Assembly: GCA_964187785.1 (NCBI GenBank)
Contig: OZ076409.1
Coordinates: 53,880,001 to 53,944,000, forward strand
From: Amphiscolops sp. MND2022
Taxonomy: Eukaryota
DNA length: 64,000 bases
Reading direction: 5' to 3'
A program made the translations under genes and the position numbers. The notes beneath the pieces are model-generated. The model saw only the letters and a program-made list of their open reading frames with translations, did not search any database and was not told the origin of the DNA. This document shows, one piece after another, positions 1-64,000 of this stretch. The first letter of the stretch is position 1; each line of letters opens with the position of its first letter.

Positions 1-483
1 CTAGTTTTTTTCGTCACTTCAACGCGATAGGTCCACTTTTTGTGCATTATGCACTTTTACCGTATGTACTTAGTACTTCATTTTCAACGCATCCAAAGCC
101 TCTAACATGAGATAAAAAGCCATTCCAAAGCTTTTTTTTCGACAGTATGAGACTTTTTCCCTTTTTTGGCACTGAGATTGTTCAACTTTCTCATTTTTTT
201 CCAAAATTTCTTTATTGCTCCAAAGGGTCTCCCCATCATTTTTTTGATATTTTGCAACAGAATGGATGTTCAAAAAAACCCAAAGGGTCCCCCCTTTTAC
301 ATCTTTCGGCACTATGCGGCTTATTGGAAACTTCAAAAAAAATTTCGAAAAAAAATTCGGAAAAATTTTTCCTCAATTTTTAGTTTTTTGAGAGCTTTTG
401 TTGTCTCCAGTTGTAGAAAAAGTGGTTTTCGATTCTTATTGAGCCTTTGATATGGCGCCGTCTTGGGCCGTTCCCGGCTTGTT
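1..483 (+). mobile_element. HINE/DINE-1-like non-autonomous element, 3' part (continues beyond window start)
   Basis: Ends in GATATGGCGCCGTCTT + GCCG-TTCC-CGGC stem-loop + TTGTT, homologous to the end of the 1481-1978 copy. Shares internal AAGGGTCCCCC and TTTTCGGCAY motifs with it. Confidence 0.7.
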
Positions 484-1480
484 ATGTTTTTACGTGACGT
501 AATATTGACAGAGGCGGAATTTTATTTTCGGAATTTTGAAACTCATTTTCTATGTTGCCATCCCAGATTTTACTATACATACCCAGATTTTAGATTCACG
601 TTTTAGCATCTGATCATTATGCTATAAACCAGTTAAACCAGTTGTTTCTGCACAGATACAAAAAGCGCTTATCTCATTTTGTTGAAGTATTACCCAGACT
701 AGGTTGATGGCAGAAAAAATGCCAATTCAATATTAGAGCAAACTCCTCTTTTATAACACCTTCTACTGGGAACCAGAAAGCAGATGAAAATATATCGCCA
801 ATCAGACGTATTGTCAGATTTGCAAGAACTGAACGTGATATTTTGAAACTACGGCGTAAATCTTTCGCAAGAGCATCTGATACTGACCTGTTGTCCAGTT
901 TACCACGAGAAGAAAAAAAATCAAGTTGAGAAAATTTTAGATCAATGATAAACTCTAATGGTGCAGATAACAGTGAAAGGGCATAAAAAACATTTTCGCT
1001 CTAACTGGAGAGTTAAATAATCAAAATTCCAGGAAGTTAGAGAAGATGAGAACCTTAGTTGAAACTGCTTGAAACTTTTACATGATTTTATAGGCTACCA
1101 AGCACTTTTAGCATGATTTTTAGAGTTTCATCGAGAATCATCAAATATTTCCCTGATGCAATGCTATTTCTTTGAGTATTTATTAGGATTTCTATACCAT
1201 TTGGCGGGTTGTCAGAGCAACATCAACGAAGTTCAAGAGAAACTCCCTGCAAAATTTTCCGTTTTGCGGGCAAAACCTCAACTTTTGCGAGTGCTGAAGC
1301 TACTATATGATGTAAACAAAATTTTTGCGTGTACCAGTGTGGCAAACAAATTCGTAAAATTTTTAGAATCTTTCGATGGAATTTTTTTTGCTTGGAAACT
1401 GTTACAAACGGCAATTATTACAGCTTCCTGAGTTGGGCAAAGCGAAAACCTGTTGAATAAAGGCAGTTTAATTTTGTTCT

Positions 1481-1978
1481 TTTTTAGTCGGCGCTTTTCT
1501 TAAGAAAAGAGCCCGACTATTACAGTCACTCGTTTTTTTTCTTTTTTTTTATTTAAGACAGACTCGAAGCGACGAACGTTAAAAATAACGTTCGACTACT
1601 AAATACAGTACTACTAAAACACTGGCAGCGCATTTGAGATAGTGCAAAGGGTCCCCCCTTTCAGTAAGTCCATTTTTATCGTAAGATACAAAACAGGACG
1701 AGACTATAGGGTCCCCCCTTTGAGTTTTTTTCGGCATTGTGCGACTTTTTTTCGAAATTTTTTTTGTCCCCAAAGGGTCCCCCCTTCGAGTTTTTTGATA
1801 TTTTGCAACGGAATGTATGTTATTGAATCCAGAAGGGTCCCCCTTTTACATTTTTCGGAACTATGCGACTTTTTTTGAAAGAAAAAAATTTTTCAAAAAT
1901 TTCAATTTTTTCGAAAAAAAATCTTTTGCGCTTTTTGAGCCTTAGATATGGCGCCGACTTTAGACGTTCCCGTCTTGT
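1481..1978 (+). mobile_element. HINE/DINE-1-like (Helentron-associated) non-autonomous element, complete copy
   Basis: 5' subTIR AGTCGGCGC lies inside a hairpin (1485-1519). 3' subTIR GCGCCGACT is followed by an AGACG-TTCC-CGTCT stem-loop. Ends are T-rich. Confidence 0.75.
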
Positions 1979-2900
1979 TGCCGTTTTCGCCATTATCTGG
2001 GGTTGTCATATGTTTGCTAACGTTTCAAGCATCGTTTGAGTGTTCCTTTTTGTTCCAGGTCCTCATTGGAGAATGCTGGCTTTTTCCTGGATACTGCCGT
2101 GAATCAATGTCTGAAGCTGATGCATAGAGTCGATGATGGTATCACAGTCTTGGTGCTGGTTGCCATGTGCAAAACCCCTGAATTAAGTGAAAAAGTTCAG
2201 TGATGAACTCAACAGAGTTATGGAACTATATGCACATATCGTGTTTTTTTTATATTGGAATGATTCTTTTTCTCATATCTAATTCCATTGAAAGTTTTTC
2301 TTCTGCCTATTTTTTCAGCCATTAGGGACGTTCAGGATTAGCAACACTGTTATCGACAAGCACTTTTTTGAATAAATGGAGATTTGAGCCAACACAATTG
2401 TCGTTTTTGAAGAAAATGTTTACAGTCTTGCACAGATTTTTTTTGAAAATTGATTCAAGCAGCTTGGACATTTTTTCAAAGCACAGGGATGATTTTCCAA
2501 GCTGCAGGGAATTTTTACAAGAATTTTCCATGCAGGGTCCCTGAATTTTCTATGTTTTTTGAAAAAATTAGTCTGCGCGCTTTTATACTGCATGTAAAAT
2601 GTTCCTGTAGTTTCGACCAGGGAACAGCTTTAGATACTCAACTTATGAGCGCTATAAATGCTGCGATCAATGAGAATACCACAATAGGGCTAAAGAGGAA
2701 CCCCGAAAACAAGAAAGACTGCGAAAAAGTTCATTCTATTTAACTCGTGTCCATATCAGGGAGAAATCTCTAAAGATTCGCATCAGAGTTAGGAGATTTT
2801 GTTTTCCTCAACATCTACTGTGTTGTCGTAATCAAGCACACCCATTTCTGACTTCGCAGATAACATGATCACTCAAGACCGAATATGTCTTCACACTGAT

Positions 2901-4386
2901 TGTCGTAACCATCATCATCACTTTGTTCGAAATCTACTAGATTCTCCCTACGGTGATTATTCTGGTTACTGGAAGTTGCGATTAATTTAGGAAAGTTCTC
3001 TCCTGAGTCCTGGCAAAATTTACTTTTATGCCGTCCATGTGACTCAAGGTCTGGATTTTGAGTCATTTGGGTGTTTCTATCTGGATGCCGTCCATCTGAC
3101 CGAAGGTCCCATTTTGTGTTTTTAGCTTCCCTATTGCTCATAATTACGTTTTCAATGCTTGGCAATATCCTTTCCTCAATTGCTGAGTTTATAACCTCCA
3201 AAATATGAGAATTCAAGTCTGATTTCATTTCCTCTATTTTCCTTGACATTTGTGACGAAATTTCTGAGTTTATCATTCTATCAGTCTCAACGGTAATTTC
3301 ACTGTTTTCACTCAGATTAGTGTTTAGGAGTGATCTATAGTTTGGCTCATTTTGGTCTAAGGCCTGTTGCCGTCTTTCTGACTCGGGGTCAATCCCTATC
3401 TGATCAATGGCTTCTTGATCTCTATTTTCACTATTGGTATAATTTCCCAACATTACGTCTAAATTTTCAATATCTGACATTACGTCAGAGTGTCTGGGGC
3501 GTTTCTCTTTTGCCTTTTGCTTTCTAGTTGAAGGCATATCAATAAAGAATTTCGGATTTCAACAATGAATTGAATATCGCGGTAATGTGAACAGTGTGAT
3601 TGTAAGTGTATTGAATGAATCCTCTCTTATTGGAAACGTACATATATATACCAACTACTGCATGACGCTCAATATTTAGGGTGTCATTTATCAGAAATAG
3701 TCATGATGTCATTGTCTAAAATAGCATCTTCTAAAAATAGACTAAAAGGGTCAAATTAACCTTACGTCATTTGCCCTATTAACTATAAATAGCAACAACA
3801 ACAATTTGATTCTAATAGCTACATGTTAACAGCAACAATATATGCGTTCAAAATGATATTAAGCTAAATGGACCAATGGTCATTGTGGCGGCAGTATAAT
3901 ACTGGTTACTGCAATGTGATTGGTCAAAAGTAGTTCGGACAACGCGTCAACTTGACGGCAACGCTGTACCAGTTGAACGCGTTTCCTGTATATTGTCAGC
4001 TTACAGCATCAATTGATTAATCATTAATCCAACTTTGTCAATAGCAACAAACAATTTACTACAGGTCTGTGTGAAATACTAGTTCACAACAGGTAAGGTT
4101 TATCGTGAGTAATGCTACATGTCATTTATGACGGTAAAAATACAAGTAGGCGTTTGCCGTCGGGCTGACCTTAGGTCACAATATATAAAGTAAATGCGCA
4201 CAGTGACTAAATTAGGCAACGAAACAGTAAGATATTGACATGTATAGTAAAATAATGGTATTCGTGAATGTTTCTATTGAGTTCTGAGTTCTACCTATAT
4301 TGGGAGGACACCTGGGCCGGGAACGTTTGAGTCATCTTCAGGGGTGATCTGATATAGTAGACCGTCGCAGGCGGCAGCCTCCGACA
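2901..4386 (-). repeat. 3' LTR of element 1 (1486 bp); contains a copy of the gag 5' end (ORF 2869-3537)
   Basis: Near-identical to 21463-22955: about 15 substitutions plus 9-bp and 2-bp indels, counted by eye. Confidence 0.95.
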
Positions 4387-5122
4387 CTCCCCTGGGGATG
4401 AGAATGAAGGATCCCGCCTTCATTCCGGCTTCGAAGGCGTCTCTTTTTGCCAGCCTCGTTTCGTAGGATTCGCCTGCAACGTGTGTACGTTCTAAGTAGC
4501 CAAGTGTAATTTCCTCTTTGATCGCAGCGTAGTCTTTCCCGCACACTACACATCCCGTGTAATAGACATCATTTGGCTGCCCACAAGTCCTACTGATGCT
4601 TATTGCCAATCCCGTAATGTGAGGGTTGTTAATCCAATTGTCATCTTGAGGTGGCAAGTGGGTTTCTCGCGCATCATCATAAGCTGGTCTCTGGTCAATT
4701 AATGGAGGAGACAGAGGGGATTCTAAGATTGGGTTGAATTGGCTACATTGGGCTATTGGGTGATCACTAGCAGATTGCCCATAATATGTGGGGGGAGGAT
4801 TCCCAACGAACCAATCAATCAATGAATTCGAGGGTTCTGTAAACGTACTCACTGATTCAGTGGGTTCACTGATGGGCAAGTTAAGATCGTTGAGACATTC
4901 AGTTAGCTCGGTTGTCATGGCCCTTCCTGCCGCTAATTGTGGAAGGAATTCAGTATTGTATCGGTAGCAAGCCAAAACTTGTATATCGTCGTCCTCGCCG
5001 GTAGCATCTAGAATATCGTCAGCGGAATTTATGGAGTCGACGTCCATATCTTCATCTGACGACTGGTAGCTTAGATCTACTAGCAATCTGGGAAGTAATT
5101 CACAGTTGAATTGTAGAGCCAT
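4295..5122 (-). CDS. Accessory sense ORF of element 1 (~275 aa from ATG 5122; acidic/Pro-rich, CxxC motif), ends inside the 3' LTR
   Basis: Open frame 4295-5287 whose first ATG gives MALQFNCELL. Contains TCGQ...GCVVCGKDY. Stop lies ~90 nt inside the LTR. Confidence 0.65.
   Translation of the reverse strand: MALQFNCELLPRLLVDLSYQSSDEDMDVDSINSADDILDATGEDDDIQVLACYRYNTEFLPQLAAGRAMTTELTECLNDLNLPISEPTESVSTFTEPSNSLIDWFVGNPPPTYYGQSASDHPIAQCSQFNPILESPLSPPLIDQRPAYDDARETHLPPQDDNWINNPHITGLAISISRTCGQPNDVYYTGCVVCGKDYAAIKEEITLGYLERTHVAGESYETRLAKRDAFEAGMKAGSFILIPRGVSEAAACDGLLYQITPEDDSNVPGPGVLPI
4387..4393 (-). promoter_or_regulatory. Polypurine tract (AGGGGAG) of element 1
   Basis: Purine run on the minus strand immediately before the TG of the 3' LTR. 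Confidence 0.7.
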
Positions 5123-5771
5123 CTCAGCGTTGTGTCGATTGAGGAATATCCTTTTCGCAATTTTGCTAGCTTGAATTCGAGGCGACTGATTTTCAGAACG
5201 GTAGGATGAGAAGTAAACTTTTGCCGTCCGCCTGACCTTAGGTCCAACCCCAATTTTGGCGGGAATACGGCGCGGGGTTTCTCCCAAATCATAGTTTCAA
5301 CTTTTTCCTTTTTAGGTTTTGATTAAGAGTAGAGTCTCAAATAATTTTCGAGCAATTTATCTGCGAAGCTTGTTAATAGCCTCTTCAAGTTGTTTTACTT
5401 TATTCTTCAAAGGCGTCACTTGACAATTTAAGTGTCGTTCCTCTTAATTCTCTGTCAACAATTAACTTGAAAGACCGTCGGTCCGTGTGACGGCAATAAT
5501 GATGACAACCAATCAGGTGACGCTAATTTGAATGAAGAAACGTGGTGAAAGTTTTCCTAATTGTGAAATGAAGTAATTAATTTGCTGCGTTTTAGGGAAG
5601 AATAGTGAAATAAAATAACAGGGAAGTCCATGAACATTTCACTGGCAGGCTCCATATCATGGATTAGTAATGAGGAAATCTAATTAGTGCAGATGAGGAG
5701 ATGGTAACAAGAGAACGTTTTATATGTAGCCACGACGTCCAGTTGGTAAGAATAACAACAGTCATAATATT

Positions 5772-5781
5772 ACTAATAATA

Positions 5782-5859
<78 letters not shown>

Positions 5860-5869
5860 TTAATAATAA
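5772..5869. repeat. (TAA)n microsatellite, left part
   Basis: Near-perfect ATA triplet run. Confidence 0.95.
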
Positions 5870-8800
5870 GTAATCGTAATGCCAAACTACACCCAATTTT
5901 ACACTGCGCAGGACAAATGACACCGCTAAGTAAATATCAGTGCCAAGTTACACCTTTATTATTAAGATATTAAGTGGGGTATTTGGTATGTGTAGATTGT
6001 TTCCAAAGGGGTTTCTCGTCCTTAAGAATAACCTGCAAAACTGTTTTCCGCAAGCCATTTAAACCCATACAGTGGCACACTAGTTCCACAAAATCTAACG
6101 CAATTCTTATGATGACATACAACACCAGTTTATCACCCCATGATTAATCACCAGCACTCAATTTTCAGTACTAGCACATTTCCAATCATGAGATAGATTT
6201 GGTGAAAGTTAACCAAATTTACGAGGTTTTTTCCCCTAATTTGGGAATAATGCTTTAGTTTCGACGAAATTAATTTCAGGAAAAACAATTGCTTGGTGAA
6301 ATAACTGATACCGAAAGTAATAAAGCTCTCGTTAAACTTTTTAAAACTAGGTACAAAATCGTGCATTGAAAGAACCATGAGCGGAAATGGGATCTTTTTT
6401 GTTAATTCGCCCCACCGATTCAATTCTCACCGCTAAACGGTTAAGGGAAATTATCAATGAATTATTAAACTACAATCGAATTGGAGTTCATGCGTTCAGT
6501 TTTTTATGGTTTACATAGTAGCAAACAACCATTAGCATGAAATTTATCTGAAATGTTTCATGTTCCAATTTTCAAGAACTTTCTTTTTTTTTCTAAAATT
6601 CCGAGTGAAAATTAACAGAAAAATTTCGAACAGTTTAGTTTTTTTTTCGAATTCCGTACGAAAGTATATTATTCTTCACGGAAATTTCAACAACGAAGCC
6701 CCCCCCAACACGGAGGAACATTTTAATCTTTAAAAGTATTCCACTCATATGAACATCAATAAAAAGGTAAATACCAAATAACATAAGAGCAAATAACTTA
6801 AGAACAAAATTAATTTCAAATAGCATAAAAATAAAACCGAAAACCTGGTTAAACAATCAAATTCACGAAACTTGATTTGTAATTTTCATACTTTTTCCAG
6901 GTAATCTTTTGAATTGTGAATGATTTTGACCAGTAAAACTTTCTCGTAAGCAATTTTATGTTTATGTTTGGTGAAACTCAATTAATTTTTATGTTATTTG
7001 AAACTAATTTTGTTTTTATGTTGTTTGCTCTTATGGTACTTGGGAATTCACCTAAATAAAATGTGCTTTCGTGCTGGGGGATTCACAAACAAGGTGTACC
7101 TGGGAGAAATAATTATAACCCATTTCAGGTTACAATCTCGCAGCAAGGTTCAGTAAGTATTATGTCGACATCGTTTGCTGAGAAATTTAATTATTCAATC
7201 TCCATTTCAACTGACTGACAAGCTGAAATGAATATAATTGGTGAAACTATTGGCCAATAAAACGCAATTGTGCATGTCTTCAAAAATTGTCCTCTGATAT
7301 TAAATATTGGAGTTGTTTGTCCTTTGATTTTTAATGCGGGGGTTATTTGTCTTCTGATATTAAAAATGGAGTTACTTGTCCTTTGGTATTTTTAATGCGG
7401 GGGTTATTTGTCCTCTGATATTAAATATTGGAGTTACTTGTTCTCTGGGATTTTCAATATAGGGGGTTATTTGTCCGCTTCTATTTATATAGGAGTTATT
7501 TATTCAAACCTCTGGTATTCAAAATAGAGGTTGAATTCTGGAATAAATATTCTGGAGATTATCTTTGTCAAACTTTGCAGATTAATACGACCACCTTGTT
7601 TCTTAATTCCCACCAGGCAGTGGCCAAAAACTCCGAAAGTTTATTTATTTATTTCAGTTGAAAAAATACGCAGATAAGCAAAGAATGAAAATTCAACCGG
7701 TGCTCTCGTTTCGGTCCGCCCCACGTTTTAAAATCCTGAACCCGCCCCTAATTATTTTCGATAGAAAACATCAATATCGACGTTGTAATTGAAATCAAAT
7801 AAATGAAGTAAATTCAGTTTAATTCACAAACGAACATGTGCTTTTGTGTTGCGGGAAATACAAAACAAGGCATACCTGGCAGCAATAAGAATTATGCATT
7901 TCAGGTTACAATTTTCTCGCATTAAGGTTCATTTAGAATTATGTCGACATCGTTTGCGATGTAATTTTGGTCCAAAAACAATAGTGATGTCGTCAAATAA
8001 TTTTTATTTCATCTGACTGACAAGCTGAATTTAATTTAATTGGTGGAACTCTCGGCCAATAAAAACGCAATTATGCATGTCTTCAAAAAGTGTTTGAAGC
8101 ATTGCGAATATTGCTAAATGAAGCAAAAGGATATTATAAAAAGCTTTGCGCTTTGGAAAAATAAATCGATGCTTCAGGTATGAGAATGAAATAATAATCC
8201 CAAAAACAACCATATGCTGATAAATGCTGCAATACGACAGGCTTGTAATCTTGGAAAAAATGAAAGTTCTATTAGATGCAACTAATACTTATTTGGAAAG
8301 GATTTAGTAATGTAATTTATACGTTGTTTTGAATTTGCCAATCAAATATCTAAACAAACTAATTTTTGACGTTTGTCACGCGGGAGAGAAACGTTATTGG
8401 ATGATGGAAAGAAACCAACTAATTTATATTTAAATAAAAGTTGACCAACGAACGTCACGAAGTCTTTCTGCTTTCTAGCGTGACTAACGTCAAAAAGGTT
8501 TTCTGCTTCCGCAAGTTCGCAGTTTCGCATAGTGATTGTAATAGATTACCCATGTTCACCCTTGATTGACACAATTACAAATCGAAATTATTTAAAGTGA
8601 TGAAGTTTTCATTTAAAGAATAATCCTACTTTAAAAAAATTGAATGTCTGACAAGCTGAATTGCAAGATCCAGAGTTGTTTTGAAACAATTATTTTCAAA
8701 TAGTTGAAACTTTGAAAGCTCAAGAACTTTCATGCATTCAGTTTTTCATGATTTACATAGTAGCAAACAACCATAAGAATGATAATAATCTGAAATGTTT

Positions 8801-9820
8801 ATTGTTTCAATTTTTTGTTTGAAAAACAGCATTAAAAACCTTATCAAAACAAGAATTTGTTTCAAGAATGAAATGACATTTTTCGGGGGCAATTTTTTAT
8901 ATTTTATATATTAAACAACTTTGATAAAAATTACAAAAAAACTTTCTGATGGGGGTGTTAATTCTTATTTCCCTCATGAGTTGCACCTTGTTACGAATCC
9001 TCCGATTTCACGGAATTGATTCCAAAACGTGCTTTCGTTTGGAGTGGGTTCAAAAGTGTGAAATCATTGGCGAATGCGGCAGCAAAGAAATTTGAGCATA
9101 AACATCATTGATCAAAAATACACAAGAACATGCCATTCTGATTTCGGGAGGGGGGTTAATTTTTATCTCCCCCATGAGTTACACCTTGTTACGAACACCC
9201 GCCTCCCCAACTCAAGAGGTACCTGGGAGAAAATTTCATAACCAATTTCAGGTTACAATTTTCTCGCAACAAGGTACCTCTAGAATTTTAGAATTATTTT
9301 GACATCGTTTGCTGTGAACACTTTGGTTCAAAGTGAAAGTTCACATGTCATTTTGCATACAAGAATTGCAGCAATGGTATACGTGCCAGAAGGAGTAATT
9401 TGTCATCTAATTTGCCGTCCGCAGAACTTTTCAAGCAGCACAAATACTGTACCATATCTAACTTCTTATACACCAATAGTCTGTGCGGTAATTGGTGTGA
9501 ATGGCCTAATTAACGATGATGCGCCATAATACTACAAAAACATTCAGAGTGTAGTTTGTCCTTAAGATTATCTGGAAGGTGGTTATTTGGTATTGGGAAA
9601 AGGACCTTAATAATTCAAGAATTACGCGATCAATTTCGTTCAAAGTTTGGCAAATTTCTTTTTTAAGGGTTTTCAGCTGCTTCCCTAAATTTCGTTTTCC
9701 TACTACCCGTGGAAGCGAAGATTCAGGATAATGCCAAACTACACCCCAAAGAACCCCTCAGCTGGTGGTGTTTGGCATGTGGTAGAGTACAACTGTGGGG
9801 TTATTTGGTACTGCGTTTAC
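5870..9820. mobile_element. Non-coding TIR insertion (PIF/Harbinger-like) nested in the (TAA)n tract
   Basis: Imperfect TIRs GTAATCGTAATGCCAAACTACACC / GTAAACGCAGTACCAAATAACCCC (17/24 matches), TAA on both sides. Internal direct repeats at ~7060-7290, ~7835-8090, ~9215-9330 and at ~6485-6570 vs ~8730-8810. No long ORF. Confidence 0.55.
7287..7530. repeat. Tandem minisatellite of ~30-33 bp (TTGTCCTCTGATATTAAATATTGGAGTTA-like)
   Basis: About 7-8 diverged units visible. Confidence 0.8.
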
Positions 9821-9871
<51 letters not shown>

Positions 9872-9890
9872 TAATAATAATAATAATAAA
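9821..9890. repeat. (TAA)n microsatellite, right part
   Basis: Near-perfect ATA triplet run. Confidence 0.95.
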
Positions 9891-10532
9891 CAAAATAGAG
9901 TAATAAAAGACTAAGTTGTGGCGTTAACTTGACAGTACGAATTAGTAATTAGTCAGTAGTGTGATAAAGAGTATGGGAAGTAGTATAAAAGTACATTTGG
10001 TAACAATTAATGTCTTGCCGTCAGGATGACTCATAGTCAAATTTGCTCGCGGTGGTTGAATAATACTTGATTGTGAACTAGTAATACCTTGCCGTCAGGT
10101 TGACGCTGAGTCCACTACCTTGTGCTGCTGTATTAGAACCTTCCACTTATATCAATTGTTTTCTCGTGAAGTATCACTTGAGCTAGACTGTATTACCCAG
10201 TGATCAGGATAGTCTCTCTGAGCTCGAGTTACACTTTGATAGGGTCACCATACCAGAATTTTCAACTTTTCGCCAATCGAGACTTTCGAATTGTTTATCG
10301 ATTCGAATTTGAATTCTCATTTACTTATTCCTCCTTTAGTACAATCTTCCCCATACAAAAGATCTTACTACACGTCACGTTCGTTCAGACACAAAATTCT
10401 GTGGGAAGGATTTTAACAACATTCTGCTTTTCTCCATCGTGAAAGGATATTTGGAGTAGTGTTGCCAACTCAAATAACTCTCTTCTACTTCAACATACAG
10501 CAATTGGGGCACATCAATTTTGCTGATCAAAT

Positions 10533-13500
10533 ATGGATTCAACATCAGGTTGGTTCCTTTTTAAAGTGTTAAAATTAGGCTTGATCAGGGCTCGTAATTT
10601 TAACTAAGTTACATCGTGAAATGTTTGCTGTCAGCATGAACACTAAGTCAAAGAACTTCCCGAAGAAATTTAAATGCGGTAAGATGGATTCATATTCAGG
10701 AAGTGAACCGCGATTATTTATCTCATTCCGTTTAGGTAATGAGTCGAACGGCCAACCTCTCCAAGTTGCTGCTGACGAAGAGAAAATGGATACTAGCGAT
10801 TCGTTTGTCACTGCTGTCTCCAATGTTGGGAATCCTTCTCCAACAGGGGCCAATACTTGCGGTCTACCTGAGTCAGAAGTCAATGCCACTAGCCTTGAAG
10901 GAGTGATAGAAGTAACTGCAATGAGTATTGAGGAACGTGAGACGGTCACTGACGCGTTGCAAGCCAATGAAACACTGGATCCCTCAGTTGAGGTAGCACA
11001 AGGGTCTTCAGCTGTTGAGCCCAGTACTGCAACCACTCCAGACATTGCTGCCGGGCCTCCCAACGTTGAGAGTAGTAGCACCGACGAGAGCTGTGACGCA
11101 CACATCGCCAGGAAATGGGAGCAATGGGGCACTTCACAAGAACCGTGTACCTCCAGTCAAGCCGACGGCAAAGACGCTAAGTACAGTGAAAGCGTGATAA
11201 TGGAATTAATACCTGGACAGCGTCCCACAGACTACAAAGAGGCTGACAATGACTCTGTGTCTGAAGTGGCATTTTTGGATACCCCAAAACTACCACTAAA
11301 AAGCAATTTGAAGTCTCTGTATCGACCTACTGAGGCTAAGGTTCAAAAACTCTGCGTTAAAATGGGAGATACGAGAAGAGAACATTCCATATCTGACTAT
11401 GAGACCAAAGGACTTTCAACTTCGGAGGGATACTCTGCCGACGAATTTGAAGATGCTGGTCAAGATGATACCGTCATCCGGGTATCACCGAATAAGTCAG
11501 GAAGCGACCGCGCACAAGAATCAGATGGGCCGATTGGATCAACGGTAGCTGAAGCATTGTATGCGCCTGTGCAGTCAAATATGTTCCGAGTTAGTGACGT
11601 GGCCAGTAATACATCTGCCGATTTCCCTGAGGTTATGCCACGGGTTGCTCAATTATCTGCCAGTGGACGTGCCTTAATGAAGGAATACTTTGAAGAAGCA
11701 ACTCCTGTCCGTTTGCCTCCTGGGCATTCTACTCTCGCTCTCAACGAGGGACAAGTTAGCCACATGCTAAAGGTTTTGGCTGACGAAGCAGTGAAATCGT
11801 CCCTGAAGGCCATGGAAAACTTAGTCCACCAAGCCAGTCGACTGAACCTTGGGCAGCAGACGTCAACCGCTTTTGGTATGCCTATGTCAAGGCGACCTTC
11901 TTCTCGAGGTAGCGATATTGACTCGCAGTCCGGATTCTCCTCAGGCCATGCCAGTGATACTAGCGGAGCCATCAAAAGTAATGATGATTTGGGCAGCATT
12001 GGTTATGTCTATGAACACTCCGACCTAGAAAGCCAGCGGATCACTCTCCCTCCAGCAGGTCCATCCGGAAGCCGTCATGCTGACCTTGCGTCCCCAGAGG
12101 TCTCTACTCGTGTGGATAGTCCTGGAGCGCAGACCTTGGCTGGACTTAAGGCGGAAGCAGTTGCTGAGAAAGTCAGGTCAAGTTGTCGGAAAAAACAGCG
12201 CAAGGCGCCTGCTCGGTCCGGTGGGGGAAATAGACATCACGTGACTCGAGCCTGCAAAATGATGAAGGAGGCTTATTTCAAGGGGATGGAGTGGACCAAG
12301 ACATTTGTGTCCGGACCAGTAGACCCACGCTGGAACCCCCACAAATTTTACTGCCAAATATGTAAAGGCAACATATCCATCTACGGACGAGGCGCCAGGG
12401 AGATACTCCGTCACCACGCCACTGAACGCCATCTCAGGAAAGATCAGAGGTGGCGTTATGAACATCTCTCAACCAAAGATCCCATAACAAAGCAGGTGAA
12501 GCACTACGTTCGCGGGAAAGACGGCCGACTTCTCACTCCTTATGAACTCCAGCTGGAGTTACCCAAATTCATTGGAGTTGAACTCATTGATATCGGAGAG
12601 AAATTGCCGTTCTACGATGAGTACCTACAAGGAACCGACTACATGGCTTCGTCATCGGAAAATTGGGTCCGAGTGCAGATTTCAGTACTAGGCAATTATT
12701 TACGAAGTTACGGAGACATCAGTACATTGAGGGAATTTTGGCGAGACATTGGAGTAGTAGTAAACCACCAGTCTCTCTTCACTGATTTCGACTGGAGTAA
12801 AGAACGTTTGTCGGTGAGTAAATTCTTCTAGTCTTCTTGACCTTGGGTCTTTCCTAGGAACGTTGTATTTATCGTTCTTTTATCGTATCATTGGTGTTTT
12901 CCAGGTTCTTTTTCACCATCTCTTCTTACAAGTGATGCGCGATGTGGCTAGTCACGTGATCGCATCGGGAGAATACTCACTTGAGTTCATCAAGCAAGGT
13001 GTCTGCCTGCTGGTTTTCGTGCGCTTCTGGAGGAAAGACGAGTTGTGCCGTGTGTTCTTAAAGCGGACCGGACGGGTGTTAGGACAGTCGTCAGCTGAGT
13101 TGGGCCTAATCAGTAACGTAATGGCTGCCGTATCCACAAGTCCCAACATTATCTGCTGTTCAGGCAGCTCATTGGAGAAGATTCACCTCTTCGACAATTC
13201 ACCTTACTGTGAACATGGACTGCAATGTCCATTCAGATTTGAGGACTTTTCAATAGCCAGCCTAATGCACAAGGAAAGCTACAGCGTCTTTGGGCGGATC
13301 GATTTCCATTCAGTCCTAAAGTATTTAATTGTTTTCTTGGGCGGATGCTTGGATTGTGATTGGACAATGATGACACCAATACTAGCTAAGGTTAGATCCT
13401 GTCTTGTATTCACCTAGTAGAATTACTTGTCTAATGAGCAAGGGTTAGTAAGTTACGTGACTTCAGGCCGTACGAACTTGTCAGATTGAATTGGCTACTC

Positions 13501-14966
13501 TGCCCACACTCTGTCAGGAACTGTTAACGAACTGGACAAAGATCACCACTTATTTGAATACTCACGCTCCTCCTCACGAAATGATGGGAGCTCGAAAGCA
13601 GGTAAGATACTGCCGTCACTCTGACCACTGGTCCAACAAGATCTGATTTGATTTCTTAACTGCTGTTTCAGCCGCAGGACCTAGAACGTGCAATGATTCA
13701 CGATGAACTATTTTTGTGCCGACTTGAACTTTTCTATCGCTGGGTCAGAGATTGTAAGTCTTGATAGTCAAACTTATGCATCCGTGTTTGGTTTTGTTTT
13801 GGGCATAATCAATGTCTCGTTTAGATACCACTAGCTTTGTGCCGCATCTTGTAGAGAGACGAGACCACGGGTTCCATGTGTACAGACAACTGTGCCAATT
13901 CTTGTTCAAACTGGGCAGGCGTTGCATTAAGCCAAAAAGCCTCCCACAAGAAAGTGACCTGTCCGGAATCCTCAACATAGCCGTGTCTGACGCCAAGGCA
14001 CTAAGCGTGACTGACTTCATCGCGCGCTCCAAACTTGATCAGAGACTGAAAGTTGCATGCAAAATAAAGGCTGACAAAGAACTGAGCGACAAAAAAGGCA
14101 ATCGATCCAATCTGCCTAAACTCATTAAAGAAGCCAAGGAGGAGTTCGGTCGACTTGGGCGCAGTTATGTTGCGTATCTATTTCACGCGACCCAAAACAA
14201 TTTGCAGCTGACGTCTGACATAGTGAAGGGGTTGGGATCATTTGACCTCGAAATTATGTTCCGGTCTCCCCTCAGCCAGGCCTTGTACTGCTTTAAGCAG
14301 CTCTTCCGTAGTTTCCATCTCCGTGGGTATTTTCAGGCGGACGACGAGTCTATTCTTACAGAGGAATAACTGTCATTTCTTGATGAACTGCGAAAAGAGA
14401 TGCCTGATTTGGAACAACCCAGAGTCATAATTCTTGATGCTGTCTCGTACATTTCCAAGCATTCGGCCTTGCAGTCTCGGCCCCATCTCACTCGAATTTT
14501 CAAATTGAGTTGTCTCTGCCTTGATGAGAGTTATACCAGCATGCCAGTAGTGAAGTTTGGTCCCGTCCGCACGGATGATCCTAAGAGCAAGCTCATAGAT
14601 ACCATTTTGCCAGTTCAATCCTTCTTTATCAACGTGGGACGAAGTATAGATAGCCTTACATCAGCCTCTTCAATTGCCAAATTCTTGGCCTTTGAGCCTA
14701 ACTTTGGAAATTCTGCCTTTAGTGACACATATTGCCCTTGGGACAGTCTTGATCAATTCAACCGCAATACGATCCTTGCTACTTTGAAGCCCGAGTCAAA
14801 GAAAAGAAAATTAGACTCTCGGAAATTGAGGTTCCAAAATTTGAAGCGGGGCAATAGTTCTAAAAGCCTTCCTCCACCCAGCGCTAAGGGGTCGCCGATC
14901 AAACGTCAATCTGACAGTGAGCTGCCTACTAGTTCTAGAGTTCGATATTTTGATAACGATTGTTAA
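10533..14966 (+). CDS. Antisense, spliced zinc-finger (BED-like) gene inside element 1. Exons 10533-10548, 10736-12813, 12905-13390, 13467-13601, 13672-13753, 13825-14966; ~1312 codons with one premature TAA at 14367
   Basis: Five GT..AG introns with phases 1,0,0,0,1 join the separate ORFs into one frame. Contains the CQIC-x14-HH-x4-H finger. AATAAA at 15131. The first mini-exon is the least certain. Confidence 0.8.
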
Positions 14967-15150
14967 CTGTACTTTATGTACATTTGTGTTTATCTGTATT
15001 TATGTAATCTTTCGTTTGTTTGTACTTTTGAGTTTTTCTGTTTATATAACCGTGTCATTTGTGACACCAAGGTGAAAAGACAGTCTGGGCCTAGCAAATG
15101 ATTAAAGAATCACAAAAGATATGTCAGGCCAATAAATTCACGTTTTCTGT

Positions 15151-18100
15151 CTAGTATCTGTATTCGTCAGTAAAGTTGGGGGTAGGATTGGGGCGTAAGT
15201 TATATTTCCCTCCCCTAGGACTTTCGTTTTCTACAACGTAATCATCAGTTTCTTCAATTAATACATCGGGCACGGTTGTATCGTTCCCTCCGATATTTGA
15301 AAAATCAGAATTTCCATCCCTGGGAGAGTCCCGATTGGGCAGATTATCGTTTCCCAATTCAGTACTTTGTTGCCGTCTGCTGGACTGACGGTCTTCATTA
15401 GGTAGGTCGCGCGCATACTGATCAGAATTATCAGACTCAGTATTTGTTTGCCGTCGCGCGGACCGAAGGTCCGCTTCAGCTACTTCACGCGAGTGTGAAT
15501 CAGAATCCGCAGCGTCAGTATTTTCTTGCCGCCGCGTGGACCGAAGGTCCAAATCCGTGATTATAGCGTCTTGTTCATCAAAGTGAGTAGGAGAATGGTT
15601 GGGAATGATTTGCTGTTCAGTACTAGGAGGGAAATCATCGAAATCGCTTTCCCATGAAATAATGTACAGGTCGTCTTGCGGGATATAATTTCATCATCAG
15701 CTTGTAAATTTCCTTCAGGACGAGTATCTTGTAAGGTAGTATTTGGAGTATATTTTCGAAGGCGTATTCGGTGTAAAATTTGCGTTTTGTTAGAATTAAG
15801 TTTGCGCACTATATAATTCTCGTTAGGAAGGACCTTTTCGATGACATATGGTCCAATCCATCTAAATTCTCGAAATGGGATTTTAGAACTCTGATGATCT
15901 GCTAGTGGCTGTAAAATGAAACAAAAATCTCCTTGTTCTAAGGGAGCTGCTTTAGCCTTCCTGTCGTAATAGTCTTTGTACTTTAAGTATGATTGCATAA
16001 TGTTTTTCTTTGTTTTATCGATAAGAATTTGAGTGCGGCGTTGGAGTTCTTCAGCAAAGTCAGTTGTTGGTATGATTTTCGGGTTGGGGTTCAGACCTAA
16101 CCTATGGTCCAGGATGTTATAAGGCACTCTGCCATGAAAAATTCTGGATGGCTCGCAACCTAGGCTAGAGTGGTAGGTTGTATTGTAATTAAGGACAGCC
16201 AAAGGAAGGTATTTATGCCACTGGCGCCTGTACTCTCCTGATGCCATTTTGAGGTTTCCTTTAAGGCTGGCATGGGTTCTCTCTAGTTTACCTATGGTCT
16301 GAGGATGCTTTGTGGTGGCGCATTGAAGTGTGATGCCCAAAATTTTTGCTACTTCTGATACTACGCGAGACGTAAAAGCCGTTCCTTTATCTGTGATAAG
16401 TGTCGTTGGTAGATACGTGTGTCGGGTCATGATGTCAATGAGAACTTTTGCTGTACTGATGGCCGACGCGTCCGTTACGGGATACGCGAAGAGGTATCTG
16501 GAGAAGACATCTAAAGCTGTTATGATGTTTTCATATCCTCCACTTGGTGGTAGATTGGGTAAAAGGTCAATTTGTAAGGCATCTTCCGGGCCTAGATCCC
16601 ATTCAGGCAAATTTAGTAATTCGGGTGTGATTGATGCGTTAGCGATTCGTTTGTCTTTGATGCAGATTTCGCACCCTTGGACCCATTTTTCGACGATTTT
16701 TGCAACGCCCGGATAATAGTATTTTTGACGTATTTCATGAAGCATTTTGGAAATTCCCGGATGTTTATTCGCAGTTTCATGTAAGGATTGGAGTAATTCA
16801 GTAACAAGATGTTTTGGTAGTAACACCTGACAAAATTGTACACTGCCGGTTTCATCGTAATAGTCTCTGTAGATAATATCTGCATGAACGGACAGACGGT
16901 CAAGTTGACGGCAGTAATGTCGGTAACGTGGATCTTGCTATAAGATGGTTTCAGAGTATTCTTCTTTTTGTAATTTGAGGCGTAGTTGTTGCAATGTGAT
17001 GTCATTGTTTTGTTCAATAGCCATGGTGATTGGTTTCGCTAGTTTTTGCAAAGTTGGAGTCTGGATTTGGGTACTTTTATGTAGGCTGAGTTTATCCAAA
17101 GTAATATCAGGTAGTTGATTTGTAGGATTTGACCTGGCCTCCTTTTTCCGTTGCCATAATTGTTCCTCAGTTTCTTCATCATCGTCTGTATAGAATATCT
17201 GGTCCTCTTCAGTCACTCCCGCTGATTGGACATTAAGTTCAATGGGTGTAGTGGGAATGTCCTCTCGTATGCGGAGTACAAGTTTCTCTTTGGGACAGAT
17301 TTCGAGACGAGAGAGATAATCTGCGGCGGTGTTGTTTTTCCCTGGTATATGGGCAATCGTGAAGCTGAACTGAATAACATAGTCACACGCATTCCATAGC
17401 GTTGGTGGAATAGTTTTCGTCTGAAAAAAGCGAGGAACTGATTTGTTGTCTGTTAGAATGATCACCGGTGTCGGGGTCCCCCAGAAGATGTGTCCAATCT
17501 CCTTGAAGGCAAAGAATATCGCTAAGAATTCTTTCGCATAGATGGACATTTTCAGCTGGGCGGGACTAAAGGTCTTGGATCCATATGCTACTGGTGCAAA
17601 GGCTTTGCGCGTTGAACTATATTTTTCCATTGGATCATCCTCGATGAGAACTGCATAACCTGCTGCCGAAAAACTAGCGTCTGTCATCAGGGCTATCTGT
17701 TTGTTGGGCAGGGGTTGTTTGAGTGCGAGATCACAACATCGGTCAAGAGCTTTATTGATCTCGGTGAATTGTTCTAACAGTTCGGGAGTCACCATGACTT
17801 TGGCATCATTTTTCAACAGCTTGAAGAATGGTGTTAGCTTTTCAGAGAGCCTTGGAATGTAATTGCAATAGTAGTTTAAAAATCCCAAATATCGCTGAAG
17901 TGCTTTTTTGGATTTCGGAAATTTCGTTTTCTCTAGGAAGTTTTGGACCCTGGGTCGGTGCGGCCGCACTCCCTCAGGAGTGATGGTGCGTCCCAGGAAG
18001 TCAATTTCTTTGGCTCCGAAGTGACATTTGTGCATCGTTAATTTAAGACCTGCGGTTCTGATGCATTCAAAGGTTGCTCGCAAGTTGTTGATGAGTTGAG

Positions 18101-20312
18101 TGGCACTGTTGGCGGCAATCCCAATGTCATCGACATATTGAGCACATTGATCCGCTTTAATCACTTTATCTAGGTATTCACGCATGAAACTTGAGAAAGC
18201 TGATAGGGCGCGGCTCAAACCTTGCGCGAGTCGGCGGTAGGCAAAAGTTCTACTGGCGAAAATGAACGCCAACATCTCTATGGACCTCTGGTCCGCCATC
18301 TGCAGACAGTGATATGCCTGAGAACAGTCGAGCTTGCAGAATAATCGTTTGCCTGCCATGTGTTGCGCTGCATCCGTTAGTGTACTGACAGGATGGTTGT
18401 TGTTGATATAATCGTCGGAAATCAAATTGTTGATTTTTCGGAGGTCAACCAACAGTCGTAATTTGCCATTAGGTTTTTTCTGGGCAAAAATGGGACTCGC
18501 ATATTTGGAAAACGGTAGTGTCGTTATGATCCCATAGCGGTGGCGTAGCGCTAATTCAACAAGAATGTCTTCTTTGAGGTTGATAGGGGTAGGTAGGCTT
18601 TGACTGTAGGCAGGAGAGTCGTCTTTAGGGGTCAGTGTGACTTTGAAGTCCTCGTTCATACCTATATCAAAGCGGTGCCTTGCAAAAATGTCGTGAAACT
18701 CGACAAGTAATTCTTCAATTTGGGCAATTTCAACTGGATTTAGCGTTGAGTCAATCCAGTCAAAATTGGCAGGAAACTGTTTCCTGGACTCAGGGTCATC
18801 CTGAGGGTTGAGTTTCTCTGAATCCTGAAGGCTTTGTAATTCCCTGAGGATTCTTTGTTGTATGGGTGTATGTGTCTGAGTGTCTCCTGGTTCTTCTGGG
18901 GTCGGGAACCAATAGTTTTCACTGTCTTCGCTAATCTTCGGGGATTTGATGAGGCTGCTGGCATAGTATGCAGCATTTTCCGGATTATCCTTCAAAAAGT
19001 GCCAGGTGGTCACCGGGTCGATGGGTTTGACATATTTCATCTGTTCTGGGGTGAGAACAAAGAAATTTGCAATGTGCGAACCTCTTTTGATAGTGTAAGG
19101 CTGGTCATTGAAATTGTTGACATGGATCGATACCTGACCTTGGGTCAGTGTGACGAGAGCAGCGCAGAAGGTTATATCACCATCTTCTGCAAGGTCATTG
19201 CTCGGTTGAAGAATTCCAGTGACGTTTGTGTCGTCATATAGTTGTGAGGACATGGAGACCATATGTCTGTCGTTGGGGGGAATAGTTATATCCTCCCGTG
19301 CACAGATAGGTTCCATGACATTGGTGTACTTGTGGTCAGCTGTTTTCAATTGCATGGAAAAGAATGGGAAGTTTAAAATTCCCTGTCGCATGTCCAATAT
19401 GGTATTGTTCCGTTGCAGGAACGAGAGACCAATGAGCGGACTTGAAAGTTTTTCCATGACAATGAAGATCTCATGGAAATCGATGTCCCCGACCTCGAAT
19501 TTGAGTTCAACTGTGCTCTTTGGATTCTCCAGCTGTCCATTAGCTACCATAATTTGGAAGTTGGGTGCCGGGCCCTCTTTAATTATGAACTGAGGGGCTA
19601 GTAATCGGATTTTACGTAGATGAGCTTCTGGGATCGCGCTAGATAGGGCTCCCGTGTCTACAAGGCCATCTAATGTTAGTTCGCCAAAATCCATTGGAAA
19701 GTAGAGCATGCGGCGTTTATATTTGCGTCCCAAGTTGGTGGTCAACGGGAAATAGTCAGGTTCACCATTTCGTGAGATCAACGTGTTCACATAGCGTTCT
19801 TCCACTGTTGCCGTCAATGTGATCAAAGGTCCATTGTGTGGAAGTTCTTGTGTGATTTCCTCCTGGATTGGTGGGTGGTTGTTAATCTGCCCCTTTTGCC
19901 AGGGGTCCACAGAGGCCATGGATAGTTTAGTATGCTGTAGCTGATCAATATGGTGTTGATCAGGTTCGATATCTGCAGCATTTTTGGTGAAGTTTTTGTA
20001 GAAGTGTAGATGATGCTGGTTGTAGATTTGAACGTCCCAATAGGGGTCGAAACCAAAGTCTGGGTCGGGATAATAGGGATTATAGTTTTCTATGAGGGGA
20101 AGAGTGCGAATAGTCATAGTGTTAGAGTGCTGTCTATTGAACTGAAGGTCCAAATTGTGTAAAATGGTAGGAGTTTGTTTCACCTGCTGCTGCCAGTCAG
20201 CTGATGAATTTTCTTTAATGGGGGAATAATATTCTGTATAATAGATAGTAGGAGGGTCAGATATGATATGTTGTCTGACGCGTAGTTTTTCATTAATCTG
20301 GAGTCGTGGCAA
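15151..20312 (-). pseudogene. pol: pol of element 1 (protease, RT, RNase H, integrase); a few frameshifts near 16940, 16830 and 15690
   Basis: Protease LVDTGA; RT YVDD; RNase H TDAS...TDNK; integrase HPG..CEIC, QIDL/DVFSR/TDKG/LERTH and GPY module. Confidence 0.95.
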
Positions 20313-20314
20313 AG

Positions 20315-22108
20315 CTAGTTTTTTGAATTTTTGAGAATAGAAGTAGTGGGTTTGTTATTGGAGTCATCTTGACTCATGGGATTTTCCTCGGTTTTGGAAT
20401 TATCCAATTTGAGGTTTTTGGGCTTGAGGTGGGCTCCAGCGCCTTTCCAACACCGTTCCGCCGGGTGATTCGTTTTGTCGCAAGTCGGACATTTGGGATA
20501 TTCCTTCTTCGTATCCTGCCCGCCATTGCGCTTTTGTTCCTCCTTTCTCTTGAGTTTTCGGCAGTCATCTGTGACATGTCCCGGCTTTTTGCAATAGTTA
20601 CAAGTGATATTCGGGTCAATGCCGGATGAAAGGAGACCAGTTCCCGGTCGTGTTGCTGTGGGGGCAGTGGACATTGTGGGGACGTGAATGTCGTCACCTT
20701 CCTCAAGTCCATTCAATTCTAATTCTCGTTCGAGATGTGTGACAATCTCTTCATACGTAGCGTTTTCAAGTCGCGACTTGTTGACTGAACGTTTCAGTTT
20801 GGGTGGTAGTTTGGCGTAAAGTAAACTGTCAATCATTGCTTGGGCATGTTCCCCAAAAGCTTTTTCAGCACCTTGGTTTAGTTCTTTAAGGAAGTCAGGC
20901 AATTTCACAGTATTTGGATCAAATACCAATTTGTGCCATTTATGTTTGGCGGTTGCCTGAGATTCGGGTTTGACATATTTCCTACGGAAGACTGCTAGTA
21001 TGTCCTCTAGGGTTTGTCTGTTGGTTGAATTGATGTTGCGAAAAGTTTGTAGGGCGTTTTTGCGCAACAGAGAGTGGAGATGGTTGATTTTCATTGTTTC
21101 CGTCATGTCTGGTTGCATCTTTATCATCGTGTGAAAAAGATCTTCGAACAGTTCGAACTTTTCAGATTTCCCGTCAAACGTCAGTGTGGTCGTACTGACT
21201 GGGCGTACCATCAGAGTTTGTGATGGTTGTTTCGTGTTCATCCCCAGAATGACATCTGCAAGACGGTTGATGGGGTCAACTGGGGGTTCGCGGGGCGTCT
21301 CCTGAGTGTTAATTGGAATTGGATTTTGCTGAGCTGGGAGGGTTGTTTCCAGCGTATCGTCAGTGCTGGGATTTGGAAGGGGAATAGTGTTTCGGGATTG
21401 CATGGGCCGTCCGGTCAGGAATTCTGGGACCATATGTGGGGTAAGGTTGGCTCCTGTCACCATGTCGTAACCATCATCATCACTTTGTTCGAAATCTACT
21501 AGATTCTCCCTACGGTGATTATTCTGGTTACTGGAAGTTGCGATTAATTTAGGAAAGTTCTCTCCTGAGTCCTGGACCTGTTGGCAAAATTTACTTTTAT
21601 GCCGTCCATGTGACTCAAGGTCTGGATTTTGAGTCATTTGGGTGTTTCTATCTAGATGCCGTCCATCTGACCGAAGGTCCCATTTTGTGTTTTTAGCTTC
21701 CCTATTGCTCATAATTACGTTTTCAATGCTTGGCAATATCCTTTCCTCAATTGCTGAGTTTATAACCTCCAAAATATGAGAATTCAAGTCTGATTTCATT
21801 TCCTCTATTTTCCTTGACATTTGTGACGAAATTTCTGAGTTTATCATTCTACTAGTCTCAACGGTAATTTCACTGTTTTCACCCAGATTAGTGTTTAGGA
21901 GTGATCTATAGTTTGGCTCATTTTGGTCTAAGGCCTGTTGCCGTCTTTCTGACTCGGGGTCAATCCCTATCTGATCAATGGCTTCTTGATCTCTATTTTC
22001 ACTATTGGTATAATTTCCCAACATTACGTCTAAATTGTCAATATCTGACATTACGTCAGAGTGTCTGGAGCGTTTCTCTTTTGCCTTTTGCTTTCTAGTT
22101 GAAGACAT
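20315..22108 (-). CDS. gag: gag of element 1 (597 aa, two CCHC knuckles)
   Basis: CNYCKKPGHVTDDC and CPTCDKTNHPAERC knuckles; lies directly upstream of pol. Confidence 0.92.
   Translation of the reverse strand: MSSTRKQKAKEKRSRHSDVMSDIDNLDVMLGNYTNSENRDQEAIDQIGIDPESERRQQALDQNEPNYRSLLNTNLGENSEITVETSRMINSEISSQMSRKIEEMKSDLNSHILEVINSAIEERILPSIENVIMSNREAKNTKWDLRSDGRHLDRNTQMTQNPDLESHGRHKSKFCQQVQDSGENFPKLIATSSNQNNHRRENLVDFEQSDDDGYDMVTGANLTPHMVPEFLTGRPMQSRNTIPLPNPSTDDTLETTLPAQQNPIPINTQETPREPPVDPINRLADVILGMNTKQPSQTLMVRPVSTTTLTFDGKSEKFELFEDLFHTMIKMQPDMTETMKINHLHSLLRKNALQTFRNINSTNRQTLEDILAVFRRKYVKPESQATAKHKWHKLVFDPNTVKLPDFLKELNQGAEKAFGEHAQAMIDSLLYAKLPPKLKRSVNKSRLENATYEEIVTHLERELELNGLEEGDDIHVPTMSTAPTATRPGTGLLSSGIDPNITCNYCKKPGHVTDDCRKLKRKEEQKRNGGQDTKKEYPKCPTCDKTNHPAERCWKGAGAHLKPKNLKLDNSKTEENPMSQDDSNNKPTTSILKNSKN
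20318..20324 (-). promoter_or_regulatory. -1 ribosomal frameshift slippery heptamer A AAA AAC at the gag/pol junction
   Basis: In the gag frame directly before TAG. A -1 shift opens the pol frame (CTA GCT TTG CCA...). Confidence 0.8.
21445..21462 (-). promoter_or_regulatory. Primer-binding site TGGTGACAGGAGCC.. of element 1 (tRNA not assigned)
   Basis: TGG starts immediately after the LTR-terminal CA and lies within gag codons (D-M-V-T-G-A). Confidence 0.75.
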
Positions 22109-22955
22109 ATCAATAAAGAATTTCGGATTTCAACAATGAATTGAATATCGCGGTAATGTGAACAGTGATTGTAAGTGTATTGAATGAATCCTCTCTTATT
22201 GGAAACGTACATATATATACCAACTACTGCATGACGCTCAATATTTAGGGTGTCATTTATCAGAATTAGTCATGATGTCATTGTCTAAAATAGCATCTTC
22301 TAAAAATAGACTAATAGGGTCAAATTAACCTTACGTCATTTGCCCTATTAACTATAAATAGCAACAACAACAATTTGATTCTAATAGCTACATGTTAACA
22401 GCAACAATATATGCGTTCAAAATGATATTAAGCTAAATGGACCAATGGTCATTGTGGCGGCAGTATAATACTGGCTACTGCAATGTGATTGGTCAAAAGT
22501 AGTTCGGACAACGCGTCAACTTGACGGCAACGCTGTACCAGTTGAACGCGTTTCCTGTATATTGTCAGCTTACAGCATCAATTGATTAATCATTAATCCA
22601 ACTTTGTCAATAGCAACAAACAATTTACTACAGGTCTGTGTGAAATACTAGTTCACAACAGGTAAGGTTTATCGTGAGTAATGCTACATGTCATTTATGA
22701 CGGTAAAAATACAAGTAGGCGTTTGCCGTCGGTCTGACCTTAGGTCACAATATATAAAGTAAATGCGCACAGTGACTAAATTAAGCAACGAAACAGTAAG
22801 ATATTGACATGTATAGTAAAATAATGGTATTCGTGAATGTTTTAATTGAGTTCTGAGTTCTACCTATATTGGGAGGACACCTGAGCCGGGAACGTTTGAG
22901 TCATCTTCAGGGGTGATCTGATATAGTAGACCGTCGCAGGCGGCAGCCTCCGACA
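21463..22955 (-). repeat. 5' LTR of element 1 (1493 bp); contains the gag ATG (22108) and a TATA-like run near 22211-22219
   Basis: Direct repeat of 2901-4386, followed by TSD CTGAT. Confidence 0.95.
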
Positions 22956-25129
22956 CTGATTTTTGCTTTAATGCGACAAATTACTTATCTTTGTCACTCC
23001 ATGATGGCTCTTCATCAGAAAGATATGCGCTAAGCAACGTATTGGCACTCACTGTTGCAATATCAGACACTATAAGAAATTAATGTTATAAAATTATAAA
23101 GTGATGATGTCCGTTTCTACAAGAGATCATGATTTCTGTCCCTGGATGATCACCGGAGGTAATCTTCTGCCACAATGCGACACTTTAAGTGCTCCAATAT
23201 GACATCGTGAAACCGTATTATTACAATTTTGTCCTTGCAGGAGAATGAATTTTCAATATGATGGAGCAAGCCAGGAACGGCCCAAGTCGTTGCCCCACTC
23301 AAAGATAACATCCAAACTTTTTAAATTTGCGAAGGGATTCGCATAAAACTGGAGAACCTCTATTTTCCCAACTGGGAACATCAAAAAACTGATTTTGCAT
23401 CTCATGTAATCTCATGAGATCAGTCAAGAACCAAATCCGATTTGTTAATCTTGTGCAAGGTCCAGGTATTTGCCTCGATTTCGACCCAATCTCAATTACA
23501 ATAATTGATAGACGCAAAGACAATGATTTCTCGAATTTTTATGTGGATACTCTCCTTCTCGCAGTATTCACTTAGACTGTTACCTTTCATTGCCCACTTC
23601 GGTCTTGAGCGTCCTAAGGAAGCCGGGAATGTGGAAAAAATTACGCTGAATTGATCTCTCAGTCGGAGAACCACGGGTTTTCCAGAAGCGTCTAGAATGG
23701 GTATTTGTGCCTAGCGCGAGATTGATATTGTCTTAAAATAAATTTCCAATTGTTCCGTCAAGTTGATCATGAAACCATTTATTTCCAATTCGAAAACAAT
23801 TTTAGTGAAAATATTGAAAAAGCTCTGGTTGAAATTTCGAAGAAAGAGAATCACCCTGCTCGGTGAATGAAAAGCCTGAAACATCTAGTGTTCAAAGAGA
23901 CAGCAAGGCTCAGTTGTCAGAAAAAGACTTCCAATATATAACATACGAAATCGAGAATGGACGGTGAAGAGAATCAAAGATAATGACGATACCCAGAAGC
24001 ATCTTCTAAAGTTGACAGCAAATAACCGCGAAAATCGATAGTTTAAACTGAAACGTCAGTTTATAACTTTTGTGTCGAAAGAACAGACAATTTCAACGCT
24101 TTTTTTGAAATCTGTTTGCTATATTCGATTTTTTTATATTGTAAACGTTAGACCAGATCTCACGCTCGTGCCTTCAAACCACACAACCTACCCTCTAGGC
24201 CAAATATTAAGTGTTCGTGTACGTGTAAGTAAGTAGTTTCAGTAGTTTCTACCGGAAAATTTTGAAGAAAAAATGCTATCCAAAAGAACCAATTTGAAAC
24301 TAAGGATTTTCAGTTTCCGAAATGTACATGCTTAACTTCGATTAGAAATCATTAGATATAGCAGTTTGAGAGCATGTCTGGTTGTTTTACATTTCCAATT
24401 ATAGTTGCGGATATCAGAACAGCAAGTTCAGAAGCAAGAGTCCGAGTAGTAAGGTCCGAACTTACGTTCTGAAGGCTCCTGTTTCAACATTGACGAGCTA
24501 TGTAGTGTTTCATACTGTTACGGTCCCACTTGCACATTTTGGCATACAGTTTCACTCAGTTTTACAGTTTTGAAAAAACCTAGAGGCACGAAAAGTTGGT
24601 TGTAATGCTGGACCAATTTTTTTTAATTCATAAAAAGGTGACTCTTGCAAACTCGTGCAATTTCGACTTGAAAGTTTGTGGTAAATGTAGCGTGATGAAA
24701 CGTGCCTGATAATTACAGTGACGACATCGCCCGACCACAGAATTTATACGTAGTGTCCATTTTTCAACAGAGTTGATCACGCCGCCACTCAGCCTGGTGG
24801 TTTGGATGCGTGCTTCACAGTTCGGTTCACCAGCACTGAATCCATTCCACCGAGAACTAAAATTTTTACCTAGAAAACTTGACGGGTTGAGAATCCTTTG
24901 GGGAACTTTCGGCACTATCAGACTTTTTCCGAATACAATAACTTTTCGATTATTCATTTTCACAAATTTGGTTCTTTAATATTTTCAGTTCCGCCCTTTC
25001 CGATATTTTTGGCACTTGGAAATCCATTAGAAGCTCCTTAAAAGCCACCTTGAACGAAAAAATGCACCGAAAAATAAATGATATTCTTGTCAAAGAAAAA
25101 TCCATCAGTGGACGGTCTTATACAAAAGT

Positions 25130-25533
25130 GCACTTATTTGGATTGGAGTTGATCATCTGTTGCTTTTAGGGCAAAAAGCAATTATGGCGTTAAACATGGA
25201 CTTCAAGGGCGACACTAAGTCATTACCAAGTGCATGATTTGCGGATAAAACAAGAAGTTGACCGATTGAAGCAACATCAAGGAAAGTCTTATCCCGAAAC
25301 ATTCCAAAAAAACTGTAATGTGGAAGCTGCTAGAAAAACAAAACAGCGAGCTCTGAAGCCCCTTGGTTTTTTCAACAAAAACGAAAAAAGACAGTATCAT
25401 TCATAGAAAAACAAAAGACGATCAGCTGAAAACTTGCATTGACAGGACTTGGCAGAGGATCGTTTGGAAAAAAGTTTTATTTACTGACAAAACGATGTTT
25501 AGCTAAGTCGGGCATGAAAATCGGACATCAAAC
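25130..25533 (+). pseudogene. Tc1/mariner-like transposase remnant, 5' part (interrupted by element 2)
   Basis: WKKVLFTDKTMF resembles the first catalytic-D motif W..V.FSDE. The C-terminal part resumes after 43350. Confidence 0.55.
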
Positions 25534-25948
25534 TGTGATGCCATGATGCATGTCCTCAAAGATTCTATAAATCTGAAATACTCTGAACTCTTAACCAAAG
25601 TAATTAGTAAATGTAATCTCATTTGAAAGCTAATTATACTAGAAGAACCTTCATTTAATATATCCTGTAACAAGCTTCCTAGATTCATCCTGTTGCTGTC
25701 ACATTGTTAATTGATGAAACCTACCCTAGTTAATAGAATATATCTACTCGGAGAAATTGAGAATTCATCCTGACGATCGGTCTTCTCTCCAGCACTTCCA
25801 GAACTGAGATCTCAGAAATAGATTGTACTTAGAACCAGCTAGCTACAAGGTATAAAATAAGACGAATCTGCTGTTAAAATCTTAGACTTCTTATGTCAGT
25901 AATAAAACATCTAAAAGAAACAACCACAACGTTTTTTAACAGCTCAAT
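25534..25948 (+). repeat. 5' LTR of element 2 (3' boundary uncertain)
   Basis: Starts TGTGATG and matches the 3' LTR up to 25896. AATAAA at 25901 and PBS-like TGGTGCGACC at ~25949 suggest it extends further. Confidence 0.8.
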
Positions 25949-26140
25949 TGGTGCGACCAAGAAAATTCTTCTTTCTCTCCCATTCACTTCACAATTCTAC
26001 AATTGTTGTACACCTTTTCTCGACTTTCTCATTCGATATTTTTTTGTTCGACAAACGGTTTCTCCACCTCTCAATATCGCCTACCGTTATTAACTTCAAC
26101 GTTGCAACCAATTTCTATTTGAAAATGATTCGTGTTGCTA

Positions 26141-26281
26141 TGGTTCTGACTACGTCCTTCCACGTAATTCCTGTCAGTCACATTTCTTGGTTCTGACTGC
26201 GTTTCTCAACGTAATTCCTGTCAGTCATATTTCTTGGTTCTGACTACGTTTCTTAGCGTAATTCCTGTCAGTTAATATTCT
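26141..26281 (+). repeat. 3 x 47-bp tandem repeat in the element 2 leader
   Basis: Units TGGTTCTGACTACGT...CGTAATTCCTGTCAGTCA start at 26141, 26188 and 26235. Confidence 0.9.
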
Positions 26282-27406
26282 CGTTCCAACCACCTCTGAG
26301 TGAATTCGTGTTGGCTTTCTCTCTTTCTTCCGTTCCAACCGCAGACGTGCGATACGTGTTGGCCCTTCTACAGTGCTATCCAGCGATTCCTGCTAGTAAA
26401 AAACTCTTTGGTTCTAGCCGCTCGGATCAACTTTAAAGTTGGCACACCTATATAACATATATTTTTTACATAATATCATTTTAACACTTTTCTTTCTCTC
26501 TCTTCTATAGTACAAACAACATACAAAACTCTTTCAAATCTAGCTTACGGATCCAAATACATAACAATAAAATATATGCCACACATATCACAAATTTTTT
26601 TATATAACTTTCATTTTTTCATACACTTATATAACAAATTTTTATACAACCTCTTTGACACACTCTTAATAGAACTTTATTGTACATGCCGCCTTCAGTA
26701 GACACTGTAGTTCAGCTCATTGTCTGCTTTTGGTTCTTTGTTGCTATCGTTGCCGGTCTTGCACTTTTTCTTGACAAATTCTTAATTTCATTCATACCAA
26801 AATTTTGAAGTACAACCTTTTTCTTCTATGTTAACAAGTATAGTACTACCTCTTTTTGGACTGCTTAGTGTTTACCAAAACTTTTATACACTTATCCAAT
26901 ATATACAAAACCCATTTCTTTTTTTCATAAGTACAGCACTTACAATTTTCTTACAAGTTGTATTCATAGACCAACTCTTACCATATAATTCACAATTCAA
27001 TACAAAATATCTTTTTTTTCCAATACATCTATCCTTTATGGCAATCTTATTATACTAACTAAACTGTATACCATATAATGCTTCCCACTCCATTTACATT
27101 AACTACAGAAAAAAGACAAAATCGATACAAGATGTAACACCTTTTCTAAATAACATCATCTTTCAGTACACAAATCCACTTCCATTCGAAAAAGAACCCC
27201 ATACAGTACAAACTATTCCATTAGCACGAGAACATTGTGATTTTTATCTTTATTACATTCGATAAAAAACACTTGAAATAACACCATCACAAACCCCTTT
27301 TCAAGATATTTTTAACCCAGTTAGAGGAATAAGCTCTGGAAAATTTTATAGAACCATACACCCACAAATTATTACACTTTCTATACAAGATGTTTTTCAC
27401 ACATAC

Positions 27407-30198
27407 ATGCAAAAACTCATTGAATTCAATGAAAACCAAAACACACCACTTTATCGTCCTTCCCACCTACAAGAACTAAGACACAGATCTGAATATTTCG
27501 AGGTCCCCGATCTTGACACAAAAGTTCAAAGACATGATAACCCTCATTATTGGCTACAACGAGATATTTTACAAATAAAAATTTTTCAATACAAATTCTT
27601 TAACAACATTATCCTTACGGATGACACTATACCTCAAGTCAAAATTTTTACCCAATTTCTATTAAAGTTTCTTAGATTTAACTATCAACTACTTTGGGAA
27701 CAAAAAGATCAACAAGCTTACATTAACTTCCCTCAAAGACTAACACATATAGAACTTTTACCATACATCATAAAAAATGAAAACAAACATTTACACTAAA
27801 GAGATCTTACATCATTTAATGTTACACATTTTGAACAAATAAACTTAGATCACAACTTTTTGCTTGAACATTCTGAAACATCAGATAACCGACCTTTTAT
27901 TACATCCGATACTTCTCATGAAATAACTCCTGTGATACAAACCTCTAACGTTGAACCTTTATATACGAGACAACAATCAGAACAATCAGAACAAGAAGCC
28001 CTTGCTAACCTTTTTCAAAATTCTGATCCTCCTCAAGAACAACCACTATACCCACCACTATCACAAATCTCAGATATACAACAACCAAATCCTTCTGAAA
28101 CAACTACAATTCATGATACATCAGAATTCTCTGAAGAAACTGTACAAAATACACAAAGTTTCACAATAACTGATGATTCAAATCTTATACTAATTCCTAC
28201 ACACAATATCACACAAAACGAATATAACAACCAAAATCAAGACAACACTTTAACTACAAATCCAGACAATAGCTCTGTTTTATCTACATCCAATACTAAT
28301 ATTACACAACCCTCTCAGATACAAGTACCATCTCCTCGAAATTATAATCCACCTTCTGTTCCAACTCAATTCTCAACTCAGATAAACACCCATATTTCTC
28401 CTCAACAAAGCTCATCAAATACACACAATATTACACAGAACACTAATACAGTACATTTTCAAACACCAACTCCACCATCACCTTCTGAAAAACAAACTTC
28501 AACTTATACTCCAGCTCAAACTAACCCAGTACAAACTTCACAACCTACCTTAAATATTAACACCATTCATTCCAACCCATCCTTTAATTATACCACTGCC
28601 AGACATCTTTCTCGACCTCCATTACAAACTATATTAACTAATCCATTATCGTACAGTCTTACCAGTACTAATCCAAGTCATACACAACAATCTCAGATAA
28701 ATTACAACACATCCAATCCATTAAATACTCTTTCTTCTCAACATACATCTAATACAATCACACCTACATTACAAACTTCTCAATTTCAAAACCAAATCCT
28801 CCTTCAACAACAATTAGAACCAACCCTCACTTTCATAACACTTCTACTACTTCCTTAACTAATATTTCAAATAATCCTACTTACAATACAACACCACCAT
28901 CTACTATATCTCATAATACTATGTCACACCCAACATATATTAATTCTTCTACTTCTATACCAGAACCCATTAAACCTTTTGATGGACTAGATCATAATTT
29001 TACACCTGGAGAATATTTACAACATATTGAGGCACGTGTTACATTTTCCTTAGGTTTACAACCAACATCAGAACATGAATATATATTTTGGCACGCTTGC
29101 CGCATGGCTTTCATACAATGCTCTTTAACAGGTACAGCACTTAGTTGGTACATTCGTTTAAATGACACCTATAAACATGATTGGCACGCTTTTGTACAAG
29201 CTTTCAAAAAACATTTTCCTCACAAAAAAACGCTTACTATGCTCAAGTTGAAGCCCTTAATTTAACCAAAAAAGGTAATGAAACAGTTCGTCATTTTGCA
29301 CTCAAAGTTCAACAGCTGGTTGAAAAAGGCTGGTGTAATGAGAATGCATCCACTATTAACCTTAAATGTAATGAAATCTTTACAAAAGGACTTCCAAAAA
29401 ATCCTAAAGACTTTGCAAACAAAAGACAAGTAAAACACACGTCCACTGTTTTAGAACCTTCAATTCCTTTTCATACATTAGTAAATCTTGTTGACGCTGA
29501 AGATTTTGCAAACGACAAAATCAGAACACATGACCTTGCACTTGAATTTAATAATATTACAAAACAATTGAACACTCAAACTCTTGACCCTTCATCTCAA
29601 GAACAACTTATGTTTACACAACCCAAAGATCCAAATAACAAAAATAAACCTGCATATAAGAAATATTGATCATACTGCCATAGAACAAATCATTCCATTT
29701 CTGCTTGTTTCAAAAAACAACGAGATGATGAAGATAAACGAGAAGCATATGCTCGATCTAAATCTCCACAAAAATCATAGGTACAGTACTTCCGTTCTCC
29801 TTCCAATGATAGAACAAAACACTATGATAATCGATACCGAAATCGAAGTACTTCACGAGACAACTCTCACAACAAAAACTATTCACAAAATCTATACCGT
29901 TCTACACCTAGAGATAGAGATAGATTTAGTTTTGACAAAAGTACTACTCCTCCACACCACTCTAGATCACGATATGATACATACAAACGTGATTCCCGGT
30001 CCTACCGTTCTCCCTACAGATCTTCATACAGATCCCCATATCGACTCAACTCTCGTCCTAGATACAGATCACGCTTATATTCCAGAGACAACAAATTCAC
30101 AAAATATACAAATTTATACAGACCACCTTCAAGACCAAGAGACTCTAGATTTTCTAGATCTCGCTCACACTCCAATTCCAGAAGCAAAATTAAAATGA
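27407..30198 (+). pseudogene. gag: gag region of element 2 (S/T/P/Q-rich N-terminus with YPPL, capsid-like core, CCHC knuckle, RS-rich tail), fragmented
   Basis: IKPFDG...YLQHIEAR...LTGTALSWY capsid-type motifs. *SYCHRTNHSISAC knuckle whose first Cys codon is TGA. RSRY/RSPY-rich run at ~29750-30190. Confidence 0.75.
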
Positions 30199-33100
30199 TA
30201 CAACAACAAGACCAATCTGACCCTATAAAATTTGAAGTACACATGTATCACCCAACAGCAATGGCAAATGCTTTCACACCTACAAGTTGGTTTTATACAT
30301 TATATGTACATACACCATCAAGTATTGTACAAAGAGACAACCCATCTAGATTGGAAATTGCATTCCTTCTAGATAGCGGTGCTTCCATTTCTGTATTAAA
30401 TTACCCAACATACAAAACTCTTACGAAACTCTTAGATATCAGTTCAAATCACACTTCTGATGTCGGACCAACTTGAAATTCCAAAACATTAACCGTTGCA
30501 AACCAAACTGAAGTTCCTATTTTACACTATGCAATTTTAATTTTGAACACTACTATTGATGAAAACTCTCGTTACTTTTCAGTACCTTTTGCAGTAGCTG
30601 ATATCAAATACAACATTCTTGGGACACCATTCCTTGAAGACAATATACAAAACATAAACATACAAGACTTTACACTCGAATTTAAATACCAATCAAAAAC
30701 ACACCCAAATTATGAAAAGTTCACAACACTCCTATCCAAAGATTATCCATACTTCTCTTACATTTATAGAATTAATTAAAAAACTCAAATACGTCTAAAA
30801 CCCAAGTCTTCAAAAAATGCACACTTTCCAATAAAAAATTATCATAACCTCCATTTTACAACTACACCACAAAACCACTTCTTCCCATCAGTACCTCATA
30901 CCTATTTTGCTACTAAATGTCGTACAAATTTCAATTTTATTGATATATTTACTGATGACAAACCAGATATTTGTGCAACTATCATCCAAAACACCTCAAA
31001 ACATGTTGCAACACTACCTACAGGACATATTGGATATATTGAAGTTCCAAATACTAATGAAAAACCCAAATTCTTCCAAGTTAATGATATTAATACTTTA
31101 ATACATAATATTACTTATACCTACCATCCTGAAATCACTGAACCACTTCCACAAACTAACTATATTGAACAATACGATGATCCTACAACCCCTCCTCCTC
31201 AATTCTCTTTACATCAAATTTATATGACAAACGATGACATTCCAAATCAAACTTCTCCTTTATATAACGTACAGCCTACTTCTCATACTTCCGAAAAACG
31301 CATTTTCCCTTCTCTACCATACACTTCTGAAAATCTGAATTTTTTTAGTAAATTTAACTTCCAATTTTCTGACCTTACAGACACCGAATACATTACTCTT
31401 TGCAATATGTTACTCAAGTACAAACCATGTTATGCAACTCATAAAAATGATGTTGGAAAAATTTCAACCCCCTTCCGTATTCGACTTAAACCTAATGCTC
31501 AACTTATGACACAACGTCCCTCCAAAGTCCCTATTCACTACCGAGAGAAACTTAATGTACTTCTCAAAGAACTCGAAAAATTTAACATTATCAAACAAAT
31601 TGGTTCCTCTCCACAAGACAAACCCGTTTATGGCACAACCTATTTAAATCCTCTCCAAATAATCCCCAAGGGAGATACCATAAAATGTGTATTAGACGCG
31701 CGACATCTCAACTCCAATACAGAACAATCTGACGAACCTTGGCCTATTGAACCTCTCGCTCCACAATTAGCACGCGCAAAGAAAAAGTACAAATCTGCTA
31801 TAGACCTTATGTATGCCTATGCACATACACCTCTTGATGAAGACACTATTAAACTTACCAGTTTCTCCTCAGGAGATAAACTCTTCGCTTTCATCCGAGG
31901 CTTTTATGGTCTTAAAGGACTCCCAAACTTCTTTACAAAACAAATGTCTTCTTTAAAACTCTTATAGAACAAGGTTTTGCTCTTGTCTACATTGACGATA
32001 TATTACTTTTATCTGACTCTAAAGAACACGTTTCAACTAATAGAACAATTACATTTTTTTAGTACAAAAAACAATCTTAAACTAGCCCCTGAAAAATCCT
32101 TTTTCATGCTTCTTAAAGACATATTTCTTGGACATGAAATTGGTTACAATACAATCAAACCAATCCATAAAATCCCTTCTCCAACTGGCAAAGTTGCCCT
32201 AATGAGTTTCATTGGCGCACTCAATTTTTACACCAAATTTATTGAAAAACTACGTATTAAACTCAAACCATTTTACGATCTTTTACATGAGAACACTCCT
32301 TGGAAGTGGACAGACGAACACGAAAGTCTTCTCCAAAAACATAAATGTCTCTTACTTCTGAAACAGACCTTACAATACCAAATACAAAACATCCATTTTT
32401 CATTACAGTTGACGCTTCCCTTATTGGATTAGGCGCGGTCTTATTCCAACAAAACAAAATGAAAGTTATATCGTACAAGTCTCGTATACTTAACCCACAA
32501 AAACAAAAACTCTCTACACTTGATAGAGAACTTCTTGCTGTAGTACATGCCCTCCAAATCTATGAATTTCTTATCATCGGTTCTCCCCATCCAATACACA
32601 TTTTTACTGATCACAAACCTTTATTACATTGTTTTACAAAGAAAGGTAACCTTAGTCCTCGTTTTTACAGAACTCAAATGCAGTTAACGAAATTTTCAAA
32701 ACTCAAAATAATTCACACTCCTGGAAAAAATCTCTCTGTTGCCGATATGTTAAGTCGCTCTTTTACAAAAGCTGAATTGCAACTCAACCAGTTAAAACAT
32801 AAACAACTTCCACCACAAATTGATTTTGCACTTCTACAAGATAACACTCTTAAACCTGTACATTACTTAAATAAACATGAAGAAATTTTTACCTTTTCAA
32901 ACCAAGTTCAAAACACCTATAAAAAAGAACAATAAAACCCTTCATCAACAATCTCTCTTACTCAATGATACTGACGTTACAAGCGATGACGAAATCATAT
33001 ATATACCAGAATTCCAAAATCTGACTCTTCTTTCCTACATGACACAACATTACAAACAGAAAACTATTCTACTCTTAACCAGTTAACCCGAAATACCTCA

Positions 33101-35115
33101 CAAAAATCTGTTTCTGCAATAAATGTACAACCAAATCTACCATCTCTCACACATTGTCCACAAATTATACCTTTCTATGATACATCATTTTTCAAGTACA
33201 AAAACTATTTTCAAGGTTTCTTCCCCCAGATGACTACTCATTAGACATAACAACACTTCAACAACAACAATCCCAAGACCCGGTTCTTAGAATTGTTTAT
33301 TCTTGGATTGTTGAAAATGAAAAACCTGCAACTCTAACACCCCTTATTACTGGCACTCCTTTTCTACATGCTTATTACAAACGATTTTCACAACTTTTTA
33401 TAGATGACTCCACAAATCTTATTAGCCTCTATAACAAACACCCTCCTGCTCAAAACCAATCTTCTACTCCAGATTTTGTACGCGCTACTATTCGACAATG
33501 TCTTCCATTTCGACTCTTCAAAACTGTTTTTAACAAACTTCATCAACACTCCCATACAGGCATCAAAATTACATATAATACATTCGCACAATATTACTAC
33601 ATGCCATTTGTTGAAAAATGGCTTTCCATTTTTATACATGACTGTATTGAATGTCAACGCAATAAACACTTCAACATGAAAATTCAAGCTGCTCCCACAC
33701 AATCCTTTTCAGAACATCTTTCAACTACCGCATTTCAATGGACACTAAAGGGACCTATTAATCCTCCTTCACACAACAAATCCTGTATACATGTCATAAT
33801 TGACGCCTTTAGCCACTTTGTCGTTACAGTACCCATCAAATCAAACAACGCAAAGACTGCTATCAAAACTCTCCTACACCATTGGATTATTAAATTTGGA
33901 CCACCCATATATCTTGTCACTGATCGTGGATCAGAATATGTTAATAAAGAAATGGCCCACCTTTGTACGCTTATGGGAATTCGTCATTCTCCTAGAACAG
34001 CTTACTCTCCTTGGACAAATGGCCTTGTCGAAGTACAAAACAGAAATCTTGGTACACATCTACGAATGTTCTTACATGACACACCTAAAGATTGGGCATT
34101 CCAAGTCCATATGTACGCTTATGCACATAATTCACAACCACTTTCAGAACTCAGTATTTCCCCTCATGAAATTGTTTTTCACACCAAACCCAAAATACCC
34201 CTTACGTTTGATTTAAATATTAATAGAGACACCTCTAAAGAATGTATTTCACGCTATTGCTCTCAACTTCCAGAACACTCCCACTATGATAAATCAGATC
34301 TTAATCCATTTTTTTATAGAACACTTTCAAAACCCATTCCCCATTAGTTTCTCGCCGTAGAAACTGCTATGTTACAATATTATTCTACAGTATACGAAAA
34401 CACTTTACGAAAAATCAATTCACACGCATATATTACAAAAACTTACCACGAAGGTAAACCCCTTCCTATTGGAACCTTTGTTTTAAAACGCAATTTTACA
34501 CACGTACATTTTTCTGACAAACTAAAACCCATTCGGATTGGACCATACAAAATTATTGATAGATTATCAGATGTTACATTTGAACTACTTGCACAAGATG
34601 GCTCTACAGTACATGTTCATAGAAATCATTCAATTCCATATTATCCAAAAGAACCACTCTTATATCCATATTTGCGTAGTTTCATGCGCTTTTCAGACAC
34701 AACTCAATTCCAAATTCCACAACCTACCAAATATGCAGACAGTGATTCTTCCCCTTTTAACTCAGACGAATCTTTATCAGACGAAGATTCTCAAACTTTC
34801 ATGACACCATCCACAACGAATGATTCTTCCCAAACATTTGTGACACCATCATCAATTAGTACGTCCAATCAAAATACACCATCTACAACATCCAATGATA
34901 AGTCTTTACCTTCCTCAACCAATGACAACTCATTATATAGACATATAATTAACACCCCTCACACTAATATCTCTAGTGACAGATCAAGACACCCCGCTAA
35001 CAATCAAACAACTTCACTTCCTCCTCTAATTGACAGAACCACTAAAACTACTTATAAACTACGACAACAACCCAAATTAGATTATAGACTTTTTATTACA
35101 CCCTCAAAACTGTAA
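30195..35115 (+). pseudogene. pol: pol of element 2, with multiple stops and frameshifts
   Basis: Protease FLLDSGAS; RT ALVYIDDILL (~31980); RNase H TVDAS...FTDHKPL; integrase CIECQ, IDAFSH, VTDRGSEY, NGLVE and GPY. Confidence 0.93.
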
Positions 35116-35863
35116 CCTCATCATTCTATCCGTTGGCTCACTCAAAATTAGTCACTACAGCTGAATGAAAGATAATCAATATCCAGTTATCTCAAAGATA
35201 ACCTGTTGAAAAAATTTCAAAAATCCTGGATTCTTCCTCTGATATATCTCCATCAGCTCCAAGTACTCCTTCTACTGCTGAATCTTCAGTATCAAACACT
35301 ACAAACTCTAGTAATGTAACTCCTACTACTCCTTCTAAAAGACCAAGATCATACGTTTCTGAAACAACCTCTTCATCACTCCTTCATAGACCACCTATAA
35401 CTGAAATACCTATAAACACTCGTACTCAAAAAACCCTATTAACACCCCTATAGTACACATACCAAACCCTGAAAGTGTTGAACAATACGTAATCTACAAA
35501 CATCCTACAGCTATCAAAACTGTTAGACTACAACCTCAACTTAATCTTGTACAAATCCCTGATACTGAATATACAAAATTACCTTCACTGAAATTACCAT
35601 CGGAACTTAGTACTACTCCTTCAAAACTTTATCCACCTTTAAAACCTCTTCGAAAACCTTCTACATCACTATCAAATCTCTTAGACAATCCATCTGAATA
35701 CACTCCATCACAAGATACAACAGGCTCACTTTTTGTACCACGCCATAGATATATTCTTCGAGATCTTCCTTCACGCAGACTTAGTACAGACACTTCTACA
35801 CTTAACCTATCTGCTCTTTCTAGCAATTCCACTTTAAGACTTCTACGACAACACGCACAACCG

Positions 35864-36442
35864 TTGTCTTCTGAAACAAATTCTTCTGACTTTATACCTT
35901 TTCCATATTTTACATCTGGTTTTGAAACCGCTTCACTACTTTCATCAGACGCTCAGACTGCATTCCTTTTCGGAAATCTTTTTTCAGAAGTTATAATACC
36001 TACTCCTGTTCCTGCACATATTAGAATACCTGAATATTATACTGCAGATCAATCTAGACCTCCAACTCCAAATTTTGCTGACTATCCACTTAGAGTCGAT
36101 GGTATAACCATCTACGACCCACAGAACGATCCTAGATTTCCCATCCTTGCAGAACGCTTCATTACAAACAACGATCTTTTATCTCACAAAAGAAAGGAAA
36201 CAGAACTAAAACGCCTTCAGACACCCAATCTAGAACTCAAATTTGAAGTCAAAGTCAAATTTCAAGGTTTAAATCCACATCCAATGTTTCACGTCTCCAA
36301 GATAGAACATAAAACTTCCCCTGCTTCTTTTGAAGTCGTACACATTGATTTTGAACGAGACCTCAACATACCTACTATCACATATGGCAAAATCATACTC
36401 TGTAACCCATACTCAGGTCTTAAATATACTACCTCTTTTTGA
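35864..36442 (+). CDS. Unknown ORF between integrase and env of element 2
   Basis: 192-codon open frame with a non-ATG start, overlapping the env start. No recognisable motif. Confidence 0.4.
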   Translation: MSSETNSSDFIPFPYFTSGFETASLLSSDAQTAFLFGNLFSEVIIPTPVPAHIRIPEYYTADQSRPPTPNFADYPLRVDGITIYDPQNDPRFPILAERFITNNDLLSHKRKETELKRLQTPNLELKFEVKVKFQGLNPHPMFHVSKIEHKTSPASFEVVHIDFERDLNIPTITYGKIILCNPYSGLKYTTSF

Positions 36443-39091
36443 ACTCCTTACAACCTCATATATAACAATTCTGATAATCTATTCACACTTATTTCACTTC
36501 ACCTTTTCAATACCCATAACACCCTCTGACACAGAAAACTATCTTCCATCGGATGATCGGAATATTACAAACCTCATGGTTTCCCATTATGACTGTGCAA
36601 AACAACACAATTTGAGACAATTTAACTTACTTAATGTAAAACAATGCACTGAAGCTCCTTCTGACATCAAACATGCAAGTGTTAAAGCCCGTGTATATGT
36701 CCGAGCAAAAGCTAAACGCATCAAAGCTTTTAAATGTGTTGCTTATGCAAAGAAAGAAAAGAAAATATGCTTTCAAGGTTCCGTAAAATACCGTCGTGTT
36801 GATAGAACGGTATGGAATCATAATACATTACCGCTTCCTGTTACTCTTGATCCATTAGAATGAAAAAACAATATAAGACATTTAAATGGTACAAATGATA
36901 AAATATTGAACAACCTCCACTACAATAAAACATTTACACCTTTAGAAGACCATTATTTTCAAGAACGATTAGAACAAAATCAAACTCCTTTCACAGTATA
37001 CCAATTGAACAAAATGTACACAGGTACATTTACATTTATGCCTGCTGATAAAAACTGGATATATGACCCTACTCAAAACCCTTATCATAACTGTCCTGCT
37101 CATCACCAATTCGAAGTCAACCTAGTTAGTTGGCGATTGGAAAATTCTGAAGTAGAACTTACGTATGATGACACATCTAATGACATGATAATCGATGGAC
37201 ATACATTACCCTGCTATTTTGCAGATGGTTTTTGTAAACCCACAACGAAAACTCCGTTTACTCTTGTTTGGTTCAATGATGACTATTGCCTAAATTTCAC
37301 ATTACAAGATTTCATTGGTCGTATGACTAAAATTGAAGATAGATATTGGGTTGAAACAGACTCTTTTGTACATTCTCCACACTCAATAAAACCTAAAACA
37401 ACTTCTGGTATCAAAGGTACAGAACATCCTTATGTTTATGCTCCTCATACACAACATCCAAATAACCCAAGTCTTTCAAGATTTGAAGTTTTTCCTACAG
37501 CACAAACCTTTTGTGGTAAACCAGACCCTCTTTATTCTACACAATATTCAGACCTTTTTGTTACATACACTGATGGTTTCAATATGCATACAGGACAACC
37601 CAATCCTCTTTCCATGATTGATGAATATATTTCAGGTAAAATAGTATTGGACACTTCAAATAACAATATTGTATTCCCTGCATTAAATGTTTCAAACAAT
37701 TTTGCTACCATTGACTATGACGCACATATAAACACCAAAACAGATTACACTATTAACCATGTTTTCAGATCAATGACAGTACAAGAACTAAATACTCTTC
37801 ATACAAAATGCGAATTAGAACGAAACCAACTCCTTACAATACTCGCAATGTCAGTACAAAATCCTCAACTTGCTGGTTTTCTTTTAACCGGTAATCGAAG
37901 TAATTTCTTATACGTTGAAGGCTCTACCGCCTGGCTTTATGACTGTCCTCATTTTTTATCTCCTTTAAATAAAGCTGATAGATGCTTTGACCGTATACCT
38001 ATCCATTTTAAAGATACCTTAATGTACGTTGATCCAATTACAAGACAAACTTATGATTATGCTACACCAATTACATGTGATAACAATCCACGTAACATTA
38101 TTGAACTAGATCCTGATTCAGATGATCAAGATTTTTACATTCTTGGACCTGAACCAATTACACGCAAACCTCCACTAATGTTCACACCTTCACAAATTAA
38201 AACTACAATCCGTCCTAAGACTTTTACAGCTCAAGATGCTGGTATATATTCTAATGCAGAACTTGACCAATTTTGGAACCGTATTTTATTTTCTAAACAT
38301 TCTCATACTACACTTCAATTACTAGGCAAAGCCCTTAGCTATTCTTTCATTTCATCTAATACTCCTAATTACGATGCAGATTCCCCTCAAGATTCTGGTA
38401 ATCCTTATAATACATTACGTATAGGACTATATGATAAACTCTTGAACTTAACTCCTCTTTTTACACCTACATGGTTTTCAGATGCTTTTATTGCACTTTT
38501 TGGATACCCTTGTTATATTCTCACACAATGTGGTATATACTTTTCTACATTTCTTTTTGTACAAGCTACTCTCACACTCATTGTCAAAGTTTACAAAACA
38601 ATATCTAATAAATATAATCTCAAAAATAAAATTACCTTGTTTAGTTCTATAGCACATGGTTTTTTTAATGTTCTTACAGCACGAATGGTCAGTGACAACA
38701 ATAAGACTCAAAACAAAAATTCCAAAAGTACACTTTTAAAATCCAAATCCTTAGATAATTTTATTGACACTTCTACAAATCTAATTATTCATTCTACTGA
38801 TGTTACTTCCCCTCCACCTTTCTATACTAAACGTCCTAACAAAATTCAATTTCTTAATTTAACTTGTTTCCGAAACGACACCACAATTCCCACCAAAAAA
38901 CTACTCCACTTCCTTTCTCTCCTGTTCAACGTCCTCCACTTCCTAATTATACTCATAAAAACTTTCATCCGAATGACAATCTAACTACTCAACATGACAC
39001 CTTAATTAACAATTCTGTCACCTCTACTACGGATACACCAATTAAAATCTATTCACGGACAAACTATCCTTTTCCTCCTCCATCTTCTTGA
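36440..39091 (+). pseudogene. env: env-like glycoprotein resembling chuvirus/herpes gB-type (class III) fusion proteins; in-frame TGA at 36861 and a late frameshift
   Basis: Hydrophobic signal-like stretch, YDC motif, Cys-rich ectodomain, CELERNQL..LA...P..AGFL...G...WLYDC...CFDRIPI...YVDPITR...C pattern and C-terminal hydrophobic segments. The ORFs ending at 36863 and starting at 36906 are in the same frame. Confidence 0.8.
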
Positions 39092-39304
39092 ACACTCTCT
39101 CAGTTTTCTGTAAACTCTCTTCCAGCACACTTGCCTACTACTTCATCTTTTCACAATTGCTACTCCTCCACCGCTTGAAACCCTTTAGAAGTTCATCTTC
39201 CTCAATCCAATAACACATCTCTAATCATAACAGTCTTCAAAAACTCTTCAACTAAAGTTGATAAATCCACTCGTTAGTGTAATTTACAGAACTTTCACTT
39301 TAAA

Positions 39305-40716
39305 GTGCTAAGGCCTCTTGGAATAGATAACACTGTGATTGTTGATGTTTTTCCTTTAAACACAATGACACAAGCACAACTTGACTTACAGAAACAGGCA
39401 CAAATTGATCTACAAACACAGCTTGAACAAGCAACCCCAACAGATCTTATAACTAGACCTCTTTCAAATGATTCTCCCGTTCTCTATATCGAGATTTCTG
39501 AACAAACACCTCCAACTTTTCTTGAACAAATTGAACACACAAAAGTGGAACACGAAAATTCAAAACCTACTCCCTCACAAGATGATACTGATCATACACA
39601 AACCACACCACCTCCTCCAAAAAAGCGATATGAAGTTATGAAAGAACCAATCTTTCTTTCTTCACCAATATACCCTCCTTCAAAACCTTCAAAAATTTCA
39701 CTTTGCACGAATCGTGATGATCATTTTATCCCACTTCTTTCCAATGGCGAATTCGTCTTTAAAGCACAACTAACTTCTCTCTATATGCATCCTACTGACT
39801 ATTCATTCCGCCTTTATGACAAAAATCAAGACTTCTTCACATCAATTGCCTCCAAAATAATGGGTCCATACCAATATTGGCTCGACAACGGAGTCAAAAT
39901 TTTCTCTCTACAATTCGATTTTCTCCGTCCTTCTATCTACGATCTCAAAACAGATGAATCTGATCCATCTTTCCTCTCTATTTCACAAAAAGCTACTCAT
40001 CATCAAACGTATACTAAATTTCTACAATACACGAAACCACAAAATCACATTTTCGTCAATTACAAATATACATCACCGTTCACAATGACAAATATGTACA
40101 CTCTTGACCACTCTTGTATAACAGGCTACCTTCGAAATTATGACCCTATAAAACAATACTTCTGTTTGCTGCCGTACAATAATACTTCACGTCCACTTAT
40201 CGTACCTCAAGAATATCTCATACATTACGATGACTTTTTGTTGCCTTGCAACATTCCTACTCAAATTGTCAAACCTCTCACTGTCATTAAACATCTAGTA
40301 TCTTCTCCACTTGACGATAAAGATAGAACTTAATATACAGCACTCTACAAGCAAACGTATTCTTACAATGAACTTCTCTTCATTTCTGCAAAAACTCTTT
40401 CCTTTATGGTACAAGCTGAACAAAAACTGAACATAAATCACACTCTTCACCAATAAAAAACGCCCCTGACAAACGTTCCTCTATACTGAATAACCGAACA
40501 CTTCGCGACATGACCAATTTACTTGAACCCTATAAACGAAACTCCTCTGAAACACCTATCACAACACTCACACATATACTACACTGCTATGACAGAATAC
40601 ACAAACTTCTTCAGACACTCAATTTAGACTCTCAACGTATCACCCAATCATCCCAAGCAATTCAATCTGCTTTGGAAACTATAACTACTCTTTTTAACTC
40701 AACTAATCTTCATTAA
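39305..40716 (+). pseudogene. Accessory ORF(s) downstream of env in element 2 (342 aa plus a decayed continuation)
   Basis: Long open frame with a PPKKR NLS-like motif. No family recognised. Confidence 0.5.
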
Positions 40717-41140
40717 ACTCTCCTACAGGTAATACAAAATTCTTAACTTTTCTTCTCTGGTTTACTCTATGACACATCTTTGACACTATATCAAAGGTGT
40801 TTACATTTTTACCTACTTAATCAAAGTAATATCTTGCTTTTCTGAATGAAATCTCAGGACTATCTTTAAAGTACATACTTCTTTCCTATAGTACATGTCA
40901 AAAATAACTATTTATGTCTAAAAACTACACATAAACAATGATACAAGACATCAAGACGGTATAGCACAAAACTATGTATGATACATTATAGCACCTTCTT
41001 ATATATGGTACTTCTCTTCTATTGTCGTTGTCAACTTTCTTACACTTCGTGTGTTTTAGAAACATCCATTCTTCTTCCTCCTCCTTCCATACTCTTTCAG
41101 AACATCTCCACTTCTTCTTCTTCTACAGCACACTATCGTC

Positions 41141-41593
41141 ATGGCCCCCAACGCTGAAGTAGAAGATATAATAACTATGACTTCCAGTCAATCAAAAGTA
41201 CACAGTCTCAAAGCCGCGATCTTTCATACAATGGCTTATAAACACTCTCTCGAAATCAACAAGAACAAAATCACCCCAAAGACGATTATTGCTTTTCTCA
41301 AAGTTCTCTACAATATTGCCCAGATTAAGACAAAAAAAAATAACTTTGAACAGTACTCTCGCATTCATTTGGCTGGCCCAAAAATCTCAATTTGCGAGAC
41401 TGCATCTAATGCTGTTTTCGTTTTGAATTCTTCATTTACGTCAAAAGACCAATATTTCAAAACTGCCATACAAGAAGCAATCTTAACCTTCAATAACGTT
41501 CTCAAAGATTTTGGGTACACCCAAACCCTTGAATACTACGACCCTAATGTGCATCAAGCACATCCTCCGTCGCAACATCCACTGTGTCAATAA
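41141..41593 (+). CDS. Accessory ORF of element 2 (150 aa, ATG start)
   Basis: ATG in a good context (GTCATGG). No family recognised. Confidence 0.45.
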   Translation: MAPNAEVEDIITMTSSQSKVHSLKAAIFHTMAYKHSLEINKNKITPKTIIAFLKVLYNIAQIKTKKNNFEQYSRIHLAGPKISICETASNAVFVLNSSFTSKDQYFKTAIQEAILTFNNVLKDFGYTQTLEYYDPNVHQAHPPSQHPLCQ

Positions 41594-42987
41594 TCTACAA
41601 CAACTTCTACTCACTTTTATTTTACTCTTCAACTGCATTTCGTCTTCATTCCTTCATCTTTCTTCGATGATGCACCGAAATGTGGTTGGTGATCACTCCT
41701 CCAAAGAACTTCTCCTACACATGCTGACATTCTTCACTACACCCACACACGATGGTCAACATCATCCATCCACACTCTGGGTTCGCAGACGTTGCCAACA
41801 TTCTCCTTGTCCTCGTCACTGGTCTTCTCAACCTGCCTCTTCACTGGTCTTTCTCTGTGGCAGTCACCACGTCGTCGACTTCTTGACTGGTCTTCACACT
41901 TCAATGGACTGCACTCTTCTCCAAATTTCAAACAATGTGATTCAAATTGAGTCAATTTTCAAACTGAACTATACAGTCAATTTTAACTAATATAACTTGT
42001 AGCTTATTGTAATCTGTTTTAATCAAATTATAACTCCAATACAGTGTAGTGCTATATAATCTTATATAATCTTAATCTTCTATAATCGTATTATAATTAC
42101 CCCCTCTGTTGCTATCCCCACAAAATTTTACCTATAATTACCTTTGTAACCGCAACTATATCTACTTCCATTGTCTTGTGTATAGTACATTGACATAACC
42201 TTATCTAATTCTATTGTTACATCTATAATACACTTCAAAAATATATCTCTAATTCCCATCTTTTACAGAACACAAGTCCTACCTACAGCACAAGGATTTT
42301 TCTAAGATTTTAGGACCAAAATTTATCTTTTACAAAACATGTTCTACACCTTTGTTTTACTTCCCAAAAGCATTCCCAAAAATTTTCAAAATTTTTCTTT
42401 TGAACTTTTCAAAACTGTTACTTATCGTTTTCCAATGTTTGAAACCTGCAATTGCCAAAGTTCTTTTTCTTGAACTTTTTGCTTCTGCTCTACTCTTCAC
42501 TTTAGTTGAAAATGAACTCTCACTAGAACCTTGACTTTTCGAAACTTTTTCACTTTTGGTTCACATACCCGCCAATGTTGGTTCACAACTCATTGACAAC
42601 TTCACGCTTTAATTCTTCAACTTGAAAAGTTTTCAATGCTGACTAACTCATGTTGATGAAAATTTTTTCAAACAAGCCGATGGCTGATACGAAAAAGAAT
42701 ACCACTAAATAGTTGTCAACAATAACTTGATCGAAAACTGTCAGTCAAAGAAACTGAACGAACTTGAACCTTTATGCACCAATTGAATCGTCTATGACGT
42801 AAGAAGTCAAATCGTCTTAGGTTGTTCTCACTCCTTAAGTATGGTACACTACAAAACGAAACTCATGCAATTCAAGTACAACACATATGAAACAAACCCA
42901 TGCATATAACGTCTAAAACAAAAACTTTTAGAACTCCTCAAACCCAAAGTGCATATATGTAATTTTACTTTTAAATTCCCGGTTGAT

Positions 42988-43350
42988 TGTGATGCCATGA
43001 TGCATGTCCTCAAAGATTCTATAAATCTGAAATACTCTGAACTCTTAACCAAAGTAATTAGTAAATGTAATCTCATTTGAAAGCTAATTATACTAGAAGA
43101 AACTTCATTTAATATATCCTGTAACAAGCTTCCTAGATTCATCCTGTTGCTGTCACATTGTTAATTGATGAAACACACCCTAGTTAATAGATTATATCTA
43201 CTCGGAGAAATTGAGAATTCATCCTGACGATCGGTCTTCTCTCCAGCACTTCAAGAACTGAGATCTCAGAAATAGATTGTACTTAGAACCAGCTAGCTAC
43301 AAGGTATAGAATAAGACGAATATGCTGTTAAAATCTTAGACTTCTTATGT
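42988..43350 (+). repeat. 3' LTR of element 2 (apparently truncated at its 3' end)
   Basis: Matches 25534-25896, then the match stops at TTATGT with no terminal CA. Confidence 0.9.
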
Positions 43351-43810
43351 TTGATGGGCCTGTTAAGGCGATTTGATGTTTTGATGGGCCTGTTAAGGTG
43401 ATGATTTGATGTTTTGGGGCTTGCTTCCTTCCAATGCCATGCTTTTGAAGAACAAAGTTTCAAGCAGTGTGAATTCAATGGAATACCAGTCTGTTTTATT
43501 TGTATTTGCTATTCCTGCGGTAAAGGAAATCATGGATAATGATTATATTTTCAAACAGGATACATGTAGTGTTCACATTGCCCAGTCGACATTGAAAAAT
43601 CGTGAAATTGATGTCCCAAATTGACGCATTAGAAGTACTGATTCAAACTTCCTGGAGAATGCCTGGAGTATCTTAAGCAGTTTGGTGTTTGATGGCCCGC
43701 AACCTCCGAAATGTGAAAGAATTAGAAAATCGTGTCAAAAAACGATTATGGACAAGAAATTGAATACTGATTAAGTCGTTAACTTATTCGTATGAATGCC
43801 GGTTCGTATT
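43351..43810 (+). pseudogene. Tc1/mariner-like transposase remnant, 3' part
   Basis: VM.WG-like, VNSMEY, YIFKQDTCSVH and N.LENAW.IL motifs, with stops and frameshifts. Confidence 0.65.
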
Positions 43811-45934
43811 GCTCGTTTTTTGAGAAAAAAAAAGCAATCAAATGCCCTATTAAACTCTTTCCTGTTTTTTTGAGAACTCCAAAAATTTTAGCGTCGACGA
43901 GCTCGATTGACATGTTTTTGAATTATCCAAAAAATTTTGACGCACAGCGTACCACTACTGGATACTAATTAGGCGATGTTGTCAATCGGGTAGAGTAACG
44001 ACAACCGACCTGATAACGAAGAGGATACTGAGCGATGATGTAAGTTAATAATTCTACTAATTTTTGCAATTTCAAGTTTTGTTTTGAGCCTGCTATGGAA
44101 TGAAATTTCCTCAATGGCATTGACTTCATCACATTATATGACGTGGGAAAAGCTTGATTTATTTTGTTTACAATTTTAGGGTTATTTTTCAGCTTCGAAT
44201 CTCTCTCAACTAACCATCGTGGAGCTTTAAGCAAGTCCTTGATCATCCCTTGCTTAACGGTAGATATAGCCATGACAAAATGTACCGCATTTAGCGAAGG
44301 AAAACCAAATAAACAGAGCAAGTGTGAGCTGTCAGATTCTAAGGACCTTGAACAAGTCACATTGAAACTACAGATGTTGCTTGGTAATTTGGTTGCAAAA
44401 ATCGATCGTACCATAGCTTAATAGATAAGAGATAATACCCGAAAAGGGCAGGGCTCTGACTCAGAAAAGCCGAATTGGGTATTCGGCGTCCACCCCGGTA
44501 GGGAAAAATTAATTTTCTGCATCTTATTTCTCGATCAAATTATAATATCTTGGAGGAAAACAAGATACTTTCAAAGTTGTTTTTGTTCCGTATATGGGGA
44601 AAACGTCGTGAAGAAGAAGCTGCAGATATTTGTCGATATTTTTTCCTGTTTTCAAATCTGAAGAGAAGATGGGTTGTTACACAATTCTGATTCTCTAGGT
44701 ACTGCGATTATTGAATCATTGAAAAGTTATCTAACCACACTGCATTAAGTAAAATTCCTTCAAAAATGACTATCAGATCAAAGTTACAAGATTGTTCATG
44801 ACGTTTTGAAGTGCGAGCTGATTCAACCAAATTACGAGTGATCTGAATGACGCAGTTTCCAAAGTGAACTTGGAAAAAAGTTTCCGACCTGTAGATGTTC
44901 AACGCGTCAAATAAATTCTGCCTGTCACTTTCAGGACCGAACTTTGTATTTCGGATTCTCTCTATAAGTATTCATTTGTTTCAGTTTTTCAAATTGTATG
45001 ACTTTTTAAACCCAAGTGCAATTTGTCTTATGTTGCATTGGTAATAAATAGTTTTCCAGTGCTGATTGTTGGGGCAGCGGATTATCTTGCATCTCTGTCG
45101 TGTTTTTACACTATAAAAACATTTGAATAAAGAATTAATTTTTCCAGAATGTTAAAATATCAAACAATTCATAAAACTGTACTATTGTATACAAAGTAAT
45201 TGATTGTCCTGGTTGACCACACCATGCTAGTCCTACTGAGATCATATTACAATGGTGTTACGATTACGTCACACTCTTCGTAGCCAGAATTCGTTATGCG
45301 ACTGCTGTCGTATCGAATCACAAAACGCATGATAGAATACATGTACATGCACACATAGCAAGATACCGTGAAACCAATTTAGTAGATTCGACGAAATAAA
45401 ATGGTGCTAGCAGGACCTCCATTGAAAATAGTGTTTTACTAATTGAAGACCCTAAAAATCGAGATAAAAACATCGGATTTTTTGGCTGGCGGCTGAAAAA
45501 CAATCGACATGGCAAAATAATGTCTCATTTCCACCAGATTCAAGGGGGAGTGGGAAATATCCTAAAATTTTCACCAGAAATCTTTAATTTAAAAGTTGGG
45601 GGACTGCTTGGTGGAACTAAATTTTGGTTTCAATGAGAAGTTTACCGTATCTCATTGAATTGGAACTCGTTGTTTAAGAATCTTTAGAGGACATTCCTAT
45701 TGTAGTACATGCAGTACGAATGAAAACACGAGTTTCAAAAAGAATGCGATTGTGCTACGGTCTTTCCACGATAGGTGTGAGGGTCAACCTGGATGCTCTT
45801 GCTAAAACTTTATATAAAATTATCATCATGTAATATAATCTTGAGATCAAACCAATGAATTTTTCGATTATAAAATGTTCAAAAGAACTTCTTGTCTTTC
45901 ATTCAATCATTCGTCCCATAGTCTGTGAGGACAC

Positions 45935-46834
45935 TTAGGCTAGTACGCACTGGAGTATTTTCTCAGCACATACATAAGTTATAAAGTCTTTTTCTTGCTC
46001 ATATCTTTCGATATCAAAAACAGACAAATCAGCATCCTCATCATCGTTGTCGTCATCATCGTTGTCGTCATCATCGTTGTCGTCATCATCGTTGACGTCA
46101 TTGTTGTCACCGCCATAGCCCTCAATACCGTCGTTATCGTCTTGCATTTCCCTGATATTCTTGTAGTATTCATCCCCTGCAAGAACTATCTTCAGACAGT
46201 TAAGGGTGAATTTTTTCATGTCGTCCTCAGAGTAGTTCTGGAAGAGACTGTAACCGGTAACATCTGGACTCACAGATAGGTATTCATTGTCCAAGTACGC
46301 TTGGACCTCTTTTTCACTATACTTCTCGCCTCCTTTGCCATCTTTGCTTGCTCCTGGGCCGAATTGACTTCGGAACTCGTTTAGTTTCGAGTCTTTAAGA
46401 AATTGATCTTGTTGTACTTCCAAGAATGTTTTGAAATATTTTGATTTGACAAGTCCAAATGGTCCAAAGTGGTGGATTAAATATTTATAAGGACTTGCGT
46501 TTTCAGTTCTTTTAAACCACATCAGATAGTTTGCAGGAACTTTTTTTGATGCATCGTCCAATAAATTCCACAGGGTATGTAATGCATCTATTCGTGCCAC
46601 TTTTAATATCCAACCATTCCACTTACCATTACTCATGAGTTTTCGAGCCCAAGGTTGGATATTTCCCATCCAATTACCATAACTCGATGTTTGATAAATC
46701 CATTCCGAAATTTTTGTTAGTGCTGTAACAAGTTCGTCGCTATCCGTAATGCTTATAGCCAAATGCGACTTCATTGTGAACTTGAAAACATCATCTTTGT
46801 ACTCGATTGCTCTGTTAATTCTCATTGGTGTCAT
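45935..46834 (-). CDS. Orphan single-exon ORF, 299 aa, Asp-rich C-terminal tract
   Basis: ATG-to-stop open frame of 900 nt in AT-rich DNA. The Asp/Asn run is encoded by short tandem repeats (46040-46100). Confidence 0.55.
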   Translation of the reverse strand: MTPMRINRAIEYKDDVFKFTMKSHLAISITDSDELVTALTKISEWIYQTSSYGNWMGNIQPWARKLMSNGKWNGWILKVARIDALHTLWNLLDDASKKVPANYLMWFKRTENASPYKYLIHHFGPFGLVKSKYFKTFLEVQQDQFLKDSKLNEFRSQFGPGASKDGKGGEKYSEKEVQAYLDNEYLSVSPDVTGYSLFQNYSEDDMKKFTLNCLKIVLAGDEYYKNIREMQDDNDGIEGYGGDNNDVNDDDDNDDDDNDDDDNDDEDADLSVFDIERYEQEKDFITYVCAEKILQCVLA

Positions 46835-47189
46835 AATTTCTTGGCTTTCTTGGCAATCTCGTTACCTATTTGTACTGTTAAGAGGAAAGCTAGTCAAAGT
46901 CGCCGGAATTTGAGGCGCAGAAAACTCGTCAAAAATTATTACTTCAATTTTTGAACCAAGTGAAAACTCGTCGATTATATTCTACGCACAATTCAGATTC
47001 AAGTACAGTAGCGTTTTAAAACATTGCAAACTCTTGAACAAATTTCTAGGCAAATATTATCAAATTACTCACACTCTAGAGAAATAAATAGGGTATCAAT
47101 CGAAAGGGTAACTTGTCAAGCTTTCTCACAAAAGATTGTTTATTTTCATTTTTACAAACAAAGATGCCTCAGACCTGTGCTAACGATAG

Positions 47190-47700
47190 AGAAAATAAAA
47201 TCACTTTAGATTCAAAAAATCTAGAATGTCATTTTTGCTGACGAAACGATGATTGAGTTACAACACAAATTTTGGTGTTCAACCATTATTTACGCCAAAT
47301 CATCAAACCATTGCAGCAAAAAACTGATGATCTGGGAATGTGTCAGATAGTATGGCAAAAAAATCGATTTTTTCTAAAAAACAAAGTCAACGCTGATGTT
47401 TACATTCACTGTTTCAAAAACAAGGCTCTACTTTTTCTGAATCTCCATGTACTTTTTCAACAGGACAATGCACTTACCCAGACAGCTGTAAAAACGATGA
47501 TATTTTTCAAGAGCATGATTTTACCTTACTATCAACTGGCTCCCGCGATCTCCGGATTCAAATATCATCAGAAATTTGTGGCACATTCTGAAGAAAAAAC
47601 AACTTTGGACGTTTACTGAGAATTACTGAATTCCAAGCTTCTACATAAATAGACTGTATTCCGAGGCTAATACAATGAATCTTCGAAAATGAAGGATAGA
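47190..47700 (+). pseudogene. Tc1/mariner-like transposase remnant
   Basis: NVIFADETM, FQQDNA and W.PRSPD.N.I.N.W motifs spread across frameshifts. Confidence 0.7.
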
Positions 47701-48159
47701 CGACAAAGTATTAGACGCTCAAAAACGTTTTCTTACTTTACCGCTTGTCTGTACCATGTTTTTTTGGGCCTAACTTCTTTTGAACATCCGTTTTTGTTTT
47801 CAAAGTTTTGCCAGATTTCACAACGCTACTGTATTCTATACGGAATGAACGCCTCTTAGAAATTAAATTGTGAGGTGCTACTTATAAATCGACTTTATCG
47901 ATTGATTTTTCTTAGAAATTTTTTCCTGTCTTATTGTCATTTTGACTGAGCTGCAAATGAAGTTTGTTCTTTTTAGTCTGCGCTTCATGAAGTGAAACGT
48001 AACTATACTAGTGACTTTTTTCAATCCACACGAACTGACCAAATCATGCCGAATGCCAAAATATCCAAAATTCAACAAATTGGCAAATTATTCAGAAGGC
48101 TCTCCGCATCTCTATTTCTATATACTTATTTGGATTGAACGGTTTTTACAATACCTGAC

Positions 48160-48375
48160 GAGACCAAAGGGTCCCCTTTCAGTTTTTTTCGGCATTGTCA
48201 GATTTTTTTCGAAAAAAATTCGATGTCTCCAAAGGCTCCACCCTTCAATTTTTTTCGTATTTTGCAACAGAATGGATGTTGAAAAATCCGAAAGGGCCCC
48301 CCCTTTAAGCGCGCCAGTTCAGTCCAACTTTTGGGTTTTTCGCGTCTGTAGAAGAATCCTTGACACTCTGAAGTC
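48160..48375 (+). mobile_element. Internal fragment of the HINE-like family
   Basis: AAGGGTCCCCTTTCAGTTTTTTTCGGCATTGT and TTTTGCAACAGAATGGATGTT are shared with copies 1-483 and 1481-1978. Confidence 0.65.
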
Positions 48376-49507
48376 GGCTTGTTTCTATATCATATTAGGC
48401 GCTGAGAAATTCAAACCACTTTATTAGTCAGTTCATAAGTCAGTGCCGTCAAAAATGAGCAACACATTTGATTGAATAAAGTTTGCGCAACCTTGACCTC
48501 TCAAAGCTAAAGCATTTTAGTTGTTACTAGCTTTCCAGTAGTATTTTGGCGAGGTATTGAACAAATTTCTCTGGCTTTGTTTTCACCAATCAAGTGAGTT
48601 TTTCTAATATGATAAAATCAAAAACTGTAGCTTATTTAGACAAATAGTTTCGGGCTTAATGACCATCGAAACTTGAATAAGCTTCAATGTTCTGCTGGAA
48701 ATTTCCCTGGTCAGAATTGGCGCTTTTTAGAAATTGGGACGAATGGCCACTTGGGACGAATTGTCGTTTTACTTAATAATTGGGAATTGGGATAATTAAT
48801 TCGATAAAATGATGCTTTGTGAGCTGATAATTTTGCTGAATATAAAAATAGGGAATTTTGTTACTTTTTCCAAATCGGTCACTTTGCTACACTCCAGAAA
48901 TCGGCCCTTTCGTTACGTTGATAATCGGCTTTTCAAAAACTACGTAGATATTTTGGTTTTTGATAGCCTCTCTTTATTATATCAGCTATGAAAAGGCTGT
49001 CTGACCAAAATATCTTTCTGCAGAAACCAAAGTATCTACGTAGTTTTTGAAATAAGTCTATGCAACTTACCGTACGGTAGGTACATCTGTGTGAAAAGTT
49101 GGGAACTCCAAAATGGTCGGAAAGGTATAAATTTTCCAAATTTTTTGAAATCATTCTTTTACTGGTGTGATTTTATTCTGTATTTGATGAAATTAATTTT
49201 GTCTCTAATTAAAACTCACTTGATGATGACAAATCTATCTCACTTTAAAGTTGAGAAGAATTTCTGTTGAATTGTAGACCAACTGATCCAAACCAGCAAA
49301 AACTTTTCAATGAATTTCGACTTGAATTGTTCCTATAAATCTTGTTTTATTGATTTGGAAATGGTCTTGCTCGTGATAAAGAACTTAGCGGAAACTCGTT
49401 ACATAATCAAATTCGATTGCCTCGTGTATATAGAGTTGATCATGAATTGAGGAAACTAATTATTGCGACAGCATTAACACATGATAAAACATACCAGAAA
49501 GCAGACC

Positions 49508-49625
49508 AGAAAGAGTCGACATTTGTCAACATCAGTAATTACCGCAATTTGGAAAAACTGGGTACTAGTAGCCGGCTTTTCCAAATTGCGGTAACTACTG
49601 ATGTTGACAAATGTCGACTCTTTCT
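49508..49625. repeat. 118-bp near-perfect palindrome
   Basis: 49-bp arms (49508-49556 and 49577-49625) with one mismatch, around a TACTAGTA centre. Confidence 0.95.
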
Positions 49626-50500
49626 TGTTTGTGAATCGCTAATGTCCAGAAAAATAACCCCTCTCTTTTGAACGATGACATCAATGATGCAATTTCACTT
49701 ATTACTGTCCTGAAAATTACTGTCGAAATCATTCTATGAGTAAGATGAATTCACAAAGATGAGTTAATCAAAAATTGATTTCAAATTTTGAGCGAAATTG
49801 ACAGAAAATATCCCAGATATTTAAAAGCGATTACTGTGAAACTCTGATACGATTACGCGATACTATCAACGGATTTGGGAATGTAACCTACGTTTAAAAA
49901 ATAGTAATAGGATTTTTTAACTAAAGTGACAGTATAACATACTAGTAGATCGGCATTTCTCTAAAGAATTTTTTTATAGGTATTTATTAGTACTCATTCT
50001 CTAATTTAACGTTTGATGAAATGTTTGCTGAAAAACTGAAAAAAAAGTCGTTTTCGGATTTTGATTAGTTGAAATGCGTAGTTTTTGGGAACTGAGTACG
50101 GAAAACCATTTTGAAATTCTTCATTAATTATTCAAATTTAAAGTAACACCTTTTTTGGTTTGTTACCTAATTTAATCAAAATCGTCAATTTCAAAAATTG
50201 ATTTTGATTCAAAAAAAAACTTCACAATTATAACTTCACACATTCATTTTTTCACCAAAACATGACAAAAATACAATTTTATCCAATGTAGGCGATTTTT
50301 GGCGACTGCAGCTATTTTAAATTTCAAGCGTTCATCATTAAAAACACCACGTGCACGAAAAATTGAACATAGTGCACTAAAACCGCCATTTTGCTCAGCG
50401 CGATTTTTAAACGTGCATTGAAAACACCTGCTCTAAGCAGTGAAGCAATTTTGGATACAGTTTTTGGTGTTTTGTGCTATTGCTTTTCCCGCCAAACAAA

Positions 50501-53500
50501 ATGCCTCGCCCAAAAACGGTGCATGAGCAAATCAGAGAGCTACAGCAGAAGATCACGTTGATCGAAGGAGACAGATCTGCGTATGCACAGGCTTCTCAGT
50601 ACAAGATCGAGAAGAACAATCAGAAGATTGCTGCTCTACGAAAAGAAAACAAAGAACTGCATCAAAGGTTTTTTCTTCTTCACGTTGAAATTTGACACTT
50701 GGTGTTTATAAACCAGTGGTTTAGTTATAACTAAGCGGTTATGTCAAAAAATCCCATTTTCAGGAAGTTTGTCTTTCAAAAAAAATCATAATAGAGTACT
50801 CGAAACATTACTGTTTTTCCAGTTATTTGTTGTTATCCTTTTACAATTATCCACAAGAGGTGTTTGTGATTAGAAAAGACCCTAATTTCGACAAAAATTG
50901 TTGGGGACCCACGACTATCACAACATTAATTACAAATCTTGCAACTTTTAACCGTTTAGGTTTGCTTCCGCGATTAACTGTGATGAAGAGACAATCAACG
51001 AGACGTTTGGAGATCACAAGGACGAGAAGCCGTCCTTCAGAAACAAGTCTACTGAAGATGCCATCAAGGTCATGAACAACAAGATGTGTGATGCCAAAAA
51101 GCGTCTCAGCAGACAGGAGTATCTCACCCGCGAGAAGAAGCAGAAGTTGGAAGAAGCTGAGCTCAGAATGAAAGGTAAGAAATTCATACTTACAAACTAA
51201 TTATTTTTCTTCATTGATAAATTATCTAGGGGTCTTTGGGCAGAACTGAAAGCCAATCGTTCCTTAATCGTTTTCAATATCTTGAGCAAAACACTTCGAG
51301 CGTTTTCATGGCGTCAAAAGTTATTGAAAGAAATGAAAAATCAGATAACATGTAAACTTTTTTCATAACATGGAAGCAAGAGAGTTGTTTTCTTGATTTA
51401 TTTCAAATCCGAGTTCCAGTTCCTGTTTTTTTTGGGTCTCTTAGAGGCGACAATTTCGTCTCTTTTTAGAATTCGAACAGAATTACATAGGATGTGCTGC
51501 CACATACTAAAAACAATTAGAGATAATTCATTTTCTACAGAGTTGGAAGACGACCAGAGAGCAGCCAAGGAAAACGAGGAAGGAGAAACAGACATTTCGA
51601 GACGCAAACGAGAATTGGAAAATTCTCTGAAAAAGACAGAGATGAAGACACAGGAAGCCCAAAACATTTGTGCAACCTACCAAAAAATTCTTGCTCAGTT
51701 CAACGAAGAAAAACTAGACTACCCAAAAAGATTTGACGACATAAAAATTGAGATTGAACGAAATAAAGAGGAACTGAAGAAATTGAAAGAAATGCAAGTT
51801 GATGCAGAGACGTCTCGTGACGCCGCCAAAACCCAGCTGGTGAAGCAGGAGGAAAAGTTGCGCAAAGAAAGAAAGGAGAGGGAAGATAAACTGAAAGAAT
51901 TGCGCAAACAAGCAGAGGAAAAGAAACAAATCATGGACAAAACGGATAGAAGACTGCAGAGCAGAAGTGCAGTTAACCCACAAGATCAGGTAATGAAAAT
52001 CTTAGGGAATAATTTTCCATGTCAATGTATTTCCGTGAGTTAAACATTTCGAAAATCTCAAGTTGCAGCGAATTGGAAACTCAAGGAGCTCGGTAATGGA
52101 ACTCTTAGGAGTATTGGTACTTACCTGCGGACAGTGAAACAATTGAACTAGTTTTTGAGAAAAAATGCTTCAATATATTTCTACATAGCATCAATATAGT
52201 TTGTTGATCCAACTGCAGATCATCTCAAAATACTTTTTACGCTATTTCCTTTAAAACTTACACGTAAATTTAGCAATTTTTTAAAATCTCCATGCGTATT
52301 ACTTTGGATTGCTTAGAGTCCTAAAAAGGCAAATTCATCAATTCGGATGCTAATGTGAATGAATTGAATGGTTAACTGAAGTTCAAAACAGAAAAGTCTA
52401 TCTGTCTTTTGGAACATGGATTTGCAGTGGTCTAGCAATTGTCAGCTTCAAAGTGTGGCTTGAAGGACACTTGCTCAAGGCCTAGGCCTCAAAGGTGTGA
52501 CAGGGCTCACAATTGCTCCTTTTATTTTGTTCTTCTCCCCAAATGCATATTCTATGTCATAGCACTAGTCTAGGATGAAGGAAATGCTCAAGGCTCCACA
52601 TTGGTGAGTTGAGAGAGGATTGAACGTTTCATTTTTTGTGTTTAGGAATCTTCGACCAGTGGGGACAAGAGTGGACAGACAGAAGAAACTGAGAAGAAAA
52701 TCCTCACTTACCAGGAGGCGTTTTTGAAGATCAAAGAAGCCACTGGGGTCTCTGACGTGGCAGACGTGGTAGAGAGGTTCAGAAACCAGGACGATACTTA
52801 CCACAACTTGGAGGAGCAGAAAAAGAATAACAACGAGACTCTTGAAAGTCTACAGAACGAGGTCGTTAAAGCCCACGAGGACTACACTGCCATGAAATAT
52901 ACAGGTTGGTCGGGTAGAGGGAAATAATGAGTTTAATGACGAGAGTTTAAATGTTCAATCTCGTCACACAATCTTGTCCGGAGGTAGGTCGCGGAGATTG
53001 AAACGCTTATGGTTGTTATGATGTTACTTCTGAAGACATTGCTTGAAACCCAAAAGTAGTATCTTGAGAGCATAAATAGATTCTAAAAAAGATCTTGGGA
53101 ACCAGCACCAAGTTCAAATGCAATGTTGGTGATTCCACAAGTTCATGGTTCTGTAGCGAATAAAGGTTGAGGTTTCAGGAGAATGAATGAGATTTTTAGG
53201 AGAGACGAAACTGTCGCACGGAGAGAGGACCCTGGAAGAGTCCAACAACTTCCTGCAGGAAGAAGAGCAGAGAAAAGAGGGAGTGGAGCAGCGACTGAAG
53301 GAGACTAATGGGGTATTGGTCAACGTCAGGTCGGGAGTCGAGAACCTTTCTATCAAACTCGCCTATCTCAAAGGTACATTGATACTTTTTATCCTCAGCC
53401 AAACAATCAGACATATCACATTCGGTGGCAAGACAAAATAACCAAAGTCAAAATAGCCAAGGTCAAAATAGCCAATGCCAAAATATCCAATATGCCAAAA

Positions 53501-55366
53501 TAACCAATGCCAAAATAGCCAAGACCAAAATAGCCAATGCCATATAGACCAATACCAAAACAGTCAAAGTGACACTATAACATTGGCTATTAAGTCACGT
53601 TGGCTATTTTGGCATTGGCTATTTTGTCACGTTGGATATTTTGGCATTGGCTATTATGGCATTGGTTATTATGACTTAGGATATTCTGACATGTAACCAT
53701 CACATTCCAATATATTTATTACATTTTGGCAAAAGTCTTCTCGGGATTTGTTTTTCATTTTCATGACATTAGCTTTTCGATTTGGTTATTCGAAATTCGG
53801 AACCGCAAAATCAAAGGAATCGCTTTGAAATTGGTATATAGGCCCGAAACGCCATTGGGTCAAGAAAATTCCCCTTGAATGGTGAACTTTGTCTTTTTCA
53901 TTCTAAACAAGGTAAATAAACTAGAGTATCGCGTGTTCCTGAATAATTTTTTATCCAGGCACGAAAAGTCAGGAACCCAAGCAGACCCCCTCTGCAGACC
54001 AAGAAGACTACATGTTGGACTTGTTAATGGACATCGAAGACAAGCTGCAGAAATTGATCCAGGACCTCGGTGAGAATAAGAAGTACGAAGACGTGGAGAA
54101 GGAGATCCTCGACAGTGGATACACACAGGTCTTCGAGGATACGTTGCCCCAGTACAACACTAGGTGAGGCTCCACTTTTTCAACACTTGCTCGTGTTTTT
54201 AGCAACCTTTTGAAATTATACTGCTCTGTTTTCACGCCAATCGACCAGCAAATGCAAAAAAATGACCGCAAATGCGTCAGATAAAAATGAGATGATATTT
54301 TCAAACATACAATAATGTAAATAGAAAAATCTAAAAAATCTTAGATGGGCCTCGCTGAGAATTTAAAGGTTTTTAGATCCATTTTTACGGTTCGATACTG
54401 AATTTTTCATTATTATGAAGAGTCTTAATCCATCCGGTGCCATGAATATTTTTTTGAATTGCCTATAATTTTTCGAAATGAGCGAACTCCTTAAAGCTGA
54501 AATTTTATAGGGGAGCGGGACAAAACAGCCGATTTGAAAACAGCACAAAATCGCCGATTGGTAAAATTAAAAATCGCCGATTTTGTCAATGTGTAAGATT
54601 AGCAGTCAATAAAATTATAATAACGTAGTCAGCTATGTTCACATACCCATAGTGCCCTAAATGCAGGAGCGAATTGAAGCGGAGCGACGTGCCATATGGC
54701 CATGCCTCAATGTTGCTACTTGGCGAAGGGAGCGAAGCGACCGAGCCACACAACAAATATGAACCTCTTCAAATAAATCAAGTTCCATGCATATTGGCTG
54801 TAACAGCACTATTTTGTCCCATTTTGAAAATCGCCTGTTTTGTCTCGTTTTCAAAATCGGCTGTTTTGGCTCGTTTTAAAATCGGCTGTTTTCTACCGAA
54901 TCTGAAATTTTGATTTATTGTTTTAAACGACACGCTTGTCTTTTTCAAACAAACAGCAGTTATCTTAAGGTGCTTGTGCTCACTTCAAGGATAATTATTG
55001 AAATGAAGACAGTTTGGCCAGTATTGTTGAGTTATGACTATATGTTCGTGGATAATCATCCATGATTAATGCATGTTCCATTGATTCACATTCATGGCCG
55101 GATAACCTGGGTACTTACCAAATACCGTATTTTTATGATTATACAATGAAAATTTTTCATTTAAGTTCTTGATTCATAAATCGTTTTTTTTAACTCTCAG
55201 AGTGCAAATACCCAGCACCAACAAGGAGCTAGGATACGATGACGTAGATTCAGGTGAAGATGAAGAGTGTCTGACACGGGAGCAGCTGAAGAAGAGATCA
55301 GACGACTTGGTCAACTCCAAGACAAAACGACGACCTCAAAAGAAAAAGAAGACCAAAGGAAAATAA
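50501..55366 (+). CDS. ODAD3: Outer dynein arm docking complex subunit 3 (CCDC151), 544 aa. Exons 50501-50667, 50960-51174, 51541-51989, 52646-52904, 53200-53373, 53959-54163, 55201-55366
   Basis: N-terminus VHEQIRELQQKITLIEGDR..Y..SQ..I.KN, KIKEATGVSD and LP.YN.RV motifs recalled from CCDC151. All six introns are GT-AG and phase-consistent (1635 nt). AATAAA at ~55374. Confidence 0.88.
53410..53700. mobile_element. Foldback/MITE-like element in ODAD3 intron 5
   Basis: Tandem ~15-bp CCAAAATAGCCAATG units followed by inverted TTGGCTATTTTGGCA units. Confidence 0.65.
54500..54910. mobile_element. MITE-like element in ODAD3 intron 6
   Basis: AAAACAGCCGATTT/AAAATCGCCGAT repeats on the left and inverted AAAATCGGCTGTTTT repeats on the right. 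Confidence 0.5.
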
Positions 55367-55569
55367 TGCTAGAAATAAAAACATGTCGTTTTGTAAGTTC
55401 AGTTTAAAAATCTTGAGAACCAGCTACGTGAGATGAAGAACTATTGTATTTTGAAAAAAATTCTACAGCGCGGTTTTTACTTGATGCTATTGCGCCATTC
55501 AGGCTATTGAGTTTCCTGCATATGATCCGCTTTAGCCTATTGAAGATAAATGAGCCGTTTTATCTAGAA

Positions 55570-55996
55570 ACAAGCAGGGACCGGGCCAAGTCAGCGCCAT
55601 GTCAAAGGCTCAAAAATAGCAAAAGGACTTCAAAATGTCAAAGTATTGGTGAACTGGAACTTCTTATGAGTCTCACAAAGCCGAAAAAACTGAGAAGGAG
55701 GACCCTTTGGGATTTTTCAACATGCATTCTGTTGCAAAACTCCAAAAAAAAATTTGAACAAAAGTCGCACAGTGCCGAAAAAAATCTAAAGGGGGACCTA
55801 AAGGGGGCATGTTACGCGGGAAACTTTTTTGGTTCAGTTCCTTGGGCCAACAGGTACATTTTGGCGTCTTCTCAAAATTTTGTAGAACTTTTGGTAGAAC
55901 TATTTTTGTCACTTCAGGTGGTCACTTTTAAAAAACACTGACGAAAAGGTACGACTATAGTTGACTCTGTTCTTAAGAAAAGCGCCGACTAAAAAA
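55570..55996 (-). mobile_element. HINE/DINE-1-like element copy
   Basis: ACAAG..GCCAAGTCAGCGCCAT at the left end; TTCTTAAGAAAAGCGCCGACTAAAAA hairpin end at the right. Confidence 0.75.
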
Positions 55997-57884
55997 TGAA
56001 GACCTAAAGAAAGTAAAGGATCGTAGAGTGTTTGATATTGATCAAATCATGCGCTGAACTTCAACGAAAGAGCGCCTAAAACTGATCACAAGCCACCCCG
56101 TTTATTCAGGCCGAAGGAAATTCAAACAATTACAAACAGCCGTTACGTAACTGAAAAAAACATTGAAAACAAAAATTCATGATTTACCGAAAATCAAGTA
56201 GATTTAAAAGCAGAGATAAAGAAAAAAAGAGAAATTCAATTCTGAAGCTAAAGCATTTCAATGCAATTTCTATGATGCTCCACACATATAACGATCCACA
56301 TTTTGATATGTATATCAACAACTCAACCCACCACTCTCGTTCCTTCATTAACGAAGCCAATCATGTGAAATAACACAGAGACTGTCAAAATCACACAACG
56401 TATCGCGGTTCATAGCGTCATATGTGTTCTCTTCCCTATATTCAGGGGTATTACTCTCTTTGTTTGGACTATGAAATAATTTGCTCTACAAGAGCTTTAT
56501 TTATGGAGGTTAGTTCACGGATCTGATTATTAATCTCTATAAACTTCTGCTCATTTCTAATCTGTTCGTGATCCCTCTCGAGATCTTGTGAATTAGCTAT
56601 TTCGATGTTGTTAGTGGTACTACGTGAATCACGTTCTAAAAAGCTAGCGTCATTATCGTTATCACTGAAAAATTCTATTTCTTCTGATTCGATCTGGTTA
56701 TATCTAGAAAGGTAGCAACTGTACGTAGCAAGATAGCAAAGGTTAATGGGTGCGCGTTATCACCTGCTACCGAGTATACCAATGCTGGTCACGTGGTTGC
56801 CAATCAAGTAGCGTTGTTGAGTTGGTGTTACGTAGCACCTTGTATCAGATTGCGCAATTTGCGTTTAATGGTAGCGCTGGAATAAGAATGTGATGACAAT
56901 GCGTTGCCATCGTTACATGAATCATTAAACAATACATATGGTTATCCCGAATAGACTAATTGCACTAAAGCTTGCACAGGGGTATGATGATGATGTGTTA
57001 CCATCGTTACATGAATGACTAACTAATATGGACTGTCTACCATGGACCGAATAATAGTACTAAACATAGTGCAGTGTTGTTGTCGAAACTACCAATAATT
57101 TTAGTATATGATGAATGCACTCAATTTGACCACATTGAAATCGAGCATGGTACTATTGAAGTTCTGGGAAAAGGAAAAAGATTACTTCACGTAATTGCTT
57201 GATGAAAGTTTGAAAGATGACTGCGTCGAGTAAATGATTTAGTTTATTGGTATTTATCTACTAACGGTACATGTAAAATGTTTGAGCTTATTTTTATGAG
57301 GTGTGGTTAACTCCGTTATCTTCGACTTGTCGCATTCCAGTTCGCTCATCCTCCTTTTTGGTCATGTGATATTTTGTGTATGACAGCATCACTTCTTCAA
57401 TTTCGTGTATTTCATGGTATTCATTCATAGTTACGGTTTGATGACGTGGTGTAAGTGACTGCATCACTTCGGTCATTTAGTTTTTCCCGCATTTGATTGT
57501 GCTTTATGTTGTGTAGGTAGCAGCGTTGATTGTTAGTGATGATTTCAATCATGCGTACAGCATTACGGGGACGCACATACCAAAAGGGCTCTTGAGAAAG
57601 CAATAATTAGAAAGATGGAAAGTAAAGTGGTATGAATAAAAGTCGTTGTGAACATCACTACGTCTATAAATGGCGAAACTAAAAAAATCCCTATCAAAAC
57701 AGTTAAACGTGGTGAGCGGTAAAGCGCAATACTAAACGATCACGCAGATAACCAATGAATTACCTAAATTCCAAAATTACCTTACGTCAACACCCTACTT
57801 TAATAACCAATGAATTACCAAACACTGGTCAAGTGACTAAAAAATACGTGACTTACCATGGTGTGTAGGACCTGACTTGAAAAA

Positions 57885-58190
57885 GCAAAAGGCGGGAACG
57901 GCCCAAGTGGGCGCCGCATCTAAGGCTCAAAATATTATGTTAAATTTTGGGGGGAAAATGGAAAAAATGAGAAAAAATAAAACGTTACTTCCGAATTTTG
58001 AAAACGGTATATCCGAACTTTACCCTTGAGCACGTTTCATCGGAACTTTGAAACGTTATATCCTAACTAAATCTCGGCTAAAAAGTTGAAAAAATGAACA
58101 AAAAAGTGGATCATTCGGAGTGAACTGAAAAAAACTACCCACTGTAAACGTCGGGCTTTTTTCCTCAAGGGAAAAGACGCCGACTAAAAA
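57885..58190 (-). mobile_element. HINE/DINE-1-like element copy
   Basis: GGCGGGAACGGCCCAAGTGGGCGCC at the left end; GTCGG..TTTTCC..GGAAAA..CCGAC hairpin at 58150-58184. Confidence 0.7.
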
Positions 58191-58938
58191 TACGCTAATC
58201 TTGAAAACAGAAAATTGCGAACCCTCAATCTGCTGAAACTTGACCAACTGATGAACTTGACAAGCACCGTAAGATTAGCGTACCTCAGTATGTATTGTAA
58301 ATTAGTCACCGATAGTGTCCGCTGTAAACTTGAAATTTTGAGTTTCGTAAACCATACGGGGTAACAAATATGAATTATATATTCATTCATTCTGGAAGAG
58401 ATACTGGTTTGAAAATCTGAGATTTTAAATCCTACAGCTGTTTCGAACATTTTCTTCATATTTGTTTTAATCATTTTTAAAATATATTTAAGAGACTTTT
58501 CATATAATTTTTTTCCTGTAGTTCACAGTGGACCTAGTTTTTTTTTCTGCATTCATAGTGAGACAATGCGACGTCAGTACAGCGATGGTGAATATTTTGG
58601 AATGCGTTTTTCAAAAAGCGTTTATCCTTCGATGAATATCAACAACTTACAGACCTCCTATCTATTCTTTGTTCTATTCTATTTTATTCTATTGTATTCT
58701 ACTCCATTTCATTCTGTTCTATTCGATTATATTCTATTCTATTCCTATGGAACTTCCCAAGCTTCTCAACCATTAGTGTATTTTCATGCAAGTCTTGTCC
58801 AAATCTAACTTCAAAAATATTTTAATATTGATTTCCAAGAAACACTCATCAATAAACAAAGAATGAGCCGGTGAACTTATCATGACATCACACCTAATGA
58901 AATAAAAGTTGGTGTTGGCACTTTTTGATCTGTCAAGT

Positions 58939-60668
58939 TTACTCGAAAGCTTCCTTGTCGAACATAAACTCTCCGAGTCCGCTTCCACACTTTTTGGCTC
59001 GAGTCAAGAAGTCGCCGAGCTCCTTAATGGCCTTCACTTGCTCCTCGAGGAACTCGCCCTCGATGAAGTCGGCCATCTGCTTGTCTTCGTGTCTGTCTGC
59101 CACTGCATGTAGGTCCAGAAGAGCCTGGTTCACGTCTCGTTCCAGTTTGAGAGCCAGAGCGAGCATGTCGGCGACTCCTCCGAAATCAGAGATCTGTTGA
59201 GAAATGTTGGGCAATTGAGAGTTGACGCACTTTTCAGGAACATTTTAAACAAATTAAAATAAATATTTAAATAATTGGAAATCGGAGAAACATAAAAGAT
59301 GGCAGCGCTTTCGAGGAAATTTAAGTACCGATAACCGCCCGGTTTGAATGGTACCGATTCAATGTTTTCCCGATTCAAAATATTAGGACAATGAAACTAA
59401 AATCCAAGACAAACATTCAATTTTAAAATTTATTTTCAAGATTTTGGATTCAAATATGAACTTTGTTCACACTCTTTCTCCTTATGAAGTCGAGCAACCT
59501 GGATCAGGAAATCAACAACTTCATTTTCTTAGTGAAAAATGTGTGAAAAATTTGTCGAACGAAAAACTACTATATTAGAAATTGAATTCCTGTTATGAAA
59601 AAAAAATCACTTTTAATTGAGCCACTTTGAACAACTTCTCAAAGTTGGGGGAGGGGGAGTGTAACATAAAAGAGCCGGGCAATGGACTCATTTATAAAAA
59701 TTCCCGTCAGAGTAATGCTTGTTTACCACACAACTATGACGATGACAAGGTTCCATGGTTCCAAGAGGGCATGTGTGTAACCATATACCCTGTTGGGTCT
59801 GTCTCATGCATGTTGTTGACTGAGATCCTGTTTAAGAAATTATGGAAAATACCTCAGGTTTCTTGATGTCTTGGTACACGATACGGCCTCCCCTCATGTT
59901 CTGGTACTTCATGAGCTTTTCTGCGTGCTCCCTCTCTTCGTCGGAGGCATCCTTGAAAAATTTGGCAGTGTTGGGCAGCGCCACGTCATCACGGTCGCAG
60001 TGCATGGACATCGCCTAATGAAAGAATTCAGAAACCATCTTCCACAGACTGTCAAAAGGCCATCAAAGTTTTTCTGGAGTTTGCATCCATTTGTTGATAT
60101 GGTGTTGAGAAATTTCACAAAAACTGTGGAATTTTCTGAGTTCGAACTAAGACTTTGAGCACCAAGGGAAGCCAGAATCCTAAGTGAAATTCTTTTCGAG
60201 TGGAAATTGATTGAATGAAATTCGAGAAAATTTTTATTTACCAGATTCGAGCATTTGTTGGTTGTTGATATCATTTCAAGTAATTTTTTTTCTGCCTCAG
60301 TTTTTTCTACAGTCAAAAATCCCCAACACAAACGTTTCACTCCACTACAGTGAACATCGCAACAGAAATATTTTTGAATTGATAGCTTTTTCTCTGGCTG
60401 GTGGAGTTTAAAGAAGTTCAAATTGAATATTTTTGGACAATATTGGACAATTCAAAAATATTTCTGTTGTTACCTATAGGTACAAGAATTTCGGTAAACG
60501 TTGAGATTTTATACCGCGTGCGAGAGAAGAACATGAAGATCTTAGTAATCATTTTTAAATTCTTACCTGGTACACGTAAGAAGCAGTCAGCTCCATGTTG
60601 ATCTGTTTGTTGATGCTAGCTTCGCTTTCCTCGTGGAAGTTCTGTCGGCATTGCGAGACTTTAGACAT
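58939..60668 (-). CDS. Ferritin (H-type ferroxidase residues), 172 aa. Exons 60668-60567, 60014-59853, 59193-58939
   Basis: Reads [26 protein letters not shown] / [33 protein letters not shown] / [13 protein letters not shown]...[18 protein letters not shown]...GLGEFMFDK. Two phase-0 GT-AG introns. Confidence 0.96.
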
Positions 60669-62149
60669 GGCTCTGGATATTGGAAATTTGAGATTCCTTG
60701 TGAAGAGAAGTGTATGTGACTGATTTAGATCTTTGTTGAGAGCAAAGTGAAACGAAAGTCAAATGAAAACGCTCAGCTGAAAATGTGACCAAACTGCAAA
60801 ATATTCACTTCAGAGTTCAGAATTTGGCATTTAAACAAAACGATATTTGGTAATTTGCTCTTAGAACAAGATTGGCGCGCACTTTATTGGATTCTCTGAG
60901 GCAAATAAATAAAACAAAGGACCATTTGGAAACAAATTTATTCTTGATTGTATAAATTTCAGATGTGCAACGTGCAAGCCATAAAAGTAAGAGTGATCCA
61001 CGATATTTGAAGAGCGCCAAGAACAAAAAATTGGGTGGAATATTTTTAACTATCCTTGAGGCTATTATAGTTGACCGGACTTTTTCCTTTTTTGCCGAGT
61101 TTTGACACTTTGTCACCTTTGGAGTTCGAGACTCGAAAACGACCATCGAATGGTCTAGAAATTGTTTGTCAACTTTCGTTTCTTGTTACCTTTTTGTGCT
61201 TTCATGCAAAGACGCACAGATTGGCCGATGTTGTGACGTATGCAGAAAGTGATGATTTTCAGTGACGTCATATCGAATGACACTTTTTCAAGGTAGCCGC
61301 AAGTTCCAAACTTCAACTCAGCTCGAGACCAAAGCGTCGTTTCATGTTGATCATGCCAGCAGGTAACAAACAGATGAGCTTATTCAAAGTAAATACCAAT
61401 ACAGGAATTGTAACAATAATAATTAACTAACAATTGTGTAAAACACGTGCATTTATTTCGATGCTGCAGAAGTCTGATGTACATTCCATATGTTATGGAA
61501 CGTTCCATAGAATTCTGTACGCTTGAGGATATAAATCTACATATTAAGGAATTGTACAAATTTATAAATGAACAATTTGTACGAATTTTAAAAGAATTTA
61601 GGAATTTTAGGAATTTAGCATGCTGAAGACTTTGATACATGTACTTTTAAAATAGAATTTAACATCTTCATAGTAACTTTTCGGCGATTGATTCCTTTCT
61701 GACAGTATAAGCGAAGTAAAAATTCGGGCTCTTTTTCCTCCCCCCCCACACTTTTTAAAGAAAACAAACTCAAGGATTATATTTGAATATATCATTCAAT
61801 ATTTCTTCCTTTTCAAAAAGTCTTTTCCTTTGTTTTGTTGTCTCCACACTATTAGAGTAGTTTTCCGCTTGAACAAAACATTGTTCACACAATTTGACTA
61901 ATTATCTTCGTATTGAGTGTTTATTGATGACTCAAAACAGGAAGCTGTTGATTTCTTCATCAAAAATGCGTGACTACATAGGGAAAAAGTGTGAACAAAG
62001 TTTGTATCTGAATCCTAAACTGTCACACTAAGAATAAATTTAAAACTGAACTGCTTCATTGGAAACGCAATTGAGATATAAATAATTGCAAAAACATCAT
62101 CTTGAAAAGTGTGGGGGGGGGAAGGAAAAAGTTCCAAAATTCGACATCG

Positions 62150-64000
62150 TGTAACAAGTTGTGTTCGACGCAGATTTTACGAGGACAGGTCTGATCTGTC
62201 AAAAACTCTAATTCAAACAAAGTCATGCTCATCAGAACTCACGCTGAGAGCATGCAGTGTACTGTGGTGGTGTCTAGACATACCCTAAAGTAATTGTGAG
62301 TGCGAAAAAAATTAAATTGCGTAATACTAACAACCTGTCGAACTTAGCTAAAGTGACAAAACAAAACCTTTTGCCATAAATCAGATTTCATACCGCTTAC
62401 AAGTTGCTAGCCAAATCTTGCTTTCATCCACACTGAGTTCGTTAGACGTTAACAGCGCGCTGCGAACAAATAACGAAGATCAATTCAATTCTCCTGTATC
62501 GAGAACGAATTACTTCTGGCAAGAAGACGAAAAAGAGCATTCATATGATTGGGAACAGTGGTTGCAGCTTTTCGAAGTAGCAGTGTTAGCTCGCCATTCA
62601 ATCTCAGTATTCAAGTTAACAAGATATGCAGATGAGCAGAATCCGCGAGTAGCAGCCCTGATGGTAAATATCAAAACGGTGCCAGCCGCAAAAAAAAGTG
62701 ACGAGTCTGTCGTATATTTCGATTCGAATAACTGGCAAAGAAATGATTAAGGATGATTTATCACAAATCAAAACTTTTCTATATAATTGCCACAATTCAT
62801 ACAATAATGCAATGAATTCTTCCAAATGCGTCGTAATAAAACCCTGGATCGACATCCCTCCTTATCCAGGAAGCAAAAGTCGACGGAGTTACTCCACGAA
62901 ATTTGGAATGTCCCCAATGGACTAGCTGCAAATTGTGACTTTGGAACCCATACAGATGGATTGGTGTACGACGTTTTCGTGTTGATTATGTCAAACAAAC
63001 AGGTGAAGGAAAAACTCTGCACAGGACCGAAAGATAACACGGCCTAGGCCCTTCCATTTGCTATCGCGTTTGAGGTCGGGCCAAAAAGGCAGAAGACATA
63101 TGGAGTCACCAATCATTAAACGAAACCAAGAGAAGAGCCAATTAGCACTTTAAACGGAAGCAGATCGAACACGCTAGAAAGTTGAAGATGCGGCCTTGGT
63201 AATTTCGCGCTGGACCATTTGAAGTTCTGTGAGGGATCGACCGCAATGTGCAGCTTTTGTGGTAGAAAAGGTCATGTACGGCAATTGCCCAACCAAAAGA
63301 AGAAAGAGGCAGATTCAAAGTAATTGGCATTGGCATTAGTGAACAAACAAGCCTACGTGTGCAACTGGGTGACCAGTAAGAACAAGAGAACGACGAAAAT
63401 CCCATGTTAGTTATTGTTGAAGAAGAAGACGAAATTATCAAGCCGTAATACAATGAATCATATATAAACAGAAACAGGTTCAAAGCAATGATCGACTCTG
63501 AATTGCCGGTAACAATTTCTGCATAAGATAAACTAAAACACATCATGAGGAGAGAAATCTTTCAGGTGCCAGAGGTGATAACTGGCGAGCCTACGTGGAT
63601 TCTATTGGGAAATCATTAAATCTCCTGAGATGTGTACTCTGAGAATTACAATGTAACAATAAGGTAAGAGAACTGGGGCAAACAACGCAACAAATATAAG
63701 TTTTGGGATAGAATGGGTGTCAACGCTTCGATACATGTTTGCGCCAGAAAGTGAAGCTGAGCTAGAAGTCAGTTCAATAGCGAAGGACGAAGAACTGAAA
63801 CTCGGGATTAAGAATTAGGTAATGAAATCACGAAAAAGATTCTGTTCAAAAGATATTTTGTCCAAAGTAAATGGAAAGATAAGAGAGTCAAAGCAAAACT
63901 AAGAAGATGCGAAAACTACGCAACAAAACGAAGGCCGATTCCGATTTGACTACAAAGAAAGGTTTAGATTCGGAAAAAAACTCCTGGAAAAGGAAGGTCA
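62150..64000 (+). mobile_element. Decayed LTR retrotransposon (gag and protease remnants), runs off the window
   Basis: FWQ...DWEQWLQLFEVAV and LAANCDFG...LVYDVFV gag-like motifs; FKAMIDS..PVTI protease-like motif at ~63480; many stops. Confidence 0.65.

Follow-up and report, generated by a model that had tools for sequence, protein, structure and literature searches.

Why does a retrotransposon carry a spliced gene on its opposite strand, and do the many copies of a short motif found throughout the same element belong to the product of that gene? The question is raised by one element in a stretch of 64,000 nucleotides from Amphiscolops sp. MND2022 (contig OZ076409.1, positions 53,880,001 to 53,944,000), referred to below as the window. 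A first-pass annotation had proposed that this element encodes its own zinc-finger regulator together with the sites on which it acts.

The element itself is as that annotation described it, bounded by target-site duplications and holding gag-pol. It is a Gypsy LTR element that occupies window positions 2901-22955 on the minus strand and is flanked on both sides by CTGAT. In a self-comparison its LTRs (2901-4386 and 21463-22955) appear as one long direct repeat of 98.3% identity; their alignment shows 15 mismatches over 1483 aligned bases, and their ends are TG...CA. Pfam matches for PR, dUTPase, RT, RNase H and integrase follow each other on the minus strand as in Gypsy elements, the dUTPase domain lying between PR and RT. 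Gag matched DUF1759 (E 7e-7), and a zf-CCHC match (E 0.047) fell under the profile cut-off. The parts of the element are as follows:

2896-2900, plus strand: left target-site duplication, CTGAT
2901-4386, minus strand: 3' LTR with six composite motifs, including a copy of the gag 5' coding region
4387-4393, minus strand: weak PPT-like purine tract of 7 nt before the 3' LTR
5870-9817, no strand assigned: nested insertion of about 4 kb in an (AAT)n tract, a patchwork of short repeats
15151-20354, minus strand: pol (PR, dUTPase, RT, RNase H, integrase), with a stop at 16938-16940 and a frame change near 15690
20315-22108, minus strand: gag, its ATG 848 nt inside the 5' LTR
21450-21462, minus strand: TGG-initiated primer-binding-site candidate directly after the 5' LTR, to which no tRNA was matched
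21463-22955, minus strand: 5' LTR with six composite motifs
22956-22960, plus strand: right target-site duplication, CTGAT

Because of the position of its ATG, the gag frame reads across the primer-binding site, and since the LTR is 1.49 kb long, about 215 gag codons are duplicated in the 3' LTR. The gag start was present in the LTR region of every branch whose fetched stretch reached that far. The window copy is decayed, its pol being broken by the stop and the frame change. LTR spacing is mostly about 14.5 kb in sister elements against 18.6 kb here, a difference due to the nested insertion, which was common to one of the 17 sister loci checked. That locus (L002, G000:C9:33925589-33931730) is a full-length copy on another contig, so that the enlarged 20-kb form was itself copied. 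At G000:C7:62496160-62526636, three accessory-gene matches with a spacing of 14,673 bp suggest a tandem array of elements with shared LTRs.

The 24-bp composite motif, for which about 21 copies had been noted, is indeed abundant: it matched 23 times at up to two mismatches, against 0.03 expected, and all matches lie inside the element. Twelve of them make up the two LTR sets; with the LTR duplication counted once, 17 sites are independent, 12 in one orientation and 5 in the other. Genome-wide, 664 exact motifs were counted against 1 for a reversed control; judged among the 100 matches listed, they are mostly family copies with variable spacers. De novo analysis resolved the motif into alternating GAC/GTC half-sites with an 8-bp period, the core of which is the palindrome GAC-N5-GTC. 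Outside the LTRs, composite motifs lie at these positions:

5221-5496, both strands: two motifs upstream of the first Met of ORF2 (5221 plus, 5473 minus)
10015-10112, plus strand: two motifs upstream of the antisense gene
13610-13633, plus strand: one motif inside intron 4 of the antisense gene, kept in subfamily B though the intron has otherwise diverged
15370-15549, plus strand: three motifs with 78-bp spacing in the integrase C-terminal tail
16891 and 19808: motifs within pol

Copies had been said to cluster in the LTRs and upstream of the two accessory genes. They are present in both places, but they are spread over the whole element; the core palindrome occurs throughout LTRs, introns and coding DNA, with 19 of its 35 copies in coding DNA. 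The 35 cores compare with 4.0 expected, and their spacing is exact (35 sites with N5, against 3 with N4 and 5 with N6). The dyad is not enriched in the flanking DNA (5 against 3.2 expected), is absent from the nested insertion and occurs 4 times (1.4 expected) in a neighbouring env-bearing LTR element taken as a control. When two subfamilies of the element, A (to which the window copy belongs) and B, were compared, GAC/GTC trimers within dyads were intact in 41/48 cases against 93/214 for lone trimers. The same held for non-coding trimers alone (17/18 against 18/37), and core bases were kept more often than spacer bases (86/90 against 51/75). Judged by these comparisons, the sites are under selection and are maintained inside pol and the LTRs.

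The second component is the gene that lies antisense between pol and the 3' LTR. A six-exon zinc-finger gene had been annotated here, and its structure was borne out: all introns are GT-AG and the spliced frame has 1312 codons, exon 1 remaining a prediction.

10533-10548, plus strand: predicted exon 1 (alternative start at 10687)
10736-12813, plus strand: exon 2, encoding a low-complexity N-terminus, conserved middle helices, a basic patch, the finger and a helical domain
12352-12432, plus strand: C-x2-C-x17-H-x4-H finger (C545, C548, H566, H571) with upstream W525, of BED- or matrin-like fold
12905-13390, plus strand: exon 3, by eye like an hAT RNase H core without the catalytic aspartates
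13467-13601, plus strand: exon 4
13672-13753, plus strand: exon 5
13825-14966, plus strand: exon 6, with an in-frame stop at 14367-14369

A start at 10687, giving five coding exons, is also compatible, as in many relatives the protein begins there with a similar MDS/F peptide. Between subfamilies A and B the predicted first intron (10550-10735) has about 84% identity, above the coding DNA that follows, and this region probably holds another signal or an alternative start.

We searched the genome (1.07 Gb in 1929 contigs) for relatives of the gene. The DNA search gave at least 44 matches (39 scored of 1673 candidates), and in the protein search the best 150 of 8100 candidates lay at 77-100% identity. 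On one reading the gene would be a passenger that arrived as a nested or captured transposon, and the motif would be a leftover of its sub-terminal repeats. In line with this, all 17 scoreable sister copies of subfamily A carry stops or frameshifts. However, dN/dS against the window copy was 0.18-0.50 in 19/19 comparisons within subfamily A, and the in-frame stop in exon 6, the sole one in the window copy's gene, was found in 0/19 sister copies. In subfamily B, at 72% DNA identity, both copies examined are open over 1302 codons with every splice dinucleotide kept; pS is 0.77-0.83 (saturated), and for the finger and C-terminal parts pN is about 0.10, which speaks for strong purifying selection between subfamilies. 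We also fetched 14 divergent loci, picked from the search matches to span the branches. In 13/14 the gene is followed closely, on the opposite strand, by integrase or its tail, and in 10/14 the gag start, ORF2 and integrase are all present; among the other four, two stretches were short upstream, one held the integrase tail alone and one (L032) held none of these within 9 kb. The exons break at the same places across branches at 30-50% protein identity, and in copies without the insertion the gene starts about 2.1 kb from the 3' LTR, beyond ORF2. No inverted-repeat ends were seen, since 9881-10540 and 14967-15400 share no inverted seed of 10 nt or more. The conservation on which the original proposal turned was thus found for the reading frame, the splice sites and the motif: the gene is present in sister and divergent copies alike and shows no terminal inverted repeats of its own. 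Together with the sites maintained in pol and the LTRs, this largely refutes the passenger reading, which we regard as highly improbable. As far as sequence comparison can tell, the antisense gene is an old, selected and fixed part of the element lineage. Two finger relatives, P0023 and P0141, reached best identities of 31-39% and 26-39% among the scored candidates in G000, and the finger-protein family probably extends to other genomes.

What kind of protein is encoded? The finger, with its upstream aromatic W525, fits the BED signature C-x2-C-xn-H-x3-5-H/C as given in the accessible part of PMC7471704. The fold of the finger domain is confidently predicted (pLDDT 86); the top Foldseek row is the BED finger of ZBED1 at a weak E of 1.1, and the matrin fingers of TUT4/TUT7 lead the weak structural matches. 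Pfam zf-BED matched one of 70 family members (E 0.0099) and zf-C2H2_ZN292 matched 18/70, while Atlas rows, taken as leads only, gave zf-BED in 12% and zf-C2H2_12 in 47%, at 0.89. Of the earlier term BED-like, the C2H2 signature therefore stood, but the profile and structure searches lend it weak support. The term DNA-transposase-like fared similarly. By eye, the order of the conserved blocks looks hAT-like against what we take to be the hAT pattern, but searches of PDB and Pfam with exon 3 and exon 6, whose profiles were shallow and split, gave 10 and 9 rows respectively and no hAT match among them. At the DDE positions placed by eye, in a register set by that pattern and not by an alignment to an hAT protein, no aspartate is conserved. 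On this by-eye reading, the protein is probably a catalytically dead relic of an hAT-type transposase. An N-terminal C2H2 finger with a BED signature is shared with hAT and ZBED proteins such as Hermes and ZBED1/DREF, for which the accessible texts of PMC10368747 and PMC7471704 report binding to palindromic short repeats; in Hermes, two BED fingers cooperate in binding a quasi-palindrome and a third one binds a repeat next to it (PMC10368747, same part). In contrast to these, the antisense gene has no terminal inverted repeats, no recognisable catalytic triad and no significant profile match, and it is carried inside a retrotransposon, neither free nor domesticated by a host.

The matrin-type resemblance opens the alternative that the protein acts on RNA, like Rev or CERV of C. 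elegans, the dyads forming hairpins in the genomic RNA that the finger binds for export, protection or packaging. Within elements, the two bases of the dyad's inner pair vary together in the direction of complementarity (54/119 against 38.5), as pairing in an RNA hairpin or in a cruciform would have it, and an LTR retrotransposon export factor made from a spliced mRNA does exist in CERV (accessible part of PMC10309623). The stems, however, would be merely 3-4 bp long, and among the 64 possible N5 palindromes GAC/GTC alone is enriched (7.97-fold and 4.36-fold, the next 2.0-fold). Moreover, G-U-compatible variants show no consistent strand bias, the directional composite lies on both strands and no Rfam match was found. 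We consider an RNA role rather improbable and favour the dyad as a DNA site.

If the protein reads the dyad, the two would be expected to change together. We scored 14 elements, the window copy and 13 loci, leaving out L022 as a near-copy of L021. GAC-N5-GTC marks six elements (window 35, L021 18, L025 27, L024 26, L026 21, L030 17). Five others carry GCC-N6-GGC (L023 10, L029 10, L027 12, L033 9, L034 8; expected 1.3-1.4) and just 1-2 GAC-N5-GTC each. In a further branch, two of three elements carry GTC-N5-GAC alone (L028 8, L032 10; expected about 2) and the third, L031, shows no clear dyad. The branch dyads are nearly exclusive of each other, and the TTGCC arm of the composite motif is restricted to the window's own sub-branch. 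Hybrid sites also occur in sister branches: GCC-N5-GTC in L030 (13 against 3.7 expected) and GCC-N6-GTC in L027, L033 and L034 (11, 14 and 14 against about 3.6), which suggests that one G(A/C)C half-site is reused with altered spacing and orientation. Elements inside a branch are related, so that only about four contrasts are independent. In L027, L023 and L029, all with GCC-N6-GGC, the LTR terminus has a dyad no more than about 25 nt away, which is lost at this place in the window's branch. The branch-specific sites are as predicted by a self-encoded lock and key, and the protein of each branch may serve to mark the copies of that branch.

The dyad is constant within branches, yet GCC-N6-GGC recurs in two unrelated ones: its carriers are split over more than one clade in the accessory-protein tree of ten elements (AU p 1.7e-6), which implies two or more switches of the dyad. 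The switch between branches is tracked by four columns of the accessory protein (all but one conservative), against eight in a role-swapped control, and by no residue of the finger. Two sister branches whose fingers are near-identical both accept a GAC as well as a GCC half-site, the main difference between them being the spacing, and in L027 and L030 the loop and helix are nearly alike where the Hermes BED finger contacts bases (accessible part of PMC10368747). Spacing could be set by the oligomer rather than by the finger.

These observations bear on another alternative, in which the palindromes are sites of host DNA-binding proteins, the branches switched between two or three host factors, and the antisense protein serves RNA handling or integration targeting, for example. 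The recurrence of GCC-N6-GGC without a tracking finger residue suits it. So does TGACC-N3-GGTC, which in our view resembles everted nuclear-receptor half-sites, and a host BED protein, ZBED1, binds a palindrome with GTC and GAC halves (accessible part of PMC7471704). Against it, a single G(A/C)C half-site underlies all three dyads and sister branches have hybrid forms, which suits one drifting protein better than three unrelated factors, and the flanks, the insertion and the neighbouring element lack the enrichment. We judge host factors unlikely and retain the element's own protein as the likelier reader.

That reader could in principle be ORF2, Gag or integrase, with the antisense protein a cofactor or unrelated. 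The second accessory ORF noted in the first-pass annotation was confirmed; it lies in sense orientation and is conserved in relatives:

4295-5296, minus strand: ORF2, 333 codons stop to stop

Its first Met is at 5122, yet conservation begins at 5164, and a KIAKK block upstream of that Met is present in all 10 elements aligned; ORF2 is probably spliced, this conservation pointing to an unrecognised 5' exon. A conserved CxxC and an AACDG block lie in the C-terminal part, which overlaps the LTR end. The same branches retain ORF2, its divergence is third-position-biased (0.58 against 0.30 and 0.22) and its tree largely mirrors that of the accessory protein, as a dyad-reading protein might. ORF2 has no Pfam match, however, and so no known DNA-binding fold by that search, and integrase shows little difference across branches whose dyads differ (57-96% over 83 residues). 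Another element protein is a quite improbable reader, and the antisense finger protein remains our candidate.

We lean towards a model in which the element's own finger protein, probably a dead hAT-type transposase, binds the palindrome of its branch and regulates or shields the element. The gene would be transcribed and spliced from the strand opposite to the genomic RNA and, being antisense, would keep its introns through reverse transcription. Its product would have lost catalysis while retaining the N-terminal finger and a body able to oligomerise. As a dimer or a larger assembly, the protein would set two or three fingers head to head at fixed spacing on G(A/C)C half-sites; a double-stranded site is expected in both orientations, which fits the orientation split of the composite. 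With 17-35 sites along the whole element, the protein could coat the copies of its branch, which would thereby stay transcribed or be protected against silencing by the host. A joint drift of protein and site would account for the nearly exclusive branch palindromes.

Comparable systems are the anti-silencing VANC proteins of VANDAL (Mutator-like) elements and TnpA of En/Spm, in which an element-encoded protein goes with many short family-specific motifs (PMC5735166; bioRxiv 10.64898/2026.08.24.746577, accessible parts). The accessible part of the preprint also reports regulators derived from transposases with lost catalysis, and its main text as available contains no occurrence of "retrotransposon" or "LTR". 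Many family-specific motifs within the element are found here as well. VANC and TnpA, however, belong to plant DNA transposons with non-palindromic, non-coding motifs, often tandem repeats, and their binding and demethylation are proven, whereas the present element is an LTR retrotransposon with spaced palindromes also in coding DNA, predicted binding and no detected homology. By analogy it would work like these systems, but it is no member of them.

The first-pass annotation had instead invoked HBZ of HTLV-1, a small bZIP protein that acts via host factors and is encoded by an antisense, spliced gene. A spliced regulatory gene inside an LTR element is common to HBZ, CERV of Cer1 and the present case. 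The analogy did not hold further, since no bZIP match was found among the antisense-gene exon frames (Pfam) and the element-wide spread of sites would suit a coat of the VANC/TnpA type more than regulation of the LTR in the manner of HBZ. CERV acts in the export of RNA (PMC10309623, accessible part), whereas the antisense protein is a candidate DNA binder, and for HBZ and CERV the available portions of that paper and of the papers on antisense genes describe no element-wide array of cognate DNA sites. Antisense HTLV genes are mentioned in the accessible parts of PMC7264820 and PMC11963269. The same parts describe conserved antisense genes between pol and the 3' LTR in the plant Gypsy elements Grande (gene23), RIRE2 and Retand (TRP28), proposed to encode nuclear or DNA-binding regulators; brtn of fungal Boty is an antisense extra ORF in the same position (cited in PMC8365987, accessible part). 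These are different proteins for which the available text of the three sources identifies no cognate site, whereas the gene described here has five predicted introns, about 1300 codons, a finger and a branch-specific palindrome.

Both antisense extra genes and sequence-specific regulators encoded by transposons have precedents. No retrotransposon that combines a BED-like antisense gene with cognate palindromes was found described in the openly accessible literature, outside which, in subscription papers or Repbase reports, an earlier annotation could exist, and the accessible parts of PMC6431247, PMC13547354, PMC8220671 and PMC9911081 hold no such system. The function of antisense extra genes in LTR retrotransposons is an open question (PMC7264820 and PMC11963269, as far as accessible), partly because none of those covered in the papers cited here has a proposed target. 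In the present lineage, a conserved protein is accompanied by an exact candidate site, in at least three natural variants, and the branches offer a natural series on how finger proteins change half-site and spacing. If the model is true, sequence-specific self-regulation, proven for plant DNA transposons, extends to retrotransposons, and a transposase was domesticated by another mobile element instead of by a host. More tentatively, the lineage might have taken in a DNA transposase, killed its catalysis and made of it a private DNA-binding factor, a VANC-like self-recognition across transposon classes that may underlie the spread to hundreds of copies.

The window holds a few further features. 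The neighbouring LTR element, older and on the plus strand (25534-43350), has 363-bp LTRs (98%), a decayed gag-pol, several extra ORFs and an env-like ORF at 36864-38984 that matches Monjiviricetes_fusion (E 3e-21). Two MITE-like self-complementary stretches lie at 49502-49631 (130 bp at 91%) and 53434-53688 (255 bp of short repeats). An ORF of 308 codons on the minus strand (45935-46861) has no Pfam match, and another of 224 codons on the plus strand (51369-52043), coiled-coil-like, is probably a host exon.

Follow-up and report, generated by a model that had tools for sequence, protein, structure and literature searches.

A Ty3/Gypsy LTR retroelement in the genome of Amphiscolops sp. MND2022 carries a 23-bp, three-part DNA motif at some twenty dispersed sites, together with a spliced zinc-finger gene that lies antisense to its retro genes. 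Different lineages of this element family bear different versions of both. Judged from the sequences, there is about an even chance that each lineage-specific motif is bound by the element's own antisense zinc-finger protein, and that this binding keeps cognate copies transcribable. The element lies in a window of 64,000 nucleotides (GCA_964187785.1, contig OZ076409.1, positions 53,880,001 to 53,944,000), whose numbering is used throughout (Table 1).

The element occupies the minus strand of the window, and its Pfam matches follow one another in the order gag, PR, dUTPase, RT, RNase H and integrase; no env family was detected in it. The R-U5 part of the 5' LTR encodes the Gag N-terminus, and the gag frame reads through the primer-binding site near 21449-21462. 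In the window copy pol is broken twice, by a stop near 16938 and by a shift of frame near 15690. Neighboring genes suggest an animal host.

Table 1. Features of the retroelement in the 64-kb window, with the strand of individual motif copies in brackets
Feature	Position	Strand	Remarks
Ty3/Gypsy LTR retroelement	2901..22955	-	TG...CA ends; 5-bp target duplication CTGAT at 2896-2900 and 22956-22960
5' LTR	21463..22955	-	98.3% identity to 3' LTR; LTRs 1.49 kb; motif copies 21600, 21657, 21939, 22724 (+), 22440, 22507 (-)
3' LTR	2901..4386	-	motif copies 3029, 3086, 3368, 4155 (+), 3871, 3938 (-)
gag	20315..22108	-	zinc knuckle; ATG at 22108 inside LTR
pol	15151..20354	-	protease, dUTPase, RT, RNase H, integrase, integrase tail; motif copies 15371, 15449, 15527, 19809 (+), 16891 (-)
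orfX	4295..5122	-	sense-strand ORF without assigned family; overlaps 3' LTR; upstream motif copies 5222 (+), 5473 (-)
Nested 4-kb insertion	5855..9817		in duplicated (TAA)n tract; missing from close relatives; without motif
Paired motif copies	10016..10112	+	about 600 bp upstream of accessory gene start
Accessory exon 1	10684..12813	+	long low-complexity N-terminus, then C2H2 finger from 12352; motif copies 11148 (-), 12070 (+)
Accessory exon 2	12905..13390	+	strand-rich; (L/V/I)R(F/Y)W motif
Accessory exon 3	13467..13601	+	
Motif copy in intron 3	13611..13633	+	accessory gene
Accessory exon 4	13672..13753	+	
Accessory exon 5	13825..14966	+	helical; stop at 14367 in window copy

A preliminary description of this DNA had given the motif as a 24-mer beginning with TTGCC and repeated about 21 times. 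A copy is present at each of the 21 places that it listed, 12 of them as the exact 24-mer, but the first T is not invariant (ATGCC and CTGCC occur), and the motif is better written TGCCGTC-N4-K-GAC-N5-GTC: three triplets of alternating orientation with an 8-bp period, behind an asymmetric TGCC head. The 16 independent loci first proposed become 18 when the LTR is counted once, since the copies at 3871/22440 (-) and 12070 (+) had been missed. With at most one mismatch allowed, the window contains 24 copies, all within 2901-22955; the nested insertion and the rest of the window contain none, and 100 dinucleotide shuffles likewise gave none. A density check on the element against shuffled sequence gave 16 versus 0.05 for the 19-bp core and 18 versus 0.015 for the 23-mer. 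Weaker copies lie at 12831 (+), 17946 (-) and 19136 (-). The spread of the motif over coding and non-coding DNA, different reading frames and both strands is as had been described: 11 of the 18 loci are coding, in several frames and on both strands, the copy at 13610 falls within a GT-AG intron, close to its edge, with five relatives keeping the splice sites of this intron, and 16 elements together hold 194 (+) and 112 (-) sites at conserved positions. Each element bears about 15-24 sites, in U3, upstream of each gene, in the intron and in coding DNA. All three start codons, those of gag, orfX and the accessory gene, have clusters of these sites upstream, and others are placed along pol. Even spacing was considered and rejected, as the largest gap is smaller than random (p<0.05) in just 3 of 16 elements.

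No full copy had been noticed outside the element, which holds for the window; the 1.07-Gb genome, however, contains 3,919 exact copies of the 23-mer, versus 5 of a reversed control. Among the first 100 genomic matches listed, 99 belong to copies of the window element's family, be they full, deleted or truncated, or reduced to a solo LTR, and the remaining one lies within a 96%-identical duplicate of such a family stretch. The finger pattern of the accessory protein has 2,221 exact genomic matches versus 0 for its control, and all 60 of the finger loci chosen from the first 100 listed, which were picked to span finger variants and are not a random sample, are flanked by retro genes of the same family (one of these loci seen in part). 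Repbase-type annotation may already include elements of this family.

The earlier view that the constraint acts on nucleic acid is supported: outside coding DNA as well as at fourfold sites, the fixed bases of the motif are kept. In non-coding DNA, only 4 of 65 fixed motif columns are variable among six relatives of about 75-78% DNA identity, versus 184 of 352 flank or spacer columns. Conservation at synonymous sites, which had been proposed as a check, gave variability at 3 of 19 fourfold-degenerate motif columns versus 880 of 1,191 elsewhere; synonymous sites are saturated between the copies compared (pS 0.6-0.9). With clades I, III and P19 as references, flanks diverge 2 to 6 times more than fixed positions. 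This pattern, along with unrelated flanks and variable spacers, largely refutes the idea that the repeat is incidental to peptide repeats, to local duplication or to gene conversion, an idea hardly tenable even though some copies encode similar peptides and three of them are 78 bp apart. Among 12 young copies, shared changes affect 1 of 104 fixed motif columns versus 6% of others (p=0.02), and private changes affect 0.75% of motif positions versus 1.3%, which is not significantly fewer (p=0.12); the direct contrast between private and shared changes in these copies is not significant (p=0.30). Avoidance of shared changes without significant avoidance of private ones is as expected under selection on replicating lineages.

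The motif is very probably best explained as a double-stranded DNA site for a protein, because it is often found in either orientation and its asymmetric TGCC head has nothing to pair with. A signal read on RNA or single-stranded DNA, in the form of small hairpins or of packaging signals bound by Gag, is improbable. The spacer of GAC-N5-GTC is more self-complementary than shuffled spacers (60 vs 46 and 51 vs 34 of 118), an effect that may be inflated by the kinship of the ten pooled elements, and CGAAG spacers could presumably form GNA-triloop hairpins. However, about half of the sites have no spacer pairing, a loop of 1 nt is all that the second covarying pair would leave, neither the first dyad nor the outer pair covaries, and more than one-third of the sites are reversed despite the asymmetric head. 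A known RNA family was ruled out by an Rfam scan of 2800-23100, which gave no matches at gathering score.

The motif differs between lineages of the family. De novo discovery in 71 grouped loci (6 of 77 were left ungrouped) gave TGCCGTC-5-GAC-5-GTC for the window lineage, a TGCAGTC- head for L047, TGTNGCC- and TGAGGCY- heads for P19 and L052, a headless G[AC]C-5-GAC-5-GTC for clade I, and G[GT]N-5-GCC-6-GGC for clade III. The cross-counts of these motifs are almost diagonal: GAC-N5-GTC occurs 18-27 times in clade II elements (26 loci), 10-18 times in clade I (14) and 0-4 times in clade III (31), and the corresponding counts of GCC-N6-GGC in the same 71 loci are 0-3, 1-6 and 4-12. Site positions are mostly common to clade II elements, with some gained and some lost, and the motif, core and spacing included, is altered step by step as one follows the element tree. 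The motifs even influence which codons are used in gag and pol. At the start of integrase the same Cys-Arg pair is encoded by TGC CGT C in the window lineage and by TGT CGC C in P19, each matching its own motif; in element H it is the residue itself, rather than the codon, that has changed at this place.

Such lineage-specific sites might suggest recruited host transcription factors, each lineage being tuned to a different one. Sites for host factors are usual in LTR elements, the dyads of the motif resemble nuclear-receptor-type GGTCA/TGACC half-sites, and TGACC and GGTC are common in the window sites. Nevertheless, recruitment of host factors is improbable: the stepwise changes in core and spacing would require a matching series of host factors, the first 100 genomic copies listed all trace to the window element's family, and in mosaic elements, described below, the motif class follows the accessory gene.

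The accessory gene lies antisense between integrase and orfX and comprises five exons and about 1,320 codons, with GT-AG sites kept in five relatives; exon 5 is open for about 380 codons in most relatives. Antisense placement lets an intron-containing gene outlast retrotransposition. The gene is under purifying selection (pN 0.06-0.14 versus pS above 0.8), and its position is identical in all clades, down to 30% identity, so that a nested hAT insertion was rejected as its source. The C-x2-C...H-x5-H pattern of its finger is invariant or almost so; the finger residues that vary from one motif class to another are located 5-10 positions ahead of the first His. The first tree of the finger omits 15 of the 77 loci because of frameshifts. 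In a register anchored on the His, base contacts described for the BED domain of Hermes would fall in that same stretch of the finger (PMC10368747).

If the motif is a double-stranded DNA site, the accessory protein is probably its reader, as mosaic elements suggest. Elements of this family consist of differently descended segments. Trees of accessory exon 2 and of the finger region unite the ten elements with TGCCGTC heads in a single clade (support 99 and 82, respectively), and a tree of exon 5 does so for the eight tested (support 99). Monophyly of the TGCCGTC class, with eight elements tested (seven in orfX), is rejected for orfX (p=6e-8), integrase (0.003) and PR-RT (0.02), in a test whose rows are kin and whose class was defined after the first trees had been viewed. 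It is not rejected in gag (AU p=0.44, 0.27 and 0.39), a result that favors the reading on RNA or single-stranded DNA, and the nearest neighbor in the N-terminal part of gag gives the correct motif class in 29 of 29 cases, which makes Gag another candidate reader. Only in the accessory segments does the lowest within-class identity exceed the highest cross-class identity. Two elements illustrate the exchange: element F combines a window-like pol with a different accessory gene and different motif heads, and element C combines a divergent gag-pol with a window-like accessory gene and TGCCGTC heads. A point against the accessory protein as reader is that, over all of clade II, the rank correlation with motif distance is higher for integrase (0.69) and gag (0.71, 9 rows) than for the accessory segments (0.43-0.51), and integrase retains a higher partial correlation than the accessory segments do. 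Recently swapped segments, such as U3/orfX of element A, from an L047-like donor, and the integrase start of C, hold donor-type sites; linkage therefore accounts for part of the match between protein and motif. The product of orfX was rejected as the reader, as elements A and D share a 94-98% identical orfX with L047 yet mostly bear TGCCGTC.

Going by its domain arrangement and the weak match of a structural model, the accessory protein is likely to be of hAT transposase origin and is probably catalytically dead. Its order of finger, strand-rich exon 2 and long helical exon 5 recalls hAT transposases. By eye, and in a register without statistical support, exon 2 resembles the hAT RNase-H strands, with Glu-Phe at the place of the first catalytic Asp; it contains no invariant Asp. 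A model of exon 5 (pLDDT 72) aligns with Hermes (8edg_A, 366-584) over 154 residues (Z 5.1, rmsd 6.0, rank 11), and the other 49 of 50 structural rows align over 38-73 residues; a Z of 5.1 is within the chance range for helical models. An Atlas match of exon 5 to HEAT-like proteins (0.90, few shared features) was set aside as a generic helical match. The finger gave weak Atlas matches to zf-C2H2_12 and zf-BED clusters (0.86-0.87), its best HMM match to a genomic hAT finger has E=0.065, and the model of its region (pLDDT 60) gave no fold match. PF05699 (hAT dimerization) matches none of 33 exon-5 proteins, whereas it does match genomic hATs, and PF14291 gave no match, in controls either. Searches of the accessory exons by Pfam, PDB sequence, Foldseek (pdb, viral) and VIA second-look gave no significant family. 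HMM and hhalign comparisons with genomic hATs were not significant either, including those with a Blackjack-like family that was found via a short finger motif. Homologue searches returned solely unnamed members of the same family, and a metagenome scan gave no relative.

Given that the accessory protein is the reader, its role is more probably activating than repressive or related to packaging. An oligomer of the protein could set its zinc fingers on three half-sites that alternate in orientation and follow one another every 8 bp. The copies that precede gag, orfX and the accessory gene would then be response elements, with positive feedback included, and protein bound at the LTR and internal promoters would activate transcription, while sites along the body of the element could shield it from silencing by host chromatin and keep it open. 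As protein and sites drift together, each lineage would aid only itself and its solo or deleted copies. The co-variation of motif and accessory protein fits equally well with the same protein serving another purpose, either self-repression, as a control of copy number, or coating of the new cDNA for nuclear entry, protection or integration. The continuation of sites through pol, far from promoters, speaks for such a purpose, and the BED fingers of hAT proteins usually build transpososomes on subterminal repeats (PMC10368747). Self-repression or coating is nonetheless unlikely, given that the sites cluster upstream of all three start codons; purifying selection on gene and sites in multiplying lineages would also be explained more simply by a benefit to replication than by repression.

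Overall, we suggest tentatively, at somewhat less than even likelihood for the whole sequence of events, that a hAT transposase, once captured by a lineage of LTR retrotransposons in an animal, has lost catalysis, now serves as a private transcription or anti-silencing factor, and has diversified together with its approximately 20 sites into mutually specific pairs. If this is true, the family would represent a natural zinc-finger recognition code and possibly a species barrier between retrotransposon lineages, with no DNA demethylation needed. Both halves are present in one genome, in the form of a diversified zinc-finger gene with more than 2,200 copies and of long, precise motifs that form a matching series, in which some twenty dispersed sites have changed in concert without tandem-repeat turnover. 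The idea of self-activation is directly testable and may yield a recognition code for BED-like fingers. Outside plants, the escape of transposons from silencing is an open question, and the trick of binding a self-specific motif has so far been described mainly for plant DNA transposons. Within the literature searched, in which subscription papers are thinly covered, no LTR element was found with a captured hAT-like regulator or a dispersed self-binding motif.

Several known systems share individual features with this element. Plant Retand/Tat Gypsy elements likewise have an ORF in antisense orientation after pol and before the 3' LTR; its product, TRP28 (Transposase_28), is predicted as a DNA-binding protein and has been proposed as a regulator (PMC11963269). 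TRP28, however, has another domain and occurs in plants only, and the available text calls its function unknown and gives no target motif (PMC11963269); the accessory gene is spliced, and its candidate targets co-vary with it. Candidate targets are thus offered for an antisense accessory ORF of an LTR element, of which there were none in those parts of the literature that we examined. The plant accessory proteins listed in PMC13547354 include, in the portion available, no system like the present one. TnpA of Spm is a transposase-derived protein that has kept DNA binding, lost catalysis and activates cognate copies via motif clusters (bioRxiv 10.64898/2026.08.24.746577). TnpA has not left its DNA transposon, at the termini of which it acts, whereas the accessory gene would serve a class I element over its whole length; the words "retrotransposon" and "LTR" are absent from the available main text of that preprint. 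The zinc finger of Hermes binds short half-sites, and three BED domains cooperatively bind a quasi-palindrome plus a third repeat (PMC10368747). In Hermes the sites have the sequence AAGT, are close to the ends of the transposon and are used for cut-and-paste catalysis, whereas the window sites are 8-bp spaced and internal to a retroelement whose accessory protein has no evident catalytic residues. Tas/Bel1 of foamy viruses is encoded by a retroelement and binds DNA response elements in the LTR and the internal promoter (PMC517496); it is sense-encoded, has few response elements, and is not expected to be homologous to the accessory protein.

The VANC/VANDAL system of Arabidopsis combines a transposon-encoded accessory protein with a short, family-specific, multi-copy motif, with proposed co-evolution and a self-only effect (PMC5735166). 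The two systems have in common an element-encoded accessory protein under selection and a family-specific multi-copy motif that differs between sister families. However, VANDAL is a Mutator-like DNA transposon rather than an LTR retrotransposon, and its motifs are 9-bp, mainly non-coding tandem repeats in one orientation, the effect being DNA demethylation (PMC5735166). The window motif is instead 23-bp, three-part, dispersed, often coding, present in both orientations and changed site by site. Binding by VANC has been demonstrated, whereas binding by the accessory protein is put forward here from co-variation, and the accessory exons gave no match to a VANC-type Pfam family. Demethylation of the VANC type is not indicated for the present family. 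CpG transitions are not raised (0.94% versus 0.86%), with a background CpG o/e of 0.92-0.98, and protection from CpG methylation was rejected as a role of the motif, since there is no CpG-decay signature and the background is barely CpG-depleted. The silencing opposed by the accessory protein would therefore more likely be based on histones or small RNAs than on DNA methylation.

Among the deleted members of the main element's family, L007+L008 and L009 have terminal repeats extended to 2.25 and 3.8 kb, respectively, and retain the LTR motif set, and these copies are candidate non-autonomous users of the protein encoded by the antisense C2H2-finger accessory gene. In the P19 lineage, in which the motif is altered, the sites (L036+L037) carry a weak additional GGT approximately 5 bp past the last triplet, hinting at a fourth half-site.

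The gag frame of the main element begins within the LTR and is open across the primer-binding site; therefore, solo LTRs bear an ORF for the Gag N-terminus. At the other end of the element, orfX matches no Pfam family, contains a CxxC motif and is under purifying selection. It is exchanged freely among lineages, being 98% identical between A, a motif-bearing relative, and L047, a lineage with an altered motif.

The insertion nested in the main element contains 30/61-bp tandem repeats and one inverted repeat, and is possibly a microsatellite-targeting element. The second LTR element, which contains genes for an integrase and a chuvirus-type fusion glycoprotein (PF24664), has a strong C skew and zero copies of the motif.

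Features of the window
Feature	Position	Strand	Remarks
orfX	4295-5122	-	overlaps 3' LTR
Nested insertion	5855-9817		4 kb; duplicated (TAA)n tract on flanks
Gag codons inside LTR	21463-22108		~220 codons
Second LTR element	25534-43350	+	degraded; 363-bp LTRs, 98% identical
Palindrome	49502-49631		130 bp, near-perfect
Tandem array	53419-53698		15-bp unit; inverted arrangement

Elsewhere in the genome, a search found approximately 13 copies of a small, internally deleted hAT family (L134, L154-L157), whose near-identical copies retain the finger and the PF05699 (dimerisation) end.

Follow-up and report, generated by a model that had tools for sequence, protein, structure and literature searches.

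A selected five-intron gene antisense to gag-pol in a Gypsy clade, probably derived from a transposase and possibly paired with a scattered DNA word

The window, that is, the whole stretch of 64,000 nt that was analyzed, contains a Ty3/Gypsy LTR element with the following components:

2901-22955, pol on the minus strand: Ty3/Gypsy LTR element, delimited by LTRs and target-site copies
21463..22955, minus strand: 5' LTR (TG...CA), with the target-site copy CTGAT at 22956-22960
21451-21462: primer-binding site, conserved across clades
20315..22129, minus strand: gag, starting about 215 codons within the 5' LTR, with a frame that spans the primer-binding site
15151..20354, minus strand: pol (protease, dUTPase, RT, RNase H, integrase), interrupted in the window copy
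5850..9820, no strand assigned: insertion of about 4 kb within a (TAA)n tract, missing from other copies that span the site
4295..5296, minus strand: second accessory ORF of 333 codons, in the same sense as pol and extending into the 3' LTR
2901..4386, minus strand: 3' LTR, 98.3% identical to the 5' LTR, with the target-site copy CTGAT at 2896-2900

The TG...CA LTRs, the CTGAT duplication and the primer-binding site are those of a Ty3/Gypsy element, and the domain order is gag, then PR-RT-RH-IN, with an extra dUTPase between PR and RT. The standard element is 14-16 kb long and does not include the insertion at 5850..9820. The second accessory ORF is conserved across clades and lacks a Pfam match. 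The plus strand carries a gene of six exons that runs towards the end of pol:

10533..10548, plus strand: exon 1, 16 nt, with an ATG; donor conserved in all clades examined
10549..10735, plus strand: intron 1, unusually conserved, with an in-frame ATG at 10684
10736..12813, plus strand: exon 2, 2078 nt; acidic Ser/Pro-rich region, basic cluster, zinc finger, helical domain
12814..12904, plus strand: intron 2, with one motif copy at 12831
12905..13390, plus strand: exon 3, 486 nt; predicted RNase H-like transposase core, catalytic Asp not conserved
13391..13466, plus strand: intron 3, a GC-AG variant in L046 and L047
13467..13601, plus strand: exon 4, 135 nt
13602..13671, plus strand: intron 4, with a motif copy at 13611-13633; precisely missing in two lineages
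13672..13753, plus strand: exon 5, 82 nt
13754..13824, plus strand: intron 5
13825..14966, plus strand: exon 6, 1142 nt; helical region, with a private stop at 14367 that breaks the window copy
15131..15136, plus strand: AATAAA in the window copy, unconserved elsewhere

The original prediction had joined these exons through five GT...AG introns into one 3939-nt frame with a single nonsense codon. Reading exon by exon in running phase gave the same frame, with in-phase stops solely at 14367 and at the terminal position 14964, and 0 of 33 other copies have a stop at codon 14367. None of the five introns has a length divisible by 3, and each contains 1-6 in-frame stops. In an alignment of 33 copies (35 were fetched; L013 and L033 were excluded as rearranged or partial), the splice dinucleotides GT/AG of these introns are retained at 329 of the 330 sites, the sole loss being the intron-5 acceptor in L018. 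For introns 2-5 of five divergent representatives, 8 of 8 splice dinucleotides survive in all of them, as against 14 of 256 interior dinucleotides, so that the conservation of the splice dinucleotides is hardly a product of chance. The faster divergence of introns that had been predicted applies to introns 2-5 but not to intron 1, which is 86-91% conserved (introns 2, 3 and 5: 45-62%) and keeps 88 of its 174 interior dinucleotides in divergent representatives. Conserved GT(GC)-AG ends, exons that keep their frame and introns 2-5 that diverge faster are the features of a spliceosomal gene, and we infer from this evolutionary pattern that the antisense gene is spliced.

The translation start is ambiguous between 10533 and the alternative ATG at 10684, because intron 1 is highly conserved and contains this in-frame ATG, 52 nt upstream of its acceptor. 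The exon-1 donor is present in 19 of 20 distant loci, with an ATG exactly 16 nt upstream in L036-L041; exon 1 is coding in some clades and untranslated in others. The peptide that follows ATG 10684 recurs in many homologues. However, a comparison of 69 loci, retrieved with a pattern that imposed ATGG and GGAAG, shows the acceptor AG in 67 of them, no TCN at codon 7 and almost always xCG at codon 9. This region is therefore more probably a DNA element plus acceptor, and ATG 10684 was rejected as the sole start, while it is a possible alternative one. More generally, intron 1 is likely to hold regulatory DNA elements. At the other end, the AATAAA that had been assigned to the gene does exist at 15131 in the window copy, but it is found at most 330 nt from the stop in 23 of 76 loci (a few decayed ones being mis-anchored) and in none of L021-L035. 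Since it is not conserved, it was rejected as the poly(A) signal.

The substitution patterns show that the antisense gene has been under purifying selection. Between subfamilies its dN/dS is mostly 0.02-0.09 (L036/L037, 0.00-0.08; L042/L044, 0.03-0.08; L045/L047, 0.03-0.04), similar to that of pol (0.02-0.13). Within the window's subfamily (20 copies), each of the 22 nonsense sites is private, and synonymous and non-synonymous variants number 227 and 95 when shared, 252 and 489 when private. Intron 4 is precisely gone in L037/L040 and in L042/L044, each pair being nested on the exon-6 tree among sisters that have it. A gene of this kind might serve the host rather than the element, as a transposase-derived regulator that spread passively; domesticated dead transposases are described as common host regulators in the accessible part of 10.64898/2026.08.24.746577. 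This is highly improbable here: decay after insertion is near-neutral, conservation is seen only along replicating lineages, and 0 of 75 gene-anchored loci emerged as a host locus (with the ends unchecked in one truncated copy and in L063).

The convergence of the gene on the pol stop at 15151, also foreseen in the original prediction, recurs throughout the clade. Pol is directly convergent in 70 of the 75 gene-anchored loci, and the gene was found in 20 of 20 elements sampled via their pol; a sister lineage without it, sought as a motif control, appeared at 0 of the 20 pol-anchored loci. The gene is thus fixed in the clade, and these two counts support the view that the element includes, as an integral and selected component, a spliced gene on the strand opposite gag-pol. 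Its products, the cargo proteins, diverge by up to 70% across the clade. The deep clades concur between the exon-6 tree and a quick version of the RT tree. In L023/L030 the integrase dS is 0.09 and the cargo dS is saturated, and cargo modules have therefore been swapped between backbones.

In the encoded protein, exon 2 contributes a long, fast-evolving acidic Ser/Pro-rich stretch, then a basic cluster and an N-terminal CxxC...H...H zinc finger of the C2H2 type (12352-12432), in which C77 and H97 are invariant and C80 and H103 near-invariant; 12 of 21 members give a weak C2H2 Pfam match. Neither the exons nor 51 homologues had a Pfam match above the cut-off, which also holds for the TRP28 (PF04195) domain of Retand-type ORFs and the DUF1985/DUF287 domains of the VANC family proper. 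PDB sequence searches with the protein were empty or returned noise, and an Atlas search, with low recognition, gave leads only. The Dimer_Tnp_hAT, BED and DUF4371 profiles had no match (DUF4371 matched nothing anywhere, controls included), nor did hmmsearch and hhalign against hAT ORFs of the same genome, for which the references were mostly of the Ac/Hermes type and sparse for other subfamilies. Homologue searches yielded ENA proteins only, all unnamed and devoid of Pfam domains, and none of them was traced to another organism; among the 799 matches of a profile search, the best 150 were all unnamed and no longer than 419 aa.

The hAT hypothesis had been stated before the folds were compared. 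The exon 3 model aligns with Hermes 149-265 (Foldseek ranks 2-7, E 0.014-0.024; VIA Z 6.2, rmsd 3.2, 103 aa) and the exon 6 model with Hermes 264-575, from the insertion domain into the C-terminal part (Z 5.0, rmsd 4.8, 140 aa). The latter alignment was the longest of the 50 rows. Individually, both matches stay below the levels at which the tools are trusted (E ≤ 0.001 or Z ≥ 8), and the models have a pLDDT of 58-60. Foldseek found no match with the exon 6 model, and for exon 3 the IS256-type transposase ISCth4 ties with Hermes (Z 7.0 vs 6.6). An active hAT transposase would have an invariant DDE triad. At the three positions to which the fold and known hAT motifs point, the protein instead has a variable residue, then an invariant Ser, then a hydrophobic residue that varies; close to the first of these positions there is one near-invariant Glu (exon 3 position 27). 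Because the two Hermes segments are consecutive and the DDE residues are not kept, the models suggest a probable hAT-type transposase that is catalytically dead and bears a zinc finger. Like hAT transposases (Hermes; PDB 2bw3, 4d1q, 8edg), it has an N-terminal zinc finger, and the predicted RNase H-like core, then a helical insertion and a C-terminal region would follow in the same order; it differs in having no Pfam or profile match in these searches, no conserved catalytic acidic residues, no long TIRs (no inverted repeat of at least 40 nt brackets the gene) and an additional disordered N-terminus of 450 residues.

A predicted transposase-like fold, the exchange of cargo between backbones in L023/L030 and the presence of the gene in a second type of element (see below) are what an active or recently nested DNA transposon, a hitch-hiker selected for its own mobility, might leave in a retrotransposon. 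Yet place and orientation are constant in 70 of 75 gene-anchored and in 20 of 20 pol-anchored loci, the deep trees concur with RT, the inferred catalytic positions have no invariant Asp or Glu, and no inverted repeat of 40 nt or more flanks the gene. Such a transposon is largely refuted and has become extremely improbable.

The element is also rich in a short DNA word, which, like the probable transposase origin and the second carrier described below, goes beyond the original prediction:

3029..22746, both orientations: 21 copies of (TGCC)GTC-N5-GAC-N5-GTC, all within the element

For GTC-N5-GAC-N5-GTC, 0.12 copies would be expected in the element instead of 21, and a word scan found 16 sites within the element and 0 across 48 kb of flank. 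The sites occur in LTR, introns and coding sequence alike, with a cluster in the integrase tail (15371-15550). The copy in intron 4 is largely kept across subfamilies: its half-sites are mostly retained and its spacers vary. Other clades have their own variants, namely GAC-N5-GTCC, GGCC-N6-GGCC and GAC-N8-GAC. Among loci with an integrase 86-92% like that of the window, those with window-type cargo (6 loci) have 7-10 GCCGTC-N5-GAC sites, as compared with 0-2 in those with distant cargo (4 loci). Many word sites adjoin the gene, however, and could simply travel along with it. GGCC-N6-GGCC is found in two separate cargo clades, so that motif type does not correspond one-to-one to the cargo tree, and L074, a recombinant so young that its LTRs are still 99.96% identical, combines LTR words of one type with cargo of another.

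A second carrier of the gene is a CMC/EnSpm DNA transposon of 35.3 kb, recognizable by TIRs starting with CCC, 2-bp duplications (AT/AT and TT/TT) and a tnp2-type transposase (DUF1258, 3.9e-9; Transposase_21, 0.0018; DUF4218, 0.0034); gag, RT and the integrase core are absent. The gene captured by this transposon is open and selected (exon 3: pN 0.12-0.15, pS 0.81-0.87), and the word of the corresponding clade is amplified in 88-bp arrays, which may descend from a captured integrase tail. Family-specific short words are thus enriched in the element and also found as tandem repeats, as in VANC/TnpA-like systems.

The imperfect fit between motif type and cargo tree, together with L074, would agree with a word recognized, independently of the cargo, by Gag/integrase or some host factor, the protein acting otherwise (chromatin tethering of integration complexes, nuclear import or cDNA protection). 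We consider this unlikely, since the CMC carrier keeps gene and word without gag, RT or integrase core, and the occurrence of the word in both orientations fits DNA recognition better than RNA recognition. The best reading, by analogy, is that the protein is a VANC/TnpA-like, sequence-specific anti-silencing or activator protein. As far as the available texts go, VANC targets are family-specific tandem repeats (PMC5735166), and transposases and their dead derivatives serve as sequence-specific activators (10.64898/2026.08.24.746577). We assign a probability of about 0.5 to a Gypsy clade with a selected five-intron antisense gene whose product, likely a dead hAT-type transposase, binds the scattered word and sustains transcription against silencing.

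Activation and repression cannot be told apart from sequence, and the protein could bind the word as a self-limiting repressor or latency factor. The anatomy would be identical, word copies sit inside transcribed genes, and HBZ of HTLV-1, likewise antisense and spliced, is described in the accessible part of PMC10186651 as down-regulating its provirus. Nevertheless, lesions are absent from the lineages that leave descendants and a DNA transposon retains the gene, which suggests a gain for the carrier; moreover, the long N-terminus is acidic, as an activation region might be. Repression is therefore quite improbable.

Under the anti-silencing reading, a transposase gene that already had introns would have inserted once, long ago, facing the end of pol head-to-head, and would then have lost its ends and catalytic residues. 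It would be expressed as a separate spliced mRNA from the strand opposite the genomic RNA, on which the introns read CT...AC, and for these reasons they would be copied along with the element; cDNA of the spliced mRNA could account for occasional precise intron loss. The zinc finger and the transposase scaffold may bind arrays of GTC/GAC half-sites as a multimer, the acidic N-terminal region may recruit activating or anti-silencing factors, and the protein would act in trans on copies that bear the cognate word. More tentatively, dead hAT transposase and cognate word may form a portable animal anti-silencing module, captured once by a Gypsy clade, its introns protected by the antisense position, diversified into clade-specific pairs and later acquired by the unrelated CMC transposon, which would have multiplied the word into arrays.

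A search of openly accessible literature, without Repbase reports or the supplements of bioRxiv preprints, found no LTR element with an antisense gene that both contains introns and derives from a transposase; PMC12477816 was rejected as a precedent on the basis of its accessible part. The closest known cases are the antisense ORFs of plant Retand elements and the spliced HBZ of HTLV-1. According to the available parts of PMC11963269 and PMC7264820, Tat/Retand, Grande and RIRE2 are also Gypsy elements in which nearly every copy has an antisense gene, located between pol and the 3' LTR; its product is predicted to bind DNA, and family-specific repeats lie nearby. Their ORFs, however, encode TRP28 (PF04195) and other domains of untraced origin. 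Neither paper uses the word "intron" (0 occurrences), whereas the present gene has five spliceosomal introns; the element further differs in its transposase-like fold, dispersed gapped word, probable animal host and second carrier. HBZ and APH-2/3/4 are antisense spliced regulatory genes of reverse-transcribing elements, and their spliced and unspliced forms have different N-termini, much as the two candidate starts would give here; HBZ, however, is a small bZIP protein of an exogenous deltaretrovirus, driven by the 3' LTR (PMC10186651, accessible text), whereas the present gene has five introns, starts well within the element and encodes about 1,300 residues. VANC of VANDAL (PMC5735166) and Spm TnpA/AtMu1 transposase (10.64898/2026.08.24.746577) resemble it, in the portions available, as element-encoded, intron-containing accessory genes with conserved domains and a fast variable region, as regulators derived from transposases, and in family-specific short words that accumulated in the element and were amplified as tandem repeats. 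They differ in being the own proteins of plant DNA transposons, with activity shown experimentally, whereas here a retrotransposon carries a probable foreign transposase derivative without VANC-domain homology. Planarian Burro (PMC6431247) and bdelloid LTR elements (PMC5408684) are invertebrate Gypsy elements with captured accessory genes as well, but no antisense, intron-bearing or transposase-derived one was found in the available parts of these reports.

Retroelements normally lose introns, and from established LTR biology antisense introns would be expected to escape the splicing of the genomic RNA. The persistence of five introns across a clade documents this antisense route for carrying whole spliced genes. 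We know of no established function for the antisense accessory genes of LTR elements; here, a likely origin and a candidate target word make function directly testable. If the anti-silencing reading is true, sequence-specific counter-silencing, which until now has been demonstrated in plant DNA transposons, would extend to animal retrotransposons and could pass between transposon classes, and the natural protein-word variants would provide a specificity code.

The gene studied here lies on the plus strand, antisense to pol of a Gypsy element that occupies the minus strand and is flanked by the target duplication CTGAT. The coding set of the element comprises gag and a pol with protease, dUTPase, RT, RNase H and integrase; in this copy, pol is decayed as well. 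The source genome measures 1.07 Gb.

Features of the window
10533–14966, plus strand: antisense gene with exons 10533–10548, 10736–12813, 12905–13390, 13467–13601, 13672–13753 and 13825–14966
2901–4386 and 21463–22955, minus strand: LTRs, mutual identity 98.3%
4295–5296, minus strand: second accessory ORF in the same sense as pol; it overlaps the 3' LTR and contains a CxxC pair
5850–9820: insertion of about 4 kb within a (TAA)n tract, with assorted repeats and a short direct repeat near each end (5878, 9730)
21463–22129: gag start inside the 5' LTR, about 215 codons in, the frame running through the primer-binding site
25534–43350: second Gypsy element, 363-bp LTRs (98% identical), strong C-skew
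53419–53698 and 49502–49631: 15-bp tandem array lying in inverted arms, and a hairpin of 130 bp; both are probably non-autonomous elements of small size

The gag-in-LTR layout recurs in four other full-length elements (E028, E037, E042, E045). The second accessory ORF, which is 25–68% identical between clades, had no match in Pfam. The second Gypsy element contains an env-like ORF with a match to Monjiviricetes_fusion (E 3e-21). A flanking ORF that resembles a DEG/ENaC channel indicates that the host is probably an animal.

The original prediction of six exons joined across five GT-AG introns was recovered at the same coordinates, with a total length of 3939 nt and a sole internal stop at 14367. 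The splice dinucleotides are conserved (329 of 330 across 33 aligned copies; 35 were fetched and two partial ones excluded) and introns 2–5 diverge faster than the exons. Against five divergent representatives, identity is 67–82% for exons 3–5 and for conserved stretches of exons 2 and 6, compared with 45–62% for introns 2, 3 and 5 and 60–70% for intron 4, and in the interior of introns 2–5 only 14 of 256 dinucleotides are retained in all five. Among 20 distant loci (exon 6 protein identity 29–47%), 19 have GT-AG ends at intron 2, 18 have an exon 3 of 486 nt, and two have a GC donor at intron 3. Four loci (L037, L040, L042, L044) lack intron 4 without a trace, exons 4 and 5 being contiguous exactly at the predicted junction, and their sister lineages contain the intron. 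The exon-6 tree implies that intron 4 would have been lost twice independently, and the precision of the loss suggests reverse transcription of spliced RNA. By these evolutionary tests, the introns are real.

Both splice sites of intron 1 are conserved in 19 of the 20 distant loci, and in L036–L041 an ATG sits exactly 16 nt ahead of the donor, in support of the proposed exon 1. Intron 1 (10549–10735) is itself conserved at 86–91% and contains an in-frame ATG at 10684, around which codon usage points to constraint at the DNA level; two alternative starts, at this ATG and in exon 1, are possible. Several GGAA/TTCC words and one ATGG word, which resemble ETS and YY1 sites, are retained in intron 1 in all clades and likely represent promoter-proximal control. 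The AATAAA assigned to the gene as its own signal was not borne out: it is not conserved, occurring within 330 nt of the stop in 23 of 76 loci.

The stop at 14367, suspected to be peculiar to this copy, is absent from all 33 other copies. All exons are open in 10 of these 33, every one from the divergent group. In the 20 copies of the window's subfamily, all 22 nonsense sites are private, and only one of 43 frameshift sites is common to two copies; shared variants are mostly synonymous (227 versus 95 non-synonymous), private ones mostly not (252 versus 489). Selection therefore operates on replicating lineages, and copies decay once inserted. For the conserved exons, dN/dS is 0.00–0.08 in the pairs L036/L037, L042/L044 and L045/L047, similar to the values for pol; higher values are seen for the window versus L020 (0.09–0.31) and between near-identical copies (up to 0.35). 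That a spliced gene exists and is under selection is close to certain.

The predicted arrangement, antisense and directly convergent with pol, was found in 70 of 75 gene-anchored loci; of the other five, one has pol beyond an insertion, one is a truncated locus and three have no pol. All 20 loci picked via dUTPase, among 150 matches listed, carry the gene, and eleven further elements have paired LTRs that are 97–100% identical. First-look candidates numbered about 7,600–9,100 per protein query, which does not equal copy numbers. RT and exon-6 trees (40 loci of sufficient coverage, others excluded) are concordant in their deep clades, with swaps within clades. The gene is under selection and forms part of the element. 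A gene serving the host seems very improbable, and a nested transposon extremely so. A further decayed element (L106, 1199–5720), with pol 48–63% like the window's, also has the antisense gene, and three gene copies at 14,673 bp spacing in the L055 region (G000:C7:62495290-62526654) suggest a tandem array of elements with common LTRs.

At L058 and its relatives, the gene resides in a second carrier, a 35.3-kb DNA transposon (G000:C2:29298732-29334034; loci L140/L129/L099/L098/L100). Its terminal inverted repeats begin with CCCC and its duplications are of 2 bp; it encodes a transposase of CMC/EnSpm type and has two ORFs with weak SET-domain similarity. Three or more nearly identical copies were examined, two of them 99.6% identical, and the right end is common to L060. 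The gene is still under selection there. Transfer from Gypsy to CMC is likely, because in L058 an integrase-tail remnant follows the gene. The 88-bp arrays of the carrier contain GAC-N8-GAC-N8-GAC, in agreement with the word that L057 and L061, relatives borne by LTR elements, have in their integrase tail.

Pfam, PDB-sequence and profile searches gave no naming match for the gene product. At its end, exon 2 encodes a basic cluster followed by a CxxC-x16-H-x5-H finger, which is conserved. The predicted exon-3 model (helix, three strands, helix, strand, helix; pLDDT 58) weakly matched the hAT transposase Hermes at Foldseek ranks 2–7 (E 0.014–0.024) and, by VIA, Hermes residues 149–265 in second place (Z 6.2, weak); in a second look, ISCth4 tied with Hermes. 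The exon-6 model (L023) had no Foldseek match and aligned weakly to Hermes 264–575 (140 residues, Z 5.0, rank 25). The two Hermes matches are consecutive, and the hAT hypothesis had been set beforehand. Together, the models make a DDE-transposase origin very probable and a hAT origin probable. The product is likely no longer a transposase, because conserved acidic residues are missing from the inferred catalytic positions.

The window has 21 copies of a candidate target word, GTC-N5-GAC-N5-GTC (0.12 expected), always within the Gypsy element and in both orientations. They are found in the LTRs, in gag and pol, ahead of the antisense gene and within its introns 2 and 4. In intron 4, spacers vary and half-sites are largely retained. 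Full-length elements of other clades contain GAC-N5-GTCC (21–31 in five elements; about 1 expected), GGCC-N6-GGCC (2–5 in four; 0.1 expected) or GGAC-N8-GAC (5–7 in two; about 1 expected). The weaker of these counts are exploratory, since the patterns were discovered in the data in which they were counted. The window's second, only distantly related Gypsy element has none of these patterns. Outside element E045, its flank (L110/L111) holds a tandem repeat of 160 bp together with 13 matches to GAC-N9-GAC-N9-GAC, possibly another array-bearing element. The GCC prefix tracks the cargo gene rather than integrase similarity (ten informative loci), for which linkage could be the reason. Two observations speak against strict pairing of protein and word: GGCC-N6-GGCC is present in two cargo clades, and in the young recombinant L074 the words in the LTRs differ in type from the cargo. 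A protein with an unrelated role, the word being bound by the host, is rather unlikely.

In the literature searched, including PMC6431247, PMC5408684 and PMC12477816, no antisense gene with several introns and a transposase origin was found in an LTR element. Plant Retand-type elements have antisense ORFs in the same type of position, between pol and the 3' LTR (PMC11963269; PMC7264820), and HTLV has spliced antisense regulators (PMC10186651). VANC is known as a sequence-specific anti-silencing factor with tandem target words (PMC5735166), and TnpA and AtMu1 as transposase-derived regulators (10.64898/2026.08.24.746577). The gene product may resemble VANC and TnpA in its mode of action, but is outside both families. 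A repressor appears distinctly improbable. We favor, with a probability of about 0.5, a captured, disarmed transposase that would activate the element, or counter its silencing, in trans and in a sequence-specific manner.
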